From a phage: a stretch of DNA of 64,000 nucleotides. The first letter of the stretch is position 1, and the number at the start of each line of letters is the position of its first letter. The stretch lies in sequence record PZ534534.1, one strand, 5' to 3'. The position numbers were made by a program, and so were the translations under genes. Below, in pieces: positions 1 to 64,000 of the stretch. Below the pieces are notes generated by a model that was not told the origin of the DNA, made no database searches, and worked only from the letters and a program-made list of their open reading frames with translations.

Positions 1-1
1 T

Positions 2-229
2 CTGCCTGTTACAACTAATGGCTTGTTTGACGGCCTTATAACAGATATGGCTATTCAGACAGGCGAGAATAGTGCTTTGTCCATATCCATCTCCTCCATC
101 TTCAACAGCTGGTTAAGAGGTTTTCCTTATCGGTACACGGAGGAAAGCCACAGCTCAAGAAACGATAACGACAGATTTTTTAAATATGTGGATCAGGTGG
201 CGAGCCGCCCGATCATTTGGGAGGTTTAA
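2..229 (+). CDS. tail protein, C-terminal fragment (gene begins upstream of window)
   Basis: Frame open from window edge to TAA at 227-229; stop overlaps next ATG (TAATG); precedes gpK-like and gpJ-like genes. Confidence 0.3.
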   Translation: MPVTTNGLFDGLITDMAIQTGENSALSISISSIFNSWLRGFPYRYTEESHSSRNDNDRFFKYVDQVASRPIIWEV

Positions 230-654
230 TGAGCACACATCCTCGTTTAGTGGATTGGCAAGAAAGATTGTGGAAAGTGTTTGACGAAGAGGCCACCATA
301 CCTTTTGAATGGGGATTCCACGATTGTTGCACCTTTGCGGCTAAGTGTGTTGATGCCCAATACGGAACAGATTTTCTTTCTAACTTTGAAGGAACGTATA
401 AAACAGAGTTGGAAAGCAAAAGATGGTGCATGCTTCGTTTCAAAACCACACACCTGCCTACTATTTTTGATCTCTTTATGACTCGGCTGGATACTCCTAA
501 ACAGGCTCAGCGTGGAGATATTGTCATTTTCGAAGGTCTGAACGGGCTCACCGCTGGTGTGTTCTGGAACAACCAGATTTGGGCTAAAGGTGATAAAGGG
601 GTCTTTATGTTCGACATGAAAGATTCTATCGTTGTTGATGTCTGGAGGTATTAA
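229..654 (+). CDS. tail tip assembly protein (lambda gpK-like, putative Cys/His hydrolase fold)
   Basis: ATG 229 with GGGAGG RBS; motifs FHDCCTF and GDIVIFEG; sits directly upstream of J-like gene with TAATG overlap. Confidence 0.4.
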   Translation: MSTHPRLVDWQERLWKVFDEEATIPFEWGFHDCCTFAAKCVDAQYGTDFLSNFEGTYKTELESKRWCMLRFKTTHLPTIFDLFMTRLDTPKQAQRGDIVIFEGLNGLTAGVFWNNQIWAKGDKGVFMFDMKDSIVVDVWRY

Positions 655-3600
655 TGCCAATTGCAATGATTGATAACATCGTTGCTTCTGCAAGATCTTC
701 AAGTTATGACTGGAACGCATCCAAGGCAGCTCTGGCTGACAGCCTGAACACTGTTACCACCAGAACTCTGGATAAGATTTTCGAGGGAAACAAATCTTAC
801 AGAAGTCAGCAAGATAGACAAAAGCTTCTCAGATCTTCTGCTGCACCTTGCTCTGTAGTGTATGGGAAGACACGTACATCTGGATTGCTTGCGTTTTTGG
901 AGCAGGACAGGGACAGAACCCTTCATTGTGCTATTGTTCTTGCCAATCACCCTCTGGAAGGTATAGAAGATATACTTATCGACGGTAATCCTATTTCTTC
1001 GTATGGGGATTTGGTATCGTGGGAGCTACATAACGATAGAAAAACCTCTGATCCTTTCATGGGCACACACTGCCCATCGTGGTCACCGGACATGATAGGT
1101 AGAGGGATCAGTTGGCTACGGGTCAGCTTTAGGTTTGACCCTAACAAGTTTCCTTTTGGGTTGCCAAACGTCACACTCGTCAAGGTTGGTAAAAAATGCT
1201 ATGATCCTCGCACTAGTAAAGAGGTGTATACCAATAACGCTGCCTTGGTGATTCTGGACTATTTAAGAACGTACCTTAAATGTCCTGACGAAACCATCAA
1301 CTGGGAGTCCTTCAAGGAGGCTGCCAACATATGCGACGAGGCTGTAAGAAACGCAGACGGAACCAGCGAGCGTCGTTACACAATTAATGGCGAGTTCGAT
1401 ATGGATGAGGCCCCAGCAAGTATTATGGCAGAAATGCTGAAAGCTTGTGGCGCAGATCTCAGCTATGTAGCTGGTAAGTATGGTTTGCTGGTTGGTGCAT
1501 ACTATGGCCCGGCAACAATGACACTGAGTGAGGATTGTGTCTGTGGTGAGGTCAAGATCTACCCGGAAGCCTCATTTGACAAAAGATCCAACACAATAAC
1601 CGGCAGATTCACTAGTCCGACCAAAGGGTATTCTGAAACAGATTTTCCATCAGTGTTTGTCCCAGAGTGGATAGAGAAGGATGGAGAAAGAAAGATAATC
1701 GATATAGACTATCGCTTTGTTACCAGCCCTTATCAAGCTCAGCGTGTTTCTGCAATCTTCTTAAGACGCGCGAGAGCTGGCAGGATTATTGAAGTCACCT
1801 GCAATATGCGAGGTTTTAAATTTAAACCTGGTCGTTACGTTACAATGAACCTTCCAAGTATAGGTATAGTGGGCCAAGAAATGAGGGTTCTTGAATGGGA
1901 GTTTACCAAAAAGGGTGGTGTCAAGGTAAAACTTCGTCAAGATGCTAAAGAGTGGAATGATGCCACAGGGCAACTTCCGGATTCTGGCAATGTAGATATT
2001 CCGATATCTCCATCTGGTGTAGCTCAACCGCAAAACTTCAGATACTCCGTTCTCCAAGCTGGGGAAGTAACTCACGGTGTTTTGGCTTGGGACAACGTTG
2101 GGACTTACGCTCAAAATATTGTGCAGGTAAGAAAGAACGGAGAGATTGTTTGGACAGCACAGACAGTTGAGCAGTTTGTCAGAGTAGAAGGTTTGACCAA
2201 AGGGTCATACACAGCAACCGTGGTTGCAACATCTTATAAAGGTGGTGTATCTCCAGAAGCGTATTGTGAGTTTAACATTCAGGCACCTGAAGCTCCGGTT
2301 TCTGTAGAGGTTAAGCAAGGATACTTTGCTATCACCTTGATTCCGCATAGTAGGGATTTAGCAAGTGTTAGCACCCAGTATGACTTTTGGACATCCGGTA
2401 TGACAAGGTTGCCAGACACCAGTGATGCAACCGTTACTTCAAACGCCACCCGTATGGGTGTTGGTTCAACTTGGACATCTGAAGGTCTGCAGAACGATAA
2501 GGTTTATTATTGGTATATTCGAACCACAAACGCTTTTGGTAGTTCTCAGTTTGTAGAATGCGCTGCACGCTGCTACACCTCTATTGAGGATTTGATGCCT
2601 CAGATAGATGCTGAATTCAAAAAGACAGAAACTTATAAAGAGTTGATGAGCACTTTGGATTCCTCTATTGAAGAGGTTGAAAATCGTGTCACAGAACTTA
2701 ACAGGTACATGGATGGTAGGGTAGATGAAGCGTTCCAGCAACTTGGGGACAGAATAGGTGCGGTAGTTACAGAAACAACTCAGAAGTTTGAAGATGTCAA
2801 TGGTAACATTACAGCGCTGGATAGGAAACTTGTTGCTGCACAGAACAAATTCACCAACGATCTGAACACTGAAAGTGGCAGACTGGCATCTCTAATCGAG
2901 ACAACCAATAAAGCAACTACTGATCTTCTGAACAAAAAGACAGAGGCTTTAGATGAGAAATTGGTTGCCGCCAAAGGTGAGCTGGTAGAGCAGATAGGGG
3001 GAGTTGAGAGCGGGTATTTAGCCGGAGATAAAACTCTGGATGGTAAGATCAATACTCAGAGAACAGAACTTGACGCAAGCATCTTGAGCACTAACCAAGC
3101 CACTGTAGATCTTTTGAACAGGACATCTGAAACTCTGGATCAAAAGATTAGTCAGACAAACGCGACGGTATCTAAAAACTATACCACCCTTGACGGCAAG
3201 ATAACTACCGCAAAAACTGACCTCAACACCTTGATTGCCAATACCAACAAGGCCACCACTGACTTGTTGAATCAGAAAACATCTGCACTGTCAGAGCAAA
3301 TAACTTCTGCACGTGGGGAGATCTCTACCAACAAGCAAGCGATTGATGCTTTGGATGGAAAACTGACCTCCACAAAAACAGCGCTGGATGCTACAATTTC
3401 CGATACCAACAAAGCCACTGTGGACCTTATCAACGGCACAGCGTCAGCTATTCGTCAAGAACTTGCTGTCGCTAAGCAGGAGATCATCAATGATGTTGGG
3501 GATGTATCTGAGCTTAGGGCTGCAGTAGCTACAACATCTAAGGCTGTAACCGACTTAGAGGGTAAAGTAAATGCTCAATGGGGCACAAAAATACAGGTAG

Positions 3601-4493
3601 ACTCCGCAGGGAATAAATATGTTGCAGGTATCCAGTTGGGGATGGAAGGGTCTGGGGGCCAAGTTCAATCCTACTTCATGGTTAGTGCAAACAACTTTGC
3701 GGTATACAACCCCGGAAATGGAACAGCAACCCTTGCTTTCGCAATCAAGAACAACCAAGCGTTCTTGAAAGACGCTTTTATAGAGAATGGCACGATCTCT
3801 TCTGCCAAGATCGCACAAGAAATTTCGTCAAACAACTACGATGGCAACGGGTACCATAAATACGGTTGGTATATTAACAAGAACGGGCACGCCCAATTTA
3901 TGGATGTATGGGTGAAAGGCAACATCAACGCCAGTTCTGGTAACTTCACAGGGGCAGTTAACGCCACCAGTGGTACCTTCCGTGGGGATGTTTATGCCAA
4001 TAACGGTAGCTTTAGGGGCACCATAGATGCAACCGGAGGTACCTTCCGTGGGCGTGTAGAGGCTTCTGTTATTCGTGCTAACCAGTTCGAAGGTGCAATA
4101 GTTGCACACAAGACCTACGGTGACTGTCCTCCAGTATACAACTCTCAGCAGCAGGTTTGCCGTTGGAGATGGAGATACGTGGATAACGTTCAAGGACAAG
4201 GTAAGAACGTAACATTCTTCTTTAAGCTTAACGGAACTCTAGGAGGCTCCCAGTTGAATGTGTGGATAGCGGGGCACCAGTTGCTCGCTGGCAAGAAGTA
4301 TGGTAACGACAACGATGGTATGTGTGCAGTCGGGATAACAGGGCTGGGTGAACAGACCATAGACATTATTGTTGAAATTTACACACGCTGGTCCACCTCA
4401 GCTATAACAGGTGTTACAATATCCTGTCCTACTGTGATAGTAAGTCGTTCAAACTCTAGCTTCCAGGGACCTTGGAACGAGTCTCACGACTAA
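654..4493 (+). CDS. central tail fiber / host specificity protein (lambda gpJ-like)
   Basis: 1279 aa; N-terminal region resembles gpJ-type tail tip domain; central coiled-coil repeats; C-terminal GxFxG fiber-like repeats. Confidence 0.6.
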   Translation: MPIAMIDNIVASARSSSYDWNASKAALADSLNTVTTRTLDKIFEGNKSYRSQQDRQKLLRSSAAPCSVVYGKTRTSGLLAFLEQDRDRTLHCAIVLANHPLEGIEDILIDGNPISSYGDLVSWELHNDRKTSDPFMGTHCPSWSPDMIGRGISWLRVSFRFDPNKFPFGLPNVTLVKVGKKCYDPRTSKEVYTNNAALVILDYLRTYLKCPDETINWESFKEAANICDEAVRNADGTSERRYTINGEFDMDEAPASIMAEMLKACGADLSYVAGKYGLLVGAYYGPATMTLSEDCVCGEVKIYPEASFDKRSNTITGRFTSPTKGYSETDFPSVFVPEWIEKDGERKIIDIDYRFVTSPYQAQRVSAIFLRRARAGRIIEVTCNMRGFKFKPGRYVTMNLPSIGIVGQEMRVLEWEFTKKGGVKVKLRQDAKEWNDATGQLPDSGNVDIPISPSGVAQPQNFRYSVLQAGEVTHGVLAWDNVGTYAQNIVQVRKNGEIVWTAQTVEQFVRVEGLTKGSYTATVVATSYKGGVSPEAYCEFNIQAPEAPVSVEVKQGYFAITLIPHSRDLASVSTQYDFWTSGMTRLPDTSDATVTSNATRMGVGSTWTSEGLQNDKVYYWYIRTTNAFGSSQFVECAARCYTSIEDLMPQIDAEFKKTETYKELMSTLDSSIEEVENRVTELNRYMDGRVDEAFQQLGDRIGAVVTETTQKFEDVNGNITALDRKLVAAQNKFTNDLNTESGRLASLIETTNKATTDLLNKKTEALDEKLVAAKGELVEQIGGVESGYLAGDKTLDGKINTQRTELDASILSTNQATVDLLNRTSETLDQKISQTNATVSKNYTTLDGKITTAKTDLNTLIANTNKATTDLLNQKTSALSEQITSARGEISTNKQAIDALDGKLTSTKTALDATISDTNKATVDLINGTASAIRQELAVAKQEIINDVGDVSELRAAVATTSKAVTDLEGKVNAQWGTKIQVDSAGNKYVAGIQLGMEGSGGQVQSYFMVSANNFAVYNPGNGTATLAFAIKNNQAFLKDAFIENGTISSAKIAQEISSNNYDGNGYHKYGWYINKNGHAQFMDVWVKGNINASSGNFTGAVNATSGTFRGDVYANNGSFRGTIDATGGTFRGRVEASVIRANQFEGAIVAHKTYGDCPPVYNSQQQVCRWRWRYVDNVQGQGKNVTFFFKLNGTLGGSQLNVWIAGHQLLAGKKYGNDNDGMCAVGITGLGEQTIDIIVEIYTRWSTSAITGVTISCPTVIVSRSNSSFQGPWNESHD
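2800..3480 (+). repeat. intragenic tandem coiled-coil repeats within J-like gene
   Basis: Peptide unit TNKATTDLLNxKT and (L)DGKI/LTxxKT recurs at least 5 times at roughly 50-aa period. Confidence 0.5.
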
Positions 4494-4501
4494 CCTTTAA
4501 A

Positions 4502-4527
4502 GCCCCGCTTCGGCGGGGTTTATTTTT
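4502..4527 (+). terminator. rho-independent terminator
   Basis: CCCCGC-UUCG-GCGGGG hairpin followed by TTTATTTTTA, immediately after J-like stop. Confidence 0.6.
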
Positions 4528-4536
4528 ATGCTCAGA

Positions 4537-4565
4537 TTGACTATTGTTACAAAATTTGGTAAAAT
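4537..4565 (+). promoter_or_regulatory. sigma70-like promoter
   Basis: TTGACT-N17-TAAAAT directly after terminator and upstream of 4599 gene. Confidence 0.4.
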
Positions 4566-4598
4566 ACCTTGTAGAGATTTTCATACCGGAGGAGTGAC

Positions 4599-6089
4599 GT
4601 GGCTAAGTATGGATTGACAGAGGCTGGTTTCGTTATACCAACCCTAAATGACCTAATCGTTGAAACTAAGCAAAGCCTGATCCGTGCTTTTGGCGAAAAC
4701 TTCAACGTACAGAGTAACTCCGTTGCAGATAAGCTGACCACTATCTTCAACGAGCGAGAGTATCAACTTATTCTTATGGCAGCATCTGTATACGCATCAC
4801 AGACGCTGTATGGGGCAGAAGGTATTTACCTAGATGAGCTTCTTGGAAGACAAGGTATTTACCGAAGAGGCCGTTCTAAATCATCAGGTACCTGCCAGTT
4901 GACAATCAACACAACTGTGCCGTACAATATGATTTATGATTCCAAAACTTATACGCTGGACAGTGGCAACTTTGTTCTTAGCAACGATGTGCAAGTAGCA
5001 GGGAATCTTATTGCTCACAGAATAAATGCCCCAGACCTAAGGATTGGTAAATACAACTTTCAAATTACCAACCAGACAGATGGAAGTATCAAAACAAAAA
5101 GTCTGGTTTTAACAGATAAGTCTCTGGACTCTTCTGATCTGCCAAGCTTTTACGGAGAGATTAAGCAGTTCATTGTCGATAATACAACCCTGTTGAACGA
5201 CGATTTGATTCAGATAGATATGTTGACAGGAACGTTGTGGATAGGGTACAATTCGAATCTTGATCAAGTTGGACTTAATAGTAGAGTAGATTTCAGAGTA
5301 TCCCCGATTGTAGGGGAAAGAACTATCACACTGGATGTTATCGCTAACGAGGCGGGTGAGTTGTCAAGAGAGGCAGAAACCGTGACAACAATGTCACCTA
5401 CTCCCAGTGGATTTATCAAGCTTACCAACCGAGAAAGATTCAATGAGGGCAGGGATGTTGAGAAAGACTCAGAGTATCGCTTAAGAGCTTCCAGCACAAA
5501 ACAGTTAACATCTAAGGCTACCCGTCCTGCAATCCTTAGCGCTGTAAGCGAGGTGAAAGGTGTTGAGAAAGTGAGAGTGTTCTCCAATAACACCGATAAA
5601 ACTGATGCTAAAGGTATACCCCCTTACAAGTTCCAAGTGGTTGTGTTTGGTGGTGCAACGGAAGACATTTGCCAAGCACTTTACCAAACTATAGCCTGTA
5701 CGAACAGGACTTATGGTAATATTTTCTACGATGTCACTACATCTGACGGTCAAACTGAAAGAATTTATTACTCCAAGGCAAACACCTACCGCCTAGATGT
5801 AAGAATTACCTACTCCGGTGCTGCGCTTTCTACAACCGAAAAAGATGCCATTATAGAGGCTCTTTTGCAGGTTGTTAACGGACTGGATGTTGCAGATACG
5901 TTGTATAATATCCAATTGGTAGGTGCTGCATCTGCTGCTGTGTCAATAGGCAGATTTAATAGGCTGGTAATTCAAGTTAAATCCGTAGGAGCTTCTGATG
6001 AAGCTTACACTACAAACGATATTGTTGCGAACATGACCGAGGTGTTTGACCTCGACGAAAGTAATATAACTTTCCAACAAACTATTTAA
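4599..6089 (+). CDS. baseplate J-like tail protein
   Basis: GTG start with GGAGGAG RBS; N-terminal pattern (FNVQ, LDELL) recalls Baseplate_J family; 496 aa. Confidence 0.4.
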   Translation: MAKYGLTEAGFVIPTLNDLIVETKQSLIRAFGENFNVQSNSVADKLTTIFNEREYQLILMAASVYASQTLYGAEGIYLDELLGRQGIYRRGRSKSSGTCQLTINTTVPYNMIYDSKTYTLDSGNFVLSNDVQVAGNLIAHRINAPDLRIGKYNFQITNQTDGSIKTKSLVLTDKSLDSSDLPSFYGEIKQFIVDNTTLLNDDLIQIDMLTGTLWIGYNSNLDQVGLNSRVDFRVSPIVGERTITLDVIANEAGELSREAETVTTMSPTPSGFIKLTNRERFNEGRDVEKDSEYRLRASSTKQLTSKATRPAILSAVSEVKGVEKVRVFSNNTDKTDAKGIPPYKFQVVVFGGATEDICQALYQTIACTNRTYGNIFYDVTTSDGQTERIYYSKANTYRLDVRITYSGAALSTTEKDAIIEALLQVVNGLDVADTLYNIQLVGAASAAVSIGRFNRLVIQVKSVGASDEAYTTNDIVANMTEVFDLDESNITFQQTI

Positions 6090-6100
6090 GGCGGCGAGAT

Positions 6101-6787
6101 ATGGCAGAGATTAAGTCGGATGTTAACCACATCCACACTCTGCCAGATTTTGTTCAGGGAGGTCTTGACTACCTGCCTGGAGATTTTCTGGCTGAGAAGG
6201 TTAATTTAGTCACATTCTTAACCGTATACCTTAAAAGGTTGGAGGATGTTGATAAGATGCTGGTAGGTTTGGCTGAAGGAAGATTGCTTAACAATGCCAG
6301 CGGAAGATACCTTGACGAAGTTGGTAATCAACTTGGTATTCTTAGGAATGGACTTTCAGATGCTGATTTTCGTGCCACACTAATTATTCAGCAGGCCGCA
6401 GCATCAAGGGGCGGGACTCGCGAAGATGTCATCTCCACCTTGCGACAATTGTTCGGAAGAGACAATTTCGATACGTGGAAAGGAGACAACTTCAGGTTTG
6501 ACATAAATATTAGAAAAACTTGCTTTGACATATTGCAGTCTATCGATCAGATCTTAGATATGCTACCATTACCTTGTCATTTGCGTCTTACAGAATCGCA
6601 AGGGCAAGCTTTTGGTTTTGAAGGGGACTCTACAGCTCTTGGCTTCGGATCAGTGTGGGAAGAAAACCAATTCGGAGTTGGTGGGCTGGCTACTTTGCTG
6701 TATGTTCCTGACGTAAGACCTGATTGGGACACCACAACCATTTATTGTGAAAGTATTACAGTAAACGCAACTAGACAGGAGGGTTAA
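6101..6787 (+). CDS. tail protein (possible P2 gpI-like baseplate component)
   Basis: 228 aa ORF directly following baseplate-J-like gene; call by synteny only. Confidence 0.3.
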   Translation: MAEIKSDVNHIHTLPDFVQGGLDYLPGDFLAEKVNLVTFLTVYLKRLEDVDKMLVGLAEGRLLNNASGRYLDEVGNQLGILRNGLSDADFRATLIIQQAAASRGGTREDVISTLRQLFGRDNFDTWKGDNFRFDINIRKTCFDILQSIDQILDMLPLPCHLRLTESQGQAFGFEGDSTALGFGSVWEENQFGVGGLATLLYVPDVRPDWDTTTIYCESITVNATRQEG

Positions 6788-8859
6788 TGGCAACAGCTAT
6801 TTTTAAACCTTACCGTGATTACTCTACAATGGCTGCACGGTTTCATTACCGCACAGTTCAGGATACTGCCGTTCCTGGTAGGGATTATAATCATGTTGAG
6901 GGTGATGTAACTATCCCAATTGGGGCAACCAGTATTGAGATCCCAGTGGAAATTGTTGACAAATTACCCAACAGGTTGCCAAGAAGCTTCTTTATGGAGT
7001 TTTCATCAAAATCTCAAGGGGTGATGATTGGAACACAAAGGGCGAAATGTACAATAGTTTCAGATGAGAATCTTGACAGGATATCTTGGGATACTGTTGA
7101 GGAGAGAATGTTTCACCCAAGGTATTGGGTTACAACTACTCAGCAGACTGAAAGTACCTGTATTGTTGCAGATAACAACTGTTGTATTAACCGTTTAGTG
7201 TCAAGAACATATGGAGGTATGGCTGGGTGCATTTGGGAAACAGTTGACAAGTATGACCATTTCGGTATTGGGTTTGATGATCACTATGAGATGAGAAACA
7301 CCAAGCTTTGGTTCAGAATGTCAATAACCAATGCCAGCAACTTCTCCACCCCTGAAAAGATGATTATGACTGTAGACCTTGTTGATGGCACAATCATCTA
7401 TGTTCCTTTAGCTCAATATGCTGTCAGCATCTCAGAGGATAAGAATGTTGCAGAGATTCATATTGATTTCGAGGACTGCGTCGGGATGGATCAGAACAAC
7501 AACATGATGGGTGTTGATCCTCGACAGGTGAGAAGGATTTTAATACCGCTTATGCCTAAAGACTGGGTAAGTAATAGCACAGACCCGAGAACGGAAAATG
7601 TAGAGTGTGAGTTGCGCCTAGATCTGCTCCAGCCAGACACAGGCTGGAAAATGATGCAACTTAACAATATTCAGGTTAAAGAGCACGACGTTGGGATCTG
7701 CACCGCATATGACGATATGTGGAACGTATCTCCTTTAAGGGTGTTGAACAATATCAAGCGTCTGGGCTATACCGGAACCATAAACCATTATGTTGGTATG
7801 AGTCATTATTATGACTACACATGGTCAGGAACCCAATGGTCTATAAACAGAACAGGGGCGCTAAACGCTGCAGCTTATAAATGGCATGATGATTTTATGT
7901 ACAATGCCAAACGACATAACTTCGACGTTATGCAATCTGTAAGTTTTGAGCTTTTCAGCGATGCCTGCCCGTTGGAATGGACCCAAAGAGACTGGAACGA
8001 TAACTACGCTAAAACAGGGTATACACCCTGTAGCTACCTCCTGTCTCCAACCATTGAAGAGGGTATGAATTTCCTTACTGCAGTATTTAAGAATTTTGCA
8101 TCAGCCGCTATGAGAAACAACCTGCCAGTGATTATGCAGGTTGGTGAACCGTGGTGGTGGTACAATACCGATACTCGTAGACCTTGTATTTATGATTACC
8201 CTACAAAGCAGGCGTTTTATGATGAGACAGGTGAGTATGCATTAGATATTGGGACTATTGACGATCCTAAAACTGGCGGTGTTTACGACAAGTATGTAGC
8301 ATTTTGTCGTGGTAAGCTTGGCGCTCGTATTGCGGCCATTTCAAAGGCAATAAAGGCACACGCTGCATCAGCTCAGATGACAGCTCTGCTGTTTTTCCCA
8401 ACCATTATGGAAACAGAGCTTACGCAAAAGCTGAACCTTGCTGACCAATATAAAAAAGAAGCAGGTGCTCTTGATTTCTTCTGCACCGAGTGCTACGATT
8501 GGGTGATGCAGGGAGGTATTGAAAAGGCAAAAGAGTCTGTAAACATACCTATCGTTAAGTTAGGTTGGCAACCGTCTGAAATACAATACCTTGCAGGGTT
8601 CGTTCCTAGTAAAGAGCTTGCTCCGGTATATGGCTACGACCCAACCAGGAATTACCAAGAATTTTTATGGAGATGTATCTGCGGAAACATGGCAACCATA
8701 GAGTATAGATACCCTGAGGTAAAACAGTATGTGTGGGCATACCCGCAAGTAATGTCTGACAGCATCACTGTTACAGCCAGAGATTCTACCGTGCTTCATA
8801 TGGGGCAGGTTGCTCTGAAAGGGTATGTAGAAGATGTTGTCCCTCCAGACTTCTCATAA
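6787..8859 (+). CDS. tail-associated protein with N-terminal Calx-beta-like domain
   Basis: 690 aa; N-term GRDYNHVEGDVTIPIGATSIEIPVEIVD fits Calx-beta pattern; start overlaps upstream stop. Confidence 0.4.
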   Translation: MATAIFKPYRDYSTMAARFHYRTVQDTAVPGRDYNHVEGDVTIPIGATSIEIPVEIVDKLPNRLPRSFFMEFSSKSQGVMIGTQRAKCTIVSDENLDRISWDTVEERMFHPRYWVTTTQQTESTCIVADNNCCINRLVSRTYGGMAGCIWETVDKYDHFGIGFDDHYEMRNTKLWFRMSITNASNFSTPEKMIMTVDLVDGTIIYVPLAQYAVSISEDKNVAEIHIDFEDCVGMDQNNNMMGVDPRQVRRILIPLMPKDWVSNSTDPRTENVECELRLDLLQPDTGWKMMQLNNIQVKEHDVGICTAYDDMWNVSPLRVLNNIKRLGYTGTINHYVGMSHYYDYTWSGTQWSINRTGALNAAAYKWHDDFMYNAKRHNFDVMQSVSFELFSDACPLEWTQRDWNDNYAKTGYTPCSYLLSPTIEEGMNFLTAVFKNFASAAMRNNLPVIMQVGEPWWWYNTDTRRPCIYDYPTKQAFYDETGEYALDIGTIDDPKTGGVYDKYVAFCRGKLGARIAAISKAIKAHAASAQMTALLFFPTIMETELTQKLNLADQYKKEAGALDFFCTECYDWVMQGGIEKAKESVNIPIVKLGWQPSEIQYLAGFVPSKELAPVYGYDPTRNYQEFLWRCICGNMATIEYRYPEVKQYVWAYPQVMSDSITVTARDSTVLHMGQVALKGYVEDVVPPDFS

Positions 8860-8871
8860 TCAGGAGATAAA

Positions 8872-9912
8872 ATGTCAAAACCTAGTTTTCCATTAGAGAT
8901 TTGGGCAGAGGAGGATCAGGTTCTGCCTAACACCCACAGACAGAACAGGCTACGCCCGATTGATGATTTGTGGAGAAAAGGTTGGGATCTTGGTCAAAAG
9001 CCATCCTGTGAAGAACTTAACTATATTTTCAATATGCTCGGAACTTGGGCAAAATACATTGCTGACGAGCAGATCCCCGCTCAAGAAGGCCGTTATCTGG
9101 TACGTGATAATAACTTGAGCGATCTTTTGAACATCCCTGTTGCCCGTAGAAACCTTGGGATTATCACTAAGGAAGAGGCAGACGCCAGGTATGTAAAAGT
9201 TACAGGTGATACAATGACAGGCCCCTTGGGGTTGCAACGTATCAACTTTAAAGCTGCCGAGACAGATAAGGCTTGGATAGAGACAACTATTGGCCCAGAT
9301 AAGACAACTCTCGACTTTGGGTTAAGTGATAATACCGGGTCGTTTGATGATGGTGGTACATCTACAGTAGATGCGTTTCGTTGGAGATTCCAGCCAACTC
9401 AGCCGGATATTAATCCAGAGTTCACTTTGATGTACCTTAACGCGATCACGGCTAATCGTGCGCTGTTGAAAGTGGTAGGCAATGTTGAAGTTGTCGATAA
9501 CATGAGGTGCAATAACCTTACTATCAGCAATACAGCAACATTCACCAACTGTAATGTGGCTAGTCAGTTGACGGCTGGGTCAGTATATGTTAATGGTGGT
9601 GCAAGTTGTGACAGTATGGTTGTAAGAAGCCAGCACTGTGTTGTCGGTAACAGAAATGTGGTGCGCTCCGTGAATGGAGTGACGGCTAACGGTAACGGTG
9701 ATGTAACGATCACTATCCCGCAGACAGGTGTGCAAGACATCAGAATCGGTGCAAGACTTGTGGACGGCGTTTCTGAATCTCCAATCCGCAACGGCTACGT
9801 TGTCACAGGCTGGCATTTCGGTGACAAAAAAGAGATGCGTGGTTCAACCTACTGGGCAGGACCTTTACAAAAACTTGTAAATGGTCAATGGATCACTGTT
9901 AATTATGCATAG
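8872..9912 (+). CDS. tail fiber protein (paralog A)
   Basis: 346 aa; N-term FPLEIWAEEDQVL and C-term QKLVNGQWITVNYA shared with 10924-11970 paralog. Confidence 0.5.
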   Translation: MSKPSFPLEIWAEEDQVLPNTHRQNRLRPIDDLWRKGWDLGQKPSCEELNYIFNMLGTWAKYIADEQIPAQEGRYLVRDNNLSDLLNIPVARRNLGIITKEEADARYVKVTGDTMTGPLGLQRINFKAAETDKAWIETTIGPDKTTLDFGLSDNTGSFDDGGTSTVDAFRWRFQPTQPDINPEFTLMYLNAITANRALLKVVGNVEVVDNMRCNNLTISNTATFTNCNVASQLTAGSVYVNGGASCDSMVVRSQHCVVGNRNVVRSVNGVTANGNGDVTITIPQTGVQDIRIGARLVDGVSESPIRNGYVVTGWHFGDKKEMRGSTYWAGPLQKLVNGQWITVNYA

Positions 9913-9926
9913 ATCGGAGGACTAGC

Positions 9927-10511
9927 ATGAAAATACTTCAAGAGTTTAAACTTTACCAACCGGGATCTGGCGAATACTACTCCAACAAGGAAACCAAGGA
10001 GCTGACCCCTCAAGAGGTCGAGGATTACACCGCATACACTGGGTATTTTTTACGTAATGATGATGGTGATTGGTATGTGCAGTCACGAACATTACGACAA
10101 GAAAATCCAGGGTGTATCTTCCTACTTGTTGACGAGAAGGGAATTCTTAAGACATCTACAGAAGAACCTGATGCCTTATGGCCTGCTCCAGGTCTTCGTG
10201 TGGTTATCGCCAAAAAAGAAGAGGTACCAGAAAACATTATGCTTCACCACGACGCTTTGCGTTTAGTTGGTGATGAATTTGTCACAGACAATGAATTCTT
10301 TGTTCAACAGGCAGAGGGTGTCATAGAGACAGAACTTGCTTGGGCTACTGCTAGAATTGGTGCCTATCAAGACATGATTGACCTTGAATATGATCTTACT
10401 GATGACCAGAAACGTAACATCAGAGATTTGAAAATGTACAGGGTAAAACTTCTTGAAATAGATACATCTAAAGCCCCTGACATTTTCTTCCCGGAGCGAC
10501 CTACCCTCTAA
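9927..10511 (+). CDS. hypothetical protein (possible tail fiber assembly factor)
   Basis: 194 aa ORF with GGAGGA RBS between the two tail fiber paralogs. Confidence 0.3.
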   Translation: MKILQEFKLYQPGSGEYYSNKETKELTPQEVEDYTAYTGYFLRNDDGDWYVQSRTLRQENPGCIFLLVDEKGILKTSTEEPDALWPAPGLRVVIAKKEEVPENIMLHHDALRLVGDEFVTDNEFFVQQAEGVIETELAWATARIGAYQDMIDLEYDLTDDQKRNIRDLKMYRVKLLEIDTSKAPDIFFPERPTL

Positions 10512-10522
10512 GAGGAGGTGTT

Positions 10523-10837
10523 GTGGAGTTGGATTTGGCGGCATTGTACGGTATCTGCATGGGTACCGTTGTCCCGATCTGTGTATGGGCTTTCAACCAG
10601 TGGCACACCAAATGGAAAGGCATTTCCAAGAGGTTGGATGAGCTGGAGAAAGACCTCATCTTAGTGAAAAACAGTATGGTTACAAAAGATAGACTTGATT
10701 CCGTTATCGAGACTCGGTTAAGCAAGCTAGAGGCCGATATTAACGACCTTAAGCAGGATGTCAGGACAGATGTCTCCGGCATCCGAGCTGATGTACAAAA
10801 GATTTTGCACATGCTCGTAGAGCATAGTAAAAGGTAA
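10523..10837 (+). CDS. small membrane-anchored coiled-coil protein
   Basis: GTG start after AGAGGAGG RBS; N-terminal hydrophobic segment then heptad-rich region. Confidence 0.3.
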   Translation: MELDLAALYGICMGTVVPICVWAFNQWHTKWKGISKRLDELEKDLILVKNSMVTKDRLDSVIETRLSKLEADINDLKQDVRTDVSGIRADVQKILHMLVEHSKR

Positions 10838-10846
10838 ACAAAGGTC

Positions 10847-10880
10847 AGAACGGAAAGGACTCCGTTCTTGCATTTTGTTC
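10847..10880 (+). terminator. putative rho-independent terminator
   Basis: AGAACGGA/TCCGTTCT stem with 6-nt loop followed by TGCATTTTGTT. Confidence 0.4.
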
Positions 10881-10923
10881 TCTAAAGTGTTAAAATAGTC
10901 CTAAGGAATTTTCTCAGGAGAAC

Positions 10924-11970
10924 GTGATGACTAAACCAGTTATCCCTCTTGATATTTGGGCCAATCAGGATGTTGTGCTTGAAAATACGGGAGAGTTGAA
11001 TAAATCTCAACCAAAAAAAGAAGAGAGATTGAAAGGTTGGGATATGACACAAAGAATGGCATGTGAAGTTGTTAACTTTGAACTTCACATGCTTTCTGCG
11101 TGGTTGAAGCATTTAACAGAAGATGTTGTCCCAGGATGGGATAATAGATTCTTAAGGGTCACTAATAATCTAGCAGACGTTCCAGACAAAGCTGCTGCAC
11201 GTCAAGTTCTCAATGTATACTCACCTGAAGAAATGGACGATCTATATGTTGACAAGTCTGGAGACATAATGACTCAGACTCAAACTTTAGGTCTTCAAAG
11301 AATCGAGTTTGCATCTGCGTCAACAGACAGTGCGGCAATATATACCACCATAACTCCAGACAAGACGACGATGGATTTCTGGATTATGGACAACATCGGT
11401 GGTGCTGACGGCACAGACCTTGATGATCCTTCTCACCAAATAGATGGGTTCCGTTGGAGATTTCAACCTTCTGGTGGGCAGCCTGTGTTTTCAGCTATGA
11501 AGCTCAATGCTATAACTGCCAACCGTGCAAGACTGGCTATCCAAGGAAATCTTGAATGCAACGATGCAAAAAGTTCCTCTGCAAATGCCAATGCGGTCAC
11601 GATACCAAGAGCCACTGTTAATGGACAACAATCCTGCGGAAGCGCTCAAATAGGTGGAAGAGTTGATTGTAACGATGAAACCGTCAGGGGCCAATATGCA
11701 ACAGTTGGTGGAAGAAACGTGGTCCGCAGGGTAAATGGTAACGGCGCAGACAGTAGCGGTAACCTTACTATCCCTATGCCTAGCAGAGGGGTTGATGATG
11801 TAAGGATAGCAAACCGTTTTAAAACCACCTACAGAGAGTCAAGAGTCTACCCTGGACATGTGATGTGCTCTGGTAACTACGCTTATAAACACCCTTATCA
11901 AGGTGATTACTGGACAGGTGCTATCCAAAAACTTGTAAATGGTCAATGGATCACTATATCTTATGCTTAA
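10924..11970 (+). CDS. tail fiber protein (paralog B)
   Basis: 348 aa; paralog of 8872-9912; last 30 coding nt before the final codons identical to paralog A. Confidence 0.5.
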   Translation: MMTKPVIPLDIWANQDVVLENTGELNKSQPKKEERLKGWDMTQRMACEVVNFELHMLSAWLKHLTEDVVPGWDNRFLRVTNNLADVPDKAAARQVLNVYSPEEMDDLYVDKSGDIMTQTQTLGLQRIEFASASTDSAAIYTTITPDKTTMDFWIMDNIGGADGTDLDDPSHQIDGFRWRFQPSGGQPVFSAMKLNAITANRARLAIQGNLECNDAKSSSANANAVTIPRATVNGQQSCGSAQIGGRVDCNDETVRGQYATVGGRNVVRRVNGNGADSSGNLTIPMPSRGVDDVRIANRFKTTYRESRVYPGHVMCSGNYAYKHPYQGDYWTGAIQKLVNGQWITISYA

Positions 11971-11981
11971 AAAGAGGGTAA

Positions 11982-12248
11982 ATGAAACTAACTCAGTTTT
12001 TATGGGGACTGGTTGCGGCATCTGATGACCCTACGAAAGTGTCCCAATCTAAGCTATGGTCGAACATAGGCATGGCGGTGATGACTGGGGGGTTTATTCA
12101 TATGGGGGATAATGATACGCTTCCTGAATGGTATGCGTGGATATACGCGCCTTCAGTAGCTTGCCCCCAGCTTATTAGCAAATTCATCTCGCTCCGGTGG
12201 GGTTGCCAGCACCCTGACCACGTTAAAAACGAAGAGCAAAAAGCTTAA
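11982..12248 (+). CDS. hypothetical protein
   Basis: 88 aa ORF with GAGGG RBS between fiber genes. Confidence 0.3.
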   Translation: MKLTQFLWGLVAASDDPTKVSQSKLWSNIGMAVMTGGFIHMGDNDTLPEWYAWIYAPSVACPQLISKFISLRWGCQHPDHVKNEEQKA

Positions 12249-12257
12249 GGAGAAATC

Positions 12258-14003
12258 ATGGCGCAAGACATGACAAGCTTTGAGCAGGCGGTAGATCAAG
12301 TAATTGTTGATTCTGAACGTTTGCACCTGATTGTCAACGGTAACGCTGTGGATGAAGTTGTCGTAGAGGATGGGACCACCATCCCTACGGTACGAAAAGC
12401 CATGCTTGACACCCTTTATTTTAAAACGCCACCGATCCCTTGGGCGTATGGTGCATCCACAACAGTTTTTAACCAGCTGTACGAGTTTAAAGGGGACACA
12501 GGCCCTCAGTGGTGGTACGCTCCCGCAGCATCAAAATCTAACCCGGTTAGAATGCCAGCAGATCCTTCACAATCTCCAAACTGGAGATTATATACCGATT
12601 CTGCAGTAATGGCAAAATACTACGCAAAACTTAACAGTCCGAGGTTCGAAGGTGACCCGCGAGTACCTACGCCTCCAATGGACGACAAATCCGAGTCTAT
12701 AGCAAACACAGAGTTTGTTGTTGACTATGTGGATAGCATATTTGAAGCCATGGAGGGAATGAAAGTTACTGTAGGATCTTTGGTGGTAAAAGGTCTTACA
12801 GAACTTGCTAACACTATAGTTGGTGGCACACTCACCTTACATGGGCCTGTTAATGGAGCAGATTCTACTGCACGCTTCAGGAACCTAATCCTCACGGCAA
12901 ATACTTCTACACTTACTTTTGCGTGGAGTGATCCTAAGCATGCAGACTGGAGAAGCACAGAGCTGCAACCTCATGAAGTGTCCACCCACAGGGTTATAGC
13001 TGACACTATAACTTCTGGGAAACCAGTGGCTAATAATAACGATGTGCATTTTGATGGTCTAGGTAATAACTTTTTTGACTACGTGTACATTCGTGGTAAT
13101 GCCATGAAGGCAGCAACCGAACCGACATTGCAGGTAGATGGAACCACCAGGGTTAAGAACCTTGAGGTGACAGGCACTGTTACAGGGATAACCTACTCTG
13201 TCGATGGCACCATGATTTACCCTAGCTATATTGAAAGCACGGGGGACGCATTAATAAATGGTGATTTAGAAGTTGGCGGATCTGTAGTTATTCGAGGTAC
13301 AGCCTCTATCCAAAACATAGCTCTGAATACCCTAAGAGTCAATGAGCGTGCAACTTTTGAAGGGGAAGGGCTTACAGCCAACAAAGGTGTAATTACCGAG
13401 CTGACAACCACTACTTTAACTGCAACAACTGCAAACTCTGAAAACTGCAACGTTACCAGAAACTTGCAGGTAAATGGAGATGTTAGTTTAAACGCAGCAG
13501 GGACGGGCACCACCTACCTTCACAACCTTGAAATATCCGGCACAGTGACTGGGTGGCTGCCAGACTTCTCTAATGTCAACTTTGTTTGTAATGGCATTAA
13601 CTCCAGTGGCAAGATAACCACCTCTCAAGAAATTGAGGCGGGTAAAACCATTACTGCCCCTACTTTCCACGCAGGAAAGGTAGATTTTGATTTAGAGGAG
13701 GTTGACGCGTCCAGTGGGACATGGACACCTAACGGGCAGGCCAGTATGTATGTTGTCCACGCGAAAGGGGATTTTACAATAGGACAATGGCCTGGTACAT
13801 CAGCGGAAGATAAACCTTATCCATTCACTGCGGTTATCTATGTCATTCAGGATGCTGTAGGTCACAACGTGACTTTGCACGATAAGTATGCTATCCTGTC
13901 GGCAACGCCTGTTATTAATAACAAGGCTAATAGTGTTACCTTGCTGCAATTAACATATTGTGGTGTTGGTGATATCGTAGACGTAGTAATTGCACAACGT
14001 TAA
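12258..14003 (+). CDS. tail fiber / tailspike-like protein
   Basis: 581 aa; short G/T/V-rich repeats (GTVTGI, GTLTLHGPV) typical of fibrous or beta-helical tail proteins. Confidence 0.45.
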   Translation: MAQDMTSFEQAVDQVIVDSERLHLIVNGNAVDEVVVEDGTTIPTVRKAMLDTLYFKTPPIPWAYGASTTVFNQLYEFKGDTGPQWWYAPAASKSNPVRMPADPSQSPNWRLYTDSAVMAKYYAKLNSPRFEGDPRVPTPPMDDKSESIANTEFVVDYVDSIFEAMEGMKVTVGSLVVKGLTELANTIVGGTLTLHGPVNGADSTARFRNLILTANTSTLTFAWSDPKHADWRSTELQPHEVSTHRVIADTITSGKPVANNNDVHFDGLGNNFFDYVYIRGNAMKAATEPTLQVDGTTRVKNLEVTGTVTGITYSVDGTMIYPSYIESTGDALINGDLEVGGSVVIRGTASIQNIALNTLRVNERATFEGEGLTANKGVITELTTTTLTATTANSENCNVTRNLQVNGDVSLNAAGTGTTYLHNLEISGTVTGWLPDFSNVNFVCNGINSSGKITTSQEIEAGKTITAPTFHAGKVDFDLEEVDASSGTWTPNGQASMYVVHAKGDFTIGQWPGTSAEDKPYPFTAVIYVIQDAVGHNVTLHDKYAILSATPVINNKANSVTLLQLTYCGVGDIVDVVIAQR

Positions 14004-14012
14004 TATATATCT

Positions 14013-14040
14013 AACCGCTCCTGACGGGGCGGTTTTCTTA
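14013..14040 (+). terminator. rho-independent terminator
   Basis: AACCGC/GCGGTT stem-loop followed by TTTCTTATC. Confidence 0.45.
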
Positions 14041-14053
14041 TCTGGAGAACACA

Positions 14054-17000
14054 ATGCTTCCAATCCCTTTGCTAAAACTTGGTCGTCATTTCCTCGATAA
14101 GAGGGGTGGAATTAAGGAACTTGCTGTTCTGTCATACCCAATAGACAACAGTGATGGTACAAGCAACACAGTATCCTATGTAAATAGCTTAGCTATACTT
14201 TTTGATGATGGTCAGCTTAATATTACTGGCTATAATAGGTTCGGAGAGTGTCGGACTGGAGATCTTGATACAATAAACTATCCTAATGAGGCAGCTTGGA
14301 ACGTAGACCATGTTTGGAGAGCTGACCGTGCATTTGTAATCCGCACATTCGATAATAAATTTTTCTATATTGGTTGCACAGCTGGTCTTATCGGATCGGA
14401 GGCAGCAGGTGGAAACGATGTTTGTGTCAGAGAGTGGACACCTTTGCCGGAACAGATCGTAACAGGGTTGCATTTGGACACCCATCCTGAGAGACTTGTT
14501 GAAGTAATGGGTGGCGTAAACAATACCGTGTGGGTAATTGCTGCACCAGAGGCTGATGGTATGCTTCACCTGTACGGCTCTGGCAATAATACTTACGGCT
14601 CTCTTCATGTTGACAAAAGTCAACACGCTACTCCAGTTAAGATCGGTGAAACATCTGAAAGTCCAGAGACAGGTCCTTGGAAAAATCCAAGAATTAATTG
14701 TGAAGTTCATGACAACTCGGTTATTTTTGGTGGTCCTAACGGATTCTGGATTGCAGGTTACGACTTTCTGAGAAATAACAGTAGAAACGACCTTGTTTGG
14801 CCTCCTGTGCAGATTACTCGTAACGATTTGAGGGGCATTCCTGCAGATGAGGAGTGGAAAGGGTTTATGTGTGGTCCTAACGGGGCAGTAATTGCTACAC
14901 AGAGGATGCATAGACCCGATGACCAGCAGCTTGTTAACGTATTTTATGGTCAAAACATTTGGGGAGATGATACATGGCGGGAACTGAATATCACCTACAC
15001 CCATGAGGTAATGATGGCTCGTGGGTACGGCACAAGTGGCATTTTCTTCAATAATGGCACTAAGCAGTATCGTGGGTTCTCTCGCAACTTATGTAATGAT
15101 ATTGGTGCACAATCTGCAAACAATAGTCCTAGGGCCGATTTTATCCACTATCAAGCTCTTGCTACAGCTAAATATGTTGAGCAACGCCTGCCAGTCAGCT
15201 GGACAGAGAGTGTTTATTTCCAAGGCATCCACAGAGAAGGTTTCTTAGGTACCTTTACTGTTGTTAATGGTAAACTTTGGTGGTCAGGTATCCCAAGGGG
15301 AAGTTTTACAGGATCTAATAACCTCTTTGGCGGCAGACTTAACAGCCAAGGGTTCACAGAGATTCCGGAGAATTGGTATAAAAATGTCCCGGTAGACAGT
15401 TGGGGTGTTGAGGATATTTTCGACGTTAACGGTGTTAGCAGCGTTAGCAATATTTACATTGGTGACACGGTCAAGATGAAATTGAAGCCTCAGCCAGAGG
15501 GGGCTACGTTCATTATTGACAAGATTGAACTGGTAAATGCTGCAGGCACGGTTGTTACAGATGCAAATTACCAATTCTCCACCAACTGGAACCACGGAGG
15601 GGCCAATGAAGTTGTTGTCACCCAGTATAACAGAAATGTTAACAGACGTGGCCTGTACTCTGTAAAAATAACCTATCATGACAAGCATGGCACAGGCAGA
15701 ACCCATACGACAAGGACTTTGAACTGGAACACCATAGTTCCTGCGTACCCGTCTGATGGTAAATGGCATACTGTCGGTAGAAACAAACAGTTCCATGTTA
15801 ATGATACTGTATACTTTGGGCTGAATGGGACCCAGCCTGCAGTAGAAGGGGATACATCGTATATGGTCAGACTCCACAGAATGGATGCTGGATCAGTCAC
15901 TTATGATGTGACCCAAGAGATCTACGATCAAAGACGCGCCACGTATGACAATATTGTGAAAACACAAGCCTTGTGGGAGTTCAATCCTAATGGCAAGGGT
16001 GGTAAAATGTTGCAGGTTAATGAGCAGAACGGAACGTCGTTGACTGTTCACGAACACCCAGACCCTTGGCCTGATCCTGGAAAACCTCACCCAGGAGCTC
16101 GTACACTGAAAATTGTCAGCCATGATGCAGGGTATTTCGGAATACGCTGGGAAGCTACAGTAAGATATGTCGACGGGACAACAAACAACATAGGGATTAC
16201 ACTTGGCGGCACTAGTGAAGATAACTCGCTGAAAATTGCCTACACGCCCAGAGGTATCTCTATTGATAATATGGATGTTGTTCGCAATGGTTACGGCGAT
16301 GTGAATGTCAAAGTTACTCTTGGCGAACATCTTGGTGGGGAAAGGATCATCATGTATGCCTTTGATCATGATCCACGCACCAATGGAACTTATGCAAATC
16401 AGGCATGGAGTTACCTGATAAATGCACCTGAGCCGAATACTAAAGAGTTCTACTATGGTATGAAGCGAGATGTGTGCAAGAAAACAGGAACACATGACTG
16501 GATTGCTATCTGCGTTAAAGATGAGCGCACAGCTTGGGATGAGCCTGTTAACAGATGGTTCATAGGTATTCCTACCAGAAGTGATAAGTATGTCGCAGAA
16601 TATATTGTATGCATGGGCGGTACCAACCTAAACATGTGTTGGAACGAAGATGTAAACAAATACTCTGATTATGACTATATGAGGGATTACTCTTGTAATT
16701 TGTGGTTTAACCAAACTACAGGTTACCCTCCAAGACAGGCGAGAGTAAACCCTGCAATCTTCACAGACACGCAGGTTTTCTTGACAAAACAGGCCAACGA
16801 GGTCCAGACCTTCAAGAACAAATACGACCCTAATAAGTGGTTCTATAACTGCTATGGGGCATTTTTCTGGGGACCTGGAGAATTACCTGGTGGTGGCTCT
16901 TGTTTTGAGGCTGCAACTTACGCCAGTGACAGATTTATGGGCCAGGTCAAGAAATACAAGATAATTCCAGGGCCTGAAACTTTAGGCAACGCTGTCGACC

Positions 17001-19681
17001 CCTATATCATCATGAGTGATCTAAGATCGAACATGGATGGAACATCCATATCTATGCAAGTTCCGGTAACAAACGGATACAAGCGTGTTGTGATGATCAT
17101 TAAGTGCGATCTGATAGGTAAGCAAGTTCTTGCAGAGAACGGAACTTCCACCCACCTATTTGAGACTGCTCTGCACTATCAGTTTGCTGATTCACCTTTT
17201 GCAGGGGATAAGAGAATATCTGACACAGACGCTGTGCGATGCAAGAAATTTATGCTAGGTGGTGGGTGGTGGTGGTATGAATTTGACTTAACAGACAAAT
17301 TCACCGACACGTCTAAAGTAGTGACGGGGCTTCGTCTAGACCTTGGCGAAAACATGCACAAAAGTGTTTGTGATGGCACCTACGGTGACCCAACAATCTA
17401 CTTAAAGTATGTCTCTTTTGAGCACCCAGAGGATGTTGTTTATGGTCCAAAACTGAGACTGTTTGGCAATTGGATTGCTAAAGACAGGGTAGGTATGGGC
17501 AAGAAGGTAAGAGGCTTCTTAATAGATGCCGGTACAGAGGACATGCTAGTCAATGCAGTGTGGCCTGAATTACCTGGGACTCAGTGGAACAACTCAGCCA
17601 AATCTATAAACTGGTTCAATATCCACAGGGCTATGTGGACAACCAACTGTTACCTGTGGAAAGAGCTGAATGACGGCGCTTTCGGGTTCACAGGCGGCAG
17701 AAGAATGGCAATCATTTGCTGGACAACGTTGCAAAGATGTTATGACCATGACTACGAGATTGGAGGTAGGGCATGGAAAAATATTAGGGATAGAATCATA
17801 ACCAACTTTGCAGATCCTAACGGTGGTGGAGCGTATGGCTTCGACTGCAGCAGGCTCATCCATTTGAACGGATCCTCTGCCTACAAGAAAGAAGGTTACT
17901 CTGGGTCTATGATAGAATGGGGCCTGGTGAAAGATGCTCGCGTGCTGATGGGTCAACAACTTGCTGCTGCAATAGGTCCTAATGCAGTGCAATCTGTTAA
18001 ACCTGCGTGGTTTGATATCCCATTGTGGTCATCCGGTACACCAGGAACTGCTGCAATCAACCCTACCACGGGGGATCTGGAAATCTCTTGGGAGGACTTG
18101 AAGCAGGTTGGAGGCTGGGATAAAACAGGGTATCAGGTCCAGTGGTGGAGGGCTGATGGATCTTTAGCCGCTGATGAGTTTGTTAAGGACAATTTCTACA
18201 CCATGTCCTCTGCAAAAGCACAGGAATTGTTCGGTCAGGCAACTCCGTCAACGATCACCATGTCTATGTGCTGTAAAGACAACAGGACTGGAGCTTTGGG
18301 GCCAAGGGTTGCTAAAGTTTTCTCAGGTATTAAATGGAATCTACCTGTCCAAAGTATTTCATGGAAGCAAATAGGTGATAACAAGCTGCTGGTTACCCCT
18401 GCCTGTCAGTTCAACGCAACTCTTAACGTTGATCCTGCTGTTGCGGCAAACTCAGCTAAAGCTTCTGACTTCTCTGTGTCTAACACTGCTATGGCAGATG
18501 TGAGGAAGATTGACACGCTGAACGCCAGAATTACCTGTAAAAACACTTATGGCACATTCCAAATCATCAACAACTTCACAGATGCTGATTCTAAGGTAGT
18601 GAGGACAGCAAGCCAGACTCTGAGTTTAGGAACTCTGGCCTATGCGGCACTGATCACCGAACAGTCGGCAACACTCCAAGGAGGCGGTGTAGGCAAGTCC
18701 ATTGCAACACCTGTGTGGAAGCCAAATGAGTGGGTTGTGTTTGATTTGACTGTGGACTTCTCCAGCGATAATAACTGGACATGGGTAAGGAATTGTTTGT
18801 CACAGTTGATGGGCGGTCCAAGCTCCGTTAGTGATAGTCACGACTCTACTGACCCGAGTGTGTTCCAGGTAGGTAAAACTCACCCAGAGACTGGAGAAAC
18901 GTTGCCTGACAGGAAGTATGCGTTGGTTTGCATCTCTTACGGGAAGGCAGATGTCACATTCTCAGGGACACACACTTATAACGGAACTTACAACTTCTCA
19001 AGGAAGTATAGTCTCAAAGCAGGGAACATTATAGACGAGGTCGGTGTGCTGTATAATCCGGGCAACGGCATAGGGATTGTGGGCGGTAAACTGCAGATGC
19101 AGGAACCTTCTATCACCCCTTCCAACGTATCCGGGATTAGAAAGACTTGGGAAAGTAGTAATACCAACATTGCAACAGTGGATGCCACCACAGGGCTGGT
19201 AACATTTAAAGCTACTGGGAATGTCACCATAAAGTTTGTAGTTAGAGATGATGCAGGCCGCAAAACGTCTTCAACATCGTTTACTGTCAGACAGATGGCA
19301 CCTCAGTGGTTTATTTGGGAAGGAAATCCTCTTGACGGGGCTTACCCTAGACCTGCAGGAACGTCCAATATGAGGGTCTTTACCGGTCCGGTCATGAACA
19401 ATCCGACCACAACCACCAACCCTACATTTTTTGGTGCTTACATACCTGAAATTATTGGCCTACCAAGGAACCAGATACAACTGCTTTTCGGAGCAGGTGT
19501 TGATGGTCTAGCCACTTTTGGGTACAGTGACAACATTGATGCAGCCAGAAGCTCGGGTTGGATTGGATTTAAGTTTCAGTGGAACCCTGGTGGTAGAACA
19601 TTAGGTGTTGCAAGCATAGGTGTTATGCTACCTGGTAACCAGCAATACCATCTCGAAGCTTATACAAACTTCCCTAGTTAA
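14054..19681 (+). CDS. giant structural/adhesin-like protein with Big_2 domain
   Basis: 1875 aa; RCC1-like repeats near N-term; Big_2-like segment ATVDATTGLVTFKATGNVTI near C-term. Confidence 0.5.
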   Translation: MLPIPLLKLGRHFLDKRGGIKELAVLSYPIDNSDGTSNTVSYVNSLAILFDDGQLNITGYNRFGECRTGDLDTINYPNEAAWNVDHVWRADRAFVIRTFDNKFFYIGCTAGLIGSEAAGGNDVCVREWTPLPEQIVTGLHLDTHPERLVEVMGGVNNTVWVIAAPEADGMLHLYGSGNNTYGSLHVDKSQHATPVKIGETSESPETGPWKNPRINCEVHDNSVIFGGPNGFWIAGYDFLRNNSRNDLVWPPVQITRNDLRGIPADEEWKGFMCGPNGAVIATQRMHRPDDQQLVNVFYGQNIWGDDTWRELNITYTHEVMMARGYGTSGIFFNNGTKQYRGFSRNLCNDIGAQSANNSPRADFIHYQALATAKYVEQRLPVSWTESVYFQGIHREGFLGTFTVVNGKLWWSGIPRGSFTGSNNLFGGRLNSQGFTEIPENWYKNVPVDSWGVEDIFDVNGVSSVSNIYIGDTVKMKLKPQPEGATFIIDKIELVNAAGTVVTDANYQFSTNWNHGGANEVVVTQYNRNVNRRGLYSVKITYHDKHGTGRTHTTRTLNWNTIVPAYPSDGKWHTVGRNKQFHVNDTVYFGLNGTQPAVEGDTSYMVRLHRMDAGSVTYDVTQEIYDQRRATYDNIVKTQALWEFNPNGKGGKMLQVNEQNGTSLTVHEHPDPWPDPGKPHPGARTLKIVSHDAGYFGIRWEATVRYVDGTTNNIGITLGGTSEDNSLKIAYTPRGISIDNMDVVRNGYGDVNVKVTLGEHLGGERIIMYAFDHDPRTNGTYANQAWSYLINAPEPNTKEFYYGMKRDVCKKTGTHDWIAICVKDERTAWDEPVNRWFIGIPTRSDKYVAEYIVCMGGTNLNMCWNEDVNKYSDYDYMRDYSCNLWFNQTTGYPPRQARVNPAIFTDTQVFLTKQANEVQTFKNKYDPNKWFYNCYGAFFWGPGELPGGGSCFEAATYASDRFMGQVKKYKIIPGPETLGNAVDPYIIMSDLRSNMDGTSISMQVPVTNGYKRVVMIIKCDLIGKQVLAENGTSTHLFETALHYQFADSPFAGDKRISDTDAVRCKKFMLGGGWWWYEFDLTDKFTDTSKVVTGLRLDLGENMHKSVCDGTYGDPTIYLKYVSFEHPEDVVYGPKLRLFGNWIAKDRVGMGKKVRGFLIDAGTEDMLVNAVWPELPGTQWNNSAKSINWFNIHRAMWTTNCYLWKELNDGAFGFTGGRRMAIICWTTLQRCYDHDYEIGGRAWKNIRDRIITNFADPNGGGAYGFDCSRLIHLNGSSAYKKEGYSGSMIEWGLVKDARVLMGQQLAAAIGPNAVQSVKPAWFDIPLWSSGTPGTAAINPTTGDLEISWEDLKQVGGWDKTGYQVQWWRADGSLAADEFVKDNFYTMSSAKAQELFGQATPSTITMSMCCKDNRTGALGPRVAKVFSGIKWNLPVQSISWKQIGDNKLLVTPACQFNATLNVDPAVAANSAKASDFSVSNTAMADVRKIDTLNARITCKNTYGTFQIINNFTDADSKVVRTASQTLSLGTLAYAALITEQSATLQGGGVGKSIATPVWKPNEWVVFDLTVDFSSDNNWTWVRNCLSQLMGGPSSVSDSHDSTDPSVFQVGKTHPETGETLPDRKYALVCISYGKADVTFSGTHTYNGTYNFSRKYSLKAGNIIDEVGVLYNPGNGIGIVGGKLQMQEPSITPSNVSGIRKTWESSNTNIATVDATTGLVTFKATGNVTIKFVVRDDAGRKTSSTSFTVRQMAPQWFIWEGNPLDGAYPRPAGTSNMRVFTGPVMNNPTTTTNPTFFGAYIPEIIGLPRNQIQLLFGAGVDGLATFGYSDNIDAARSSGWIGFKFQWNPGGRTLGVASIGVMLPGNQQYHLEAYTNFPS

Positions 19682-19693
19682 CAGGAGGCAAAT

Positions 19694-19723
19694 AAAAAGG
19701 GGCCAGACGGCCCCTTTCTTTTT
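19694..19723. terminator. bidirectional rho-independent terminator between convergent genes
   Basis: AAAAA-GGGGCC-AGAC-GGCCCC-TTTCTTTTT: hairpin flanked by A-run and T-run. Confidence 0.6.
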
Positions 19724-19727
19724 ATAA

Positions 19728-19928
19728 TTAGTAATATTCCCAACACGACCCATCTTCAGACGGCTGGACACGCTTACCTTCATGATCGACATAGGTGTAA
19801 CCACAGCCTTCACAGATAACAGGGGCCGCATAACCTTCCTTCCACTGGTCCTCTGTGATCAGTCCTTTCAGATCTCCGCAGTCACGACCAAACAACTCTT
19901 CAGAACAATCTTTGCAAAAATCAGCCAT
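19728..19928 (-). CDS. small Cys-rich protein (putative zinc-binding)
   Basis: 66 aa; two CxxC pairs (CKDC, CEGCG). Confidence 0.4.
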   Translation of the reverse strand: MADFCKDCSEELFGRDCGDLKGLITEDQWKEGYAAPVICEGCGYTYVDHEGKRVQPSEDGSCWEYY

Positions 19929-19931
19929 TTC

Positions 19932-20339
19932 TCAGTCCTCGCATTTAACAAATTTTTCTACAGATCCACCAAGCACAGCTTGTTGTTTAATGGCACTTTC
20001 TTCATCATAGTGGATAGATTTATGTTCCGTACCTCCAAACTTACCTGTGTGGAAGGTGTGCACCCAAATCTCTTTAGGAAGGGATTTATTCTCTTCCTCC
20101 ACCAACTCCCACATACCCCACAAGTGATCTGCGATATCTCTGATGAAATATCCCTCACCGAGGTTTGTATTCACACTATAAGCTGATTCGTGATCTCCGC
20201 AAATATAACGGAAGGCAGTGTACTCTTTACCTGGTGTGAAGTGAGTGTCCATTAGTATAGCTGTTAAAGAATAAGGGTCTCGAAAGCCTAAGAACTTTAG
20301 TTTAACAATTTCGACATTTACATCCGCAAGATTATCCAT
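19932..20339 (-). CDS. hypothetical protein
   Basis: ORF-track start 20378 lies inside a promoter; internal ATG at 20339 has AGAGGAG RBS, so start refined. Confidence 0.4.
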   Translation of the reverse strand: MDNLADVNVEIVKLKFLGFRDPYSLTAILMDTHFTPGKEYTAFRYICGDHESAYSVNTNLGEGYFIRDIADHLWGMWELVEEENKSLPKEIWVHTFHTGKFGGTEHKSIHYDEESAIKQQAVLGGSVEKFVKCED

Positions 20340-20369
20340 GACGATCTCCTCTGTTCGGTTGGTGAGATA

Positions 20370-20398
20370 ATCATACATAGATCTGGTGTTGGTGTCAA
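20370..20398 (-). promoter_or_regulatory. sigma70-like promoter (minus strand)
   Basis: TTGACA-N17-TATGAT on minus strand upstream of the refined 20339 start. Confidence 0.45.
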
Positions 20399-20503
20399 GT
20401 TTAATTTTAAGCGATTCTGGGGGGGTATTTTGTTCAGGAGGGTAATCACACAGGGTAGGGCAATTTATGAAGGCACAGGCCTCGTTTGAGGCCTTAAAAT
20501 AGG

Positions 20504-20884
20504 TTATGACGCTTTGACGTAGCGCTCTGACAAAGCTGGGAAGCCAAAAGCAGTACCTATACTACCGTATGCTACCCACCATTGAAGTTCATCGTGACAC
20601 CATTTTCCGATCAGGAAGGTGCTGGGGTAGCGGGTCAGTATTTTGGCATAAGCTTTAGGGTCTGCATCCTCTGGGATAATGATACTTGGAACATCTTTGT
20701 TATGACCACAGCAGCAGTTTAGAGTTTTCAATCCTGCCGCCCATAGACTCATGATAGGCTTAGCCATGCACTTATCAAGGCACACACGTTTTTTGCCGTC
20801 ACGGAGCTTTTTAGGCACATCAACGATAACATTTTGATGCTTGGCACCTTTCACTTTCCAATTATAGGATTTACACTTGCACAT
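20504..20884 (-). CDS. hypothetical Cys-rich protein
   Basis: 126 aa ORF; multiple Cys (CKCK, NCCCGH); no family recognised. Confidence 0.4.
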   Translation of the reverse strand: MCKCKSYNWKVKGAKHQNVIVDVPKKLRDGKKRVCLDKCMAKPIMSLWAAGLKTLNCCCGHNKDVPSIIIPEDADPKAYAKILTRYPSTFLIGKWCHDELQWWVAYGSIGTAFGFPALSERYVKAS

Positions 20885-20914
20885 TTAATCAGTCTCCATC
20901 TAGAAAGCAATACT

Positions 20915-21085
20915 TTACTTAAAATCTTTGTCACCTATTACGATTGCACGAATCCACTCATTGTGATGTTCAATGGCGGTAAGGTGTAACATAATGCAGT
21001 GATTGTCATTACCAAACACGGTGCGGTAAGCTTTAGCAGCACCATGATATAACTTCCACATCAGGTAATGATATCTTCGCCTCAT
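20915..21085 (-). CDS. small hypothetical protein
   Basis: 56-aa ORF missed by 60-aa cutoff; ATGA start/stop overlap with upstream gene implies coupling. Confidence 0.3.
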   Translation of the reverse strand: MRRRYHYLMWKLYHGAAKAYRTVFGNDNHCIMLHLTAIEHHNEWIRAIVIGDKDFK

Positions 21086-21561
21086 GGCTCTTTCTCCGGT
21101 TCAGGATCTGGGTAATCTTCAATAATAAAGGGCCATCCGTTCCGCTTAGCCTCAGACTTGTACTCAATCTCCTTCATTGCAAACTCTAACTGATTCTTAG
21201 CCGGAATACATGCCGGAGAATCATCAATCCAGATATCTGGGTAGATATCAAACTGCGCCAAGTAGGCTGCCTTCTGCACACCGCCTGTGTAGAACACACC
21301 AACATCGAGCTCCTTGCGCCAATACTCAATGTCTACATTGTCTTGAGTAATGAATCGGAAAGTCACAAGGTAGACTGTCCACCCCTCCTTCTTCAGATCC
21401 CTGATCAGGCGGGAGAAGATGAAAGGGCTCGCATTAAACGTTCCATCAAAGTCGATGGCAATGATGTGTGTGCCGTGGCGAGTCTCGTATGGATTGCTTG
21501 TGGTAAGATTACTGTAGTTAAAAGGAACTTCTTCCCCGCAGTAGCTGTAGTCCATATTCAC
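21082..21561 (-). CDS. HAD-superfamily phosphatase-like protein
   Basis: IAIDFDGTFN (DxDGT motif I) and IWIDDSP (motif IV acidic pair). Confidence 0.5.
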   Translation of the reverse strand: MNMDYSYCGEEVPFNYSNLTTSNPYETRHGTHIIAIDFDGTFNASPFIFSRLIRDLKKEGWTVYLVTFRFITQDNVDIEYWRKELDVGVFYTGGVQKAAYLAQFDIYPDIWIDDSPACIPAKNQLEFAMKEIEYKSEAKRNGWPFIIEDYPDPEPEKEP

Positions 21562-21833
21562 ACCTTCTCGTTGATAAATTTACGGGCGGTTTGGTGGGTT
21601 GTTTCTGCTGTCTTCAGAATGATATTAATTTTATTGTCAAGATCATTCATCTCTGCAGTTAGTTCAGGAATCTCTCCGGCATGCATAGTGAAATCATACA
21701 TAGACATGCCCAGAATCTCATTGATGCGACGGTTGCATTCTGCAGCACGCTGGTTCATTTTCCAAGCTAACACCAAAGCCTCCTGCGTAGCCTCTAGTGC
21801 AAAATCTAATACGTCGGCCTCTTCTTTCGTCAT
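21558..21833 (-). CDS. hypothetical protein
   Basis: 91 aa ORF, start overlaps neighbour stop. Confidence 0.4.
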   Translation of the reverse strand: MTKEEADVLDFALEATQEALVLAWKMNQRAAECNRRINEILGMSMYDFTMHAGEIPELTAEMNDLDNKINIILKTAETTHQTARKFINEKV

Positions 21834-21892
21834 CTCAGTCTCTCCTGTTGTATTGTTGTTGGTAGGTGCATGAATACCTTATAACTCACCTT

Positions 21893-22423
21893 TTATTCAA
21901 ACTGTAATAGCAAGTCCACTACCGCGCTAGGTCTGTCAACAAATTCCCCAGGTCCACATGCCCACAGAGGGTATCCGTCTACATACCGCCAAATCCAACC
22001 TGCGGTGTGGAGTTCGAGCAGGGCAGTGCCGTCCTTACTGTCAACCACTCTTTCCCACAGTGTCGGGCAGCGAAGCTTGAGGACCGGATCACCTCCCTTA
22101 TACCCGTCCATGTAGATACCCATTGCAAAGTTCAGCATCATCTTTTTGTGCACTGATCTCTTACTGAGGGTGCTCATCACTTCCTCTTTGTGAATGTTTG
22201 TAAGCTTCTCTTTGGCTACCCGCAGATCGTTGCAACCATTGTTCAGCAGATCTTCCAGACACTTGATCCGAAGGTCGTGAATGTCTTTGTCGTGTACCGT
22301 TGGCACAGGGTCGTAGCGGTATAGCACTGTTGATACAAGGTTGCTCGGGTGTGGGTCTGACAGCAACCCATACCCAATGTCTCTGTCAAGCTTTCCTGTG
22401 TTGTAAGCCACATTGACCGCCAT
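21893..22423 (-). CDS. hypothetical protein
   Basis: 176 aa ORF in co-oriented minus-strand block. Confidence 0.4.
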   Translation of the reverse strand: MAVNVAYNTGKLDRDIGYGLLSDPHPSNLVSTVLYRYDPVPTVHDKDIHDLRIKCLEDLLNNGCNDLRVAKEKLTNIHKEEVMSTLSKRSVHKKMMLNFAMGIYMDGYKGGDPVLKLRCPTLWERVVDSKDGTALLELHTAGWIWRYVDGYPLWACGPGEFVDRPSAVVDLLLQFE

Positions 22424-22425
22424 GA

Positions 22426-22671
22426 CTATAGCTCCACTAGCAAAGTGCTTTCAAAGTGCCGTTCATGCAGACCGTTGTAAGGGACCACTTCCACAACACC
22501 ATCACGGACATACGGGGCCATCATAGTGGTATAATCTCCAAACGGGTTGGTATTGTCACTAACCACAACCACCTTCTGCCCTTCCTTGGCAGAGTGCCAA
22601 ATAGATCTGCACTTCATCAGGTGTTCTAGAGCTCCAGGTAAAATTTTGTTACGTTCTTTACGGGTCTTCAT
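22426..22671 (-). CDS. hypothetical protein
   Basis: 81 aa ORF tightly packed with neighbours. Confidence 0.35.
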   Translation of the reverse strand: MKTRKERNKILPGALEHLMKCRSIWHSAKEGQKVVVVSDNTNPFGDYTTMMAPYVRDGVVEVVPYNGLHERHFESTLLVEL

Positions 22672-23117
22672 AACAGGTATAGCTCCTTATGAAAGTGGTC
22701 TTTTAATTTCTCACTGAGAAACTTCTTGATACCTTCCTCTAAAGTGTTTTCGATGTAGTCCAGCTTAACTGCTTCGATGGACATATCATAGATTGCCAGC
22801 TCTAAGCTGTCAAGTCCCATCATAGCATGAACCATAAGATTTTCATCTTCAGATACATTCAGGGGACTTCCTATAACATCTGTAGGTAGGATAGTTTCCC
22901 AATTATTCTGAGCGGTAGTTCTCCCGCCATCTACTTTACGGCGCAGTTCGAATGTGTTCTTAGTGTAGAACACTTCATAAGAAACGATACGACTGTCACT
23001 CTCATAATAGACGAAGTTCAGGTAGGATCCTAGCCGCAGTCGGCAAACTTCCACCCCAAACCATTGTTTCTTATAAGAATTCAGGCTAATGCTGTCGCAT
23101 TCACGTTTGCTCAACAC
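22668..23117 (-). CDS. hypothetical protein
   Basis: 149 aa ORF, overlapping stop/start with neighbours. Confidence 0.4.
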   Translation of the reverse strand: MLSKRECDSISLNSYKKQWFGVEVCRLRLGSYLNFVYYESDSRIVSYEVFYTKNTFELRRKVDGGRTTAQNNWETILPTDVIGSPLNVSEDENLMVHAMMGLDSLELAIYDMSIEAVKLDYIENTLEEGIKKFLSEKLKDHFHKELYLL

Positions 23118-23133
23118 GGTTATCTCCTTTTTG

Positions 23134-23367
23134 TTAATCTTCGTAAATCAGGATTTCTGCTTTAGGTTTTCGTGCTTTCAGGTCCAGCTCTATCCAGTGC
23201 ACCATAGCTGTTTCAAGAAAAACAGCCTGTATGCATCCGTCTTCAGCGTGCCCTACCAGCATAACAAGATCTTCACCTTCATCATCTGCATCACGAACAT
23301 ACAAAATCTCTCCAGATTCAAAGTCTTTCACAACCTGATTGCTGGATAATTTACGAATTTTTGCCAT
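23134..23367 (-). CDS. hypothetical protein
   Basis: 77 aa ORF. Confidence 0.35.
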   Translation of the reverse strand: MAKIRKLSSNQVVKDFESGEILYVRDADDEGEDLVMLVGHAEDGCIQAVFLETAMVHWIELDLKARKPKAEILIYED

Positions 23368-23368
23368 A

Positions 23369-23632
23369 TCAGAAACCCTCTAAAAAGCTCTTGTAGAAAA
23401 TAATCTCAGTATCCACACCAGTCACAATCTTGTCGTTCCTGATTTCATCTGTAAGATAGGTGTCAAAACGCAGCACCTGTGTGGTATTGTCACACATCCA
23501 CTCGGCTGTGACCATGGCAAAAATCTTAGCATCTTCATTATCCGGTGTGAATGTTACCACCTCACCGCATTTAAACTTTTCGATAGGTTGCGTGTTAGCT
23601 TTTGGTTCTGCAATAGTGATTTTTGTAGTCAT
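23369..23632 (-). CDS. hypothetical protein
   Basis: 87 aa ORF. Confidence 0.35.
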   Translation of the reverse strand: MTTKITIAEPKANTQPIEKFKCGEVVTFTPDNEDAKIFAMVTAEWMCDNTTQVLRFDTYLTDEIRNDKIVTGVDTEIIFYKSFLEGF

Positions 23633-23898
23633 TACTCTTCCTTCATAGTTTCACCAAATACTTCGATACGAGCGTCAAGCTCTGTTGCTTTCAGCTCCCC
23701 AACAAAATCTTTCAGTTCTTTCTCGTCAAGATCGTATGCCCACACACAAGATGAGCATGCAGATTTCACGATTAGCAGTGTAGATACACGGCCTGACTCT
23801 GTAATCATGCTCACAATGGTTCCTACAGGGAACGTGTTGATAGCTTTTTTAACTGGGCGTTCAGCTTTAATTACTACCTCTGTTGCCATAAATACCAT
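23632..23898 (-). CDS. hypothetical protein
   Basis: 88 aa ORF. Confidence 0.35.
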   Translation of the reverse strand: MVFMATEVVIKAERPVKKAINTFPVGTIVSMITESGRVSTLLIVKSACSSCVWAYDLDEKELKDFVGELKATELDARIEVFGETMKEE

Positions 23899-23904
23899 CC
23901 TCTC

Positions 23905-25386
23905 TTACTTAGCGTACTCGATTAATTCCACAGTTTTCCCAAAGCTCGGGATATAATTTTTATTATACCCTTCGGTGAGAACCCATAAAGTATCGTACTT
24001 TTTCCACTTGTTGTCAACAGCCTTTTGTTCAAAGTTATGCTCAAAGTAGAGGTCGGTAAGGACGATGACATCTTTTGCATTCGGTATGTTAGCATCCAGA
24101 TACTCGAACACGCAGGCGGCTGTTGTGCCCCATGTTGAGTGGACCTCATAGTTAATCATCTCATCGATGTTACCGCGAGTGTATACTTTAACCTCTCCAA
24201 CCTCCGTTGACCAACAGAACATAGTAACCTTAAACTCTTTATACAAATTGCACAACCCGGTGATCTCATTGAACATTTTCTTTAAAGTTCTTTGTGAGAT
24301 CGACCCAGAAACGTCTAAAGCCACTACAATATCTATAGTGTTTTCCGGATTACGACCAGGAACAATAACGTGTTGATTCTTGTTTATAGCTCCAACTTTT
24401 CGCATTGTGGTGGTCAAAGACCCAGATCGGCGACCAGGTTTTCTGTAGGTTAACTCAGCCTTTCTTTTAGATAACATACGTTGCTTAATAATATCTATAT
24501 AATTGATTACAGGCTTGCCTCTGTTTTTGACAAACTCGCGCACCGCCTCGGGGCAACGACCTCCTGAAGCTTGCATTGCTGCTTCCAACATGTCACCAGA
24601 GTCCTGCATGGCCTGATCTTTGTCAGATTGACTGATTACTGGTTGCGGCTGATCATACCCCATAGCCTTTCCAAGATCATCACTAGTGCCACCGTTCCCG
24701 CTCATGTGATCATCGGTTTGTCGTTTATCTCCTTGGGAGTTCTCACCTTTACCGTTCTTACTTTTACCGCCATTCTGATCTCTTTGTTTATCAAGAACTG
24801 CATAGACGTTCTCAGCAATCCATCCATGAAACCTCATGTCGCAGTAGCAATTAGCTAAGAAGCCAAAAGGCTTACCTTTTACGAACTCAGTGCTTTTCCC
24901 CTTCGGGAAGAAAACACAAGGAGGCTTGCTAAAGTCAACCACAAGACCTGTGTTGATAACGTGATCACAAGCAATATTGAACAGTTCCGGCTCAAAGCTT
25001 TTACCACGGACCAGATGATCACAGATAATATGCCCCACCTCATGTGACAGAAGAAAGGCCACCTCTTTCACAGATTTTGGGGAATAGAAAACCTCAGCCA
25101 TCTCAAACTGCTTGTCAGTCAGAGATGCTTTAAGAATGGTTTTACGCTCATCCGCCAACCCCATAATGAACTCAGGGCTGTAGTAGATGCGTTTATGGTC
25201 GGTTGCCATGGTGGAGCACCATGTGTGGTTTTCTACGAACTGCAACCCTGACAGTAGTGTGCCATAAAACGGCAGCTTTTCAAGGAGATACATACGTGCA
25301 GCCTGCAACATTCTCAGGGCATCATCTTTCTGCGAGGCAATGATTTCTGAACTTCTGCTATCCATTAAAACTCCAGAAGGGGCCAT
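23905..25386 (-). CDS. VWA-domain protein with N-terminal HExxH metallopeptidase-like domain
   Basis: HEVGH zincin motif; MIDAS-like DVSGS in C-terminal region; 493 aa. Confidence 0.55.
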   Translation of the reverse strand: MAPSGVLMDSRSSEIIASQKDDALRMLQAARMYLLEKLPFYGTLLSGLQFVENHTWCSTMATDHKRIYYSPEFIMGLADERKTILKASLTDKQFEMAEVFYSPKSVKEVAFLLSHEVGHIICDHLVRGKSFEPELFNIACDHVINTGLVVDFSKPPCVFFPKGKSTEFVKGKPFGFLANCYCDMRFHGWIAENVYAVLDKQRDQNGGKSKNGKGENSQGDKRQTDDHMSGNGGTSDDLGKAMGYDQPQPVISQSDKDQAMQDSGDMLEAAMQASGGRCPEAVREFVKNRGKPVINYIDIIKQRMLSKRKAELTYRKPGRRSGSLTTTMRKVGAINKNQHVIVPGRNPENTIDIVVALDVSGSISQRTLKKMFNEITGLCNLYKEFKVTMFCWSTEVGEVKVYTRGNIDEMINYEVHSTWGTTAACVFEYLDANIPNAKDVIVLTDLYFEHNFEQKAVDNKWKKYDTLWVLTEGYNKNYIPSFGKTVELIEYAK

Positions 25387-25398
25387 TGGCCCCTGTCA

Positions 25399-26442
25399 TT
25401 ATTTAACGTGTTTGAAAATACCTGCCAACTCGGTCATTGTCATGCGGGTGGTCTTCATAAGATCTGTCATAGCTTTCTCCATAATTGGAGATACTACCAT
25501 AAAGTTTCCTTTAGTGAAACCTTTATTCCAGTCGGTCACCAACAGGGGTTTAAGTCCAGCTCCAAGACGTTCACCAGTTAAAGCACAGCATTTGCGAATA
25601 TACGAACTCTTAAATTGGCTGAATGACAGATCAACTTTCATACCTACATCGTAGAACGTTTGACAATAGAAAGTGTAAGCTTTGGCAATCTCAACATCAT
25701 CAGGTAGTGCAGGAACCTCTTCTGTAAGCTCCTCTTCGACCTCCTGAGTCTCTTTTTCCTCTTCATGCACCTGTTGCGTCATTTCTTCAATCTCTTCTGT
25801 GATAGGCTCGTTTACAATGTCGGAAATGTGCTTCTTGGGTGCACGATAAGTAACTTTAGACATCGGTAGCATATCTTCCTCCTCTTCTTCGTCAAAGAGT
25901 GCTAGTTTATCCTCTTCCGTTCCATATTGCAAGATGAAATCTTCAAAAGTATAATCACCTTTCAATTTCTCCATACGCTCTTCGCTCAGGTGGAGCATCA
26001 TCTGCTGGACAATTTTTCGATCAGTTTCGTCTTTAATCAAGACTGCAGTCTTTTTATCTACCAGACAGTCCTTTAGAGAGTTGCATCTCAATCCCACCAC
26101 ACAACAGTTATCAGCCGCATAAGGACCTTCATCATCTATCCGCTCCAGAGATGGGTAGAAAGGATTCCCCAGCCCGTTTTCATCTGTGTGCATGTCAAAA
26201 GGTATAAGGGTATAGTCGCATACTCCATCTCCTAAAAGTTTTTTACCAAATAGGAGGTATTCTTCCCATGACAGGTCGAACTCTATATCTCGTTTCCGTG
26301 CGTTATTCTGTTTGCGTCTATATTTTTTGAGCAAGCGCTCTAACTCTTCTGGTGTATAATATTTTTCAAGATTCATGAGTCGTCTCTCGTGCTCTGTAAG
26401 TGAAGAAATCGTATCAATTGTCTCAACAGATGTCAACATCAA
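25399..26442 (-). CDS. HNH-like endonuclease domain fused to acidic C-terminal region
   Basis: N-term NARKRDIEF...SLERIDDEGPY..DNCCVV..CNSLK resembles phage HNH nucleases; Glu/Asp-rich linker then MSKVTYRA segment. Confidence 0.4.
   Translation of the reverse strand: MMLTSVETIDTISSLTEHERRLMNLEKYYTPEELERLLKKYRRKQNNARKRDIEFDLSWEEYLLFGKKLLGDGVCDYTLIPFDMHTDENGLGNPFYPSLERIDDEGPYAADNCCVVGLRCNSLKDCLVDKKTAVLIKDETDRKIVQQMMLHLSEERMEKLKGDYTFEDFILQYGTEEDKLALFDEEEEEDMLPMSKVTYRAPKKHISDIVNEPITEEIEEMTQQVHEEEKETQEVEEELTEEVPALPDDVEIAKAYTFYCQTFYDVGMKVDLSFSQFKSSYIRKCCALTGERLGAGLKPLLVTDWNKGFTKGNFMVVSPIMEKAMTDLMKTTRMTMTELAGIFKHVK
25840..25868. repeat. 29-bp perfect inverted repeat, left copy
   Basis: Reverse complement equals TACCGATGTCTAAAGTTACTTATCGTGCA, identical to 27702-27730. 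Confidence 0.8.
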
Positions 26443-26449
26443 AAACGTG

Positions 26450-26478
26450 TTGACTTTACTCTAACTCCACAATATAGT
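26450..26478 (+). promoter_or_regulatory. sigma70-like promoter
   Basis: TTGACT-N17-TATAGT in divergent intergenic region upstream of 26519 gene. Confidence 0.5.
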
Positions 26479-26518
26479 GCACCCATTCGAAAGAAAACTA
26501 ACATAGGAGCACTTACTT

Positions 26519-27418
26519 ATGGCAAATCTTAACAGTTTTAGTACGCGGTGGAAACAGGACATAACAACCAATCTTTCAGCTGGGGACATCCTTTCTGCAA
26601 TTTACGAGGCTTTAGATGATAAAGCTACTTCAAAAGCGGTTTGTACCAACCCATTAATTCCTATAGTGATGAAGGTTATTGAGCGTAGATTGGTATCTGG
26701 GTCTGATAAGTGGACATATTTAGATAATGAAGGACACACCTATTCCAATGGGTATGTCGATATAAAAGTAGAATACGCGGTATCATACCGCCGGAGCGGT
26801 TCTGTAACTTTCAACTTCTCTGGAGGTTTTCGATCTCTGGCTACCTCACCTTTTGTTTCCTCAGAGGAGAAGTATGAGCTGCCATTTCTTTGGATGATGG
26901 CTAACGCGACAGGAAAAACCCCCGTTAGCATCCGAGTAAAATACAACTACAACGGATCTAGTAAGATCTATGCCGAAAGTGTCTCAGCAAGTTTTTATTT
27001 TGTGATGGGGGATGGAATCCTCAAACATATAAAGATGTGCGATATGCATGATGTTATAAATGAAGTGACTGATAAGAATGTTCTAGTGAAAGACCTCAAC
27101 AATTTTTATACACCTGGAGACTATTACGTCAGCCGTCCGCTGTGCATCTTTAATGCCGCACACCCTCTAGGTGAGTATTTGATCGCCAATAGCGATATTG
27201 CCAATAACCGCTTCGAGGTAGCAAGAGTTCAGAATGAGGTATTGACATCTTGCAAGAGCGGTGATAAGTTTACCGAAGAAGAGATGGGTGTTTTAGAAAT
27301 GATGGGATATAAGTGTAGCCTTTGGGTAGATGAGGTGTTTAATGATTGCATCTATGGACAGGATATTTACCCATTAAAGAAGTATACTGATACAAGTTTA
27401 ATTTATGCGAGGGTTTGA
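26519..27418 (+). CDS. hypothetical protein
   Basis: 299 aa ORF with AGGAG RBS; first gene of + strand block. Confidence 0.45.
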   Translation: MANLNSFSTRWKQDITTNLSAGDILSAIYEALDDKATSKAVCTNPLIPIVMKVIERRLVSGSDKWTYLDNEGHTYSNGYVDIKVEYAVSYRRSGSVTFNFSGGFRSLATSPFVSSEEKYELPFLWMMANATGKTPVSIRVKYNYNGSSKIYAESVSASFYFVMGDGILKHIKMCDMHDVINEVTDKNVLVKDLNNFYTPGDYYVSRPLCIFNAAHPLGEYLIANSDIANNRFEVARVQNEVLTSCKSGDKFTEEEMGVLEMMGYKCSLWVDEVFNDCIYGQDIYPLKKYTDTSLIYARV

Positions 27419-27693
27419 CTATGATGAAGGCATGTGGTAATGTATATTACGTCGGTGAACATGTTCAGGCAGACAGTGTGTGGAAATCTATTAAGTCCAC
27501 CACTGACGATGCCTTTCTGAGTGGACTATGTTTCCCCAATCCGGGAGACATCCTCCCTCATCCTGGAGATTTTGTTGTCAACAAGATGGACGGTTATACC
27601 GTGTGCCTGATGGTTGAAAAAATCTTTTTAGACACTAGACACAATCACCGTCTTGTGTTAAAATTTCAAGAATGTAAAATGACAATTGCCTAA
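27415..27693 (+). CDS. hypothetical protein
   Basis: 92 aa ORF, ATGA overlap with upstream gene. Confidence 0.4.
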   Translation: MTMMKACGNVYYVGEHVQADSVWKSIKSTTDDAFLSGLCFPNPGDILPHPGDFVVNKMDGYTVCLMVEKIFLDTRHNHRLVLKFQECKMTIA

Positions 27694-27701
27694 GGAGACC
27701 T

Positions 27702-27730
27702 TACCGATGTCTAAAGTTACTTATCGTGCA
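27702..27730. repeat. 29-bp perfect inverted repeat, right copy
   Basis: TACCGATGTCTAAAGTTACTTATCGTGCA spanning start codon of 27707 gene. Confidence 0.8.
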
Positions 27731-28063
27731 GCTATTTACTGCAATGAACACCCAATCAATAATGATGGTCACTGCCTTTTTAAAGAAAATCAATTGGGCT
27801 GTATTGTCCTCCCTGATGAAGGGGAAGGTTATCTGATTGCATTGACAGGGTTTGAACCTAAGGCTCTGGAAGCCAATCTGGACTACCTGGTAGAAGAGGG
27901 TGCTGCAGACCTGGTTGCCAATGGCCTCTCCATAAGCCTTGACGAAGTAGAGCGCTTCATGGGCAATTACCGTGTAGTGCGTGAGTTTACTATCGAGGTG
28001 GAAACTCCCGAGTGGGGTAGCCATGAAACTAATGCCGAAGAAAAAGAAGAGGAGGTAGAATAA
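27707..28063 (+). CDS. hypothetical protein with acidic C-terminus
   Basis: ATG 27707 preceded by AAGGAG; N-term MSKVTYRA encoded by the 29-bp repeat. Confidence 0.45.
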   Translation: MSKVTYRAAIYCNEHPINNDGHCLFKENQLGCIVLPDEGEGYLIALTGFEPKALEANLDYLVEEGAADLVANGLSISLDEVERFMGNYRVVREFTIEVETPEWGSHETNAEEKEEEVE

Positions 28064-28320
28064 TGAAAGTGCAGATCTTGACTAATGCCGAGAAGATGTT
28101 TATTGAAGATACACCTTTTGAAGCTGGTGAGCTACAGTTCGTTTATTTTGTTGACTTAGATAAGGTGTTTCCTGCACTGAATCTAGGTTTGGATGAAGTT
28201 CCTCATAAGGTTTTGTGCCAAGTTGTTCGTGCCTTAGCGGCAGAGGGGGAGTTCCACACCCTTCAAGATGTCCAGACCTACGGGTATCTTGAACTACAAC
28301 GAGAAGAAGAGGTGGACTGA
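28063..28320 (+). CDS. hypothetical protein
   Basis: 85 aa ORF, start overlaps upstream stop. Confidence 0.4.
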   Translation: MKVQILTNAEKMFIEDTPFEAGELQFVYFVDLDKVFPALNLGLDEVPHKVLCQVVRALAAEGEFHTLQDVQTYGYLELQREEEVD

Positions 28321-28322
28321 TA

Positions 28323-28703
28323 ATGGCTCAGTGGAAGACAACAGTTGACCTTCATGATCAGTGGTTAGGACGCATCACTGAAGACGGGAAGCTAGTGGAG
28401 TGGGACAATAAGCATGTTAGCGAGTTGGCAAGTATTGTGGCTGGCAAGTTACGCTCCAAGTTCCCTGAACAACTGGATCCTGATAGTTCAAAGTTCGATC
28501 CTGAGTTAGAGGATGTTGTATACTACTTCGACACCGTTGATGACTACGACGCGTGGTTTGCAGCACGGGAGCTTTACCCACAAGGCTCTGCTATGCGCCA
28601 GATGGAAGAAGATTATCCTCCGTGTGAGCAATTCAATAGTGCAATGACTTGCCTCTATGATTGGGCAGATAAGAACCTTGTCTGGATTCGGACTGCATTT
28701 TAG
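28323..28703 (+). CDS. hypothetical protein
   Basis: 126 aa ORF. Confidence 0.4.
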   Translation: MAQWKTTVDLHDQWLGRITEDGKLVEWDNKHVSELASIVAGKLRSKFPEQLDPDSSKFDPELEDVVYYFDTVDDYDAWFAARELYPQGSAMRQMEEDYPPCEQFNSAMTCLYDWADKNLVWIRTAF

Positions 28704-28747
28704 TGGGCAGGAATGGCGGCAAGGATGCTGCTTAAGGAGTAGTAGAG

Positions 28748-29017
28748 ATGTTATACCAGCAATATGAACTTCGTGCAGAAAAAGAGTTAAATTTTGACAA
28801 AGATATTCACAGATATTATTATGGGAAAGTTAGAGGGCAAGCAAGAAAGTGTACTCCAACACTCTTTTATGCCAGCAGACGACTAGCGCCAGAAGAGGCA
28901 ACAGCAGAAAGGGTTGCGTACAACTGGAGAGTCACGTATGATATTGACAGATTCGATGTGATATCTGTTTTGGAAAACTTTGAAAACACTTACACACAAG
29001 TAGAGGACTTTTACTAA
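28748..29017 (+). CDS. hypothetical protein
   Basis: 89 aa ORF, stop overlaps next start. Confidence 0.4.
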   Translation: MLYQQYELRAEKELNFDKDIHRYYYGKVRGQARKCTPTLFYASRRLAPEEATAERVAYNWRVTYDIDRFDVISVLENFENTYTQVEDFY

Positions 29018-30201
29018 TGTCAAGAAACGTATTCGAAAGTGGTCAAATCACTGTCCGTGAGTTGCCAGCTATTATTCAGTTTGCCCAACGTCATAGCCGA
29101 TCTGTCCTAATTTTGGGACCAATGGGTGTGGGTAAAAGCCAGGTGATGAAGCAGATCGCTGATAATATGTTCGGTGAGCGAGATGACAACCTTGTTGACG
29201 TGCGACTGTCAGATAAAGATCCTGCCGACTTATCTGGGCTACCTATCCCTGTAGAAGCGGATGGAACTACACGTACAGTGTTTGCAATTCCAGAATTTTG
29301 GCCTGCGGATCCTGACTGGAGCGGAATTATCTTTCTGGATGAGCTCACTCATGCAGATAACTACCTGCAAAAGGTTGCAATGCAAATTATGCTTGACCAC
29401 AAGTGCGGCACCTATGCATTCCCTAAAGGTTCTGTTTTTGTGGCTGCGGGTAACCGTTCTACAGATGGTGCGGTTCTTTCGGCGCTCGAAGCCCCTCTGG
29501 CTAACCGTTTTATCATTGTAGAGGTTACAAGCAATGCAGAGGTGTTTATTGAGGACTACGCATTCCTCAACGGGGTTCACTCCTCTGTAATTGGGTATCT
29601 GAAAAGAGTTCCATCAGCTATTGATAATTATGAGGCTATGGCTGAGATTAATTGTCCATCTTTTGCCACACCACGATCTTGGGTTGCTGCATCTGACATC
29701 TTGCACGATTTTGACAGCGGTATTATTTCTGACGCTATGGCCCGTGTTCTTCTACAAGGTGCTATTGGTCACACTGCAGCGGTAGAGATCTGGACTTACC
29801 ACACCAAGAAACGTAATTTACCGGAAATCGGTCGGATTATGGCAGGTGGCTGCAAAGAATACGTAGGTCCTAAGCAGCCAGACATTTTGTGGATTCTTGG
29901 ATCTGAAGGTTGTATCGCTATTCGCAATATGATGGAAAATGCAAGTATCTCAGACGAAGATCTTGTCAGCTGCGTGGCAAACTTCCTCGATTTCCTTTGG
30001 GAAAACTTCAAGGACGAGAACCGAGATTTTGTATTCTCAGTCTTTATGGCGATGATGAAACCTAATGCCTTAGGAAATGCCTTGCTTATCGGTAAAGGGC
30101 GTGACAAGATTGTTGCTCAGCTGATCAAAGCATACCCAAACCTGATGAAGATTGTAAAAGAGTTTGGTGAAGAGTTTAGCGCCATTTTGGCTAAAGCTTA
30201 A
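29017..30201 (+). CDS. AAA+ ATPase, MoxR/CbbQ-like
   Basis: Walker A GPMGVGKSQ, Walker B IIFLDELTHAD; 394 aa. Confidence 0.6.
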   Translation: MSRNVFESGQITVRELPAIIQFAQRHSRSVLILGPMGVGKSQVMKQIADNMFGERDDNLVDVRLSDKDPADLSGLPIPVEADGTTRTVFAIPEFWPADPDWSGIIFLDELTHADNYLQKVAMQIMLDHKCGTYAFPKGSVFVAAGNRSTDGAVLSALEAPLANRFIIVEVTSNAEVFIEDYAFLNGVHSSVIGYLKRVPSAIDNYEAMAEINCPSFATPRSWVAASDILHDFDSGIISDAMARVLLQGAIGHTAAVEIWTYHTKKRNLPEIGRIMAGGCKEYVGPKQPDILWILGSEGCIAIRNMMENASISDEDLVSCVANFLDFLWENFKDENRDFVFSVFMAMMKPNALGNALLIGKGRDKIVAQLIKAYPNLMKIVKEFGEEFSAILAKA

Positions 30202-30211
30202 GGGGGGTTGT

Positions 30212-30592
30212 ATGGCTAAAGTAGGTAAGCGGGGAAACTACCTGGTGGTATTGACCGAGGAGCCGGAGAAGGAGTACGAATGCAGCTCCACTTGCGTGAT
30301 CGATATCCGAGAAAAAGATGTAGATGAAGTCTGGTTTAAAATATTGGACGCTTGCGATAGCAGTGATTATTTCTTCATTTATGTCAACGATAAGGCTGGA
30401 TTCTTCCATGACGACGGAGAGTTGCCGTATGAAATCTATGAACTTGTAGAGGCTTGCCATCGTGGAGATGCGGAGTTGTTTGGCCTACGGCTGAAAAGCG
30501 GTAAATTCTTCTATCAAGATGAGTGCATGAATCTTCATAACTTTGTAGAGGGAACTTGCAACGATGGAGAGATTTTGGCACACTACGATTAA
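30212..30592 (+). CDS. hypothetical protein
   Basis: ATG 30212 after AAGGGGGG RBS; 126 aa. Confidence 0.4.
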   Translation: MAKVGKRGNYLVVLTEEPEKEYECSSTCVIDIREKDVDEVWFKILDACDSSDYFFIYVNDKAGFFHDDGELPYEIYELVEACHRGDAELFGLRLKSGKFFYQDECMNLHNFVEGTCNDGEILAHYD

Positions 30593-30603
30593 TTTCTAAG
30601 ACC

Positions 30604-30630
30604 TCCCCCGCTTCGGCGGGGATTTTCTAT
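30604..30630 (+). terminator. rho-independent terminator
   Basis: CCCCGC-UUCG-GCGGGG hairpin (same stem-loop as 4503-4518) followed by ATTTTCTATTT. Confidence 0.55.
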
Positions 30631-30641
30631 TTGGAGTCATT

Positions 30642-31142
30642 GTGAAAATTAAGATCTTTGCTATTATTTTGAGCGCACTTTTATCGCTGCCTGTTGTTGC
30701 AGCACCAAAACAAAAAGTATATCATACTTGCAAGCCATCAGATACTAAGGAAAACATTCTGGCATGCAATATCTACAGGGAAGCTAGAGGAGATGGCACG
30801 ATGGGTATGCTGGCATCTGGGTTTGCCACACTAAACAGGAAATCCCACCCTAAATACCCAGACACTATAAGAAAGATTGTCTACCAACCTAACCAGTTTT
30901 CGTGGACAAACCACGGCAAAACTTTTAAGGTGACAGAAAAAGATTCATGGGATCACGCTAAAAGTCTTGCAAAGATGCTTCTAAAGGTCTATAATAACAA
31001 CCATGTTGCATACATGGCTATGGACATAACAGGTGGAGCAACACACTACCATACAACCAAAGTACGACCGAAATGGGCAAAAAAGATGCAGAGGACAGCT
31101 CAATTCGGGAGCCATATCTACTACAAGGAGCGCAATAAATGA
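30642..31142 (+). CDS. secreted cell wall hydrolase (SleB/Hydrolase_2-like)
   Basis: GTG start; N-terminal signal peptide; NIYREARGD and NQFSW motifs typical of SleB-type hydrolases. Confidence 0.5.
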   Translation: MKIKIFAIILSALLSLPVVAAPKQKVYHTCKPSDTKENILACNIYREARGDGTMGMLASGFATLNRKSHPKYPDTIRKIVYQPNQFSWTNHGKTFKVTEKDSWDHAKSLAKMLLKVYNNNHVAYMAMDITGGATHYHTTKVRPKWAKKMQRTAQFGSHIYYKERNK

Positions 31143-33121
31143 TTGTAAACAGTAATGAAACTAAAGCGGTACTAACCGGGAATATGGAGGTCACCAGGGG
31201 CTCAATTTCTCTGAACAAAGAGACTTTTGGGCTAATCATTAAAGGGATTTACGAAGATAAGGTGCTGGCAAGCTGCCGTGAACCAATCTTCAATGCCGTG
31301 GACTCCCATGTTGAGTCTGGACGGGGTGATGTACCGATCATTATTCACTCTCCTACAGACCTTGAACCATACTTCTTTGTGCAGGACGTTGGATTGGGCA
31401 TGTCAGAAGAGATGGTCCGCAACACTTTCATGAATCTCGGGGAGTCAACCAAGCGCAACAGCAACGCTCTGGTAGGTAATAAAGGTGTTGGTTCAAAGGC
31501 TCCGTTCAGTATGGTGGACACTTTCGATGTTATCAGTGTGCACAATGGTGTTGAAAGCACATATCTATTGTTCTTGGATCAGGGTATCCCAAACGTTACC
31601 AAGATCCGTGAGCGGAAGACTGAAGAGCACAACGGGGTAAAAGTTCAGTTCCATGTTAAGAAAGAGCATGTCCTGAAATATCGCACTGCTATTGCGTCAT
31701 GCCTACGCTATGCAAAGTTTCCGTTTACCGTTACCGACCCTATGACCAGTAAGATGCTGGAAGGTGATAAGGTTGAGGCGCAGTATCACTACGAGAAGGA
31801 TGGTTGGAAAATGACCATCCTGAAAGGTTATACCAGCTCTGATGAGAGCCGTGTGGTGATGGGACACCAACCTTACCGCTCTAAGTTTCTGGAAACATTG
31901 ACAGACTACCCTGCAATCTGTGTAGAGATCCCTATCGGGGATTGCAATATTAACCCTGGGCGCGAATGGACCATAGAGGGGCACGACGATGGTGGATTCC
32001 AAGAGCGTCTGGAGGCTTTTGTCAAAGAGGGTATCCGTCTTCGTGGGGCAGAAGTTGTTGCGGAATTGGAGACAGCAAAAACATCCTCAGAAGCACGTGA
32101 GATGATGAAGAACAGTGGAGTGTTCGGGCACATCTTCGGTAAGAATTTTATGTGGGACAGATGGGAAGAAACAGGGCTTGGCGACTTAGGCGATTGTGAA
32201 ATTTTCGCTGGAGGCTTAAATAAAGGCCGCATAGGCTATGCTCGTTACGGAAAGTCGGAGTTCTTACGAGGTGTATACCTTGTATTTAACGACGGAGATG
32301 GCAAATATAACCGAAATAAGTGTAACTATTTAAGCGAAATCACCGGACGCAACGTTTTCTATTGCCGGAATACGGATCTAGTGAAAGAGTTTAAAGAGGC
32401 GGCACACCATCCGTTCTTTGCAGATACTGTCAAATTGTTATCAGAGCTCCCTCGCCGACCTGCGAAGAAAGGTGAAACAAAAACTCATTACGAGCCAGGT
32501 TATTGGGTTAAAAAGCTTGAGAAGGATGGTTACTTCCGTCGTGAACGTATTACTAAGGCAGAGTTCAAGAAGATTAAGCACTGCATTCCTTATGAAGGTG
32601 ATATCCAACGTGGAAGTTGTTGGCTGGGACAGCTGAGTAACATCTACCAGCAAAATTATGACCGTGTGCGTGCGGCACTCCAGATTCCTGAAGGGGAAGA
32701 CCTGTACCTGGTATCAGAATCCCGTCTGCTTTGGACTGATCCTGATTGCCAGTATGTTACAGAGAAAAATGTGGAACATTTGTTGAAAGAGGATGCTTGG
32801 AAATTCTTACTGACTCGCGCAGCAAATGAAACTTCATATGACAGCCTGTATAGACAATTAGGGAAAATTATTCCCATGCAAGATTTTGGAAATTATCGGC
32901 CACATTTCCACAAGTGGGAAGGTAACACCGCGTGGAAGCACAGTGAGCTAAATCATCGTGCCAAAATCTTAATCGCCAACCGAGTTAAATGCGGGAAGGC
33001 CTATATTGCAAGATTGGAAAAGAAATACCCACTTTTGAAGCATGTAGGCTTGAAATATTGGGACACTCCTGCTATGATTGAATACCGTGAACTGATCGAT
33101 ACAAAGAATAACATCAAATAA
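31139..33121 (+). CDS. rIIA: rIIA-like protein with GHKL-type ATPase domain
   Basis: Bergerat-fold boxes: EPIFNAVD, DVGLGMS, GNKGVGSKAPF; motif set recalled from T4 rIIA; 660 aa. Confidence 0.55.
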   Translation: MIVNSNETKAVLTGNMEVTRGSISLNKETFGLIIKGIYEDKVLASCREPIFNAVDSHVESGRGDVPIIIHSPTDLEPYFFVQDVGLGMSEEMVRNTFMNLGESTKRNSNALVGNKGVGSKAPFSMVDTFDVISVHNGVESTYLLFLDQGIPNVTKIRERKTEEHNGVKVQFHVKKEHVLKYRTAIASCLRYAKFPFTVTDPMTSKMLEGDKVEAQYHYEKDGWKMTILKGYTSSDESRVVMGHQPYRSKFLETLTDYPAICVEIPIGDCNINPGREWTIEGHDDGGFQERLEAFVKEGIRLRGAEVVAELETAKTSSEAREMMKNSGVFGHIFGKNFMWDRWEETGLGDLGDCEIFAGGLNKGRIGYARYGKSEFLRGVYLVFNDGDGKYNRNKCNYLSEITGRNVFYCRNTDLVKEFKEAAHHPFFADTVKLLSELPRRPAKKGETKTHYEPGYWVKKLEKDGYFRRERITKAEFKKIKHCIPYEGDIQRGSCWLGQLSNIYQQNYDRVRAALQIPEGEDLYLVSESRLLWTDPDCQYVTEKNVEHLLKEDAWKFLLTRAANETSYDSLYRQLGKIIPMQDFGNYRPHFHKWEGNTAWKHSELNHRAKILIANRVKCGKAYIARLEKKYPLLKHVGLKYWDTPAMIEYRELIDTKNNIK

Positions 33122-33131
33122 GGAGACCAAG

Positions 33132-34337
33132 ATGATTTTCATCTACGAACATTTCAAAACCCGTAAAGAAGCACGAGACCGCCGTGCAGAACTTGAGAAG
33201 AAGGGTTTCACATGTGCCATTGAGAAAGGCGACACAACCTGGACACTGGCAGTTGGTGCCCCAGAGTTGTTCGATCCTGACCGTGACAGCGTCTGCTACA
33301 CCCGTGAGGATTTTGAAACCCGCGAAGAGGCCCGTTTATTTCGATACGGTCTGGAAGATAACGGTAAGTACGCCATGATCTTAGATTTAGGCGAAGGGTC
33401 CGTTAAACGTTGGGGCGTGGTATACCCACTGTGTGTTGTTCATGGTGTGGGGTTCACTGGGGTAGCAATCAAGTCAGAAGAACCTTTAGTAGAAGTCAAA
33501 GATCCGGTGCTGGAGGTGGTGAGCAGCGTATCTCAGCAACAGACTCGAAGTATTGAGCCTTTGGTAGTTATTTGTGGGGAACTCCTCCAGATCACCTGCA
33601 ACGAAGGCATTTTTGAAATTCGCCGCAGCGAAAGTGAGGAAGTTTACCAGAAAGTCTTCGACCATATCTCTGTTCAGGAATATGATGAGGCAATTGGTGA
33701 AATCCTTGTCTGGCTGGAACGCAAGAATGAGTTCACCACACTTGCAGACAACCTGGTCATGAAAGATGGTAAGCTCTACTACTACGGTGTAGAGATGCGA
33801 TCCACCATTGCAAAGAAAATTGAGAAAGATTATGCAGACGGAACACTGGATGACCGCTATGTGAAATTCCTCGTTCGCCTGCTGCGCAATCCTTCTGCAA
33901 AATCTGTAAACATGCTCTACGATTTTATGCAGGCCAACGATATCCAGATTGCAGAAGATGGTCGAATCATTTGCTACAAAGGGGTTCAGTTTAACGGCAG
34001 CAAGTGGGTGGATTGGCACAGTGGTAAAGTTCCACAATACCAGGGGGCTTTTGTATCCATGCCTCGTAACTTTGTAGAGGATGATCCGGAAGCTGCGTGC
34101 TCTTATGGCTTACACTGCGCCAGCAAAGAGTATGCAAAGAGCTACGGCACTGTAATGACTGTTATGGTTGACCCTGCAGATGTGGTTAGTGTGCCATACC
34201 AACACAATAGCGCTAAGTGCCGTGCATGCCGCTATGAGATTGTGGTAGCTCCGGAAGCACGCAAAGATGGAGACCCTATTGAATATGTAGTTGATCGTGA
34301 CGGTAACACTATCGACATTCTTTACGAGGAGGCGTAA
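33132..34337 (+). CDS. rIIB-like protein (by synteny)
   Basis: 401 aa ORF immediately downstream of rIIA-like gene; no motif confirmed. Confidence 0.35.
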   Translation: MIFIYEHFKTRKEARDRRAELEKKGFTCAIEKGDTTWTLAVGAPELFDPDRDSVCYTREDFETREEARLFRYGLEDNGKYAMILDLGEGSVKRWGVVYPLCVVHGVGFTGVAIKSEEPLVEVKDPVLEVVSSVSQQQTRSIEPLVVICGELLQITCNEGIFEIRRSESEEVYQKVFDHISVQEYDEAIGEILVWLERKNEFTTLADNLVMKDGKLYYYGVEMRSTIAKKIEKDYADGTLDDRYVKFLVRLLRNPSAKSVNMLYDFMQANDIQIAEDGRIICYKGVQFNGSKWVDWHSGKVPQYQGAFVSMPRNFVEDDPEAACSYGLHCASKEYAKSYGTVMTVMVDPADVVSVPYQHNSAKCRACRYEIVVAPEARKDGDPIEYVVDRDGNTIDILYEEA

Positions 34338-35707
34338 TGGAAAAAGGGCAGTATGATGTAGGCACAGATGCTGCCCTCGTTGCAATCATGAGTGGTGAGA
34401 ATGTCTTCGTTTCAGGACCTGCAGGTTGTGGGAAGACGTATCTCATCAACATGATCCAGTCAATGTATGGAGACTCTTGCATAACGGTTGCCCCGACAGG
34501 GGTAGCCGCTTTAAACGTTAATGGAGCAACAGCACACCGAACCTTCGATCTTGCAGCAGGTGTGAGCATGGAGTCAGACTGGACCGCAATAAGGGCAAAA
34601 ACAGCAAAGCCTTTGAAAAGCAAGGCATTTACCATCCTGATTATCGATGAAATCTCTATGATCCGTGCTGATAAGTTTATAGAGATGGATAGGAAACTCC
34701 GCTTCCTTCGAAAAAATGACAAACCTTTCGGAGGCATACAGGTCATATTGTTTGGCGATTTTTACCAGGCACCTCCTGTTGTCTCTTCTATGGAGAAGGA
34801 AGCCTACTTCAACTTCTACCATACGGACCTGTGTTGCTATACCGAATCTTGGAAAGAGCTTGACCTCCACAACATAGCCTTAGTAGATCAGTTCCGACAG
34901 GAGTCTATTCGATTTGCCACAATGCTCAACTGTGTTCGTGAGGGTCGTCGCATAAAAGAGGTTGTAGCAGAACTTAATGCTCGCTGTTACAAAGGCGGTG
35001 TACCAACAGACGCTCTCACAATTTGCGCCACCAACAAACAAGCAGAGGAAGTGAACAGAAGGTTCTATGATGCCATCAACGCCCCAGAGAAGGTATACAC
35101 TGGTGAAATGAAGGGTAAGTTTCCCTCCACCCTGCCAGTTGAGCAGGAGATGAAGTTGAAAATTGGCATGAAAGTTATGATAACCGCCAACGATGTTGAC
35201 CCGACGCACAAGGTACCTTATTATGTTAACGGAACACGTGCCACAATTGTTAAATTTAAGAACAAGGCGGTGGTGGTAGAGCTTGAAGATGGAACACAGG
35301 TTGACATAGAGCAGAGGTTGTGGGAGAATAACGAGTATAAGCCCTCTCAGAGATACAACATTGCAGAAAGGAAGATGGAGAAGTTTATAGAGAGGGTAGT
35401 GATTGGGTCATACAAGCAACTTCCTCTGAAATCTGGGTACGCCGTAACATCTCATAAAAGTCAAGGACTTACGCTAGATTGTTACAACCTGGACCTTGGA
35501 AAGAACGGAGCTTTCTCTCCTGGGATGACGTATGTTGCTTTGAGTCGGGTTAAGACAATACAAGGAATAAACTTGTTGCGTCCACTAAGAGAAGTTGACA
35601 TTATTGTTGACCCGCGAGTCGTAGAGTTTTACAATACAACATTCCCTGACTTAGACAAAATTGTCAGGAAAGATTTTGAAACCAGAGCAGAAGAGGGGGA
35701 CGTATGA
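34337..35707 (+). CDS. SF1B DNA helicase (Dda/Pif1/RecD-like)
   Basis: Walker A GPAGCGKTY, Walker B ILIIDEISM, plus GDFYQAPPV-type motif. Confidence 0.6.
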   Translation: MEKGQYDVGTDAALVAIMSGENVFVSGPAGCGKTYLINMIQSMYGDSCITVAPTGVAALNVNGATAHRTFDLAAGVSMESDWTAIRAKTAKPLKSKAFTILIIDEISMIRADKFIEMDRKLRFLRKNDKPFGGIQVILFGDFYQAPPVVSSMEKEAYFNFYHTDLCCYTESWKELDLHNIALVDQFRQESIRFATMLNCVREGRRIKEVVAELNARCYKGGVPTDALTICATNKQAEEVNRRFYDAINAPEKVYTGEMKGKFPSTLPVEQEMKLKIGMKVMITANDVDPTHKVPYYVNGTRATIVKFKNKAVVVELEDGTQVDIEQRLWENNEYKPSQRYNIAERKMEKFIERVVIGSYKQLPLKSGYAVTSHKSQGLTLDCYNLDLGKNGAFSPGMTYVALSRVKTIQGINLLRPLREVDIIVDPRVVEFYNTTFPDLDKIVRKDFETRAEEGDV

Positions 35708-36045
35708 GTTTGTGGAGAAATATCGTTAACTACGTGTGTGGCAATCCGACTCCTGAAGAGAAGAATGTTGTGATTCACGATTTTACTAAAAGATCTCGTG
35801 AAAAAGATCTACTGCTAACAAAGGTGACTGATAAAGATCCTGCAGTAGGAGACTGGGCAGGTTTTGCGTTTACATCGGACAAATACACCTTTAACAAAGG
35901 TGACTACCTTGTTGTAGATTTTAACGAAGACATTGAGGGTGCTGGACCTTACTATCAAACCCTTATTGTTGCAGGGTGTGTTAATCTCTCTGCAGGCATG
36001 CACAGTTTGATTCTTTTTGAGCTTGACTCTGAAGACCTTGAGTAG
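35704..36045 (+). CDS. hypothetical protein
   Basis: 113 aa ORF, start overlaps helicase stop. Confidence 0.4.
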   Translation: MSLWRNIVNYVCGNPTPEEKNVVIHDFTKRSREKDLLLTKVTDKDPAVGDWAGFAFTSDKYTFNKGDYLVVDFNEDIEGAGPYYQTLIVAGCVNLSAGMHSLILFELDSEDLE

Positions 36046-36106
36046 TAAGGTGTGAGTATAAAGGGGAGGCACTCCTCCCCACAAAAACTAAGGAGAGCAC
36101 CAAACG

Positions 36107-37432
36107 ATGAGTAAAACCAAATTAGAACTTACCTGGATAGGTAAAAACGAGCGCAAAAAGTTAGAGCCGCACATTTTGTTAGAAGATTCTAGCAAATCTT
36201 ACCACAGCCAGAAGGTGACCGAAAACGATATTTTTGATAATAAACTGATTTTTGGAGATAACTTATTAGCATTGAAGGCGCTAGAGCAAGAGTATGCATG
36301 CAAAGTGAAGTGTGTTTACATAGACCCACCATTCAATACCGGGAGGGCTTTTGAGCACTACGATGATAGCCTGGAGCATTCCATTTGGCTGGGCTTAATG
36401 AGGGATAGGTTAGAAATAATTCGTAATCTTCTGAGTGATGATGGGGTAATATTCGTTCACTTAGATGGTTGCGAAATGGCGTATTTAAAAGTTTTGATGG
36501 ACGAGATTTTTGGTCGTGCAAATCAGTTAAATACCATCTCGATGACCACAAATTCCCCTTCAGGATTTAAGGCAACAGGAGCCACAGTTTTCTCCACAGC
36601 AAACTTTTTGCTTGTATATGCAAAAGATCGCAACCAGAAACCGCTTAACAAAATCTATATACCTAAAGGGTATGATACAGGATATAACAAATACCTATTA
36701 AACCCGGATGACCATTATAAAAATTGGACGTGGTGTGGTATTGCCGATGCGTTTGCAAAGGCCAATGGCTATAAAGATGCAAAAGAAGCCAAGAAAAAAC
36801 TGCCTGACACATTCGATGATGAATTAGCACAATTCGCAATTGATAATGCAGAACGTGTATTTCAATCTGTTGCAATTGGTGGTGGTGCTAAAATAAAGAG
36901 AAAAGAAACTATCGAGAAGTCAAAGAAAGACAGGGATAAGGTTTATGTACATCCAAATGAGGATGTTGAAGGATTTTATATCGCAAATGGTAGGCAAATG
37001 GTCTTTTACTCCAACAGGCTTTTGGAAATTGACGGTGAGATGCAGCCTGCGGAACTAATAACTGATGTTTGGACAGATATTAGTTGGAATGGAATAGCAA
37101 ATGAAGGTGGCGTTAGTTTCAAAAATGGTAAAAAACCAGAAGCGCTTTTGAAGCGGATTTTCGAGATGTGTACGCGAGAAGGCGATTTGGTATTGGATTC
37201 ATTCGGTGGTTCGGGAACTACTGCTGCTGTAGCTCACAAAATGAAAAGACGTTGGATCTTGATCGAACTGGGTGATCATTGTCATACCCATATTATTCCG
37301 CGCTTGGAAAAAGTGATCGATGGCGAAGATCAAGGTGGTATTTCTAAGTCTGTAAACTGGCAAGGTGGTGGTGGCTTCCGTTATTACAAACTTACCCCGG
37401 CCTTAATTGCGAAAGATATGTCTGATCAATAA
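36107..37432 (+). CDS. DNA methyltransferase, beta-class (N6-adenine or N4-cytosine)
   Basis: Catalytic IDPPFNTG motif near N-term and SAM-binding LDSFGGSGTT near C-term. Confidence 0.6.
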   Translation: MSKTKLELTWIGKNERKKLEPHILLEDSSKSYHSQKVTENDIFDNKLIFGDNLLALKALEQEYACKVKCVYIDPPFNTGRAFEHYDDSLEHSIWLGLMRDRLEIIRNLLSDDGVIFVHLDGCEMAYLKVLMDEIFGRANQLNTISMTTNSPSGFKATGATVFSTANFLLVYAKDRNQKPLNKIYIPKGYDTGYNKYLLNPDDHYKNWTWCGIADAFAKANGYKDAKEAKKKLPDTFDDELAQFAIDNAERVFQSVAIGGGAKIKRKETIEKSKKDRDKVYVHPNEDVEGFYIANGRQMVFYSNRLLEIDGEMQPAELITDVWTDISWNGIANEGGVSFKNGKKPEALLKRIFEMCTREGDLVLDSFGGSGTTAAVAHKMKRRWILIELGDHCHTHIIPRLEKVIDGEDQGGISKSVNWQGGGGFRYYKLTPALIAKDMSDQ

Positions 37433-37445
37433 AGAGTACAATCAA

Positions 37446-37751
37446 ATGATGAAACGTTATAAACCATACACTTTTGAAATCGATTTCGAACTTGACGATA
37501 TGTTTACTGTAGAAGCTCAGGCAGTTGTCCAGTTGCCAGACCCGGAGTGCCGTGATTCTGATGTTGACTATTACGGATTTAGACAAATTACCGATGTGCA
37601 TGTTTACCACAACGGTGAAGAGGTGGACTTCCACCAACTGCCAAACGATTTGCGACACTCAATTTACAAACGTGCAGCCCGTGAACTAGAGTCCTATCTG
37701 GATGCAGCGACGACAGCAGCTGCATTTGCTGAAGAAGTGGGAGGTTTCTGA
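37446..37751 (+). CDS. hypothetical protein
   Basis: ORF-track start 37407 overlaps MTase; internal ATG 37446 taken as likelier start. Confidence 0.35.
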   Translation: MMKRYKPYTFEIDFELDDMFTVEAQAVVQLPDPECRDSDVDYYGFRQITDVHVYHNGEEVDFHQLPNDLRHSIYKRAARELESYLDAATTAAAFAEEVGGF

Positions 37752-38149
37752 TGATTACAGGTGTGAAGATTATCCAATACCACTTAACTAAATTGGAAGA
37801 TGCTGAAAAAGAGCTTGCAGAAGTTCTGAATAGTGGATATACTTTGCTATCATGCGCCTGCTCAGATACCTACGCTGTGTGGACACTTATCCGGAAGGAA
37901 GAGCCTGCGGGGATCTTGGTGCCAAACCCTAAGATCATTAGTGAGGTGGATGACTATGCTCAGGACGGCCTGCCAGAAGGCTGGGAAGTATGGGAAGGTG
38001 GTGAAAACCCTGCACCAGGTAAGTGGGTAAAATACAAACTACGTAGCGGTGCACAGTACGCTGACTACTCTGATGACCTGGATTGGAGTCATTCTTCACC
38101 AGGATCATCTGCAAGTTCATATGATATCATAGCTTTTCAGGAAGAATAA
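37751..38149 (+). CDS. hypothetical protein
   Basis: 132 aa ORF, ATGA overlap with upstream gene. Confidence 0.4.
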   Translation: MITGVKIIQYHLTKLEDAEKELAEVLNSGYTLLSCACSDTYAVWTLIRKEEPAGILVPNPKIISEVDDYAQDGLPEGWEVWEGGENPAPGKWVKYKLRSGAQYADYSDDLDWSHSSPGSSASSYDIIAFQEE

Positions 38150-38161
38150 GGAGATAGTGTT

Positions 38162-38644
38162 ATGTCAGATTTTATGTGGAAAGTAGGTTACGCAGCTCCT
38201 GAAATGTGTGAGGCTTGCTTTGTGAAAATAGGCCGCGAGGATATCGACAAAGTGATCCTTAAGTTTCGTGATGTGGCTGTGATCGGCAACCGAGTGCTTA
38301 AGCACTTAAAGAATCTGAAGCTCACTAAAAAGAAGTTCTTCGGACTTTTCGAAGAGAAAGTTGATGCTTGGACCCATTGCATCCAGGAAGCTAAATCTCA
38401 CTACAGTGCTATCGTTACTCCAGAACGGGTAGCCAAGATGGAAGGATTCATCAACAGCACAGAATTTGAGTGTCTGAAAGCTGCACTCGATAGTTATCCG
38501 AAATGCCTCAAGCACTTGGACAAGTATGTAGAAAAGGATGGGGAAATGTATCTCACCCTGGACGCATACTATGAGATGCAAGAAATTTTAAATTTAGATT
38601 TGACATTGGTATCCACCGAGTATACAATAGGTATCCGGGTTTAA
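38162..38644 (+). CDS. hypothetical protein
   Basis: 160 aa ORF with GGAGA RBS. Confidence 0.4.
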   Translation: MSDFMWKVGYAAPEMCEACFVKIGREDIDKVILKFRDVAVIGNRVLKHLKNLKLTKKKFFGLFEEKVDAWTHCIQEAKSHYSAIVTPERVAKMEGFINSTEFECLKAALDSYPKCLKHLDKYVEKDGEMYLTLDAYYEMQEILNLDLTLVSTEYTIGIRV

Positions 38645-38650
38645 CACTAG

Positions 38651-38677
38651 GCCCTGCCCGAAAGGGTGGGGCTTTTT
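38651..38677 (+). terminator. rho-independent terminator with GAAA tetraloop
   Basis: CCCUGCCC-GAAA-GGGUGGGG stem (two G-U pairs) followed by CTTTTT. Confidence 0.55.
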
Positions 38678-38695
38678 GCATTAGGAGACAGCAAA

Positions 38696-39460
38696 TTGAA
38701 ATTCATCTACAAAGAACACTACCACAAAGGTGTTGTGTGGAGTCTATTTGACGGGTCTGGTGGTGCAGTTATTGACTGGGCAAAAGCTGGGTACCTGTGC
38801 CTGTGCTTTAATGCAGAAGGTGCTGACCACGGCAGTTATGCAGAGGTGATAACCGATCATCCTAACATTCACTATGTGGATTATTGGATTGACCCATGGT
38901 TCCCTCAAGAAACTTTTTGCATGTATCCAGCTCCAGACTTTATTCTTGCATTTCCTCCGTGCACGCATTTAGCGGTATCAGGAGCTGCACACTTTAAGAA
39001 AAAGCTGGCTAAGGACCCACTGATCCAAATTAATGCTGTAAAGGATGCTCGGGTTGCGGAAGAGTTGGGAGAGATTTACGATTGCCCGTGGCATGTAGAG
39101 AATCCTGTAGGTGTTATGTCCACACTGTGGCGCAAACCTGATTACCGTTTTCACCCTTCGGATTATGGCGGGTATTTACCGGAAGATGATGTAAATCCAT
39201 GGTTTCCTGAATTTATAGCTCCACGTGATGCCTATCCAAAAATAACTTGCGGCTGGATAGGTAATGGATTTATAATCCCAGCCACAAAACCTGTCCCGCA
39301 AATAGTTGACGTGGTTAGCGGGTATTCCATGCAACACGCCAAGCTGGGTGGAAAGAGTGCAAGAACGAAGATGATTCGAAGCCTCACACCACGTGGCTGG
39401 GCAAAAGCCGTATTCTTAGCAAACGAGCCTGTAGTAAGGAGCAGAATTAATGGGAAGTAA
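38696..39460 (+). CDS. compact C5-cytosine methyltransferase-like protein
   Basis: LFDGSGGA (motif I-like), FPPCT (motif IV-like, PCT not PCQ), HVENP (motif VI-like); TTG start after AGGAGA. Confidence 0.4.
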   Translation: MKFIYKEHYHKGVVWSLFDGSGGAVIDWAKAGYLCLCFNAEGADHGSYAEVITDHPNIHYVDYWIDPWFPQETFCMYPAPDFILAFPPCTHLAVSGAAHFKKKLAKDPLIQINAVKDARVAEELGEIYDCPWHVENPVGVMSTLWRKPDYRFHPSDYGGYLPEDDVNPWFPEFIAPRDAYPKITCGWIGNGFIIPATKPVPQIVDVVSGYSMQHAKLGGKSARTKMIRSLTPRGWAKAVFLANEPVVRSRINGK

Positions 39461-41528
39461 ATTTATGGCATCTGCATACAACCGTTTCGGTGAGCCAAAC
39501 CCGGTTGCAACAAGATACAAAAGTGGGGGTAGTATGAAACGAGACTATCGTGATGAAAAAGAGGTTGAAACTGTAGAGACTGTTTTAGAAAATACTAAAA
39601 TTGTCCCTGTCCCACAACAAAATATCGGTCTGATGGCTGCACAATATTTTGGTGTGCGATCAGCATTGTCCCAAGAAGATGGTGTGACAGTCACTGCAAC
39701 ATATTTCCCATATTACGACCGCTACGGAAATCTGTCCGGTTTCAAAAAGCGTGACTGGACTAAGCCGAAAGAGCAGAAAGGGCACTGGTCTGTAGTAGGC
39801 ATAGTGAAGGCTAACTCCCAGATGTTTGGTCAAAAGCTGTGTGCATCTTCCAACAACCGTAAGCAGATTAACGTTTGTGAGGGAGAAGGTGATGTTATTG
39901 CAGCATGGCAGGCTGCATATCAGATACAAGTAAAAGGGATTCTCACCAACGCTAAAGCCCCGGCAAAAGTGAAGCAGTGGGCTAAAGAGGTCCAGGACGG
40001 GATCGACGCAGTTATCAACGGTGGTGATCTGGCAGGAAAACCCTGCCTACCTTTTGTTGGAATTAACTGTGGATGTGCAAACGCAGTAGATACTTTTGCA
40101 AACAATGAGAAATTTATCCGTAGCTACGGAACAGTGGTCCTTGCAATGGACAACGATGCAGCTAACGAGATAGAGAAGCAAAAACACGTTATCAAAGGTG
40201 TTGAAGCCACACATAATATCGCAGCATTTTTGATGGCTGATAACGTTTACCACGTGGAATATCCTGGCGAGGTAAACGACCCTGATGGTGTAAAAGATAT
40301 CCGTGACATGCTGAAGGCTAAAAAGCTGGAAGATATTGTAAACATGTTCCGGCATCCTGTTAAGTATGTGCCGGATGCTGTGTCGGATTTAGAAGACTTC
40401 TCTATCGAATCTTTGCGGAAAAAGACTTCCAACGGGGTAGATATCAGCGCAGAGTTCCCAAAACTGCAAAAAATGCTGAAAGGCTTGCACAAAGGGACAC
40501 TTGTAATGCTTACAGGTCCATCAGGAGGCGGTAAAACAACTGTAGCTAAAAAACTGGAACACTGTATTGCAAGATACCTAATGGACCCGACATGTCCAAA
40601 GGCTGATGATTACGAAGAGGATGATCGTCTATGCATGATTCATCTTGAGGAGGACCCAGAGGAAGCAATTAACTCCTTGTATGCAAACCAGTTAGGGTTT
40701 GATGTTAAAGAGTTTGTTGAAGATCCTAGCCAGTTTTTAACTGATCAAGAACACGCAGAGATTCACCAATCATGGGCAAAAGCTGGAAAAATCAAAGTGT
40801 TCAAACATTTCGGATCTATTCCGGTGGACGAGTTGATTACCAAGCTTAAGCAAATGGTTTGCCTGTACCATTGCCGTTATATTGTGCTGGATCACCTGTC
40901 CATGGTAATTTCAGGGCTTAATGTTAAGGATGAGCGAAAAGAGCTGGACATGGCTATGACCCAACTGGCTGCGTTTTGTAAGCAGTTTAACGTGTTTATC
41001 CTAGTGATCGCTCACCTCAAACGTACAGAGATTGTGCCTCCTAAGGACAAGGATGGTAACCCGTTACCTTTCTGGTATCCTGTGCGAAAAGAGAATTTGC
41101 GAGGATCGGCTGGGCTTGAACAGTTGAGTTGGGTAGTCATAGGTGTTGAGGCTGAAGAAATGGTAGATCGTTCTCGTGGTCGTGTCCGTTTAGTAGGTCT
41201 TAAAAACCGTCCAGCAAAAACATTGGGTATTGCGGATACTTTGGTTATGGACCCACATACAGGTAAGTTCCATGATGCCAGTAATTGGTACTGGGACAAA
41301 GAAATGCAGATGTTTACAGACGGAGAAGGTGGGGAGGTTGTTTGGAGACCTCAGGCCATGTTTGAGGACCAAGAGCATGCAGTTGTAGAAACACCTATGG
41401 GCAAGGTTGTAGCTGATAAGGTTGTAACTCCTACTATTAAGCCTGTTGACACGCAGGAAGACCTCCAGTACGATGATCCATCTTCTGATCCGGTCCCCGG
41501 TTTTGAAGATGATGAAACACCTTTTTAA
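39450..41528 (+). CDS. primase-helicase (TOPRIM plus DnaB-family helicase)
   Basis: TOPRIM-like CEGEGDVIAAW; Walker A GPSGGGKTT; Walker B IVLDHL; 692 aa. Confidence 0.6.
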   Translation: MGSKFMASAYNRFGEPNPVATRYKSGGSMKRDYRDEKEVETVETVLENTKIVPVPQQNIGLMAAQYFGVRSALSQEDGVTVTATYFPYYDRYGNLSGFKKRDWTKPKEQKGHWSVVGIVKANSQMFGQKLCASSNNRKQINVCEGEGDVIAAWQAAYQIQVKGILTNAKAPAKVKQWAKEVQDGIDAVINGGDLAGKPCLPFVGINCGCANAVDTFANNEKFIRSYGTVVLAMDNDAANEIEKQKHVIKGVEATHNIAAFLMADNVYHVEYPGEVNDPDGVKDIRDMLKAKKLEDIVNMFRHPVKYVPDAVSDLEDFSIESLRKKTSNGVDISAEFPKLQKMLKGLHKGTLVMLTGPSGGGKTTVAKKLEHCIARYLMDPTCPKADDYEEDDRLCMIHLEEDPEEAINSLYANQLGFDVKEFVEDPSQFLTDQEHAEIHQSWAKAGKIKVFKHFGSIPVDELITKLKQMVCLYHCRYIVLDHLSMVISGLNVKDERKELDMAMTQLAAFCKQFNVFILVIAHLKRTEIVPPKDKDGNPLPFWYPVRKENLRGSAGLEQLSWVVIGVEAEEMVDRSRGRVRLVGLKNRPAKTLGIADTLVMDPHTGKFHDASNWYWDKEMQMFTDGEGGEVVWRPQAMFEDQEHAVVETPMGKVVADKVVTPTIKPVDTQEDLQYDDPSSDPVPGFEDDETPF

Positions 41529-41586
41529 TGTTTAACAAAGAGTGGGAGGGGTAGTACAACCGCCTCCCCTTTAAGGAGAACACTTT

Positions 41587-42321
41587 ATGAACGAGTTCAG
41601 AGACCACTGTGTAGCCAACCACCTGTGGTCAGAGATACTGGAGTATGACGGTCAAAATCTTTTTTGGAAGATAGACATTCTGGCAGGTAGCGGTGTAGGA
41701 TATGTTAAAACTTCAGCAGGCTCCAGAGCTGACAAGGGGCAAGATGCTGATGGCAGGCCTGTAGTTAGTCTAGGAAAGCATTGCACTAAAGGTGCCCACG
41801 TCATAATCTGGGAAATGTTTAACGGCCCTGTACCGGAAGGGTATGAGGTTGACCACATCAAGGAGATAAGGGAAACAGGTGGTGTGGCTGATAACAGTAT
41901 TCAAAATTTGCAACTACTCGAGCCCACAGATAACAAAAAGAAAAGTTGCAAGATACCTCGTAGCAACAACAAATCTGGCAGGGTCGGGGTGCACTATTCT
42001 GAAGAAAGAGATGCATGGATAGCTCAAGGCACAGACTCTGTAGGGGAAAGGGTCTGGCTAGGCCAGTACAGAACTTTTGAAGAGGCAGAGTGGGCAAGAA
42101 AGTTCTTCGAAGATAATGGTTTTTCGCACAAGAGTGGAAGAGCCGTGCAGTATAATAATACCAGCGGTTGCTCAGGGGTGAATTGGGATAAAACCCATGA
42201 AAGATGGGTAGCCAGAATTTATGTAGATGGTAAAAGGAAATGCCTTGGGTATTTCAAGAATAGGGACGATGCAATAGCTGCAAGAAAGAATGCTGAGAAG
42301 AAACAGGAGGGGACAGTATGA
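41587..42321 (+). CDS. free-standing HNH endonuclease with AP2-like DNA-binding repeats
   Basis: HNH core GAHVIIWEMFNG...EVDHI...NSIQNLQLL; C-terminal GVHYSEERDAW-type repeats. Confidence 0.55.
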   Translation: MNEFRDHCVANHLWSEILEYDGQNLFWKIDILAGSGVGYVKTSAGSRADKGQDADGRPVVSLGKHCTKGAHVIIWEMFNGPVPEGYEVDHIKEIRETGGVADNSIQNLQLLEPTDNKKKSCKIPRSNNKSGRVGVHYSEERDAWIAQGTDSVGERVWLGQYRTFEEAEWARKFFEDNGFSHKSGRAVQYNNTSGCSGVNWDKTHERWVARIYVDGKRKCLGYFKNRDDAIAARKNAEKKQEGTV

Positions 42322-44741
42322 GTAATTGGTGCTTCGATCTGGAGGCCTCTGGGCTTTTGGAAGACCCAGATCTTTATTATCACTGCGGTCTGTTTAAAGA
42401 GCTGAATAAGAACCGTTTTATGCTGTTCCTTCCTCTAAATGACCGCACACACTACTCCGAGGAGGATATAGAAAAGGCCAAGAACTTCATTCTGGCAAAG
42501 AAAACTCTTTATAAAGATTTTGAAGTTCGCATAGCAGATTTTTCGGAGTTGGAAGGTTGGCTTACAGGCAATTCCGACTGGTCACCAACAGCTTTGAACT
42601 GCCATAACTGCTACAGTTATGACTTTATGCTGATGGAAAGATTATCCGGTATTCATTTTGATATGTTCCGTGATCCTAAATGCATGGGGACTATCAACGA
42701 CCACCAGGTTAACCTGTTTGATACGTTGGCGATGAGTCGAATTTTGTGGCCTGATCGCCCTTTACCAAAAGGTTGTCCGGACTCTGTATTCAACCCGGTT
42801 ACTAAGAAAATGCAGCCTGTTGGTCCTCACGGCCTTATGGCATGGGGCTACGCCCTTGGTAACCAGAAAGTTCAAATTGATGACTGGCGCGATCTTCCGT
42901 TGTGGAAGTATGTGGATCGTGTATTCGAGGACGTTATCATCCAGGAGCTGCTCTGGAAAGAGCTGGTAGCGGAATCAAAAGGTGTATTCTACGGCAAATC
43001 TGACATGCAGAACTTTATGTACGATCCTGCCAAAGAGAAGCCGAAAGGGTTCAAGAAGATCACCTGGAAGAACGCATTACGCCGAGGCATGCTGCAGCAC
43101 TTCCTGATGGAGCTGCAGGCCCGTCAGGGTGTGTATTTCGACATAGACGGGGCTATTGCTTTACGTGACCGCTGTGATGCGTGGATGAAAGAGATCGCTG
43201 ATCGTGTTGAACCTCAACTTCCTTTAAAAGAGTTATCAATATCTCAGCGGCCTAAATTCCCTGAAAAGCCGTTCAACCAAGATGGGACAATTTCCAATAA
43301 TGGCTGGAAATGGTTAAAAGATAAGCTTGGCTACCCTGTAGACATGAGCGCTTTAGAGTTCAAAGCCCCACCTAAGCGAGCATTTACCTCTACAGGAGAT
43401 GTCAGTAAGATAGGGATAAAATGGTGTGAAGAGATGGGCTGCAAAGACCCCGATAAGATGGCTGATTTCTTGAGAGGCTATATTAAGGGCACCTCCACAC
43501 CACAACCTTTACCTAAAGAGCTAATGGATCAGGCAATAAGTGATCTACAGCAGAAGCGAATGCCGGACTGCAAGATACCTATGAAAATCAGCAACCAGGA
43601 CGACATTAAGCGATACCTGATCAGTGCTGGTTGGCTTCCGACAATGTGGAGAACTAAGGATGTAACTAAAGACAGCAAGAAGAAAGCTCTACCTGATGCA
43701 GATGTTGATGCACGAGTATATGCATATATGGACGAGCTTTTAGAGTCAGAGTATTGTGACCTGATTATCAACTTCTGGAACAAAACTGATGCTAAGTTCC
43801 AGACAACCGTGCACAAGTTCCGAAGCTTTCCTAACTCCGAAAGGATTAAAAAGGAAGTATTCGGGAAAATACGTAGAAAAGCTAGGGCACTTATTACTTC
43901 TCCGCAACTGAAAGATACGTTTGGACACCTATGCCCGAATCTTGAAAAATTGAACGGAGAGATGGCTAAAGATATCGTCTTGTGGTTATCATTGCGAAAC
44001 CGCAGATCGGTCCTTGATCCAATCAAGGAGGATAAGGTTGATACTGGTCTTCTTAATCACCCACGTTTGAAGATTGACCATAAGCTTCCTGCTAAAAGTT
44101 CTGGGTTAACAAACACTTCACGACAGAAACACAGTATTTGTGCAAACATGCCTAAACCATCTCCTAAAGTGGTTATGGGTAAAGAGATGCGTAGTCTGTG
44201 GGGTGTTCCTCCTGGATACTTTCAGATCGGTATTGACGGGTCCAACTTAGAGCAGCTTATCGGGGCTTGGGGTGCCTTTGAGTTCGACAACGGCTTGTAT
44301 TATGATGTTGTAAGTAACGGGGACGCACACCAAAACAATGCTGAGGCATATACAAAAGTAGCAGGCAGAGAGGTGTCTCGTAACGACGGTAAACCTATCA
44401 CGTATGGGGTTATGTACGGGGCACAAAAAGATAAAGTTGCAGATATGCTGGACATCTCTCCAGAGTTGGGACAAAGGGTAATCGATGCACTTTGGGATGC
44501 CAACCCTGGTCTTAAGGGGCGTAAAGAGGATCTGGAGAAATTCTGGGAAGCAACGGGTAAGAAGTTTATCTACTCTTTTGATGGTCATGCTATCTGGACC
44601 CGATCTAAACACTCTTTACTTAATGCATACCAACAGAATGGTGGTGCATCGCTGTGTGACTTAGTTGGGATACTCATGCACCACCAAATGGTGAAGCGTG
44701 GGTGGTACGATGAAGGTGTCCGTCGTATTATCTATTACCAT
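42318..44741 (+). CDS. DNA polymerase, family A, exon 1
   Basis: Exo I motif FDLEASG; motif A IDGSNLEQ; motif B RNDGKPITYGVMYG; frame ends ..IIYYH then in-frame stop inside intron. Confidence 0.65.
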
Positions 44742-45584
44742 AAATAACATTGTGGCTTCATAGAGTGATCTATGTCGAATAACCTCTTTAATTGACGGGA
44801 AAGCTAAGTTGACTTTTACACCTGAGTATGGTAAAAGCTCAATATGCTAATCCGCAGCGAAGACTAAAGGGGTGTAGTTAAAATGGCTAGAACAGCTGAT
44901 TATCACGGGTATACCGTGTTTGATGATGGAACAATACCTTTATCGAAACGTGATCATACAACAATGTTTTGTTTTGATAATGGTAGAGGTTACCTTTGCG
45001 TAACCATGCTAATCGAGGGGAAGCAGTGCACAAAAGGTGTCCACCACCTGGTTGCTGAATGCTTTGTATCAAACCCGGATCCTGAAAGGCTCACATGGGT
45101 GAACCATAAGGATGGGAATAAGTACAACAATGCATACTGGAACCTGGAATGGACCACCCCTGGTGGAAATATCAAGCACGCCTATGATAATGACCTCAGA
45201 GTAAGGCCAGTTGGTGAGTATAATGCCAACGCTGTGCTGACAGAAGATGAGGTAATAGAGATTTGCGAACTGTTGCAGAGTGGTCTACGACAATGCGAGA
45301 TTAGGGATCTTGGATATCCTTATGAGACCGTCAGGGCTATAAAGCAAAGAAGACAGTGGAAACATATCTCTAAAAACTACACCTGGTAGTAACGTTCAGA
45401 GACTATCGAAAGCATAGCTCCAACACAGGTTGGTGTGAAGAAGCGAGTAGAGTAGGCCAGCAAGTGCGGTCGAAATGGGAGGTGCCTTGTTACCAAGGCA
45501 GTGAGGTAGTCCGATCCATACAGGAAACTGTATGGCTATGCACGTAATGGTGCGGGGTAGCTTAACGACCTACCTGAACAGATG
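44742..45584 (+). mobile_element. group I self-splicing intron in DNA polymerase gene
   Basis: Exon ends in U; GTGG guide-like sequence at 44752; GTTCAGAGACTA at 45394 and TAGTCC at 45507 (P7-like); ends in G; splicing restores YHDE. Confidence 0.65.
44883..45389 (+). CDS. intron-encoded HNH homing endonuclease
   Basis: GVHHLVAECF...WVNHKDGNKYNNAYWNLEW pattern typical of phage HNH homing endonucleases. Confidence 0.7.
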   Translation: MARTADYHGYTVFDDGTIPLSKRDHTTMFCFDNGRGYLCVTMLIEGKQCTKGVHHLVAECFVSNPDPERLTWVNHKDGNKYNNAYWNLEWTTPGGNIKHAYDNDLRVRPVGEYNANAVLTEDEVIEICELLQSGLRQCEIRDLGYPYETVRAIKQRRQWKHISKNYTW

Positions 45585-45938
45585 GATGAGTACCAACTTC
45601 AGGTCCCTGACACGCCTAAGTATAAGACTGTGTACACCTTCGACACAATTGAAGAATTGGAAGCATTTAAGGCAGAGCAGGAAGCCAAACTTCATGTGTT
45701 CGACGGTCATAAGTACAAAAAGGCACGCAAGGATGAGGACGGAAACGAAGTGGTTGACAGAGACGGAAACACGGTGTACGATCCTATCCTGAACGATGAC
45801 GGAAAGCTTGAACTTATCTGGAGCCCTGTGGGTGAAATGGTGGTGCATTGCTTCTGGCAAGCTTCTAAAATGATGGGAGTCCCGTTCCAGATCACAGGTG
45901 AATACTTGTGTGGTCGTAATTGGGGTGATTGTCACTAA
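45585..45938 (+). CDS. DNA polymerase, family A, exon 2
   Basis: Begins DEYQLQV, completing motif C HDE; C-terminus GRNWGDCH matches terminal His signature of T7-type polymerases. Confidence 0.6.
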   Translation, partial: DEYQLQVPDTPKYKTVYTFDTIEELEAFKAEQEAKLHVFDGHKYKKARKDEDGNEVVDRDGNTVYDPILNDDGKLELIWSPVGEMVVHCFWQASKMMGVPFQITGEYLCGRNWGDCH

Positions 45939-45987
45939 TGTAAACTATCAACACATGGAAGTGTTGTTGAGCAAAGAGGAGACTTTT

Positions 45988-46272
45988 ATGGTAGTAGAAC
46001 CAACAAAAACATTTACATCCATGACTATTCCTGTTATTATGCAGGTGGAGTGTGTTCAGGTATCTCAAGTGTGGCCTGGCACCAAAATCCCAACAGGGCC
46101 TGATTTCTTTCAGGTTGGGAAAGTGTACAATGTCTGGAAGGCACCAGATTGTTACCCTTTCATTAAAGATGACCGTGGAATGTTGTGGTATCTTGGAAAT
46201 GATTTGACACTGCACCTTGGGAATGCTATTATTGCAGTATTCAGACTTAACAAGAAGGAGACCGATCAATGA
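45988..46272 (+). CDS. small protein, paralog family member
   Basis: ATG 45988 after AGAGGAG; KVYNVW...DDRGMLWY pattern shared with neighbouring small ORFs. Confidence 0.4.
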   Translation: MVVEPTKTFTSMTIPVIMQVECVQVSQVWPGTKIPTGPDFFQVGKVYNVWKAPDCYPFIKDDRGMLWYLGNDLTLHLGNAIIAVFRLNKKETDQ

Positions 46273-46496
46273 CAACTTTGGTTAAAGCTACTTTTGTAGA
46301 AGAAAAGATGACAGACCTGTCCTTCTTTAAAGAAGGAAAGACCTACGAGGTTTATTACGATAAAGATCGTGCAAACAAGATGATTAAAGACGAGGAAGGG
46401 ATTGCCTGGTTTATCTCCCATCTGGCAAACGGTGAGTATCATATCTACGGAACCACCCTGCTTGCCAAGTTTGTAGCTGTTGAAGAGGACCTATGA
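46269..46496 (+). CDS. small protein, paralog family member
   Basis: 75 aa; KTYEVYYD...DEEGIAWF pattern. Confidence 0.4.
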   Translation: MTTLVKATFVEEKMTDLSFFKEGKTYEVYYDKDRANKMIKDEEGIAWFISHLANGEYHIYGTTLLAKFVAVEEDL

Positions 46497-46687
46497 AAGT
46501 AAAGTATCTGGCTGAGGGTATGAGTAGGTATTTCACCCTTGGTGAAGAATATTGGCCCTTTACAAGCAACGGCGATGTCTACGTGAAAGATAATTTCGGC
46601 ACTCCGTGGTTTCTGCACTCTAATGGGCTGGGATACTCCATTTACTGTGGTGCAGTGAACAACACAACCCTTGCAGAGTTCGTTTAG
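46493..46687 (+). CDS. small protein, paralog family member
   Basis: 64 aa; DVYVKDNFGTPWF pattern. Confidence 0.4.
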   Translation: MKVKYLAEGMSRYFTLGEEYWPFTSNGDVYVKDNFGTPWFLHSNGLGYSIYCGAVNNTTLAEFV

Positions 46688-46697
46688 AGGAGGTAGA

Positions 46698-47069
46698 ATG
46701 TTAGTAAAAGGTACCCACACAGTCAAACAACGTATCGAAGTTGAGATCGATGACTGTGAGCTGAAGCATATTTTACGATCATGCTCCAACGTTTTGCTCC
46801 TCAGTATTCTCCAGGAGCGAGTGGAGAACGAGTTCTTAAATGCACTGGCAGGCCGCCCTGGTGACTTCTGTGTGCGTAAGCGTGGTGACAACAAGTCATG
46901 GCTGTGGGAGATAGACGCAGAATGGGATTACCACAAAAATGAGGGTATAGATGAGCCTATTCGTGAATTGACAGACAAAGAGGTTCAGACGTACAATGAA
47001 GTTTGTCATTGGGCAACACGCCAACAAATTTACCTCGACCCTGTGTGGCTGATTGAAAATAGTCATTGA
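46698..47069 (+). CDS. hypothetical protein
   Basis: ATG 46698 after AGAGGAGG RBS; 123 aa. Confidence 0.4.
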   Translation: MLVKGTHTVKQRIEVEIDDCELKHILRSCSNVLLLSILQERVENEFLNALAGRPGDFCVRKRGDNKSWLWEIDAEWDYHKNEGIDEPIRELTDKEVQTYNEVCHWATRQQIYLDPVWLIENSH

Positions 47070-47145
47070 CAAGAAGTAAGATTAGATATAAGATGCTTCA
47101 CACAAACAGAGAGTTGATTTTTAAATAATTGAGGAGACTGCTAAA

Positions 47146-47400
47146 ATGAAAATCATGTTGAAACCAGCATGCGTTGCAAATGACCGAGCTTTTAAAGATT
47201 GCACGCTTGGTGCTATTTATGAAGCAGAGTTTTGTGAGAACCCTTTAGTAAAAGCCCTTTTGGAAGAAGGGGCTCCTTTATCACAAGAAGAGATTGATGA
47301 GCTGGAAAACTCAGCCCAGTGCCTTACCTTTAAAGATGATGAAGGAGATTCTGTCTGGTGCACCGTTAACGAAGTGGTTTTTGTAAAACCTGAACATTAA
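47146..47400 (+). CDS. small protein, paralog family member
   Basis: 84 aa; AFKDCTLGAIY...DDEGDSVWCT; GAGGAG RBS. Confidence 0.45.
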   Translation: MKIMLKPACVANDRAFKDCTLGAIYEAEFCENPLVKALLEEGAPLSQEEIDELENSAQCLTFKDDEGDSVWCTVNEVVFVKPEH

Positions 47401-47403
47401 TAC

Positions 47404-47432
47404 TTGACAAGAAAGATGGGGCCAGATATAAT
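47404..47432 (+). promoter_or_regulatory. sigma70 consensus promoter with palindrome around -10
   Basis: TTGACA-N17-TATAAT; GGGGCC (47418-47423) and GGCCCC (47433-47438) flank the -10. Confidence 0.55.
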
Positions 47433-47463
47433 GGCCCCATCTAAGAAAAAGGAGACCATAGCA

Positions 47464-47724
47464 ATGACCAAACAATATCAACGAATTAAAGCCAAGGTTA
47501 AGCCAGACTATCTGGAGAAGGACTCCGCTTTTCGGGACTGCACAGCTGACAAAGTTTACACAGGGGCCGTCCTGTTGAACGATAAACTTGAAGTAGATGT
47601 GCTGGGTAAAGAGGCCGTTATCGAGGATGACAACGGTGACTGTGTTTTCTGCACCACACGGGAGCTAGAAGTCTTAGAATACTTCGGTGAAATCTTCAAC
47701 TCCTTAGACGACGAGGAAGCGTGA
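47464..47724 (+). CDS. small protein, paralog family member
   Basis: ATG 47464 after AAGGAGA; AFRDCTADKVY...DDNGDCVFCT mirrors the 47146 protein. Confidence 0.45.
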   Translation: MTKQYQRIKAKVKPDYLEKDSAFRDCTADKVYTGAVLLNDKLEVDVLGKEAVIEDDNGDCVFCTTRELEVLEYFGEIFNSLDDEEA

Positions 47725-48113
47725 TGAAAAATATTTGGGATATTGATATCTTTGAAGCCTCTAAGCTTGACGGTGCTGATGGAGTTATTATGGTGTCTGA
47801 TGGCAAGGCAACACTAACTTCCGGAGATATCATCTATGACTTGGACGAGCTGGCGCTTCTGAAATCTACCGGTAACACTTTAGAGGAGCGTCTTCAAGGC
47901 TTCGCCTTCAAAGAAGGCACAAATACCGCCATGATGTGCACCACACGGACAGTTCAGGTTGGTAACGGTGTCTATATGATCATTGCTGTGTGTCCTAAAT
48001 TCAGCAACGTCAATAAAGATGATGCTGACGCTGTCAACGATGTGGTTGTTCTCTTCGTGGGTGACGCTATGGCAGATCTGATGAATGCAGGAGAAGCAGC
48101 AAATGAAGACTGA
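47721..48113 (+). CDS. hypothetical protein
   Basis: 130 aa ORF, ATGA overlap upstream. Confidence 0.4.
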   Translation: MMKNIWDIDIFEASKLDGADGVIMVSDGKATLTSGDIIYDLDELALLKSTGNTLEERLQGFAFKEGTNTAMMCTTRTVQVGNGVYMIIAVCPKFSNVNKDDADAVNDVVVLFVGDAMADLMNAGEAANED

Positions 48114-48405
48114 AAACATCACCCCAGCAGGGTTTTTAAAAGTATACCGTGAACTGCTATATACTACAGAGGACAGTGTTCTAGAGTATCCAGAATATCT
48201 TTTGCTGTATAAGTATCTGCAGGAGGCTGGTGAAAATCTGCCAGTTAGTGCAGAAGGTGGTCCAAACTGGATATACAGCGCATGGAGAAAGGTTGACATT
48301 CTCCCAGACCCAGGTAAAGATATGGTAGTTTGGCAGCTTATCAACAACATCGGGATTCCAATCTTTGATGAAGCTGTTAAAATCTATTTTGAACTTGACG
48401 ATTAA
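48103..48405 (+). CDS. hypothetical protein
   Basis: ATG 48103 after GCAGGAG; 100 aa. Confidence 0.35.
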   Translation: MKTENITPAGFLKVYRELLYTTEDSVLEYPEYLLLYKYLQEAGENLPVSAEGGPNWIYSAWRKVDILPDPGKDMVVWQLINNIGIPIFDEAVKIYFELDD

Positions 48406-48422
48406 TATCAGGAGACCTTAAG

Positions 48423-48668
48423 ATGGCTGAAGCAGTTGCTCGCGCAGGACAGAAAGTACGTTGTGTGGAAGTAGGTTTTGGTGGCAAAGGGTGTCAAAAC
48501 TTGACTCAAGGTAAGGAATACGCTGTTATTTCTGGTGGTGGCGACGAGAGTATTGTGTTCGAGGACCACATCCTGGATGCTGAAAACTTTGAAATCTTTG
48601 ACGACGATGGGGATCCGATCACCTGCCTGCTAGACGGGAATTGGGGAACTTTTGAAGTGATTGGCTAA
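48423..48668 (+). CDS. small protein, paralog family member
   Basis: 81 aa; KEYAVISGG...DDDGDPITC pattern; AGGAGA RBS. Confidence 0.4.
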   Translation: MAEAVARAGQKVRCVEVGFGGKGCQNLTQGKEYAVISGGGDESIVFEDHILDAENFEIFDDDGDPITCLLDGNWGTFEVIG

Positions 48669-48678
48669 CAAATACCTA

Positions 48679-48707
48679 TTGTAATTTGCAGAAGGGGATG
48701 CTAAAAT
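48679..48707 (+). promoter_or_regulatory. sigma70-like promoter
   Basis: TTGTAA-N17-TAAAAT upstream of 48752 gene. Confidence 0.4.
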
Positions 48708-48751
48708 AGTGTCTCCTTCTATGTTGTTCAAATAAAATCGGAGATTCCATA

Positions 48752-49117
48752 ATGGAACAAATGAACGATCAAACGTCGGTTGCAATGAACGAGCAAGAAC
48801 AACCTCAAGAATTTTTCTTAGGGTTAAGTAAAGATCAAGTGTCTCTTTTGCTAGTGCTTTCTTCTTTCATGGGAAGACTTCAGGAGCTCACACAACAACC
48901 GGAGGCTGAACAATTATTTCAGGCTCTGCGTGAAGAAGAAAAATATCGTCGTTTGGACTATGCCTTAGGTTGGGTAGCTCAACAACGAGATATGCTAATG
49001 GCCCTCTCTGGGACTACAAGTTTTGCAATGGGGCTGTTGGCTCAAGTTCAGGACAAATTAATTCAAGCAGGGTTTGCACATACGGCAAACACTAACGAAG
49101 AACAAGGAGACAAATAA
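48752..49117 (+). CDS. hypothetical protein
   Basis: 121 aa ORF with GGAGA RBS. Confidence 0.4.
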   Translation: MEQMNDQTSVAMNEQEQPQEFFLGLSKDQVSLLLVLSSFMGRLQELTQQPEAEQLFQALREEEKYRRLDYALGWVAQQRDMLMALSGTTSFAMGLLAQVQDKLIQAGFAHTANTNEEQGDK

Positions 49118-50343
49118 TGAGCGTTATTCAACAATTCGCTAACCCGATGAATCCGCGTGAAACTGTTTTACTGGCTCACGGCATGATTAAACGTGTCAGC
49201 ATCAAGCCTATCAAAGGTGCTGATCCTACAACAGGTATTAAAACCACTGTGTGGCAAGGTAAGAAAATTGAATCCAGCCACACCATCTCTTTACTGATTT
49301 CTGAACTGGATTCCTCTGATAACCTGCTTCAAGGTGGTGAAGAAGTTTGGATCAGCATGGGTGATAAGCTGCTTAAACCTGGTCATCAAGACTCTGTCTC
49401 TGTTAAAATTGATGACAAGTGGGAAACCGTAACGCCGGGATGGATCGTAAATATCCCTTTGAAGGCAAACGAGCATAACGGTAAGACCTATTACAAAGGC
49501 TCACTGGCTAAGATGGTCAAGCTGGGTGCAGGAGAGGCTCCAGCAGCGACTCAGCAGCAAAAACAGCAACAAGGTGCACAATCACAAGGCCAGAAGCAGA
49601 AACCTCAGCAGAATGCCAATCAGGACGTTTTACGCATCTATGGCGATGTGACTCAGATTGTTGGCAACGTGGTTACTGTTAATGACCACAAGATTGGCGA
49701 AGGTGCTATGGTTGTAACTGATGAGCAGCTTAAAGACCTGGTGGTAGGTGGTCGTGTTGCAGCCATTGTTGACAAAGACACCGGAAACATTATCAGTGGT
49801 TTCAAAGCCTATCCCCCTAAGGCAGAGAACGGCACTCAAGGCTCTGGTGGCAAGCGTAAATCCTCTTACGACCCTATTGGTGTGGAGACGGGACATAGCA
49901 TCAACGCGTTGCAAATCATCCTGGATCGCGGGTTTAAGGTAGACGACCCACTAGGTGTGGCTAAAACACTGCACGTAGTCACCATTGAGCTTAAGAAAGA
50001 GTATGCTCAAGCCACCAACCGAACCGAAGATGAAGTAGGTGCCAGTGTCGGTAATGCGGTGTTGAACGCTTGTCGCCGTATTGACAAGAAAACGAAAGTT
50101 GAGGATTTTGCAGCGGCAATTACTGCAGAAGCAAAAGATGTCTTGACTAATCTGGCTGAGCCGTTGTACGATTGGATCAAGAACGGTGCTGGGTCCACTG
50201 ACCATCAAGAACCTCAAGCTGCCAAGCAGGAAGCTGCTCCACAGCAAAACACTATAGACGCTCCTCCTGTAAATGATGAGGAAGATGACCCGATGGATCA
50301 GAATCCGGCGCAGTATGAGTTCGATGACTCGATCCCTTTCTAA
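49117..50343 (+). CDS. single-stranded DNA-binding protein-like
   Basis: Gln/Gly-rich linker and acidic C-terminal tail ending DDSIPF (compare E. coli SSB DDDIPF); 408 aa. Confidence 0.5.
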   Translation: MSVIQQFANPMNPRETVLLAHGMIKRVSIKPIKGADPTTGIKTTVWQGKKIESSHTISLLISELDSSDNLLQGGEEVWISMGDKLLKPGHQDSVSVKIDDKWETVTPGWIVNIPLKANEHNGKTYYKGSLAKMVKLGAGEAPAATQQQKQQQGAQSQGQKQKPQQNANQDVLRIYGDVTQIVGNVVTVNDHKIGEGAMVVTDEQLKDLVVGGRVAAIVDKDTGNIISGFKAYPPKAENGTQGSGGKRKSSYDPIGVETGHSINALQIILDRGFKVDDPLGVAKTLHVVTIELKKEYAQATNRTEDEVGASVGNAVLNACRRIDKKTKVEDFAAAITAEAKDVLTNLAEPLYDWIKNGAGSTDHQEPQAAKQEAAPQQNTIDAPPVNDEEDDPMDQNPAQYEFDDSIPF

Positions 50344-50351
50344 GGTCAGTT

Positions 50352-50930
50352 ATGAAATGCAAACGTTGTGGGGAGGACAAGGAGGCCTCCGACTTCTATA
50401 CCAGCAACAAATCAACGTGCAAAGAGTGCTGTAAGAAGGCCAGCAGGGAGGCTGACCAATTTGCTAAAGACTCTTCAGAAAAAGGTGTAATACGTGTGTT
50501 GTACAAGACTCAAAAGTGCAACAGCAAGCAAAGAGGTCACCCTCCTCCGACTTACACCAAAAAAGAGTTTAAGGAGTGGCTATACCTGAACGGTTACAAA
50601 GAGTTGTATGATCAGTGGGTAGCCAGCGGATACGACAAAAGGAAAAAGCCTTCTTGTGACAGGATAGATGATTTCAAAGGGTACTCTTTTGATAATATCC
50701 GTTTAACGACCTGGGGAGAAAATAAAGACAAGCAGACAGAGGATATTTTGTTACATAGAAGCACCAGCGGTAGACGGTGCAAAAATGTAAGGAGGTTGGA
50801 CATGAATGGCAACGTTCTTAAAGAGTGGGTATCCCACAACTCTTGCAGCAGAGAAACCGGAATATATGTTGGTTACTACATTCATGAAAAAATTCCAGCT
50901 CCCGATGGATACCTCTATGAATACTTCTAA
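50352..50930 (+). CDS. Cys-rich putative nuclease (HNH-like?)
   Basis: N-terminal CxxC...CxxCC cluster; SFDNIRLTTWGEN segment loosely HNH-like; 192 aa. Confidence 0.3.
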   Translation: MKCKRCGEDKEASDFYTSNKSTCKECCKKASREADQFAKDSSEKGVIRVLYKTQKCNSKQRGHPPPTYTKKEFKEWLYLNGYKELYDQWVASGYDKRKKPSCDRIDDFKGYSFDNIRLTTWGENKDKQTEDILLHRSTSGRRCKNVRRLDMNGNVLKEWVSHNSCSRETGIYVGYYIHEKIPAPDGYLYEYF

Positions 50931-50945
50931 CATCTAGTTAACATA

Positions 50946-50973
50946 GCCCTGCCCGAAATGGTGGGGCATTTTT
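50946..50973 (+). terminator. rho-independent terminator
   Basis: Near-copy of 38651 terminator: CCCTGCCCGAAATGGTGGGG followed by CATTTTT. Confidence 0.5.
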
Positions 50974-50992
50974 GTATAAGGAGATCTGAAAA

Positions 50993-51409
50993 ATGACATT
51001 AGAAGATATCATTGTTAAACCTGAGAACTATGACCAATACAACCTGTCAACTCAATCTGTAGACCTTGGATGCGCCACAGTCAGTGCATGGCTGGTTAAC
51101 GGAAAAGAGCTGGATAAATGCTTAGAAGCTCACATGTCTATTAACAAGTTTCTGGATGAAAATACTCACTGGCTTGAAGGTGCAGGCGTATATGCTTCAT
51201 GGTTGGAGAGTATGGGATTCGACTACCAATCTGAAGAGGGGTGGTGGAGCTATTTAGCTATCTGCCCAGAGACGCTGCAATGCTTCATGAAATATTCTGA
51301 AGATTTGGAGTACCGGGCGGTGGTTGATAGTGCTATTGCCCGTTATAGCCGTAAACCTTTTTCCCACGACATTAAAACTGTGGAAGAATTTGTTGAAGTT
51401 TTCTGTTGA
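50993..51409 (+). CDS. hypothetical protein
   Basis: 138 aa ORF with AGGAGA RBS. Confidence 0.4.
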   Translation: MTLEDIIVKPENYDQYNLSTQSVDLGCATVSAWLVNGKELDKCLEAHMSINKFLDENTHWLEGAGVYASWLESMGFDYQSEEGWWSYLAICPETLQCFMKYSEDLEYRAVVDSAIARYSRKPFSHDIKTVEEFVEVFC

Positions 51410-51505
51410 CACAAGTTGAAAGGTGTGTAATTATAACTTCATAGAACGGGAGGACGTGATGAACGAAGAAAACTGGGATGTATAACTAACAGGAGGCCAC
51501 TGCCC

Positions 51506-51703
51506 ATGATTTATCGAATCCGTGTAAGAGAAGATGCACCAGGCTGTTACTTTGACTGGCGTGGGTGGTGGTTTCTCCACCCGATGGATGGACTCACAGA
51601 TAGAATGCTGGATGCTGCCCTTTATACAGATACCGACATAGAATATAATCTCTATCTGAAGGACGGTATAGATAACGGTCTATTTGAAGCAATTCCTGTG
51701 TAA
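51506..51703 (+). CDS. hypothetical protein
   Basis: 65 aa ORF with AGGAGG RBS. Confidence 0.4.
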   Translation: MIYRIRVREDAPGCYFDWRGWWFLHPMDGLTDRMLDAALYTDTDIEYNLYLKDGIDNGLFEAIPV

Positions 51704-51771
51704 GAGACTGTGATAGCCATGTTTTATGATCTTCCTGTAGCACCACCACCTGTTGAACCCGGAGAACTAAG

Positions 51772-52197
51772 ATGATCTATGAAATGCCAAAACTGATTCG
51801 TGACGATGCCCAAAACGCTCACACCATTATTATGGGCAAACGCATGGATATTATTTGTCATAAAGATTTCTGGGAAGGAAGTTACTTCACAGAGTATTTT
51901 GGTAAACTGGACAATGGTCTGCTGATCCAGTTCTACACCGATGCGGAAAACAACATTCCCTGGGAGTTCGAAACTGAAGATGTCCATAAACTTTTCACCT
52001 TCCTCGGTATTAAGGTTAAGGCCAAGTTTGAAGAAGGTGAGTGCGACGATTGTGGATTTTATGAGGTAACAGATTTCTACCTTCCTAGCGGTAAGAACCT
52101 TTACTATGAAAGCCACTTCGGTAACTCCAATATGCCACAGTGCTGGACTGAGTTTTTTGAAATTGCGGAAGAGGAGCTGGCTTACCGTGATTATTGA
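51772..52197 (+). CDS. hypothetical protein
   Basis: 141 aa ORF. Confidence 0.4.
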   Translation: MIYEMPKLIRDDAQNAHTIIMGKRMDIICHKDFWEGSYFTEYFGKLDNGLLIQFYTDAENNIPWEFETEDVHKLFTFLGIKVKAKFEEGECDDCGFYEVTDFYLPSGKNLYYESHFGNSNMPQCWTEFFEIAEEELAYRDY

Positions 52198-52645
52198 TAC
52201 TGTAGAGGGAGATTTAATCTCCCTTTTTAAGAGTGGTGCTGGTCACCTGATCCACGGTTGTAACTGCTTCCACACAATGGGCAAGGGTATAGCAAAACAG
52301 ATTGCCCGTGAGTTTCCTCAAGCACTGTCAGCCGACAAAGAGACTAGATACGGTTGCCTAAGTAAACTGGGTGCGTTCTCCCGATGGGAGCACTTATCTC
52401 CGATAGGTATTGTCTACGGAATCAATCTATATACCCAGTTCTACCCAGGACCTAATGCTGAGTATTTCTCAATCCTGAAAGGCTTTGAGCTAGTCAATGA
52501 AGTATTCAGCGGATCGACTTTACCATTCTACATCCCTAAGATCGGGTGCGGCATAGGCGGTTTGAAGTTGGAACACGTAGAGGACGTTATTAACCTTGCC
52601 ACTTTCGACATAGATATTGTCGTGGTGGAGTACAAAAAGTGTTGA
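52187..52645 (+). CDS. macro domain protein (ADP-ribose binding/processing)
   Basis: GTG start; IIDTVEGDLISLF...GHLIHGCNCFHTMGKGIAKQI fits macro-domain N-terminal and Gly-rich motifs. Confidence 0.5.
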   Translation: MIIDTVEGDLISLFKSGAGHLIHGCNCFHTMGKGIAKQIAREFPQALSADKETRYGCLSKLGAFSRWEHLSPIGIVYGINLYTQFYPGPNAEYFSILKGFELVNEVFSGSTLPFYIPKIGCGIGGLKLEHVEDVINLATFDIDIVVVEYKKC

Positions 52646-52670
52646 CGACCATCTTCTGAGGTGATATAGT
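52642..52670 (+). promoter_or_regulatory. sigma70-like promoter
   Basis: TTGACG-N17-TATAGT overlapping macro gene stop. Confidence 0.45.
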
Positions 52671-52896
52671 TTCCACGACAACTAAGAGAGGAGAGCACTG
52701 TGGAGACTAAAATCTTAATTCTTGCTGTGGTAGATACAACCGAAGGAGCTATATTCGAATCTGCAGGAGGGTATTTCTACCTACCATACGGAAAAAGAAC
52801 TTCCGAGCCAAGTAAAGATTCAATCCTCAAAGTGTTCCCGTGTGCTTTCTGGCTGGAGATTTTGGTATAAGATTGCAGAGGATTTGGGAGAGAATT

Positions 52897-53091
52897 ATGA
52901 GAAACAAGAAAGAACTTTACTCCGGTGAGTGGATCAACGATCAACAGGTGGGAGAGGTAACCTGCTTCCGATGTTTTACCAGGTACAATCTTAAAACTGC
53001 ACCAAAAAGTGTTCCAAAGACTGACGGTTACTACATAAAAGAACCTCATTGCCCAAAATGTAAATGCCGATTGTACTGGAGCAATCTGTAA
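52897..53091 (+). CDS. zinc-ribbon protein
   Basis: ATG 52897 after GGAGAG; CFRC...CPKCKC (two CxxC pairs); 64 aa. Confidence 0.4.
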   Translation: MRNKKELYSGEWINDQQVGEVTCFRCFTRYNLKTAPKSVPKTDGYYIKEPHCPKCKCRLYWSNL

Positions 53092-53095
53092 GAGG

Positions 53096-53123
53096 TTGAC
53101 ATCTGAAAACTGCAGTGTATAAT
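53096..53123 (+). promoter_or_regulatory. sigma70 consensus promoter
   Basis: TTGACA-N16-TATAAT upstream of 53155 gene. Confidence 0.55.
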
Positions 53124-53154
53124 ATACGCATAAACTAACAGAGGGTGATGTATT

Positions 53155-53346
53155 ATGGTAATTTTTAACCGGGATGGTATCATAGTTAGACAGCACCCGT
53201 TCCTTGAATACTATCAAATTGAGCAATGGTGCTACGGGGATTGCAGTCACTCCTATGGGCAAAGTTGGGGATATCGTGCAGTTTTTGAATCCACAGACCT
53301 TGACAAAGTAAGACAGAAAGTTTTAGAACTTATTAACAACAAGTGA
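53155..53346 (+). CDS. hypothetical protein
   Basis: 63 aa ORF with GAGGGTG RBS. Confidence 0.4.
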   Translation: MVIFNRDGIIVRQHPFLEYYQIEQWCYGDCSHSYGQSWGYRAVFESTDLDKVRQKVLELINNK

Positions 53347-53356
53347 GTATCGTGCC

Positions 53357-53689
53357 ATGGTAACATTGGAAAGACGTAAAGCTATCGCCGCCACACTGGC
53401 AGACATCTTTTGGGATTGCAACTTAAAAGATACCCGAAATTGTGGCGCATCTGTAGATGTATTATTCCCACGGCCTACTATTGTTGCAATGGGCAACCTG
53501 CTCGATGTGGTATATGGAGCATGGGACAAGGAAGGTGGATTCTATATCTGGCAACCTGACTACGGGACTTGGAAAGAGGTTAGTGGTTCTTCGGACTTCA
53601 CTCCTGCAGTGGCTAAAATGGATGGCTGGAAAATCTATGTCGGTAACGACATGGAACTGAAAGGCGAAATTGTTTACTGGTTACCTTAA
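53357..53689 (+). CDS. hypothetical protein
   Basis: 110 aa ORF. Confidence 0.4.
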   Translation: MVTLERRKAIAATLADIFWDCNLKDTRNCGASVDVLFPRPTIVAMGNLLDVVYGAWDKEGGFYIWQPDYGTWKEVSGSSDFTPAVAKMDGWKIYVGNDMELKGEIVYWLP

Positions 53690-53710
53690 GAAAGTCCAGG
53701 AGATAAAGTT

Positions 53711-53956
53711 ATGAACAAAGGGTGGACATTTGTAGACGGCGTTAAAAACATGCCTCTAGGAAAGTATATTGTAGCCATGGCAGATGAGAATGGCAAGGTT
53801 GATTTCGGAGTTTGCGAGGTTGTTCTTGCAGGATCTGGTGACTATGCTCACAAAACTGGGATAATTAACGGTCATTTCTACTTTGATTACAACCCTGTTG
53901 TGGCGTATATGGCTATGCCAGAGTTCGAGCTCCCAAAGGAAGGTGCAGATGTTTAA
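53711..53956 (+). CDS. small protein, possible paralog family member
   Basis: 81 aa; GKYIVAMADENGKVDFGVCEV pattern; AGGAGA RBS. Confidence 0.4.
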   Translation: MNKGWTFVDGVKNMPLGKYIVAMADENGKVDFGVCEVVLAGSGDYAHKTGIINGHFYFDYNPVVAYMAMPEFELPKEGADV

Positions 53957-54146
53957 GCTTAAATCTGCATGGAACATCGCTGTGGGGGACGAGATCCGTA
54001 TCCCAGGTGGAAAGACCATTATGAAAATATCTCGTATCGAGTACGAAGGTGATCGTGTATTTCATATCTTTGCAGAAGATGGTCGAGAAATTTATATACA
54101 GGCAGGCTCTCACATCTATATTCGTAAGAAAGGGGAGGACAAATGA
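53949..54146 (+). CDS. hypothetical protein
   Basis: ATG 53949 after AAGGAAGG; 65 aa. Confidence 0.35.
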   Translation: MFKLKSAWNIAVGDEIRIPGGKTIMKISRIEYEGDRVFHIFAEDGREIYIQAGSHIYIRKKGEDK

Positions 54147-54472
54147 CAGAGATCATCATTTCAACTGCAGGGTATGTATTCCTGACAATCATTGCGCTGG
54201 CTATTCTGGTGGCGGTGTATGGATTTGTTATCCTTCCTATTCTTGAGACATTTAGTTTGTGTCGGTGTTGGAGAAAAGCTTACGGTCCACAACCATGGAA
54301 GGACTGGCCCCACCTGGTGCGCTTAGCGTTCTCTTATGCTTACGATCACTCCAGTAGTGCATGCATAACCGGATACCACGCCCACAACTGGAGCTGGGAA
54401 GGGTTGAGGAAATGGAATGTTACAAAGACCATACCTCTGCGCATGTACAAACCTAAAAACAAAGACAACTGA
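54143..54472 (+). CDS. membrane protein
   Basis: N-terminal hydrophobic segment IISTAGYVFLTIIALAILVAVYGFVILPIL; 109 aa. Confidence 0.4.
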   Translation: MTEIIISTAGYVFLTIIALAILVAVYGFVILPILETFSLCRCWRKAYGPQPWKDWPHLVRLAFSYAYDHSSSACITGYHAHNWSWEGLRKWNVTKTIPLRMYKPKNKDN

Positions 54473-54479
54473 TACTTGA

Positions 54480-55000
54480 AAATTCCTGGCATATCAAGTA
54501 TAAGGGGGATTTCTAAAATGGATTTCCTCCTTTTGATATTTCACCGGGCTGGATATTTTAAAATTCTTAGAAAATCAGAAAATGGATCGAAAACTAAAAT
54601 GGATTTTTCAGAGTAGGCGCGACAAGCTGAATAGCTCATCCTATCGTTTGCACCATATTCCAGACCACCATTATAGATTTCCCACACATGCTAACCTCCC
54701 TCTACTAGAACTTCCTCCACTTACCCTTGACCTTCTATGGTAACAATCTAACCACTATCTTGAAGTTGCGGTGCAGCTTTCCAGGTACTCGATCTACTTT
54801 TCATTCCAGGGCTTGGATTTTCTGAAAATTTTTCTCGATAAATTTCTCAGTACTCGATCTGTTTTTCGTTTTCTGAATCGGATTTTCTGGAAATCGTTCC
54901 GGATCTCGACCTGAAATTTTTGGGGACGAAATCTATTTTTCGTTTTCAGAAATGGATTTTTAAAATTTCTATATGGGAATATTTTATGGGGCACTGTTTT
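54480..55000. repeat. AT-rich non-coding region with iteron-like direct repeats
   Basis: AAAATGGATTT at least 4 times; GGATTTTCTGRAAAT twice; about 45-bp unit TACTCGATCT...GGATTTTCTG at 54786 and 54851. Confidence 0.5.
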
Positions 55001-55108
55001 ATAGGAAATTGTTACGGAGGGTAATTAGCATGCTAATTAAATTTATTAAATGCGAGGGATTCTTATTTAGAATTTTGAATGATAATTATTCTCGTTTGCA
55101 GAATAACG

Positions 55109-55146
55109 GGCAGGCCCGGTGATTGTCTCCCGGCCCCTGCTGCCCC
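55109..55146 (+). repeat. GC-rich motif, copy A
   Basis: Contains CCCGGTGATTGTCTCCC inside AT-rich surroundings. Confidence 0.5.
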
Positions 55147-55247
55147 GGCTTGTTATTATAGTATCACACAGGACAAAGAAGGCAAGGATTTTTTGCATAA
55201 ATTTTTAAATGATAATGATAACCGTTCTCATTTTATGAAGCGCCCAT

Positions 55248-55285
55248 CCCCGGTGGTTGTCTCCCCCGTCACCGGTGCCTGCCGT
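55248..55285 (+). repeat. GC-rich motif, copy B
   Basis: CCCCGGTGGTTGTCTCCCCCGTCACCGGTGCCTGCCGT; direct repeat of copy A. Confidence 0.5.
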
Positions 55286-55437
55286 CCTTTCGATAGGTAT
55301 ATTATGCCGCCTGGCGGGGCCGCTGTCAACACTTTTCAAAAAATTTTTCTAACCTGATGCGCTAACCGTTGCAACCTGGCGGGGCCAGCCTGGCAGGTCC
55401 GCACTATAAAGTAAACAGCTACAGAAGAGGTACAAAA

Positions 55438-55614
55438 ATGAAAGGTAATGCTACTCGCCTGGGAAATGTAGTGATTAATGATACGGAAGCTATCGCCCTG
55501 GTTGAAAAGGTTATGGCGGGAGCGTTGGAACATAAAGAAGAGTACGAAAAAAAATGGTGGTTAACCTGGCGGGGGGCGGCAGGTGGATTCTATCATAAAA
55601 ATAATTTAAAATAG
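55438..55614 (+). CDS. small hypothetical protein
   Basis: ATG 55438 after AGAAGAGG; 58 aa; preceded by TATAAAGTAAAC box. Confidence 0.4.
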   Translation: MKGNATRLGNVVINDTEAIALVEKVMAGALEHKEEYEKKWWLTWRGAAGGFYHKNNLK

Positions 55615-55617
55615 TCG

Positions 55618-55645
55618 TTGACAACAAGGTTAATCATGGTATTAT
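55618..55645 (+). promoter_or_regulatory. sigma70-like promoter
   Basis: TTGACA-N16-TATTAT. Confidence 0.5.
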
Positions 55646-55695
55646 TACCCTACAAGGTGAACAACACCGCACTAACCAGTAAAGAGGATAAATTT

Positions 55696-55893
55696 ATGAA
55701 CGCATACGGGATCAAAGTACGTCGCAACACTCGCCAGGTGGTCACCAATCAAGTGATTTGCCGGGTGGATGTAACCATTAACAACGGGCAAGGCCTTTAT
55801 AAATTTCGTCGCGGTCATAGCTATACCCTGCAACAGCTTGATCGTTGCGCCCTGACAAAAGGACAGATCAACCACTGGTTTAATAAAAAATAA
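55696..55893 (+). CDS. small basic hypothetical protein
   Basis: ATG 55696 after AAAGAGGA; 65 aa. Confidence 0.4.
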   Translation: MNAYGIKVRRNTRQVVTNQVICRVDVTINNGQGLYKFRRGHSYTLQQLDRCALTKGQINHWFNKK

Positions 55894-55896
55894 GTA

Positions 55897-55925
55897 TTGA
55901 CATATAGTCCGACACCAAATACACT
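55897..55925 (+). promoter_or_regulatory. sigma70-like promoter
   Basis: TTGACA-N17-TACACT. Confidence 0.45.
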
Positions 55926-55957
55926 AAAAGCACAAAAGACACTAAGAGGATAAAATC

Positions 55958-56356
55958 ATGAAAACCACTACCTTTAATTTTGATAATGCGGACTTTTCTT
56001 TTTCTGATGTCAAGAACTGCCGCCGTGATCGTGGATTTTACAAGGCTTATAATCTGGTGGGCCTGGACGATGACAATAATTTGCACGAAGTAGCTGAGAT
56101 CCGGTATTATGCCGCCGCCAGCGGGAACACTCACTACTGCGTGTTTTGGATTCACGACAACAAGAACAATAAGTACGGTTATACTGGCGGCAAGGCGAGC
56201 GGTCACGGTTACGATAAAGCTAACGCAGCACTTGAGGGCGCATTAAATGCTATGGGGATCACTGCCGACGGCTGGATCTACGAAGAAGAGTTTTTGTCGG
56301 CACTTGCTGACCACCTGGGCTATAAAAAACACATTGTAACATGTGCCCACGAATAA
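55958..56356 (+). CDS. hypothetical protein
   Basis: 132 aa ORF with AGAGGA RBS. Confidence 0.45.
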   Translation: MKTTTFNFDNADFSFSDVKNCRRDRGFYKAYNLVGLDDDNNLHEVAEIRYYAAASGNTHYCVFWIHDNKNNKYGYTGGKASGHGYDKANAALEGALNAMGITADGWIYEEEFLSALADHLGYKKHIVTCAHE

Positions 56357-56363
56357 AAAATTA

Positions 56364-56391
56364 TTGACACGCTGCAAAATTCAAGTAAACT
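56364..56391 (+). promoter_or_regulatory. sigma70-like promoter
   Basis: TTGACA-N16-TAAACT. Confidence 0.4.
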
Positions 56392-56440
56392 ATACACAAA
56401 AGGCGGGAATGTTTCCCGCCAACACAAAGGAAAAAAGATC

Positions 56441-56836
56441 ATGAATAAGAACGTACGCCGCATCATGAACGAACTGGCAAACGATGAAAAAATTATTGAT
56501 ATGCATTTGGTCAACATTTGCCACCGTTGTGTAACATACAACAACCGCGCCGCGAAAGCGCGTGAGATGAACGCAAAAGGCACCTTAAAGCCCTTTCAGG
56601 TGGTTGTAAAATCTATAACTAGCGCAGCAGGCCAGGCGCATGACCACAACAACGAGAGCGCTAATATTGATCCGTCTTACGTAATGAAACGGATCCGGAC
56701 TTGCAAGAATAAAGAGCAGGTGTATAACGTCATAGATTGGCTGGACTCCCTGGGCGATGTGGTTTACAATAGGTTTTCTGCAGCTATTGAGATTCAGTTA
56801 GACAGGTTGGACGGGAAAGTACTGAAAACTTACTGA
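56441..56836 (+). CDS. hypothetical protein
   Basis: 131 aa ORF with AAAGGAAAA RBS. Confidence 0.45.
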   Translation: MNKNVRRIMNELANDEKIIDMHLVNICHRCVTYNNRAAKAREMNAKGTLKPFQVVVKSITSAAGQAHDHNNESANIDPSYVMKRIRTCKNKEQVYNVIDWLDSLGDVVYNRFSAAIEIQLDRLDGKVLKTY

Positions 56837-56837
56837 G

Positions 56838-56883
56838 TTTATTTTTAGATGGCCTTGACTCCAGGGCCATCAATAAAGTAAAC
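56838..56883 (+). promoter_or_regulatory. conserved hairpin plus TAAAGT element, copy 1
   Basis: GATGGCC(56848-54)/GGCCATC(56865-71) stem, loop TTGACTCCAG, then 13 bp to TAAAGT (56874-79); gene starts at 56917. Confidence 0.5.
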
Positions 56884-56916
56884 TAACCACAGTTGAGCGG
56901 AAAGGGGGGCTTAAAG

Positions 56917-57036
56917 ATGAGTACTACACGCCAGCACACAAAGGTAACTATTATCGTTTGCATCATTGGGTACATCCTGGCGCAAATGTTGATGGGTAGC
57001 GCCAACGGTGTCGCAAAATTTTTCTTAAACTTTTAA
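56917..57036 (+). CDS. small membrane peptide
   Basis: 39-aa ORF below track cutoff; AAAGGGGGG RBS; hydrophobic core VTIIVCIIGYILAQMLMG. Confidence 0.35.
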   Translation: MSTTRQHTKVTIIVCIIGYILAQMLMGSANGVAKFFLNF

Positions 57037-57064
57037 TTGACAAGCTAACTTAAATCGATATAAT
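57037..57064 (+). promoter_or_regulatory. sigma70 consensus promoter
   Basis: TTGACA-N16-TATAAT. Confidence 0.55.
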
Positions 57065-57115
57065 AAGCACATAAACGGGAAAACTTCCCAGAATACACAA
57101 AAGGAGAAAAACACC

Positions 57116-57457
57116 ATGACTACTATGACCGCCGCAGAAAAAGCTATGCAGATCGCTGAACTGAAAAAACAGATCGCAGACCTTGAGAATAAGATCGATA
57201 ACTTTGAAATCGACGAGGACAAGTACGACGAAAACTATGATGAATGGTTAGACGAGATCTACGGCGAAATTATGATCGGAAACATTTCTTTTCTTCCGTC
57301 GCGTATCCTCAAGGAGTTAGATCCTATCGCTTACCGCTGCGGATTTAGCGACTACATCGACAGCCTGGATATTGAGGACGATGAAGAATACCAGGAATTG
57401 CAGACAGAGCTGGAAGAAATGAAAGAAGAGCTTTCAGAGCTGGAAGAAAACGAGTAA
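57116..57457 (+). CDS. highly acidic protein (DNA-mimic candidate)
   Basis: 113 aa, strongly Asp/Glu-rich with coiled-coil ends; AAAGGAGAAA RBS. Confidence 0.45.
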   Translation: MTTMTAAEKAMQIAELKKQIADLENKIDNFEIDEDKYDENYDEWLDEIYGEIMIGNISFLPSRILKELDPIAYRCGFSDYIDSLDIEDDEEYQELQTELEEMKEELSELEENE

Positions 57458-57459
57458 AA

Positions 57460-57505
57460 TTTATTTTTAGATGGCCTTGACTCCAGGGCCATCAATAAAG
57501 TAAAC
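57460..57505 (+). promoter_or_regulatory. conserved hairpin plus TAAAGT element, copy 2
   Basis: Same sequence as copy 1; next gene starts at 57545. Confidence 0.5.
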
Positions 57506-57544
57506 TTTACACTGTTAACACTGAACTAATGAGGAGTTAAAACC

Positions 57545-57790
57545 ATGGCAGCACTAATCACAAAATATTATGCGCCCACCAACACCAAAAGCGCCCGTAT
57601 CATGGTAAAAGGCTTCGGACGTAAAAAGGTTTACACCTGGGATTATGCCTTAGACACGGAAGACAACTACACCAACGCGATGACCGATTTTATTAATGAT
57701 CTGAACACGCGGATCTTGACAAATTATAAAATTACCGATATTGCCTATATAGGGGAAGGCGGGATCTGTTTTGTCGGTATCGTCAAATAA
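57545..57790 (+). CDS. hypothetical protein
   Basis: 81 aa ORF with GAGGAG RBS. Confidence 0.45.
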   Translation: MAALITKYYAPTNTKSARIMVKGFGRKKVYTWDYALDTEDNYTNAMTDFINDLNTRILTNYKITDIAYIGEGGICFVGIVK

Positions 57791-57794
57791 GCTG

Positions 57795-57835
57795 TTTTTT
57801 CGGTGGTCCTGGTAGCAGGGCCATCTATAAAGACA
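57795..57835 (+). promoter_or_regulatory. degenerate copy of hairpin element
   Basis: GGTGGTCCTGGTAGCAGGGCCATCTATAAAG retains right arm and TATAAAG box; upstream of 57866 gene. Confidence 0.3.
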
Positions 57836-57865
57836 GTTTATCAACACAATGAAAGGAGAAAGTAC

Positions 57866-58219
57866 ATGATCAGCGGGGCAAGTTTTATTATTGGCGCTAT
57901 TGCTACGGCTTTAATTGTAAACAAGATCCAATCTAAAAACGAAAAAGAGAGCAACGCGCTCACAGAATACCCATTTTGGGTATTCAACGACAATGAAGAC
58001 TACATTATCAAGTACAAGAATGAGAAGGGCGACCAGGTAACACCGCGACCGATCCCGGCTTACAAAATGCAGGAAACACTATACCGCCTAAAGGCTGGGG
58101 GCGCAAAAATTGTAGACTTTTGGGGATACGATCACACAGATCAGGAAGTTATAAAGCGCCGTATCCGGGCTATTCAGGCCAATATTGAAGTTAGCAAGGG
58201 GGGAATATATGAAAATTAA
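57866..58219 (+). CDS. membrane-anchored protein
   Basis: ATG 57866 after AAAGGAG; N-terminal TM segment ISGASFIIGAIATALIV. Confidence 0.45.
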   Translation: MISGASFIIGAIATALIVNKIQSKNEKESNALTEYPFWVFNDNEDYIIKYKNEKGDQVTPRPIPAYKMQETLYRLKAGGAKIVDFWGYDHTDQEVIKRRIRAIQANIEVSKGGIYEN

Positions 58220-58406
58220 TTTCGAGAAAATTGTAAAGCGCCCTCATGATTCCGAAGAGCTGCCAGAACGCCGCCAGCGTAACAATAAACTGAATAAGCC
58301 AAAAAGGTTTGGGAAGATCTGGCGTAATCATTATGATCGTAAATTGCCCGGCCTACTTTTGGAACGTGAACGACAGGCAGAACGATACCGCCATAAAGAC
58401 AAATAA
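58209..58406 (+). CDS. small basic protein
   Basis: ATG 58209 after AAGGGGGG; Arg/Lys-rich; 65 aa. Confidence 0.4.
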   Translation: MKINFEKIVKRPHDSEELPERRQRNNKLNKPKRFGKIWRNHYDRKLPGLLLERERQAERYRHKDK

Positions 58407-58414
58407 CAACCAAC

Positions 58415-58445
58415 GCCCCGCCATTGTGCGGGGCTTTTTATTTCT
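58415..58445 (+). terminator. rho-independent terminator
   Basis: GCCCCGC/GCGGGGC stem followed by TTTTTATTTC. Confidence 0.6.
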
Positions 58446-58564
58446 ATCCTACGAATAGCGCCCCTGGTTGGCCCTGTAAGCGCCAAAAAGGCCCCCACCT
58501 ATGCAATCGCCCCCTTTAACCTGAAAACATCGCCCAAGGCCGTTTTATGGCGTTAAAAATATCA

Positions 58565-58592
58565 TTGACATCGTCAACAGGTTAGCTATACT
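58565..58592 (+). promoter_or_regulatory. sigma70-like promoter
   Basis: TTGACA-N16-TATACT. Confidence 0.5.
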
Positions 58593-58624
58593 AACCACAT
58601 CAAAGAGAGAAAGGAGTAAACGCC

Positions 58625-58885
58625 ATGCGTAAATTAAAAAATTTTGATAAAGTTGATGTTGTCCTGAATAATTTTTACTACTGCAACAACAAGGCTATTT
58701 GGTGGCGTGATAGTTCCACCGATAAAGTCAAGGCGCGCTTTCTCCAGGGGCACTGGCAAGGCCGCCCAGTGATTAAAATCATGGGGCAATTGGTAGCGTT
58801 TAAAAATTGCCGCCGTGTTGATGACGTTGAGGAGATTTTAAACATTTTGCGCCACAATAATTTAAAAAATAGTGTTGACAAGTAA
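58625..58885 (+). CDS. hypothetical protein
   Basis: 86 aa ORF with AAAGGAG RBS. Confidence 0.45.
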   Translation: MRKLKNFDKVDVVLNNFYYCNNKAIWWRDSSTDKVKARFLQGHWQGRPVIKIMGQLVAFKNCRRVDDVEEILNILRHNNLKNSVDK

Positions 58886-58902
58886 ATCTTGATAAGTATA
58901 CT
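58875..58902 (+). promoter_or_regulatory. sigma70-like promoter
   Basis: TTGACA-N16-TATACT overlapping upstream gene stop. Confidence 0.5.
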
Positions 58903-58959
58903 TAAACACGTAAACGGGAAAACTTCCCGCCACTAACAAAGAAAACAGGAGAAAATATC

Positions 58960-59583
58960 ATGACCACCGTTAACATTACCACAGGTTACAATTTATCTTT
59001 CGACGTGCTGACCGACGAACAAAAAGAAAAAGCCATTGAAATGGTACGCGAAAGAGAAGAACACAGCGGGGATGACTTTTTTGCAGAAAGTGTAATTGAA
59101 CACTACAAAGAATATATCTTTCCAGAGTACGGCCTTGAAGATACCGAAGTACATTGGTCCGGCTTTTGGTGCCAGGGTGACGGCGCTTCAATCAGTGCTG
59201 AAAACGTGGATTTAGAAAAATTTTTGCGTAAAGTAAAGGCCCTGACCAAGTTCCGATCAATTCGTCACTTGTTCGGCACAATGCACGATGGCGAGTTATC
59301 AGCCAGTGTTGAACGCGACAAGTACAGCCATTACAGCCATGAAAACACTGTAAGCGGATACATTGATACCACCTGGCTAGATCTGACCGCCAAACAAGAA
59401 AACAAAGTGGAAGACCTGGAAGAGCTGATCACCGAGACGGTACGGGAGCTATCCCGCAAGGTTTACGTAGACCTGGAGGGGGCCTATCTTGAACAATTCA
59501 CTACCGAAAACCTGATCGGCCTTATCGAGGCCAATGATTGGCGGTTTGATGTGGATGAAGATGGCGAGATGACTTTTTCATAA
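58960..59583 (+). CDS. hypothetical acidic protein
   Basis: 207 aa ORF with ACAGGAGA RBS; no family recognised. Confidence 0.45.
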   Translation: MTTVNITTGYNLSFDVLTDEQKEKAIEMVREREEHSGDDFFAESVIEHYKEYIFPEYGLEDTEVHWSGFWCQGDGASISAENVDLEKFLRKVKALTKFRSIRHLFGTMHDGELSASVERDKYSHYSHENTVSGYIDTTWLDLTAKQENKVEDLEELITETVRELSRKVYVDLEGAYLEQFTTENLIGLIEANDWRFDVDEDGEMTFS

Positions 59584-59591
59584 ATAAAGTG

Positions 59592-59619
59592 TTGCAATAA
59601 CCTAAAAACCTGCTATATT
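59592..59619 (+). promoter_or_regulatory. sigma70-like promoter
   Basis: TTGCAA-N16-TATATT. Confidence 0.45.
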
Positions 59620-59673
59620 AAAACTCAAGGGGGCAAGACGTTTGCCCCCACACAAAACAAAGAGGAAAACATC

Positions 59674-60054
59674 ATGAAAAACACTACTAAAGCTATTGAC
59701 ACCGTTATGTTTAACCTGGTTACCTTTCGCGAGGATATGAAAGATCTTCCGCGTGAAACAGTGTGCGACCATATCGAAAACTATCGCAAACTAATCAAAG
59801 AGTTGCCTTTAAAACGTGATCAGTATGCGGCTAACGCCATGCTTAATGCCATGATCAAAAAGATGATCCAGTGTGATTTAACTCTAGCCTATGATTATGC
59901 GGGTGGTCGTTTTGCAGTATACAATCAGCCCGTGCCCGGTATGAGCACCACCGAAGAATTGCACGCGCTCAATCTAAAACAAGACGTGTGGGATAGTATG
60001 CCTCGCGTGGTGGTATGGGTAGAAAGCGGAAAGATTTACGGCGATAATTTTTAA
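59674..60054 (+). CDS. hypothetical protein
   Basis: 126 aa ORF with AAGAGGAAAA RBS. Confidence 0.45.
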   Translation: MKNTTKAIDTVMFNLVTFREDMKDLPRETVCDHIENYRKLIKELPLKRDQYAANAMLNAMIKKMIQCDLTLAYDYAGGRFAVYNQPVPGMSTTEELHALNLKQDVWDSMPRVVVWVESGKIYGDNF

Positions 60055-60063
60055 TCAGGTAAC

Positions 60064-60090
60064 AGGCGGCATATTTGCCGCCTTATTGTT
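60064..60090 (+). terminator. rho-independent terminator
   Basis: AGGCGGC-ATATTT-GCCGCCT hairpin followed by TATTGTT. Confidence 0.45.
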
Positions 60091-60118
60091 AATCAGAACT
60101 GTAAAAGAGGTACATAGA

Positions 60119-64000: not shown

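Follow-up and report, generated by a model that had tools for sequence, protein, structure and literature searches.

A pair of methyltransferase-like genes next to the replication genes of a phage raises the question of whether both encode real DNA methyltransferases, and whether the noncanonical catalytic motifs of the smaller one point to an altered chemistry. The analyzed window, 64,000 nucleotides of sequence record PZ534534.1, comes from a Vequintavirus, an rV5-like E. coli myophage whose DNA is 97-99% identical to 102 rV5-like records over the region compared. An ORF listing contained both genes, on the + strand, at the positions given by a first-pass annotation made from the sequence alone: ORF A at 36107..37432 and ORF B at 38696..39460. 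We put the probability that both are real DNA methyltransferase genes, and two independent orphans, at roughly 0.85. The finding is correct but ordinary: both genes already carry annotations in dozens of nearly identical rV5-like genomes, and the Bas51 ortholog of ORF B (99% identical) carries the existing label "Dcm-like C5 cytosine methyltransferase". As the genes are annotated already and the ORF B family has a characterized member, the value as a discovery is small.

ORF A encodes a 441-aa beta-class DNA methyltransferase that resembles the Mod subunits of type III restriction-modification systems. Its ATG lies 9 nt downstream of a ribosome-binding site, AAGGAGAG (36090..36097, + strand), as read from the sequence. 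The product scored 144 bits with Pfam PF01555 (N6_N4_Mtase; cut-off 26.7, E = 8e-42) and matched phrog_67 at E = 4e-61, and 434 of its 441 residues (98%) are identical in Bas51 bas51_0070. The catalytic motif IV, DPPF (36323..36334, + strand; aa 73-76), stands N-terminal to the SAM-binding motif I, FGGSG (37202..37216, + strand; aa 366-370), and the motif order is therefore that of the beta class. Together with the PF01555 score, this bears out the earlier description of the gene as a standard beta-class amino-methyltransferase. At an identity of at least 90%, phage-encoded homologs came from rV5-like records only, followed at 37-40% by proteins of true Campylobacter phages. Residue 121 is G in the ORF A of this window and D in most relatives.

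The closest solved relatives of ORF A are type III Mod subunits, with PDB matches to H. pylori Mod (6k0w, 2.3e-28), EcoP15I Mod (4zcf, 7.3e-24), and Mbo45V (7dsu, 4e-18). ORF A and these subunits have in common, in the same order, an LxWxGK segment, a DPPF/Y motif IV, a 'GVIF..D..E...LK.L.DEIFG' block, and an FxGSGTT motif I. The first of these is the N-terminal LTWIGK of ORF A (36128..36145, + strand), which aligned with 'ELTWTGK' of the 6k0w Mod, while DPPF aligned with 'IDPPYNTG' and FGGSG with 'FAGSGTT' of the same protein. The type III Mod subunits are, however, longer (567-644 aa versus 441 aa), and the central recognition region is shorter in ORF A. Profile searches around ORF A found no Res gene, the neighbors being a PIF1/Dda-like SF1 helicase, rIIA, rIIB, and small unknown proteins, and no Res subunit label occurs among the 236 annotated Bas51 features. 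With no adjacent Res gene, ORF A is hence an orphan.

Most likely, ORF A would use SAM to methylate adenine at N6 within a short motif. In Bas51 virion DNA, methylation of GATC and of GTAC is ~100%, showing that phages of this genus do encode DNA methylation of their own. For the complete GT6mAC mark in that DNA there are two candidate writers, of which ORF A is one. N6-adenine methylation is only the probable product; PF01555 takes in N6-adenine and N4-cytosine enzymes alike. Furthermore, some records name the ORF A ortholog 'modification methylase BamHI', M.BamHI being an N4-cytosine enzyme, and the weaker PDB matches of ORF A include N4-cytosine enzymes (M.PvuII, 8s9n). We nevertheless consider an N4-cytosine methyltransferase unlikely: motif IV of ORF A reads DPPF, while SPPY or SPPF is commoner among N4-cytosine enzymes, and type III Mod adenine methyltransferases gave by far the best matches (2e-28, 7e-24), whereas N4-cytosine enzymes reached ~1e-5 in the motif I region only. 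In addition, the m6A motif GTAC and ~350 other m6A calls in Bas51 DNA are in need of a writer. The GATC adenine methylase of Bas51 triggers the retrons Asa1 and Squ1, with escape mutations at D69, D79, and T83 (PMC12548924). We rejected the ORF A ortholog bas51_0070 as this enzyme, given that it carries C, G, and E at positions 69, 79, and 83; the G6mATC writer of Bas51 is the 177-aa bas51_0176, which has D, D, and T at these positions and whose gene lies outside the window.

ORF B was assigned as a 254-aa compact phage 'Dcm-like' DNA C5-cytosine methyltransferase of the phrog_757 family. It starts with a TTG at 38696, 7 nt downstream of a ribosome-binding site read from the sequence as AGGAGA (38683..38688, + strand), and the orthologs in GenBank mostly have the 254-aa form, in agreement with the start chosen in the first-pass annotation. 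A longer form from a GTG at 38666, given by the ORF finder, was discarded: this codon falls within an intrinsic-terminator-like hairpin (38649..38679, + strand) with an 11-bp stem, a GAAA loop, and a U5 tail (-24.5 kcal/mol, z = -2.1), which is labeled as a terminator in phage Gotham. The SAM-binding motif I, LFDGSGG (38744..38764, + strand; aa 17-23), aligned with LFAGIGG of E. coli Dcm and LFSGAGG of M.HaeIII, and is followed by motif IV, FPPCTHLAVSG (38951..38983, + strand; aa 86-96), with the catalytic Cys89, and by motif VI, VENPVG (39095..39112, + strand; aa 134-139), with Glu135. The order I, IV, VI and the replacement of PCQ by PCT and of ENV by ENP, both pointed out in the first pass, can thus be read directly. 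Further downstream, RDAYPKITCGW (39224..39256, + strand), with conserved Y180, K182, T184, and W187, probably corresponds to motif VIII and its substrate contact, while the C-terminal segment IRSLTPRGWAKAVF (39374..39415, + strand), with conservation of at least 90% at R228, S229, P232, G234, and A238, looks by resemblance like a fusion of motifs IX and X. Counted from the motif positions, ~45 residues separate K182 from the C-terminal IRSLTPRGW, consistent with a compact orphan that has little room for target recognition, as had been proposed.

The departures from the canonical motifs are shared by a whole phage family. ORF B matched phrog_757, 'DNA methyltransferase', at E = 7e-87 over profile positions 3-226 of 247, while a profile search of Pfam and NCBIfam, PF00145 included, gave no match. 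The family counts 3,537 clusters at 90% identity and 1,009 at 50%, with a typical length of 220-260 aa, and homologs were found in 1,504 phage records. Upon aligning 61 diverse homologs, we found C89, E135, and P137 to be invariant and T90 and N136 to be at least 90% conserved, indicating that the motifs of ORF B are more than chance. The family signature, PCT, ENP, RDAY.K.T..W, and IRS.TPRG, is present in full in ORF B and conserved in the 61 members. Judged from this alignment, PCT/ENP is what the members of this very large phage family normally carry and no anomaly, and it is not to be taken as exotic chemistry. Among seven related phages (DNA ~97-99% identical), ORF B is intact in all and differs by 1-3 residues. 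Because this compact Dcm-like family is missed by Pfam and NCBIfam and often labeled 'hypothetical', its recognition has modest value for annotation.

The relation to classical C5-methyltransferases lies in motif order and fold. Weak PF00145 matches appeared in only 7 of the 61 family members (best E = 1.3e-4), profile links of ORF B to M.HaeIII (E = 0.41) and DNMT2 (E = 0.7) were insignificant, and hhalign against E. coli Dcm gave E = 0.22. In M.HaeIII, DNMT2, and E. coli Dcm, the same three motifs (I, IV, and VI) follow one another in the same order and match those of ORF B position by position, with T in place of Q and P in place of V in ORF B. The PF00145 enzymes E. coli Dcm, M.HhaI, and M.HaeIII are 324-472 aa long, compared to 254 aa for ORF B, in which neither a QxRxR motif VIII nor a separate target-recognition domain was found. 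The reaction is presumed to be the same as that of E. coli Dcm and the classical type II C5-methyltransferases, i.e., formation of 5mC. An AF2 model of ORF B (pLDDT 93.6) has the C5-methyltransferase fold, with mostly coil between K182 and the motif IX/X-like segment. Its top Foldseek matches were the catalytic domains of DNMT3A and DNMT3B (6u8p, 4u7t; E ~3e-6), which have the C5-methyltransferase Rossmann core in common with ORF B at an identity of 13-14%, with ~192 of 254 residues aligned at 3.2 Å. DNMT3A and DNMT3B have an unusually small target-recognition domain; DNMT3 enzymes act as oligomers on CpG targets and have PCN and ENV as their motifs. In ORF B, the short coil-rich segment of aa ~161-232 may similarly replace the large target-recognition domain of the classical enzymes.

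Evidence on the product of ORF B comes from a characterized homolog, K42 Dcm, whose ortholog in Bas06 KarlJaspers shares 54% identity with ORF B along the entire sequence. K42 Dcm raises 5mC in msDNA in vivo, as measured by LC-MS, an effect that was lost with C82, E128, K175, and K176 mutated, only all together, and it triggers retron Ec86/Eco1 (bioRxiv 10.1101/2023.08.16.553469; the latter restated in PMC12916289). Its CCWGG specificity was assumed from the host Dcm, with support from msDNA site mutation only (same preprint). C82, E128, and K175 correspond to C89, E135, and K182 of ORF B, while at K176 the two proteins differ, ORF B having I183. Like ORF B, K42/Bas06 Dcm is a compact phrog_757 protein with PCT and ENP, and both are orphans in the early/replication region of their phages; K42/Bas06 Dcm, however, belongs to Drexlerviridae siphoviruses rather than an rV5-like myovirus, and at 236 aa it lacks 18 residues that ORF B has in addition, distributed over both ends. 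By analogy with this homolog, for which 5mC formation was shown, we infer the activity, product, and target of ORF B as those of a 5mC-forming C5-methyltransferase. Following the standard mechanism, motif I would bind SAM, the target cytosine would be flipped out, Cys89 would attack C6 while Glu135 protonates N3, and the methyl group would be passed to C5, yielding 5-methylcytosine. The most uncertain part of this scheme is the target, which may be CCWGG, the site proposed for the homolog. The genome shows no avoidance of CCWGG, which occurs at 1.3-1.5 times the zero-order expectation, a result compatible with such a target and not diagnostic of it. The loop of aa 196-214, the most variable of the family, is wholly different in ORF B and K42/Bas06 Dcm, so that the targets of the two may differ; ORF B, or the Vequintavirus branch of the family, could have a new specificity set by this unique loop, and we give perhaps even odds to a difference in target sequence.

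An enzyme of altered chemistry, as raised in the first-pass annotation, is hard to reconcile with motifs that are family-wide in phrog_757 and with a 54%-identical homolog that makes 5mC. The suspicion arises from the departure of the ORF B motifs from canonical PCQ and ENV, and in its most specific form ORF B would transfer a carboxymethyl group from Cx-SAM, or else start a hypermodification. Phage CmoX has an Arg instead of the motif X Asn and accepts only Cx-SAM, which E. coli itself produces (PMC12783734), and the motif X-like 'PRGW' segment of ORF B likewise contains an Arg, with Cx-SAM available from the host. Yet in the family alignment the Arg of 'PRG' does not reach 90% conservation, and DNMT3A, with 'GRSW' as motif X, still uses SAM. 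A CmoA or CmoY-like ligase is not listed in the Bas51 genome annotation, CmoX takes Cx-SAM only whereas the K42 homolog raises 5mC by LC-MS, and both the high restriction-modification sensitivity of Vequintavirinae and the routine nanopore sequencing and methylation calling of their DNA argue against altered chemistry as well. We therefore regard it as highly improbable.

Slightly less remote, though still very unlikely, is that ORF B is a dead or non-DNA-modifying relic, acting as a DNA-binding or regulatory protein or as a DNMT2-like RNA methyltransferase. The missing Pfam and NCBIfam matches and the unrecognizable QxRxR motif VIII would fit such a relic, as would the loss of motif I glycines in many family members. 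ORF B itself, however, still has an intact FxGxGG motif I as well as the PC dipeptide and the glutamate of ENx, and the catalytic Cys and Glu do not vary within a family of which one member methylates DNA (msDNA) in vivo. The near-constancy of ORF B in the seven related phages also speaks against a relic, and in the structure comparison ORF B scored better with DNA methyltransferases than with DNMT2. Hence, an active DNA C5-methyltransferase accounts best for ORF B.

For the phage, the likely gain from ORF A and ORF B would be protection from restriction enzymes acting at the cognate sites. In the BASEL study, Vequintavirinae were exceptionally sensitive to the six restriction-modification systems tested, indicating that any protection would be confined to particular sites. 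The anti-restriction role put forward in the first pass is accordingly weakly supported, with room left for such site-limited protection. The known cost of such methylases is that they may trigger retron defenses, and retron triggers are now known among phage methylases of both kinds; for this reason, ORF A and ORF B may shape the host range of rV5-like therapeutic phages.

The two genes are separated by three small conserved genes (37449-37751, 37751-38149, and 38162-38644, + strand) that belong to phrog_4240, phrog_11995, and phrog_12900, all of unknown function, and that are hypothetical in the Bas51 annotation. A sigma-70-like promoter match, TTGACA-17-TACAAT (38600..38628, + strand), agrees with the consensus at 11 of 12 positions and lies within the end of the gene upstream of ORF B; it is a consensus match only, and such matches are no more frequent in the region than in shuffled sequence. 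ORF A and ORF B would be transcribed with the replication genes, in which case the phage DNA could be methylated as it is made. Downstream, a DNA primase/helicase gene (39450..41528, + strand; phrog_239, 6e-160) begins with an ATG inside the end of ORF B, and this 11-nt overlap suggests translational coupling.

Neither methyltransferase gene is new: both are already annotated in a phage genus for which many genomes have been sequenced. The 3.5-kb region that contains them shares 97-99% DNA identity with 102 deposited phage genomes, with at least 80% of its length covered by 86 of the 118 matching records, nearly all of them from rV5-like Vequintavirus myophages that infect E. coli (e.g., VB-EcoM-WM, Gotham, JES2013, and the BASEL phage Bas51 WalterGehring). 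The gene order runs rIIA, rIIB, a PIF1/Dda-like helicase, a small open reading frame (ORF), the first methyltransferase gene (ORF A), three small ORFs, the second methyltransferase gene (ORF B), primase/helicase, a homing endonuclease, and DNA polymerase. An Rfam search of the window found no RNA family. Sixteen GenBank records named 'Campylobacter phage' (MG0656xx, host C. jejuni), which carry no annotation, are 97% identical to the present Vequintavirus region and seem to be E. coli phages that were mislabelled or present as contaminants.

We found ORF A (36107-37432, 441 aa) to be a standard beta-class amino-methyltransferase, as the first-pass annotation had described it, with a Pfam PF01555 (N6_N4_Mtase) score of 144 bits against a cut-off of 26.7 and with the motifs DPPF (aa 73-76) and FGGSG (aa 366-370). 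Among solved structures, it comes closest to type III Mod subunits (H. pylori Mod 6k0w, 2e-28; EcoP15I Mod, 7e-24; Mbo45V, 4e-18), with which it has in common an N-terminal LxWxGK segment, motif IV, a 'DEIFG' block, and motif I, whereas it is shorter by ~150-200 residues. No Res gene lies near ORF A and none is annotated anywhere in Bas51. Because the nearest relatives are Mod subunits and a Res gene is absent, the sequence points to an orphan beta-class methyltransferase of type III Mod likeness, probably with adenine N6 specificity. Phage homologs at ≥90% identity were found only in rV5-like records, and the next ones, at 37-40% protein identity, belong to true Campylobacter phages.

Several variants were seen in and around this gene. 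ORF A of the window carries Cys65 (36299-36301) and, within the 'HLDDCE' block, Gly121 (36467-36469); seven of seven related Vequintaviruses have Gly65 and six of seven have Asp121, G121 being common only to VB-EcoM-WM. D121G was considered as a possible inactivating change; in type III Mods, position 121 is D, D, or H, with His in EcoP15I Mod. The C65 and G121 changes could be neutral; alternatively, they could be of an escape type, ORF A being a methylase that might set off defence systems. A frameshift splits the gene in O157 typing phage 14. The small ORF directly after ORF A (37449-37751) matches phrog_4240, of unknown function, at 6e-33 and, weakly (4e-5), the C-terminal part of phrog_1573, which is labelled 'DNA methyltransferase'; it may encode a small domain that is fused to methylases elsewhere.

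Published data on Bas51, where the ORF A ortholog is bas51_0070, bear on adenine methylation. Bas51 encodes three putative adenine methylases, and we considered whether its published 'N6 adenine methyltransferase' is the ORF A ortholog, which the positions of the escape mutations ruled out: only the 177-aa bas51_0176, encoded outside the window, has residues matching D69G, D79G, and T83P, while the ORF A ortholog carries C, G, and E at positions 69, 79, and 83. The bas51_0176 product is a toxic enzyme that methylates GATC to G6mATC and triggers retrons (PMC12548924). Nanopore source data of the same study list 1,405 6mA calls in GATC, 509 in GTAC, and 576 elsewhere for wild-type Bas51 DNA, compared to 35, 511, and 349, respectively, for the bas51_0176 T83P mutant (PMC12548924). 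Since the Bas51 genome contains 703 GATC and 258 GTAC sites, these call counts indicate that both sequences are methylated on essentially every strand; for GTAC, the ~510 6mA positions correspond to ~99% of 258 sites on both strands, a count that stayed the same with bas51_0176 inactivated. E. coli K-12 is not known to encode a GTAC methylase, and the GT6mAC mark is therefore phage-encoded, with the ORF A ortholog and bas51_0200 as candidate writers.

For ORF B (38696-39460, 254 aa), the TTG start at 38696 that had been proposed earlier was borne out, as it is preceded by the ribosome-binding site AGGAGA (38683-38688). A longer version from the ORF finder, starting at GTG 38666, was rejected because it lacks a ribosome-binding site and begins inside a hairpin (11-bp stem, GAAA, U tract) that terminates the upstream gene, a terminator also annotated in phage Gotham. 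The stop of ORF B overlaps the ATG of the primase/helicase gene by 11 nt. Between 38600 and 38679, a near-consensus match to a sigma-70-like promoter (TTGACA-17-TACAAT, 11/12) in the last part of the upstream gene is immediately followed by the strong terminator-like hairpin and then by the ORF B ribosome-binding site, an odd promoter-terminator-gene order that may reflect regulated read-through into a unit of ORF B and primase/helicase.

The sequence motifs agreed with the view of ORF B as a compact orphan methylase. Motifs LFDGSGG (I), FPPCTHLAVSG (IV), and VENPVG (VI) follow the C5-methyltransferase order, whereas no QxRxR motif VIII is recognisable and a separate target-recognition domain is absent, in line with the little room for one remarked upon before. 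A profile search, suggested earlier as a check, matched the protein over its whole length to PHROG family 757, 'DNA methyltransferase', at 7e-87, and searches of Pfam and NCBIfam gave no match. The phrog_757-type family is very large, with 3,537 clusters when grouped at 90% identity and 1,009 when grouped at 50% identity (E < 1e-3), and it is represented in 1,504 of 50,697 phage records, chiefly those of Escherichia, Klebsiella, and Salmonella phages; members are usually 220-260 aa long, and some sources call them 'DNA cytosine methyltransferase'. The Bas51 ortholog, identical at 252 of 254 residues (99%), is already annotated as 'Dcm-like C5 cytosine methyltransferase'. In an alignment of 61 diverse members (ORF B numbering), C89, G96, E135, P137, P154, Y180, W187, and P195 are invariant, while T90, N136, K182, R228, S229, P232, and G234 are at least 90% conserved. 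The PCT and ENP motifs that the first-pass annotation had singled out as non-canonical are indeed present, but as they are conserved across these 61 members, they form the normal signature of the family rather than a peculiarity of ORF B or a hint of novelty. Many compact Dcm-like members lack one or both motif I glycines (e.g., LYDHST, LFAYTT, LCNESR) and keep the catalytic Cys and Glu; ORF B, unlike them, has a full FxGxGG motif I.

Membership of ORF B in the C5-methyltransferase superfamily rests on its predicted fold. A confident AlphaFold2 model built on the 61-member alignment (pLDDT 93.6, pTM 0.92) had the catalytic domains of DNMT3A and DNMT3B as its best Foldseek matches in the PDB (E ~3e-6), in a list that also includes the prophage CP-933R methylase 3g7u. 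That DNMT3A and DNMT3B rank first fits with their target-recognition domains, which are the smallest among classical C5-methyltransferases. Sequence comparisons gave no significant link, either in phmmer and family-profile searches of the PDB (M.HaeIII and DNMT2 at E ≥ 0.4) or in hhalign against E. coli Dcm (E = 0.22), although motifs I, IV, and VI were correctly aligned with the classical enzymes despite these scores.

A characterised homolog speaks to the product of ORF B. The 711-bp dcm gene of K42, a KarlJaspers-type phage, was disrupted in phages escaping retron Ec86; its expression was toxic only with the retron present, it raised 5mC in msDNA as measured by LC-MS, and a C82A/E128A/K175A/K176A mutant was inactive (preprint 10.1101/2023.08.16.553469), a conclusion repeated in a later paper (PMC12916289). 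The dcm gene of Bas06 KarlJaspers, likewise 711 bp long, encodes a protein that shares 54% identity with ORF B along the entire length; its C82, E128, and K175 align with C89, E135, and K182. ORF B thus belongs to a family in which the formation of ordinary 5mC has been reported for one member, and this speaks against altered chemistry. Such chemistry, at which the motifs had been thought to hint, could take the form of a Cx-SAM cofactor as in phage CmoX, a C5-methyltransferase homolog that recognises Cx-SAM via an Arg where motif X otherwise has Asn and whose gene usually lies beside a phage CmoA gene (PMC12783734). An Arg is indeed present in a motif X-like 'PRGW' segment of ORF B, but it falls outside the highly conserved columns of the 61-member alignment, and the Bas51 annotation contains no CmoA or ligase. 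With 5mC also being the product of the K42 homolog, we consider a Cx-SAM-dependent ORF B highly improbable.

The target of ORF B is less clear than its likely 5mC product. For K42 Dcm, CCWGG was assumed from the host Dcm, the sole support being mutation of a CCTGG site in msDNA (10.1101/2023.08.16.553469). Variability within the family peaks in the loop at aa 196-214 of ORF B, which bears no relation to the corresponding loop of Bas06 KarlJaspers Dcm. We give CCWGG about even odds as the target of ORF B. Our search for literature on the Vequintavirus 5mC/methylome and on retron-Eco1 tests with Vequintavirinae found nothing usable. In the BASEL study, Vequintavirinae were exceptionally sensitive to all restriction-modification systems tested, so any protection by ORF B would be limited to particular sites. 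Site frequencies, which do not assign methylase specificities, showed no avoidance of GATC and CCWGG, and avoidance of GTAC and many GC-rich palindromes; for CCWGG, this is compatible with its being the ORF B target and proves nothing. GTAC occurs at 0.6 of the Markov expectation, RCCGGY is almost absent (5 of 203 CCGG sites in Bas51, 5 of 109 in the window), and GGCGCC, GCCGGC, CGGCCG, CCGCGG, and GCTAGC are missing from both the window and Bas51. Together, these frequencies point to selection exerted by type II restriction in the hosts rather than to a modification that protects the DNA in general.

Follow-up and report, generated by a model that had tools for sequence, protein, structure and literature searches.

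Group I introns of subgroup IA2 that carry an HNH endonuclease gene have been known in phage polymerase genes since those of SPO1 and phiI/W31 were described. One of the polymerase sites concerned, site 881 in the E. coli numbering, is taken here to lie between H881 and D882 of Pol I, H881-D882-E883 being motif C, in alignment with H653-D654-E655 of the T7 enzyme. In T7-like phages this site is occupied by the phiI/W31 introns, which are of IA2 type and hold the HNH open reading frame in P6a, with a ribosome-binding site that is said to be embedded in structure (PMC3428280). The polymerase introns of SPO1, SP82 and Bastille interrupt the region that codes for the fingers subdomain, at site 674 in the same numbering (PMC3428280). 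In Pectobacterium phage CB7, a Certrevirus, the HNH-bearing polymerase intron CB7_50 has been demonstrated to be spliced in vivo by RT-PCR and Sanger sequencing (PMC7344957). Moreover, two Vequintavirus records of the BASEL collection, MZ501073 (HeinrichReichert) and MZ501094 (MaxTheCat), give the polymerase as a joined CDS, the intron boundaries having been set by comparative annotation (Maffei et al. 2021, PMC8594841), and in the paper on the rV5 genome the terminase gene is the only one for which introns are mentioned.

The element described here occupies positions 44742..45584 of a 64,000-nucleotide stretch of phage DNA, hereafter the window; it is of an already known kind, lies at an already known site and is listed as an intron in records of near-identical phages. 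Compared by description with the phiI/W31 introns, it shares with them a family A polymerase as host gene, insertion between the His and Asp of HDE, the IA2 type with P7.1/P7.2 and an HNH gene in P6a, whereas it resides in a 135-kb myophage of the Vequintavirinae and they reside in T7-like podophages. The introns of SPO1, SP82 and Bastille, which encode I-HmuI, I-HmuII and I-BasI, respectively, have in common with it the group I type, the family A polymerase and an I-HmuI-type HNH nickase, but they use another insertion site and belong to phages of Gram-positive hosts. CB7_50 is found at the same YYH|DEY junction and has a homologous core, with the same P1, P7, J8/7, P9 and 3' tail; the introns of CB7 and phiTE are, however, 687 nt long, carry another HNH lineage whose ORF begins inside the P5'/P4' core, and have P7.1 and P5 extensions unlike those of the window intron. 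The BASEL element is 96.5% identical to the window over the 1.7-kb locus, and subtracting 2778 nt, the coding length of the intron-less phage naswa, from the BASEL CDS spans leaves 842 and 276 nt for the introns, in agreement with the boundaries found here; what those records supply is annotation.

Over the 1.7 kb that surround the intron, identity is 99.8% with Escherichia phage phiWec189 and 94-99% with some 119 records from rV5-like myophages of the genus Vequintavirus. The source is a Vequintavirus, that is, an rV5-like E. coli myophage of the Vequintavirinae with a genome of 135 kb. All genes of the neighbourhood lie on the plus strand and comprise, in order, a primase/helicase-like ORF of 692 aa, a free-standing HNH-AP2 ORF (41587..42321), the polymerase itself, which starts at 42318, and small ORFs. 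A tRNA scan found none, and tblastn of both HNH proteins against the 64-kb window gave no extra paralogues; neither HNH ORF had a match in an NCBIfam search.

An initial annotation had proposed that a group I intron with an HNH endonuclease gene splits the polymerase of this phage at its catalytic HDE motif. We agree with it, and assign a probability of about 95% to the reading in which 44742..45584 represents an IA2-type group I intron, mobile and self-splicing, that carries an HNH gene and is inserted in motif C of the polymerase. The insert is 843 nt long, lies on the plus strand, starts with AAAUAA, which brings an in-frame stop, and ends with G45584; it contains in-frame stops from its second codon on and matches the group I model, and on these grounds the readings as an intein or a group II intron were set aside.

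Exon 1 (42318..44741, plus strand, 808 codons in the ORF list) ends in ...RRIIYYH with U44741 as its last base, falls in PHROG 17, DNA polymerase (E=4.7e-91), and aligns to residues 468-653 of T7 DNA polymerase. Left unspliced, the polymerase ORF extends over 42318..44747 and its C-terminus reads ...RRIIYYHK*: after the His codon (44739-44741) come the six bases with which the insert opens, AAA TAA, and these add one Lys and then the stop. Exon 2 (45585..45938, plus strand, stop codon 45936-45938) encodes DEYQLQV...GRNWGDCH. When 44741 is joined to 45585 the junction becomes ...TATTACCAT|GATGAGTAC, and the product is a protein of 925 aa, collinear with that of the intron-less alleles. Its alignment with T7 DNA polymerase extends from T7 residue 468 through 'yyHDEyql' / 'wvHDEiqv', so that the HDE of motif C, H809|D810-E811 against H653-D654-E655 of T7, is present only after the exons are joined; in the same way the match to Pfam DNA_pol_A covers profile positions 173-263 with exon 1 alone and 173-349 with the joined exons. 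The proposal that joining restores YHDE is thus confirmed by two alignments which cross the junction in the joined form only. The point of insertion in this family A polymerase gene falls within motif C, after the codon for His and before that for Asp (YYH|DEY).

The C-terminus had been called T7-type, a likeness that was verified in part only. Family A polymerases end in ...NWxxxH, which is the basis of the likeness for the ...GRNWGDCH of exon 2, and PHROG 8888 'DNA polymerase' is covered by exon 1 at positions 1-185 and by exon 2 at positions 185-295; this profile is the sole cover of exon 2, which, compared alone with solved structures, gave noise only and no significant match.

The boundaries proposed for the insert are supported from outside and from inside the element. 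Intron-less relatives, whose exons are 97-98% identical to those of the window, are uninterrupted exactly at the equivalent of 44741/45585, where they read ...TATTACCAT GAC GAA TAT CAG... The landmarks that the initial annotation had picked out were all recovered: the intron follows the exonic U44741, GTGG is at 44752-44755, GTTCAGAGACTA (in RNA GUUCAGAGACUA) is at 45394-45405, TAGTCC (UAGUCC) is at 45507-45512 and the terminal base is G45584. P1 (44738..44755, plus strand) is formed by exon CCAU (44738-44741) and the intron bases AA with UUGUGG (44750-44755), around the loop AUAACA, and U44741 makes its wobble pair with G44752. P10, read from the sequence, consists of 4 bp between exon 2 GAUG (45585-45588) and CAUU (44748-44751). 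Together, P1, P10 and the terminal G are consistent with the boundaries 44741/45585 and with no others. The bases of P1 and P10 do not vary among 13 relatives, and covariation is therefore neutral on both helices, speaking neither for nor against them; the terminal G is found in 15/15 relatives and the exonic U with its wobble is invariant in 13-15 of them.

A covariance-model search had been suggested as a check, and its outcome depends on the allele. At gathering thresholds Rfam finds nothing in the whole 64-kb window: the window copy reaches 29.4 bits with Intron_gpI (RF00028), against a gathering score of 50. The copy is below the threshold owing to the HNH cassette of 528 nt in its P6a, which the model fails to bridge in the Rfam alignment; the 5' strand of P7 is also misplaced there. 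Alleles of the same site without the ORF pass the threshold clearly, with 72.5 bits for JLBYU08 (insert of 329 nt), 64.7 for MaxTheCat (276 nt) and 91.2 for Avunavirus 18-1-2 (317 nt). The low score of the window copy is what could be said for a chance resemblance, namely an unrelated insert in which group I-like words occur by accident. Yet Intron_gpI is the sole match in the 64-kb window even at a permissive threshold (E=2.7e-5 locally, 0.0015 window-wide; no second intron was found at that threshold), the ORF-less alleles score 64.7-91.2 bits, and 30/50 pairs of the core show compensatory changes, as detailed below. We give this explanation no credence.

For the comparison of structures, 15 introns were extracted from the YH|DE site and 13 distinct cores were aligned for covariation, one row being phiTE, which is 93.9% identical to CB7 over the locus. 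Following the plus strand, P2 is the hairpin CAUAGA / UCUAUG (44759..44774), with 6/6 pairs compensatory and 100% paired. The 5' strand of P3, CCUCUU (44783..44788), pairs with GGGAGG (45477-45482), 3/6 pairs being compensatory and all 100% paired. The P4-P5 domain (44793..44856) was placed by the Rfam alignment: P4 joins UG(A)CGGG (44793-44799) to UCCGCA (44851-44856) and occurs in two classes, CGG/CCG and CUG/CAG, which differ by a G-C to U-A exchange, and the P5/P5a/P5b extension (44803-44847) comes from the MFE fold only. P6 is formed by GCG (44857..44859) with CGU (45393-45395) and exists in four variants, GCG/CGU, GCC/GGU, GGA/UCU and GGU/ACU. After J6/7, UUCA, the 5' strand of P7, G.GACUA (45399..45405), pairs with UAGUCC (45507-45512), the P7-like word of the initial annotation; its 6 pairs are 100% paired and 2 are compensatory (U-A to C-G; G-C to A-U). 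The region that separates P7 from the 3' strand of P3 holds P7.1 (45406-45451), read by inspection only, a GUA linker (45452-45454) and P7.2 (45455-45471), whose pairs covary. The P8 hairpin (45483..45500) has 6/7 pairs compensatory, and it is followed by P9 (45516-45535), closed by a GAAA loop, P9.1 (45540-45553) and P9.2 (45555-45574), all three of which covary.

Over the 13 introns, P2, P3, P6, P7, P7.2, P8, P9, P9.1 and P9.2 comprise 50 pairs, which are 98.5% paired and in which 30/50 are compensatory; in slid-partner controls the corresponding values were 34-43% paired and at most 8 compensatory pairs, and 0/500 shuffles reached the observed covariation. The P3/P7 pseudoknot is among the covarying helices, and the assignment to group I is thus borne out by these helices and by the Rfam scores of the ORF-less alleles. 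The MFE z-score of an ORF-less allele is modest, -2.16. P7.1 and P7.2 linked by GUA are a hallmark of subgroup IA2 (PMC3428280), and by this arrangement, in which P7.1 is read by inspection, the intron is classed as IA2-type. In the RNAalifold prediction, which is pseudoknot-free and was run without the exon, the 3' strand of P7 was paired to the guide region instead; we rejected this as an artefact because the canonical P7 shows compensatory changes and 100% pairing.

The HNH endonuclease gene claimed for the insert is present as an ORF of 168 aa (44883..45389, plus strand), located in the loop of P6a. It belongs to PHROG 59 'HNH endonuclease' (E=1.5e-36), and its best match among solved structures is I-HmuI (PDB 1U3E, E=3e-5), the cores being aligned as vnHKDGNKyNNaywNLEWtT / vdHKDGNKdNNlstNLRWvT. 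Relatives of this protein are present in 517 phage records.

The 5' strand of P6a, ACUA...GGGGUGUAGUU (44863..44879, plus strand), pairs with 45375-45390, AACUACACCU..UAGU, in a long-range stem with a cofold energy of -18.7 kcal/mol. This stem takes in the Shine-Dalgarno region of the HNH gene on its 5' strand and the HNH stop codon on its 3' strand, and equivalent stems of different sequences are found in five other ORF-bearing introns (Av-05, GEC_vB_MG, CR9, A73 and SPA01). Where the window has these 528 nt, P6a of the ORF-less alleles consists of a hairpin of 14 nt, CAUCC-GAGA-GGAUG. The stem may serve both to bring the two halves of the ribozyme together and to restrain translation of the endonuclease; since the ribosome-binding site and the stop codon of the HNH gene are paired in it, translation of the ORF and folding of the ribozyme probably compete. 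A similar restraint on translation has been suggested for the phiI/W31 introns (PMC3428280).

The only serious alternative is that the polymerase is a split gene which does not splice, an HNH cassette having divided it into polypeptides of 809 and 118 aa that assemble after translation. Split genes of this kind have a reported precedent in Aeromonas phage Aeh1, in which NrdA is said to be split by mobE. Many GenBank records do annotate two polymerase CDSs and an HNH gene at this locus, and in 15/15 relatives the last three bases of the intron, ATG, TTG or GTG, lie in the frame of exon 2 and could in principle act as its start. Against such a start, no Shine-Dalgarno sequence is found before exon 2 (upstream of 45582), so the separate initiation signals that a natural two-gene split would show are missing. 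In the scan of 44500-46100 no plus-strand promoter-like site falls within 390 nt 5' of exon 2, the nearest on that strand being at 45164-45191, within the HNH ORF; the same scan gave no terminator-like sites, and its total was not above that of shuffles. As for the apparent start codon, its terminal UG is expected from the required G and the base that precedes it, and the lack of C at the third-last base among about five independent variants has, by our own estimate, a chance of about 24%. The behaviour of CB7 bears on both sides: one of its HNH insertions, in another gene, did not splice, but the intron homologous to that of the window does (PMC7344957). The ORF-less alleles keep a structured RNA of 276-329 nt, which simple insertion of a cassette leaves unexplained, and the ribozyme core covaries. 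We regard the unspliced split gene as very improbable. By analogy with the CB7 homologue at the same site, the window intron is expected to splice.

The proposed course of the reaction would be that of a group I ribozyme. The pre-mRNA would fold into the structure P1-P9.2, and an exogenous guanosine would attack after U44741, which the GUGG guide holds in P1. Exon 1, once released, would then attack after the terminal G45584, aligned by P10, and ligation at CAU|GAU would give a single 925-aa polymerase with HDE intact.

The joined exons used as query retrieved 117 phage records, and an evenly spaced sample of 60 was classified by the state of the site: 30 were empty, 17 had the ORF-bearing 843-nt form, 10 the 276-nt form and 2 the 329-nt form, with 1 unresolved. 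Phages whose exons are 97-98% identical include both occupied and empty sites, interleaved with one another. The YH|DE site is filled in at least six genera, Vequintavirus, Avunavirus, Seunavirus, Certrevirus, Plateaulakevirus (Aeromonas phage TS9) and Pakpunavirus (Pseudomonas phage SPA01). In Vequintavirus the first codon of exon 2 is GAC in 6/6 empty alleles and GAT in 8/8 occupied ones, GAT being the codon that improves P10, and codons 2-4 of exon 2 read either GAG TAC CAA or GAA TAT CAG among the occupied alleles. Co-conversion tracts of differing length would give such variable flanking codons. Two small phages, picked for a related HNH gene or a partial match to the intron, offer no same-site comparison: one has its intron at another polymerase site, and in the other the HNH gene adjoins the collar gene.

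Homing of the intron would proceed in mixed infection, where polymerase alleles that lack the intron would be nicked or cut by the HNH enzyme close to the insertion site, and repair would copy the intron and a short flanking stretch of exon into the empty site. It could be supposed instead that the intron is real but its mobility extinct, the HNH protein being inactive or without a target and the polymorphism reflecting vertical descent and loss; the Pfam HNH_3 match of the ORF is in fact under the cut-off (17.7 bits against 24.8), and ORF-less derivatives exist. The ORF is, however, intact, with 95-100% conservation across some 31 records, its catalytic core aligns with that of I-HmuI, the interleaving of occupied and empty sites occurs among nearly identical phages, and the flanking exons resemble co-conversion tracts. 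Loss of mobility is consequently considered unlikely, and the protein is predicted to be an endonuclease that may act on the empty polymerase site.

The alleles may also bear on how the endonuclease gene was acquired. When the P6a loop is removed, the cores of JLBYU08 and of the window are identical at 314/315 nt, with 1 difference. The introns of phiTE, CB7 and TS9 carry another HNH lineage in the same intron backbone, 38% identical over 53 aa and in the HNH core only, and a second ORF-less intron lineage, about 69% identical, is found at the same position in Vequintavirus. Invasion of introns by free-standing endonuclease genes was reportedly proposed by Bonocora & Shub in 2009. Because one core, differing at 1/315 nt, is found with either a 14-nt hairpin or a 528-nt HNH cassette, Vequintavirus may offer a snapshot of the gain of an endonuclease gene, in which one intron was invaded repeatedly and independently by HNH genes and, moreover, spread across families to one polymerase site; we hold this reading tentatively, at a little short of even odds.

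For annotation, these results mean that the locus is correctly recorded as coding for a single enzyme of 925 aa, with its catalytic Asp and Glu encoded on exon 2. For phylogeny, homing and co-conversion confound trees built from the polymerase locus. Finally, the three-state polymorphism among near-identical phages makes Vequintavirus a convenient natural system for work on homing and on the gain of endonuclease genes.

The same intron backbone, inserted at the same site as in the window polymerase, carries in phiTE, CB7 and TS9 a second HNH lineage of about 130 aa, unrelated to that of the window (802..1185 of the phiTE locus, L013; 2743..3126 of the CB7 locus, L017; and 792..1184 of the TS9 locus, L015). 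The start codon of this second-lineage ORF falls within the P5'/P4' core (AUGGGUAAUCAGCAG), and therefore ribozyme and coding sequence overlap. The window also contains a free-standing ORF of 244 aa with HNH_3 and AP2 domains, located on the plus strand at 41587..42321. This ORF is flanked by the primase/helicase and polymerase genes, and its stop codon overlaps with the start codon (ATG, 42318) of the latter. With 35% identity over 60 aa, it is only a distant relative of the HNH in the window intron.

Several Vequintavirinae polymerases (L008, L009, L010, L013 and L017) have a second intron upstream, and therefore their gene is in three exons, whereas the window polymerase has one intron only. 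In Avunavirus 18-1-2 this upstream intron lies at 914..1117 of the locus (L008) and scores 47.5 bits with Intron_gpI, whose threshold is 50 bits. Three matches to the joined-exon query, phita32 (H46), 241Ecol014PP (H81) and VB-EcoM-WM (H85), align in 3-4 pieces and have 1-2 kb of extra sequence from further insertions, all within this 1-kb part of the polymerase gene; the insertions may represent more introns or endonuclease genes. The 43-kb phage ECO104 4-5-2 has an HNH-bearing group I intron (L007 1841..2527, Intron_gpI 51 bits) in a different family A polymerase and at another site (...SASNP | QQLPR...), and its likeness to the window intron is limited to the P9-3' tail.

All 15 introns considered, that of the window (45582..45584) and 14 others extracted from L001-L017, end with a triplet (ATG, TTG or GTG) that is in the reading frame of exon 2, which is why gene callers let a second "polymerase" CDS begin at this point. 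That start is not preceded by a Shine-Dalgarno sequence. The triplet probably arises as a side effect of the terminal G, which the intron requires, and of the U preceding that G; its occurrence in all introns is not statistically notable.

Sixteen related records (MG0656xx) are named "Campylobacter phage", with C. jejuni as stated host, and are 95-99.6% identical to the E. coli Vequintavirus locus of the window; their host labels look doubtful.

The start of exon 2 in the window (45585..45596) was compared with the corresponding positions in L003 and L020-L024. In Vequintavirus, CAT is followed by GAC GAA TAT CAG in all six intron-less alleles, while the first exon-2 codon is GAT in eight of eight intron-bearing alleles, continuing with either GAG TAC CAA or GAA TAT CAG. 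Intron presence is thus perfectly associated with one synonymous base, and this association may reflect P10 fit, co-conversion or target-site immunity.

Follow-up and report, generated by a model that had tools for sequence, protein, structure and literature searches.

Between an intron-split DNA polymerase gene and a conserved pair of genes encoding products of 121 and 408 aa, the genome studied here carries an array of small open reading frames, and the question arises whether they descend from a single domain and what such a domain could do for the phage. The window, that is, the whole stretch analysed, comprises 64,000 nt of sequence record PZ534534.1, and the genome is that of a Vequintavirus (rV5-like) phage of E. 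coli. A sequence-only reading had proposed that six of these frames (A to F), and probably a seventh starting at 53711 (G), share an aromatic/KxY segment followed by an acidic D-D/E-x-G-D turn and then W/F/C. Our analyses indicate that A to F arose by tandem duplication and divergence of a single small beta-barrel domain, ~60 residues long and of the SH3-like fold class. On sequence evidence, common descent is strongly supported for A, B, C and F and moderately supported for D and E.

The gene array

All seven frames lie on the + strand exactly where they had been placed and match annotated genes of rV5-like genomes, in which every product is recorded as hypothetical; G corresponds to rV5 gp198. 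The six genes of the array are the following.

Gene A, 45988..46272, + strand: rV5 gp219, 94 aa; ABC-type small beta-barrel with an N-terminal extension of ~35 aa; phrog_12922
Gene B, 46269..46496, + strand: rV5 gp218, 75 aa; middle ABC member; predicted to be a six-stranded beta-barrel whose beta1-beta2 loop is long
Gene C, 46493..46687, + strand: rV5 gp217, 64 aa; ABC-type member
Gene D, 47146..47400, + strand: rV5 gp215, 84 aa; divergent; a helical insertion, ~25 residues long, separates strand 2 from the DDEGD hairpin
Gene E, 47464..47724, + strand: rV5 gp214, 86 aa; close paralogue of D (alignments A2 and A4)
Gene F, 48423..48668, + strand: rV5 gp211, 81 aa; direct link to D/E; link to ABC by way of external tandem-repeat proteins

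The start of A at 45988 is that of a 285-nt CDS annotated in relatives, and the A stop and B start, like the B stop and C start, overlap by 4 nt. The placement of the array in the replication module was confirmed, with the polymerase on one side and the SSB-like gene pair on the other; a putative SSB is named for this pair in the annotation of one record. There are no lysis genes near A to F, and the holin/endolysin cassette is not adjacent. Neither the rV5 genome paper nor its supplements refer to genes A to F.

A consensus scan found three sigma-70-like promoters within the array.

46204..46232, + strand: sigma-70-like promoter upstream of B, located within the 3' end of A; 11/12, -10 of the extended type
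47066..47094, + strand: sigma-70-like promoter upstream of D, at the same position as the annotated rV5 P220
47404..47432, + strand: perfect sigma-70 consensus (TTGACA-17-TATAAT, 12/12), immediately upstream of E

The start of E at 47464 is preferred to 47431, the start given in many GenBank records, because the 12/12 promoter extends as far as 47432 and position 47464 is preceded, at a distance of 9 nt, by an AGGAG. The -10 element of this promoter falls within an 11-bp perfect inverted repeat (47414-47442). Consensus matches yielded 32 promoter-like sites against 15.5 +/- 4.2 expected, and A to F are probably expressed early, from host-type promoters; the literature yielded no Vequintavirus transcriptome. 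In addition, the proteins B to F are acidic, with a pI of 4.05-5.0 and a net charge of -2 to -11 as computed from sequence.

Homology of the six genes

Three elements make up the family signature: a first strand that often contains K-C-V; a strand reading [FW]-x-x-G-K-x-Y-x-V; and a hairpin, hydrophobic-x-D-D-x-G-D, after which comes W/F/C. The proposed pattern stood for A to F, where it was accompanied by z scores of 6.3-11.5 and by profile matches, and failed for G (z <1). Specifically, Smith-Waterman scores compared with 500 shuffles gave z 11.1 for A-B, 6.3 for B-C and 11.5 for D-E, the last pair being close paralogues as had been suggested, with the strings AF[KR]DCT and DD[EN]GD[SC]V[WF]CT correctly read. 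Identity between paralogues is 19-38%. When 210 pairs among 21 local gene families were compared with hhalign, the top five pairs all came from the flagged list. D/E against F scored 21.4 over 51 columns, a value matched by 0/100 shuffles, and C19, Y25, D64, D65, G67, D68 and C72 are invariant in D/E/F.

Profiles limited to the window copies did not link the two halves of the array; the connection between A/B/C and D/E/F was obtained solely through an exhaustive representative search. A profile of 13 domain repeats, taken from unrelated phage proteins that the A/B/C profile had picked up and containing no window protein, matched A/B/C (hhalign E 7.5e-11), A alone (92.5%, E 4.7e-7), C alone (93.6%, E 2.1e-7) and F (93.6%, E 2e-7, 49 columns, z 15.6). 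An enlarged profile, built without D and E, matched D/E with E 6-8e-5, a probability of 60-65% and z 12-15, as against at most 1.4% for the 15 neighbouring gene families used as controls. Among these controls, the gene g22 reached 1.0-1.4% and G 0.2-0.5% against the profiles, and the other 13 stayed at or below 0.5%. These results, together with the shuffled alignments, indicated that the similarity among A to F exceeds what composition would give.

Several other candidates were considered. G was rejected as a family member, since it gave z <1 against the members and at most 0.5% against the profiles. The gene g22 (53949-54146) is similar by eye and has z 3.5 against A/B/C, but at 1.4% with the enlarged profile it was not accepted; g7 (47724-48113) and D could be aligned over 28 columns (z 3.3), and the enlarged profile gave 0.1% for g7. 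For an ORF on the - strand (19932-20378), E rose from 0.0017 in the comparison with the first external profile to 0.12 with the enlarged profile, and this ORF was likewise not accepted.

Relatives in other phages

The domain of A to F was also found in unrelated phages, either as single-domain proteins or as 2-5 tandem copies per protein. Four relatives were looked up, and the module in which each of them lies is an early or a replication one; neighbouring genes of the relatives encode DnaB, primase, RecA, Prim-Pol and D5-type primase-helicase. The external tandem-repeat proteins match phrog_3523, phrog_4927 and phrog_12802 together. Among them, P0093 and P0094 match PHROG 12802, to which C itself belongs, and P0094 and P0096 match PHROG 4927, that of F (2e-18 and 6e-10). 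Large matches of the representative search to P0089 (ankyrin), P0092 (beta-helix) and P0095 were dropped because they look like repeat-driven false positives.

The window proteins fall into PHROGs 12922, 12623, 12802, 12544, 11936 and 4927, and the family cross-hits 3523, 3249, 10169, 16833 and 17459. All of these are labelled "unknown function" and are kept separate and unconnected; nothing in the PHROGs records points to the link between families, to the tandem-domain proteins or to the fold assignment. Six genes whose products are labelled hypothetical in over 100 rV5-like genomes, among them those of therapeutic candidates and of the BASEL reference phages Bas51-58, form one domain family that reaches unrelated phages and multi-domain proteins there.

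Simpler searches remained within the genus. Word-seeded searches of 5.8 billion proteins with B, D/E/F and A/B/C yielded nothing beyond Vequintavirus orthologues and frameshifted copies, and tblastn against 50,697 phage records returned 118 Vequintavirus genomes and nothing else. In the syntenic region 3' of the polymerase, no family member was found in Mydovirus Ro1, phage TH18 or Seunavirus EspYZU12.

Predicted fold and comparison with Gp54 and DUF7244

The model of B, a six-stranded barrel whose beta1-beta2 loop is long, can be superposed on PDB 9AXB (Gp54), and the model of D, of modest confidence (pLDDT 76, pTM 0.57), matches five-stranded SH3 domains, with 9AXB outside its top 60. Both models belong to the SH3-like small beta-barrel class, taken as five-stranded or five-plus-one barrels with SH3 structural matches. 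For three of the six proteins, of which B was the one modelled, the predicted fold is the rare one seen in Gp54 from Bas11; Gp54, until now a structural singleton, thereby gains candidate structural relatives.

Gp54 is a small, non-essential protein of Bas11 that binds CapRelSJ46 directly with a Kd of 800 nM, through its strands beta2-beta5 and the beta1-beta2 loop (PMC11578894). Binding and triggering of CapRelSJ46 is its sole known activity, inhibition of another system being a speculation of its discoverers, and close Gp54 homologues do not activate CapRelSJ46 (PMC11578894). As even these fail to trigger the sensor, likeness of fold to Gp54 predicts nothing specific for A to F. The two also differ in several respects: Gp54 (Escherichia phage Bas11, JohannLBurckhardt; phrog_7421) comes from the Drexlerviridae and from another genomic position, its sequence identity is 15%, and it carries YHSGLTW in place of the acidic DDxGD hairpin. 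A PDB sequence search with the family profiles gave no match. Alignment A3 against Gp54 alone had E 0.15. The B family against a nine-member Gp54 family reached E 7.9e-4, a weak match with a probability of 25% that 0/60 shuffles equalled; the A/B/C profile gave 1.5% and the enlarged profile 1.4%, and neither A alone nor C alone matched.

DUF7244 (PF23896), placed in the SH3 clan, with a lysis role proposed as speculation (PMC13164509), is like A to F a small single-domain phage beta-barrel. Its layout is similar, with an MKVKCVE first strand, a G-x-x-Y-E strand and a K-D-E-S-G hairpin, and weak profile matches run in both directions, but it occurs beside the Drexlerviridae lysis cassette, in contrast to the replication module of A to F. 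No Pfam family was above threshold for any of the seven proteins, and no catalytic domain was seen. The best DUF7244 match of the window was F (14 bits, E 0.053, gathering cut-off 27 bits), with none for A to E. The superfamily profile weakly matched the DUF7244 protein bas11_0041 (E 0.0013), the sole member at or above the gathering score. When 25 superfamily members were scanned, DUF7244 was the only Pfam family matched more than twice (4/25, E up to 1, including bas11_0041).

Selection and copy-number change

Pairwise NG86 dN/dS in 6-7 genomes, with dS of about 0.2-0.4, was 0.014 for A, 0.18 for B, 0.10 for C, 0.085 for D, 0.12 for E and 0.14 for F. A to F are therefore real coding genes under purifying selection within the genus, and copies are present in ~114/118 related genomes. 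Pairwise dN/dS gave no signature of diversifying selection for any of the six, and evolution within the genus is conservative and not arms-race-like. The description of the array as diversifying consequently holds for copy-number turnover, a divergent Vequintavirus having four additional copies of the domain, and for the deep divergence of the paralogues, but not within the genus. B is shortened in WalterGehring, and frameshifted or truncated copies exist.

Proposed function and alternative explanations

Our best guess is that A to F are small protein-binding accessory factors. The conserved motifs would be mostly fold-determining, namely the glycine-containing strand and the tight acidic hairpin, the latter equivalent to the SH3 distal hairpin, and specificity would be carried by variable surfaces and loops. 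Made early from host-type promoters, these acidic, non-enzymatic proteins would bind protein partners, with a separate target for each paralogue in the host or possibly in the phage, and would serve as host-takeover or counter-defence factors that could also trigger bacterial immune sensors, as Gp54 does with CapRelSJ46. We give this reading as a whole a probability of about 0.45. A binder is favored over an enzyme or a nucleic-acid binder because of the low pI, the negative charge and the lack of a Pfam catalytic domain. For the earlier suggestion that such proteins inhibit host or defence proteins, the early-type promoters, acidic pI, variable array and predicted Gp54 fold are circumstantial evidence. 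The six orphan genes become a single testable unit, and if any member binds a defence protein, the family would be useful as a marker of accessory or counter-defence regions.

T7 Ocr, a helical DNA mimic, offers a functional analogy only, as a small, acidic, early, non-essential accessory protein; we know of no sequence or fold relationship between it and A to F. Ocr is regarded by the authors of the Gp54 study as the paradigm of a protein that both inhibits and triggers defence (PMC11578894). A wider and rather doubtful extension is that FxxGKxY/DDxGD barrels and Gp54-type six-stranded barrels may form one widespread, unrecognised "immune-interface" class, which phages would duplicate and shuffle in their early regions, whether as single genes, gene arrays in tandem or multi-domain proteins, to bind and neutralise host defence or takeover targets, and which CapRel-type sensors would have evolved to recognise; the rV5 array would then be a counter-defence battery of six.

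The common origin itself has to be weighed against convergence, in which ABC (with or without F) and D/E would represent two or three unrelated families. Small beta-barrels favor a G-x-x-Y strand and an acidic D-x-G hairpin, direct similarity between A/B/C and D/E covers just 14-28 columns, HMMER with the enlarged profile gave E=0.07 for D and E=0.52 for E, and the B and D models resemble different barrels. We nevertheless consider independent origins unlikely. Three independent profile comparisons (A/B/C with D/E, F with D/E, and the enlarged profile with D/E) aligned the same motifs in the same register with z 4-15, as against z at or below 2.3 throughout for the 15 neighbouring small-protein families. 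Furthermore, the insertion-free N-terminal domain of L015_10264 (DLTLGKVYDVEEC...VVDDEGDSV) bridges the two sides, being matched by the superfamily profile (8e-6) and by the D/E profile (0.036), and a K-x-x-C-V first strand is common to D, F and many external repeats.

Known ligands of SH3-like barrels also include nucleic acids, peptidoglycan and metals. If A to F were replication-accessory nucleic-acid binders of the SH3-like/Tudor/KOW type, acting with the polymerase, helicase-primase and SSB-like neighbours, the replication-module setting of their relatives elsewhere would be explained, and DNA or RNA binding is possible for such barrels. This is improbable for proteins as acidic as B to F, which have no evident basic patch, and copy number differs among lineages; moreover, the family is missing from the syntenic region of sister genera with the same replication genes, and a core replication function is therefore not indicated. 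Standalone modules binding the cell envelope or peptidoglycan, as proposed for DUF7244 beside Drexlerviridae lysis cassettes, would fit the matches to bas11_0041, to F below threshold and in 4/25 members, as well as the SH3 clan membership and speculated lysis role of DUF7244 (PMC13164509). We regard this as very unlikely, given that A to F have no evident signal peptide or membrane segment in their sequences, lie in an early/replication region away from lysis genes and stay below the DUF7244 gathering score, and that the lysis role of DUF7244 is itself a proposal. Least probable of all is that the genes are dispensable filler, for which their restriction to the genus at BLAST level, the frameshifted and truncated copies and the short B of WalterGehring could be cited; retention in nearly all related genomes and conservation of the domain in unrelated phages speak against it, and purifying selection on all six genes (dN/dS 0.014-0.18) largely refutes it.

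Genomic Setting of the Flagged Genes

The flagged region matches over 100 E. coli myoviruses of the genus Vequintavirus (rV5-like) with 96–97% DNA identity, and all genes under this match are annotated as hypothetical. Six small open reading frames and a probable seventh (G) had been proposed as paralogs in the sequence-only reading; they are here named A to G, with rV5 gene names assigned by position.

Flagged open reading frames
A: 45988-46272, + strand, 94 aa, rV5 gp219
B: 46269-46496, + strand, 75 aa, rV5 gp218
C: 46493-46687, + strand, 64 aa, rV5 gp217
D: 47146-47400, + strand, 84 aa, rV5 gp215
E: 47464-47724, + strand, 86 aa, rV5 gp214
F: 48423-48668, + strand, 81 aa, rV5 gp211
G: 53711-53956, + strand, 81 aa, rV5 gp198

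These genes are located between the DNA polymerase gene and a conserved 121-aa/408-aa gene pair, annotated as putative SSB in one record. Their neighbors in the window likewise have no assigned function, the exceptions being a macro-domain protein and a homing endonuclease. A overlaps B, and B overlaps C, by 4 nt at each junction. The start of E at 47464, chosen in the earlier reading, is preferable to 47431 of many records, because position 47432 is the end of a perfect TTGACA-17-TATAAT promoter and AGGAG lies 9 nt before 47464.

In a consensus scan, promoter-like sigma-70 sites were enriched in the region (32 versus 15.5 ± 4.2 expected), with strong sites immediately 5' of B, D, and E, and D's site matches the annotated P220 of rV5 in position. 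The -10 hexamer of the perfect promoter 5' of E (47404-47442) lies within a perfect 11-bp inverted repeat, AGATGGGGCCA...TGGCCCCATCT, which may serve as an operator or form an RNA hairpin at the transcript 5' end.

Relationships Within and Beyond the Window

Pairwise Smith-Waterman comparison of A to G against 500 shuffles gave clear similarity for A-B (z 11.1), B-C (6.3), and D-E (11.5); A-C, D-F, and C-F were borderline (p 0.016–0.05), and G matched no other flagged frame. When ortholog alignments of 21 neighborhood genes were compared all-versus-all by hhalign, the top five of 210 pairs, namely D-E (99.5%), A-B (70%), E-F, D-F, and B-C, all consisted of flagged frames. Against column-shuffle controls, D/E-F and A/B/C-D/E each reached a z of about 4, versus 2.4 or less for the A/B/C, D/E, and F profiles against unrelated local families (the neighboring genes g7 and g22 excepted) and below 1 for G. 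HMMER profiles from window copies alone did not join the groups.

Word-seeded searches and tblastn returned Vequintavirus orthologs only. An exhaustive HMMER search with the A/B/C alignment against 1.84 billion representatives recovered divergent B and C orthologs, together with four external proteins that lack a Pfam domain and carry the same motif in tandem: P0093 (346 aa, 4 copies), P0094 (571 aa, 5 copies), P0096 (181 aa, 2 copies), and P0097 (179 aa, 2 copies). Three further hits, all of them large repeat proteins (one ankyrin, one beta-helix, and a third), were dropped as artifacts. The external repeats resemble hybrids of window proteins, e.g., GDVIKCISSSGYDDYFKEGKEYTLVPYDSKNKAVCITDEEGDNQAVTC. 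A profile built from these repeats, 13 in all and containing no window sequence, matched A/B/C (hhalign 97%, E 7.5e-11), F (93.6%, E 2e-7, 49 columns, z 15.6), and D/E (E 0.0036, z 8.3), with G at 0.2%, g22 at 1.0%, and the other 13 control families at 0.5% or less. In agreement with these links, P0094 and P0096 match PHROG 4927, F's own family, and P0093 and P0094 match PHROG 12802, that of C. On these comparisons, A, B, C, and F can firmly be assigned to one family.

Searching the loci of the external proteins yielded more members, including an insertion-free D-like domain, MKARCIDTSDSMADLTLGKVYDVEECPRDDDMYSVVDDEGDSVQLF. The enlarged profile, from which D and E were excluded, matched the D/E family with 60–65% probability (E 6–8e-5, z 12–15), with G at 0.5% and control families at 1.4% or less. 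D and E are therefore probably divergent members carrying a helical insertion, and merely convergent similarity between A/B/C/F and D/E appears unlikely. The common pattern claimed for six frames and, as probable, for G thus holds for A to F and fails for G, which by these comparisons is unrelated to them.

The family reaches well beyond the window phage. Unrelated phage contigs encode proteins with 4–5 tandem copies of the domain (L015 2535-4668, where two such genes lie side by side, and L013 8001-9716), and N-terminal fusions to DUF3310 and DUF1642 were observed (L015 10264-10686, L016 9932-10372, and L011 4424-5065). All four external multi-domain relatives lie among early/replication genes (DnaB, primase, RecA, Prim-Pol, and D5-type primase-helicase).

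Several candidates were of doubtful membership. A short CTTR-containing segment is common to g7 (47724-48113) and E, and P0049, from a metagenomic contig, is a natural 131-aa E-g7 fusion with a deletion between two CTTR sites; the alignment of g7 with D covers 28 columns (z 3.3), but the enlarged profile gives no support for its membership. The g22 product (53949-54146, 65 aa) looks SH3-like, with an AEDGREIY hairpin, and scored z 3.5 against the A/B/C profile, yet just 1.4% probability against the enlarged one. A 148-aa frame on the minus strand (19932-20378), carrying HFTPGKEYTAF, may match by chance or be related very distantly, its E of 0.0017 with the external-repeat profile weakening to 0.12 with the enlarged one.

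Selection and Copy-Number Change

Among 6–7 genomes (dS approximately 0.2–0.4), dN/dS was 0.014 for A, 0.18 for B, 0.10 for C, 0.085 for D, 0.12 for E, and 0.14 for F, compared with 0.015 for the polymerase and 0.25 for G. A to F are real genes under somewhat relaxed purifying selection, and the diversification proposed earlier, understood as selection, is contradicted by these values. Between lineages, the array gains copies by duplication and loses others, as indicated by L014, a divergent Vequintavirus contig in which four additional B-like copies are interspersed among the orthologs of A, B, and C. These copies (5989-7349) lie on a 137-kb Vequintavirus-like contig of an E. coli assembly (GCA_012894635.1, contig AATLQU010000010.1); two occupy gaps without a called gene, and an Ead/Ea22-like gene is inserted into the array.

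Likely Role

A to F make up a family of small acidic proteins with a predicted beta-barrel fold, arranged in tandem. They are conserved and under selection, and they lie in an accessory part of the replication region, preceded by consensus sites for host-type promoters. They may act as non-enzymatic modules binding protein partners, in which a conserved G-K-x-Y strand and DDxGD hairpin would keep the barrel together and variable surfaces would give each paralog a separate target. The sole experimentally studied protein with a matching fold is Gp54 of phage Bas11 (PDB 9AXB), a non-essential protein that triggers the defense protein CapRelSJ46 (PMC11578894). Gp54 binds CapRelSJ46 directly (Kd 800 nM): it unfolds in part and extends the sheet of this host immune sensor with its own strands. 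The authors of that study suggested that the normal role of Gp54 may be inhibition of another defense system (PMC11578894). Given these properties, host-takeover or counter-defense binders are the best available hypothesis for A to F, to which we assign a probability of roughly 45%, and the functional interpretation of the sequence-only reading is plausible. The binder reading is no more than a hypothesis, since CapRel is not triggered even by close Gp54 homologs (PMC11578894) and the role of Gp54 itself is a suggestion of its authors.

A replication or nucleic-acid role is improbable, being disfavored by the charge of the proteins (B to F have pI 4.05–5.0 and net charge -2 to -11) and by their patchy distribution; the family was not found in the corresponding region of three sister lineages. 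An envelope-binding SH3 role seems very unlikely. We found no earlier report in the literature tying these genes to one another or to the fold of Gp54. With this result, the small SH3-like accessory proteins already known from phages are joined by an unnamed family, and Gp54 gains predicted structural relatives.

Mobile Elements and Exchange in the Region

The polymerase gene (42318-45938) is split into exon 1 (42318-44747) and exon 2 (45582-45938), with an HNH/NUMOD-type homing endonuclease frame (44883-45389) between them. Some relatives (RudolfGeigy and WalterGehring) have an annotated joined CDS, and in S127 BCL3 the gene is uninterrupted (2778 nt); the insert thus differs between genomes as a mobile, intron-like element, present in some and absent in others. 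A 192-aa endonuclease VII-like homing endonuclease (50352-50930, phrog_1035) separates the SSB-like gene from the gene after it. RudolfGeigy, FV3, and S127 BCL3 are among several sampled relatives that lack this endonuclease, giving a class of genomes with 93% query coverage.

In addition, the macro-domain (Tk.4-like) gene and its neighbor (52188-53087 and 53151-53350) show 68–72% DNA identity to Krischvirus (RB49-like T-even) phages, and the g19 region shows 84% identity to Krischvirus LF73P4, a likeness suggesting that unrelated groups of myoviruses have exchanged DNA. Furthermore, sixteen GenBank records (MG0656xx) titled "Campylobacter phage", with C. jejuni as host, are 94–97% identical to E. 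coli rV5-like phages over the regions compared, and their host labels look doubtful.

What the first reader, a model, noticed from the sequence alone, without database searches (positions are those of the whole stretch)
47404..47438. Consensus promoter with a palindrome flanking the -10 box
A perfect TTGACA-N17-TATAAT promoter has GGGGCC immediately upstream and GGCCCC immediately downstream of TATAAT, a GC clamp-like inverted repeat absent from the other sigma70-like promoters here. This may be an operator or a structure that modulates open-complex formation.
Basis: seen in the sequence. Interest (0 to 1): 0.4.

Follow-up and report, generated by a model that had tools for sequence, protein, structure and literature searches.

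The report
Phage promoter overlapped by RNA hairpin
A perfect host-type promoter in an rV5-like coliphage sits inside a conserved stem-loop whose loop carries the -10 box, a promoter/stem-loop cassette of a kind already described in T4-like phages, so it is real but fairly ordinary.

Summary
TTGACA-N17-TATAAT lies at 47404-47432. A perfect 11-bp inverted repeat (47414-47424 / 47432-47442) puts most of the -10 box in its loop. It is the most stable simple hairpin in the window. GGGGCC is 3 nt upstream of TATAAT, not adjacent to it.

The window is a Vequintavirus (rV5-like coliphage). The element fills the 63-nt gap between two small paralogous genes of unknown function.

Across 18 sequence variants from relatives:
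- the -35 box and the 17-nt spacing never change, and the -10 box is TATAAT or TACAAT;
- the stem keeps pairing through G-C to A-U swaps, with G·U intermediates on the gene-sense strand only;
- the antisense hairpin is usually weaker.

This points to a working sigma70 promoter overlaid on a sense-strand RNA stem-loop. That stem-loop can form only in transcripts arriving from upstream. It does not look like an operator.

The layout matches the "PeSL" promoter/stem-loop cassettes of RB49 and phi1. The same GGGGCC-N3-TATAAT-GGCCCC module sits upstream of unrelated genes in Erwinia phage Hena1, Pectobacterium phage PcCB7V, a Warwickvirus and other phage contigs.

What the hairpin does (attenuation or 3'-end protection) is inferred. 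It has no U-tract. In this genome it is not part of a repeated family.

Verdict: new member of a known kind, modest interest.

The parts
47066..47094 (+). Upstream promoter (rV5 P220 equivalent), TTGACA-17-TAAGAT. It is the nearest source of transcripts that read through the hairpin.
   Evidence: Annotated as P220 in rV5 and listed in Table S4 of PMC3606486.
47146..47400 (+). Upstream gene, 84 aa (rV5 gp215/ORF220 homologue, phrog_12544, function unknown). Its TAA stop is at 47398-47400, 13 nt before the stem.
47404..47409 (+). -35 hexamer TTGACA
   Evidence: Invariant in all 18 variants.
47414..47424 (+). 5' arm of the stem, AGATGGGGCCA. It lies inside the promoter spacer.
   Evidence: Covariation.
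47425..47431 (+). Loop GATATAA, which contains the first five bases of the -10 hexamer.
47427..47432 (+). -10 hexamer TATAAT. Relatives have TATAAT or TACAAT.
47432..47442 (+). 3' arm of the stem, TGGCCCCATCT. It spans the GC-rich discriminator GGCCCC (47433-47438) and the predicted start site.
47439..47439 (+). Predicted transcription start (A, 7 nt after the -10 box). Transcripts from this promoter lack the 5' arm and so cannot form the hairpin. This is an inference.
   Evidence: Inferred from standard sigma70 geometry applied to the sequence.
47449..47454 (+). Shine-Dalgarno sequence AAGGAG, 9 nt before the ATG.
   Evidence: Conserved as GG(G/A)GA in relatives.
47464..47724 (+). Downstream gene, 86 aa (rV5 gp214 homologue, phrog_11936, function unknown). 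It is a paralogue of the upstream gene.
   Evidence: (E = 3e-8)

Best explanation
This is a composite promoter/stem-loop cassette of the PeSL type, packed into a 63-nt gap between two paralogous small genes of unknown function in an rV5-like coliphage.

Shown:
- A consensus sigma70 promoter (TTGACA-17-TATAAT) is conserved in sequence and spacing.
- A 9-11-bp GC-rich stem is conserved as a structure on the gene-sense strand, with the -10 box in its loop.

Inferred:
- Host RNA polymerase starts at about A47439 and transcribes the downstream gene with a short unstructured leader and a strong Shine-Dalgarno sequence. This transcript lacks the 5' arm and cannot form the hairpin.
- Transcripts coming from upstream promoters (47066 and beyond) contain both arms and fold the hairpin 13 nt after the upstream stop codon.
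- There the hairpin acts as an attenuator or pause, or as a 3'-end-protecting stem. It separates expression of the upstream cistron from the downstream one, which is re-driven by its own promoter.
- The GC-rich discriminator is probably a by-product of the 3' arm and may make the promoter more dependent on supercoiling or initiating-NTP levels.
For: Promoter:
- It is a 12/12 match. Three perfect sites occur in the window against 0.07 expected.
- The -35 box and the 17-nt spacing are invariant, and the -10 box varies only at its third position, in 18 variants. About one third of the other intergenic columns vary.

Hairpin:
- RNA fold -22.1 kcal/mol, z = -6.0.
- 94% of cells are paired, against 28-45% when the 3' partner is slid by 1-3 columns. 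Three pairs change on both sides. G·U cells number 13 and A·C cells 2. 11 of 500 shuffles reach the covariation score.
- The sense RNA is more stable than the antisense RNA in 15 of 18 variants.
- The window's allele differs at about 12 of 63 intergenic positions from the common allele, yet keeps both the promoter and the stem. This includes an outer A-U to U-A flip.

Non-coding status:
- 1-nt indels occur in phages Alma and CM1.

Known kind:
- PeSLs are described as near-consensus sigma70 promoters with Gn-loop-Cn stem-loops, most often between -35 and -10 or overlapping -10. They lie between an upstream stop codon and a downstream Shine-Dalgarno sequence, and show G-T pairs (PMC2839356; PMC4122927).
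- I saw RB49 PeSLs directly in the RB49 sequence.

Recurrence of the same module upstream of unrelated genes:
- Found in Hena1, PcCB7V, swan01 and IMG/VR contigs. The downstream proteins of Hena1, PcCB7V and swan01 are unrelated to the window's.
- Among 5 independent promoter families picked only for GGGCC-N3-TAYAAT-GG, 4 complete the 3' arm.

Context:
- The flanking genes are paralogues, which fits duplication of a promoter-plus-gene module.
Against: - There is no U-tract after the stem (AAGAAAAAGG here, AAAACGAAAGG in relatives), whereas all 20 terminators listed for rV5 have one. Classical intrinsic termination is therefore not predicted.
- No transcript data exist for any Vequintavirus, so neither the start site nor a 3' end is shown.
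- Divergence among relatives is shallow (84-96% identity). The covariation statistics are suggestive, not decisive, and the sequences are related to one another.
- Hairpins are not generally enriched at strong promoters in this genome (p = 0.63). This element is a singleton here, not one copy of a repeated cassette as in RB49.
- rV5's authors did not list a promoter or a terminator at this site.
Confidence: 0.6

Rival explanations
1. DNA-level control. The palindrome is an operator for a dimeric phage or host protein, or it extrudes as a cruciform under negative supercoiling. Either way it gates open-complex formation at this one promoter.
For: - The repeat brackets the -10 box exactly, and its centre is AT-rich, which favours extrusion.
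- The DNA hairpin folds at -12.9 kcal/mol, z = -5.5.
- The discriminator GGCCCC is unlike the AT-rich discriminators of the other strong promoters in the window.
- Cruciform-regulated E. coli promoters are known (Horwitz and Loeb 1988, from my own knowledge).
Against: - Stem bases change while pairing is kept.
- The intermediates are G·T on the sense strand, which are A·C mismatches on the other strand. The antisense hairpin is weaker in 15 of 18 variants, falling to -4.7 kcal/mol against -14.4 for the sense strand in the L008 variant. A cruciform needs both strands to fold.
- No second copy of the half-site occurs at other promoters in the window.
- An 11-bp arm is short for extrusion in vivo.
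Confidence: 0.15
2. Hairpin only. The element is an intercistronic terminator or stabiliser stem-loop, and the promoter-like hexamers are incidental and not used.
For: - The GGGGCC/GGCCCC stem is the same as in rV5's bidirectional terminator t026/t027 (window 19696-19717).
- The rV5 paper lists no promoter here.
- The usual AAAATAGT-type AT-rich motif upstream of the -35 box, seen at other early promoters, is missing.
Against: - A 12/12 match with optimal spacing is very unlikely by chance.
- TTGACA lies outside the stem yet is invariant, while the adjacent spacer bases vary.
- Within the loop, the three bases outside the -10 box vary, while the key -10 positions do not.
- The same stem appears with TTGACA, a 16-17-nt spacing and TAYAAT/CATAAT in other phage genera.
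Confidence: 0.1
3. Promoter only. The inverted repeat is a decaying remnant, for example of a former terminator, with no present function.
For: - Some relatives carry a mismatch in the stem: HMD-6, Murica, and CM1 with an internal loop.
- The covariation statistics are modest.
Against: - In the core 9-bp stem, 133 of 135 cells are paired across 15 distinct sequences, with compensatory changes at two positions.
- The stem survives in two intergenic alleles that differ by about 19%.
- The same architecture recurs in unrelated phages.
Confidence: 0.1
4. Coding sequence. The region is the N-terminal extension of the downstream gene. The in-frame ORF from TTG 47404 gives 106 aa, and several GenBank records start the CDS inside the element.
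For: - ORF listing reports 47404-47724 as open.
- rV5 gp214, naam_93 and an ECP32 CDS are annotated with upstream starts.
Against: - A 1-nt deletion in Alma and a 1-nt insertion in CM1 fall inside the putative extension.
- A conserved AAGGAG sits 9 nt before ATG 47464.
- Substitutions follow base-pairing, not codon positions.
Confidence: 0.03

Closest known systems
PeSL (promoter-early stem-loop) cassettes of T4-like phages RB49/phi1, PST and nt-1 (Arbiol et al. 2010, PMC2839356; Comeau et al. 2014, PMC4122927)
   Same: - Both lie in the gap between an upstream stop codon and a downstream Shine-Dalgarno sequence plus ATG.
- Both have a near-perfect TTGACA-N17-TATAAT promoter.
- Both have a G-run/C-run stem-loop with G·T pairs on the sense strand. 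'Overlapping the -10 box' is one of the two commonest placements.
- Both flank small genes of unknown function.
- I saw RB49 examples directly, for example GGGGATAT-AGCATA-ATATCCCC around CATAAT.
- The Hena1 version of this module matches that RB49 PeSL at 20 of 22 bases (E = 0.01).
   Different: - The host phage is from a different family (Vequintavirinae, not Straboviridae).
- Here it is a single element, not one of dozens of about 100-bp repeats. Hairpins are not enriched at this genome's strong promoters.
- The AT-rich tract upstream of the -35 box is only partial.
- No link to indels or mini-circles was shown here.
Rho-independent terminators of rV5, especially the bidirectional t026/t027 (GGGGCC-N4-GGCCCC followed by a T-tract)
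   Same: They share the same GGGGCC/GGCCCC stem core and an intergenic position just after a stop codon.
   Different: - There is no U-tract on the sense strand.
- The loop is 7-9 nt instead of 4.
- A promoter is embedded in the element.
Intercistronic mRNA-stabilising stem-loops, such as the stable hairpins between T4 early genes (Tuerk et al. 1988) and 3' protective hairpins in polycistronic operons. This comparison rests on my own knowledge.
   Same: A sense-strand GC-rich hairpin shortly after a stop codon inside a polycistronic unit, with no U-tract.
   Different: Those hairpins are not normally built around a promoter's -10 box. No decay data exist for this phage.
Cruciform- or supercoil-gated sigma70 promoters (Horwitz and Loeb 1988) and the hairpin early promoters of phage N4. 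This comparison rests on my own knowledge.
   Same: An inverted repeat centred on core promoter DNA.
   Different: - The strand-asymmetric G·U pattern argues for RNA rather than a two-strand DNA structure.
- N4 hairpins have 3-nt loops and use a virion RNA polymerase, not sigma70 boxes.

Membership tests
PeSL composite promoter/stem-loop cassette | It lies between the stop codon of one gene and the Shine-Dalgarno sequence and start codon of the next. | tested here: met
   TAA at 47398-47400, AAGGAG at 47449-47454, ATG at 47464.
PeSL composite promoter/stem-loop cassette | It has a near-consensus sigma70 early promoter (TTGACA-N17-TATAAT). | tested here: met
   12/12 match with a 17-nt spacer, conserved in 18 variants.
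PeSL composite promoter/stem-loop cassette | It has a stable stem-loop with a G-run and a C-run, positioned within or overlapping the promoter boxes, with G·T pairs on the sense strand. | tested here: met
   GGGGCC...GGCCCC stem around the -10 box, -22.1 kcal/mol. G·U pairs appear in relatives.
PeSL composite promoter/stem-loop cassette | It has an AT-rich tract upstream of the -35 box. | tested here: inconclusive
   The upstream sequence is CATTAATAC. It is AT-rich but short and overlaps the end of the gene. It lacks the AAAAATAGT-type motif of other early promoters in the window.
PeSL composite promoter/stem-loop cassette | It occurs as many conserved copies per genome, concentrated among small genes of unknown function. 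| tested here: not met
   - Only one copy of this stem type sits at a promoter in the 64-kb window, which contains the whole early unit.
- Hairpins are not enriched at sites matching at least 10/12 (p = 0.63).
- Other composite elements exist but have different sequences.
- Two copies per genome do occur in a Certrevirus-like contig and in a jumbo-phage contig.
PeSL composite promoter/stem-loop cassette | It is associated with gene shuffling or indels through recombination between cassettes. | tested here: inconclusive
   - The flanking genes are tandem paralogues, each with its own promoter.
- The window's allele shares TTGACAAGAA and AGATATAA with the neighbouring promoter at 47066.
- No gene gain or loss at this site was seen among 116 relatives.
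PeSL composite promoter/stem-loop cassette | It has demonstrated promoter activity and attenuator/terminator activity. | not testable with these tools
   This needs reporter assays or transcript mapping. For RB49, the activities are reported in PMC2839356.
Rho-independent (intrinsic) terminator | A GC-rich hairpin followed at once by a U-tract on the transcribed strand. | tested here: not met
   - The sense-strand tail is AAGAAAAAGG.
- Only the antisense strand meets the scan's T-rich tail rule (TTCTTGTCAA), and the antisense hairpin is the less conserved one.
- All rV5 terminators listed have T-tracts.
Operator for a dimeric DNA-binding protein | The palindromic half-sites are conserved in sequence and usually reused at other regulated promoters. 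| tested here: not met
   The half-site sequence varies while pairing is kept. The half-site does not recur at other promoters in the window.
Rfam RNA families | A match to a curated covariance model. | tested here: not met
   No hit reached gathering score in the window. Only chance-level hits (E about 1 or higher) fall in 47300-47560.

The most novel reading that the evidence does not exclude
The '-10 box in the loop of a GGGGCC/GGCCCC hairpin' could be a distinct, horizontally spread promoter module. It occurs in three Vequintavirinae genera, a Warwickvirus and jumbo-phage contigs.

In this reading the hairpin is an active switch rather than a passive attenuator. For example, the RNA hairpin made by read-through polymerases, or a DNA cruciform that responds to the fall in supercoiling during infection, could turn the embedded promoter on or off. 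That would time the expression of individual early genes without any protein regulator.
Probability: 0.1. Interest if true: 0.6.

Novelty: new member of a known kind. Interest (0 to 1): 0.25.

Why it matters
It extends promoter/stem-loop cassettes of the PeSL type, described so far only in T4-like phages, to rV5-like phages and their relatives. It also shows that one specific form recurs upstream of unrelated genes in several phage lineages.

There are three practical consequences:
- It flags a promoter missing from the rV5 annotation.
- It suggests that CDS starts placed inside the element in several GenBank records are wrong.
- It offers a compact natural part, a strong promoter with a built-in upstream insulator, that could be tested for synthetic biology.

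It does not open a new biological question by itself.

Tried and rejected
- **Rfam.** Nothing was found in the whole window at gathering score or in the local region at E up to 10.
- **tRNA scan.** None found.
- **The search for related loci with the downstream protein.** Only 2 viral contigs came back.
- **tblastn of the downstream protein.** Homologues occur only inside Vequintavirus, so deeper covariation at the orthologous site was not possible.
- **Metagenome scan for TTAATACTTGACA-N17-TAYAATGG.** Of 60 hits, only 4 were rV5-like. The rest are unrelated promoters, though some also have the -10 box in a hairpin loop.
- **Enrichment of hairpins at strong promoters in 44.8-64 kb.** Negative (p = 0.63). 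I therefore dropped the claim that this genome has a PeSL-like repeated family.
- **Pfam and PHROGs on seven neighbouring proteins.** All are of unknown function.
- **Literature search for Vequintavirus transcriptomes.** Nothing relevant.
- **Antisense-strand terminator reading** (flagged by the scan). Rejected, because all genes here are on the + strand and the antisense hairpin is the less conserved one.
- **Coding-extension reading.** Rejected because of frameshifting indels.
- **Sequence kinship with the GATGGCC...GGCCATC repeat family at 56.8-61.2 kb.** Only loose similarity, so not claimed.
- **First alignment attempt (A1).** I gave wrong coordinates for two loci, so I redid it as A2.

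Full report
**What is there.** The window is an rV5-like coliphage of the genus Vequintavirus. The region 46900-48100 matches 116 phage records at 84-96% identity, including rV5, FV3, Murica and slur16.

The finding sits in the 63-nt gap between two small + strand genes, 47146-47400 (84 aa) and 47464-47724 (86 aa). The sequence reads TAA-tac-TTGACA-agaAAGATGGGGCCAGA-TATAAT-GGCCCCATCT-aagaaaAAGGAGaccatagcaATG.

The promoter match is exact: TTGACA at 47404-47409, a 17-nt spacer, and TATAAT at 47427-47432, 12 of 12. Three perfect TTGACA-N16-18-TATAAT sites occur in the window, against 0.07 expected from dinucleotide shuffles.

It is 11 perfectly complementary bases, 47414-47424 and 47432-47442, around the 7-nt loop GATATAA. 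GGCCCC abuts TATAAT, but GGGGCC is 3 nt away from it.

As RNA the + strand folds at -22.1 kcal/mol (z = -6.0), the - strand at -20.7 (z = -3.6), and + strand DNA at -12.9. It is the most stable simple hairpin on either strand of the 64-kb window.

**Is either part conserved?** I collected the orthologous gap from GenBank phages, IMG/VR contigs and metagenome contigs. They gave 18 distinct sequences.

- *Promoter.* The -35 hexamer and the 17-nt spacing are invariant. The -10 box is TATAAT or TACAAT. By contrast the four spacer bases next to the -35 box, the three loop bases outside the -10 box, and about a third of all intergenic columns vary.
- *Stem.* On a 15-sequence alignment (A2), 94% of cells in the 10-pair stem form standard pairs. 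Sliding the 3' partner by 1-3 columns drops this to 28-45%. In the core 9 bp chosen by RNAalifold, 133 of 135 cells pair.
- *Covariation.* Two positions run G-C, G·U, A-U. rV5 itself has GATAGGACC/GGTCCTATC. The outermost pair flips from U-A to A-U in the window's allele.
- *One-sided changes.* They give G·U on the gene-sense strand (13 cells) far more often than A·C (2 cells).
- *Strand asymmetry.* The sense-strand RNA hairpin is more stable than the antisense one in 15 of 18 variants, often by about 5 kcal/mol.
- *Strength of the statistics.* They are modest: 11 of 500 shuffles reach the covariation score, the divergence is shallow, and the sequences are related. The direction is consistent throughout.
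- *Two alleles.* The window's intergenic allele is shared only with Shigella phage CM1 and differs at about 12 of 63 positions from the common allele. Both the promoter and the stem survive in both alleles.
- *Non-coding.* One-nucleotide indels in Alma and CM1 show the gap is not coding, although several records start the downstream CDS inside it.

**Interpretation.** Pairing that is kept while the sequence drifts, with wobble pairs on one strand only, is the signature of an RNA structure on the sense strand. It is not what a protein operator or a two-strand cruciform would show.

With standard sigma70 geometry, transcription from this promoter starts at about A47439, inside the 3' arm. The promoter's own transcript therefore cannot form the hairpin. 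Only transcripts from upstream contain both arms. The nearest upstream promoter is the rV5 P220 equivalent at 47066.

The hairpin begins 13 nt after the upstream stop codon and ends 6 nt before the Shine-Dalgarno sequence. It therefore marks the 3' boundary of the upstream cistron, and the downstream cistron is re-driven by its own promoter.

What the hairpin does to read-through RNA is inferred, not shown. It could attenuate or pause transcription, or protect a 3' end. It has no U-tract, whereas all 20 terminators listed for rV5 do. One of those, t026/t027, uses the same GGGGCC/GGCCCC stem.

**Comparison with what is known.** The layout matches the PeSL cassettes described for the T4-like phages RB49 and phi1. 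These are near-perfect sigma70 promoters combined with Gn-loop-Cn stem-loops. [quoted passage not shown] One RB49 stem-loop reduced downstream lacZ as strongly as rrnB T1 (PMC2839356; PMC4122927).

I checked RB49 directly. In 100-150 kb of its genome, many TTGACA-N17-TATAAT sites carry GGGGATC...GATCCCC stems in the spacer. Two carry stems across the -10 box, for example GGGGATAT-AGCATA-ATATCCCC. The RB49 stem-loops also lack U-tracts.

Several rV5 early ORFs are annotated as similar to RB49 hypothetical proteins.

**The same module elsewhere.** A 69-nt query and two pattern scans found the same module upstream of unrelated genes:
- Erwinia phage Hena1: TTGACA-17-CATAAT with GGGGCC/GGCCCC.
- Pectobacterium phage PcCB7V: TTGACA-16-TATAAT. 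A related 152-kb contig carries two copies, at different genes.
- Warwickvirus swan01.
- A 453-kb and a 170-kb phage contig, with two copies each.
- One further contig.

The downstream proteins of Hena1, PcCB7V and swan01 are unrelated to the window's.

Of five independent promoter families selected only for GGGCC-N3-TAYAAT-GG, four complete the complementary 3' arm, and the fifth has its hairpin in the spacer. The Hena1 copy matches an RB49 PeSL at 20 of 22 bases (E = 0.01 against 50 kb), which is suggestive only.

**Limits on membership.** In this genome the element is a singleton. Among 18 sites matching at least 10/12 in the early region, only this one and 56364 (a 5'-UTR hairpin) have hairpins of -9 kcal/mol or stronger. 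There is no enrichment over background (p = 0.63).

Other composite elements do exist, but their sequences differ. They are the hairpin at 48690-48720, with TAAAAT in its loop, and the repeat family with TTGACT in the loop at 56848, 57470 and 61187.

So the element works like a PeSL and has the PeSL anatomy. The 'many conserved copies' criterion is not met here. Association with gene shuffling is only hinted at: the flanking genes are tandem paralogues, and the window's allele resembles the neighbouring promoter at 47066.

**Verdict.** The promoter reading is well supported. The 'operator or open-complex modulator' reading is less likely than a sense-strand RNA stem-loop overlaid on the promoter.

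This is a new member of a known kind, a PeSL-type promoter/stem-loop cassette seen here in Vequintavirinae. It is unannotated in rV5. Interest is modest unless the hairpin proves to gate the promoter actively.

Noticed in passing
window 56848-56883, 57470-57505, 61187-61222; degenerate copies at 57802-57836 and 55382-55416: A repeat family, GATGGCCTTGACTCCAGGGCCATC-AATAAAGTAAAC, lies directly after stop codons in the early region. It forms a 10-bp hairpin with TTGACT in and around the loop, followed by a conserved ATAAAGTAAAC. The 61187 copy has a compensatory GGTC/GACC change. It may be another promoter/stem-loop cassette, or a phage-specific promoter class.
   Followed up: partly
window 48679-48720: A second hairpin has a -10-like hexamer in its loop: AGAAGGGGATGC-TAAAATA-GTGTCTCCTTCT at -17.4 kcal/mol. 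TTGTAA lies 17 nt upstream, and there is a TGn extended -10. It is conserved in relatives and is annotated as a terminator in phage Murica, although it has no clear T-tract.
   Followed up: partly
window 54473-55078: This ORF-free stretch holds three direct repeats of 47-62 nt at 65-74-nt spacing, plus four copies of a TTTCTAAAATGGATTT-like 16-mer. It probably corresponds to the 'non-coding' box on the rV5 map. It looks like iterons and could be an origin of replication.
   Followed up: no
window 56402-56420, about 57075-57090, 58913-58931, 59629-59649, about 62402-62415: Several early promoters (56364, 57037, 58875, 59592, 62361) are followed about 10-15 nt after the -10 box by short GC hairpins in the predicted 5' UTR, such as GGCGGGAATGTTTCCCGCC and CGGGAAAACTTCCCG. 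These may be 5' stabilisers of the mRNA.
   Followed up: no
window 55301-55329, - strand: An 11/12 promoter-like site (TTGACA-17-CATAAT) lies antisense inside ORF 55079-55357. It could be an antisense promoter or a chance match.
   Followed up: no
GenBank MG0656xx records: Sixteen records named 'Campylobacter phage', with host Campylobacter jejuni, are about 95% identical to E. coli rV5-like phages over this region. The host assignment looks doubtful.
   Followed up: no
L003 1786-2079 (rV5 gp214), L078 617-925 (naam_93), L014 586-879 (ECP32), L084 368-661: These downstream-gene CDSs are annotated with start codons inside the promoter/hairpin. Frameshifting indels in Alma and CM1, and the conserved Shine-Dalgarno sequence plus ATG, suggest these starts are wrong.
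   Followed up: partly
L022, L028, L069 (metagenome contigs); L096-L099: Unrelated environmental contigs also show consensus promoters with the -10 box in a hairpin loop, for example CTCTATCTGA-TATAATGGATT-TCAGATAGAG. Others have a GGCCC-TTCG-GGGCC hairpin in the spacer. The design seems widespread.
   Followed up: no
window 47066-47094 versus 47404-47432: The window's allele of the finding shares TTGACAAGAA and AGATATAA with the neighbouring promoter 338 bp upstream, whereas the common allele in relatives does not. This may reflect gene conversion between the two promoters of the tandem paralogues.
   Followed up: no
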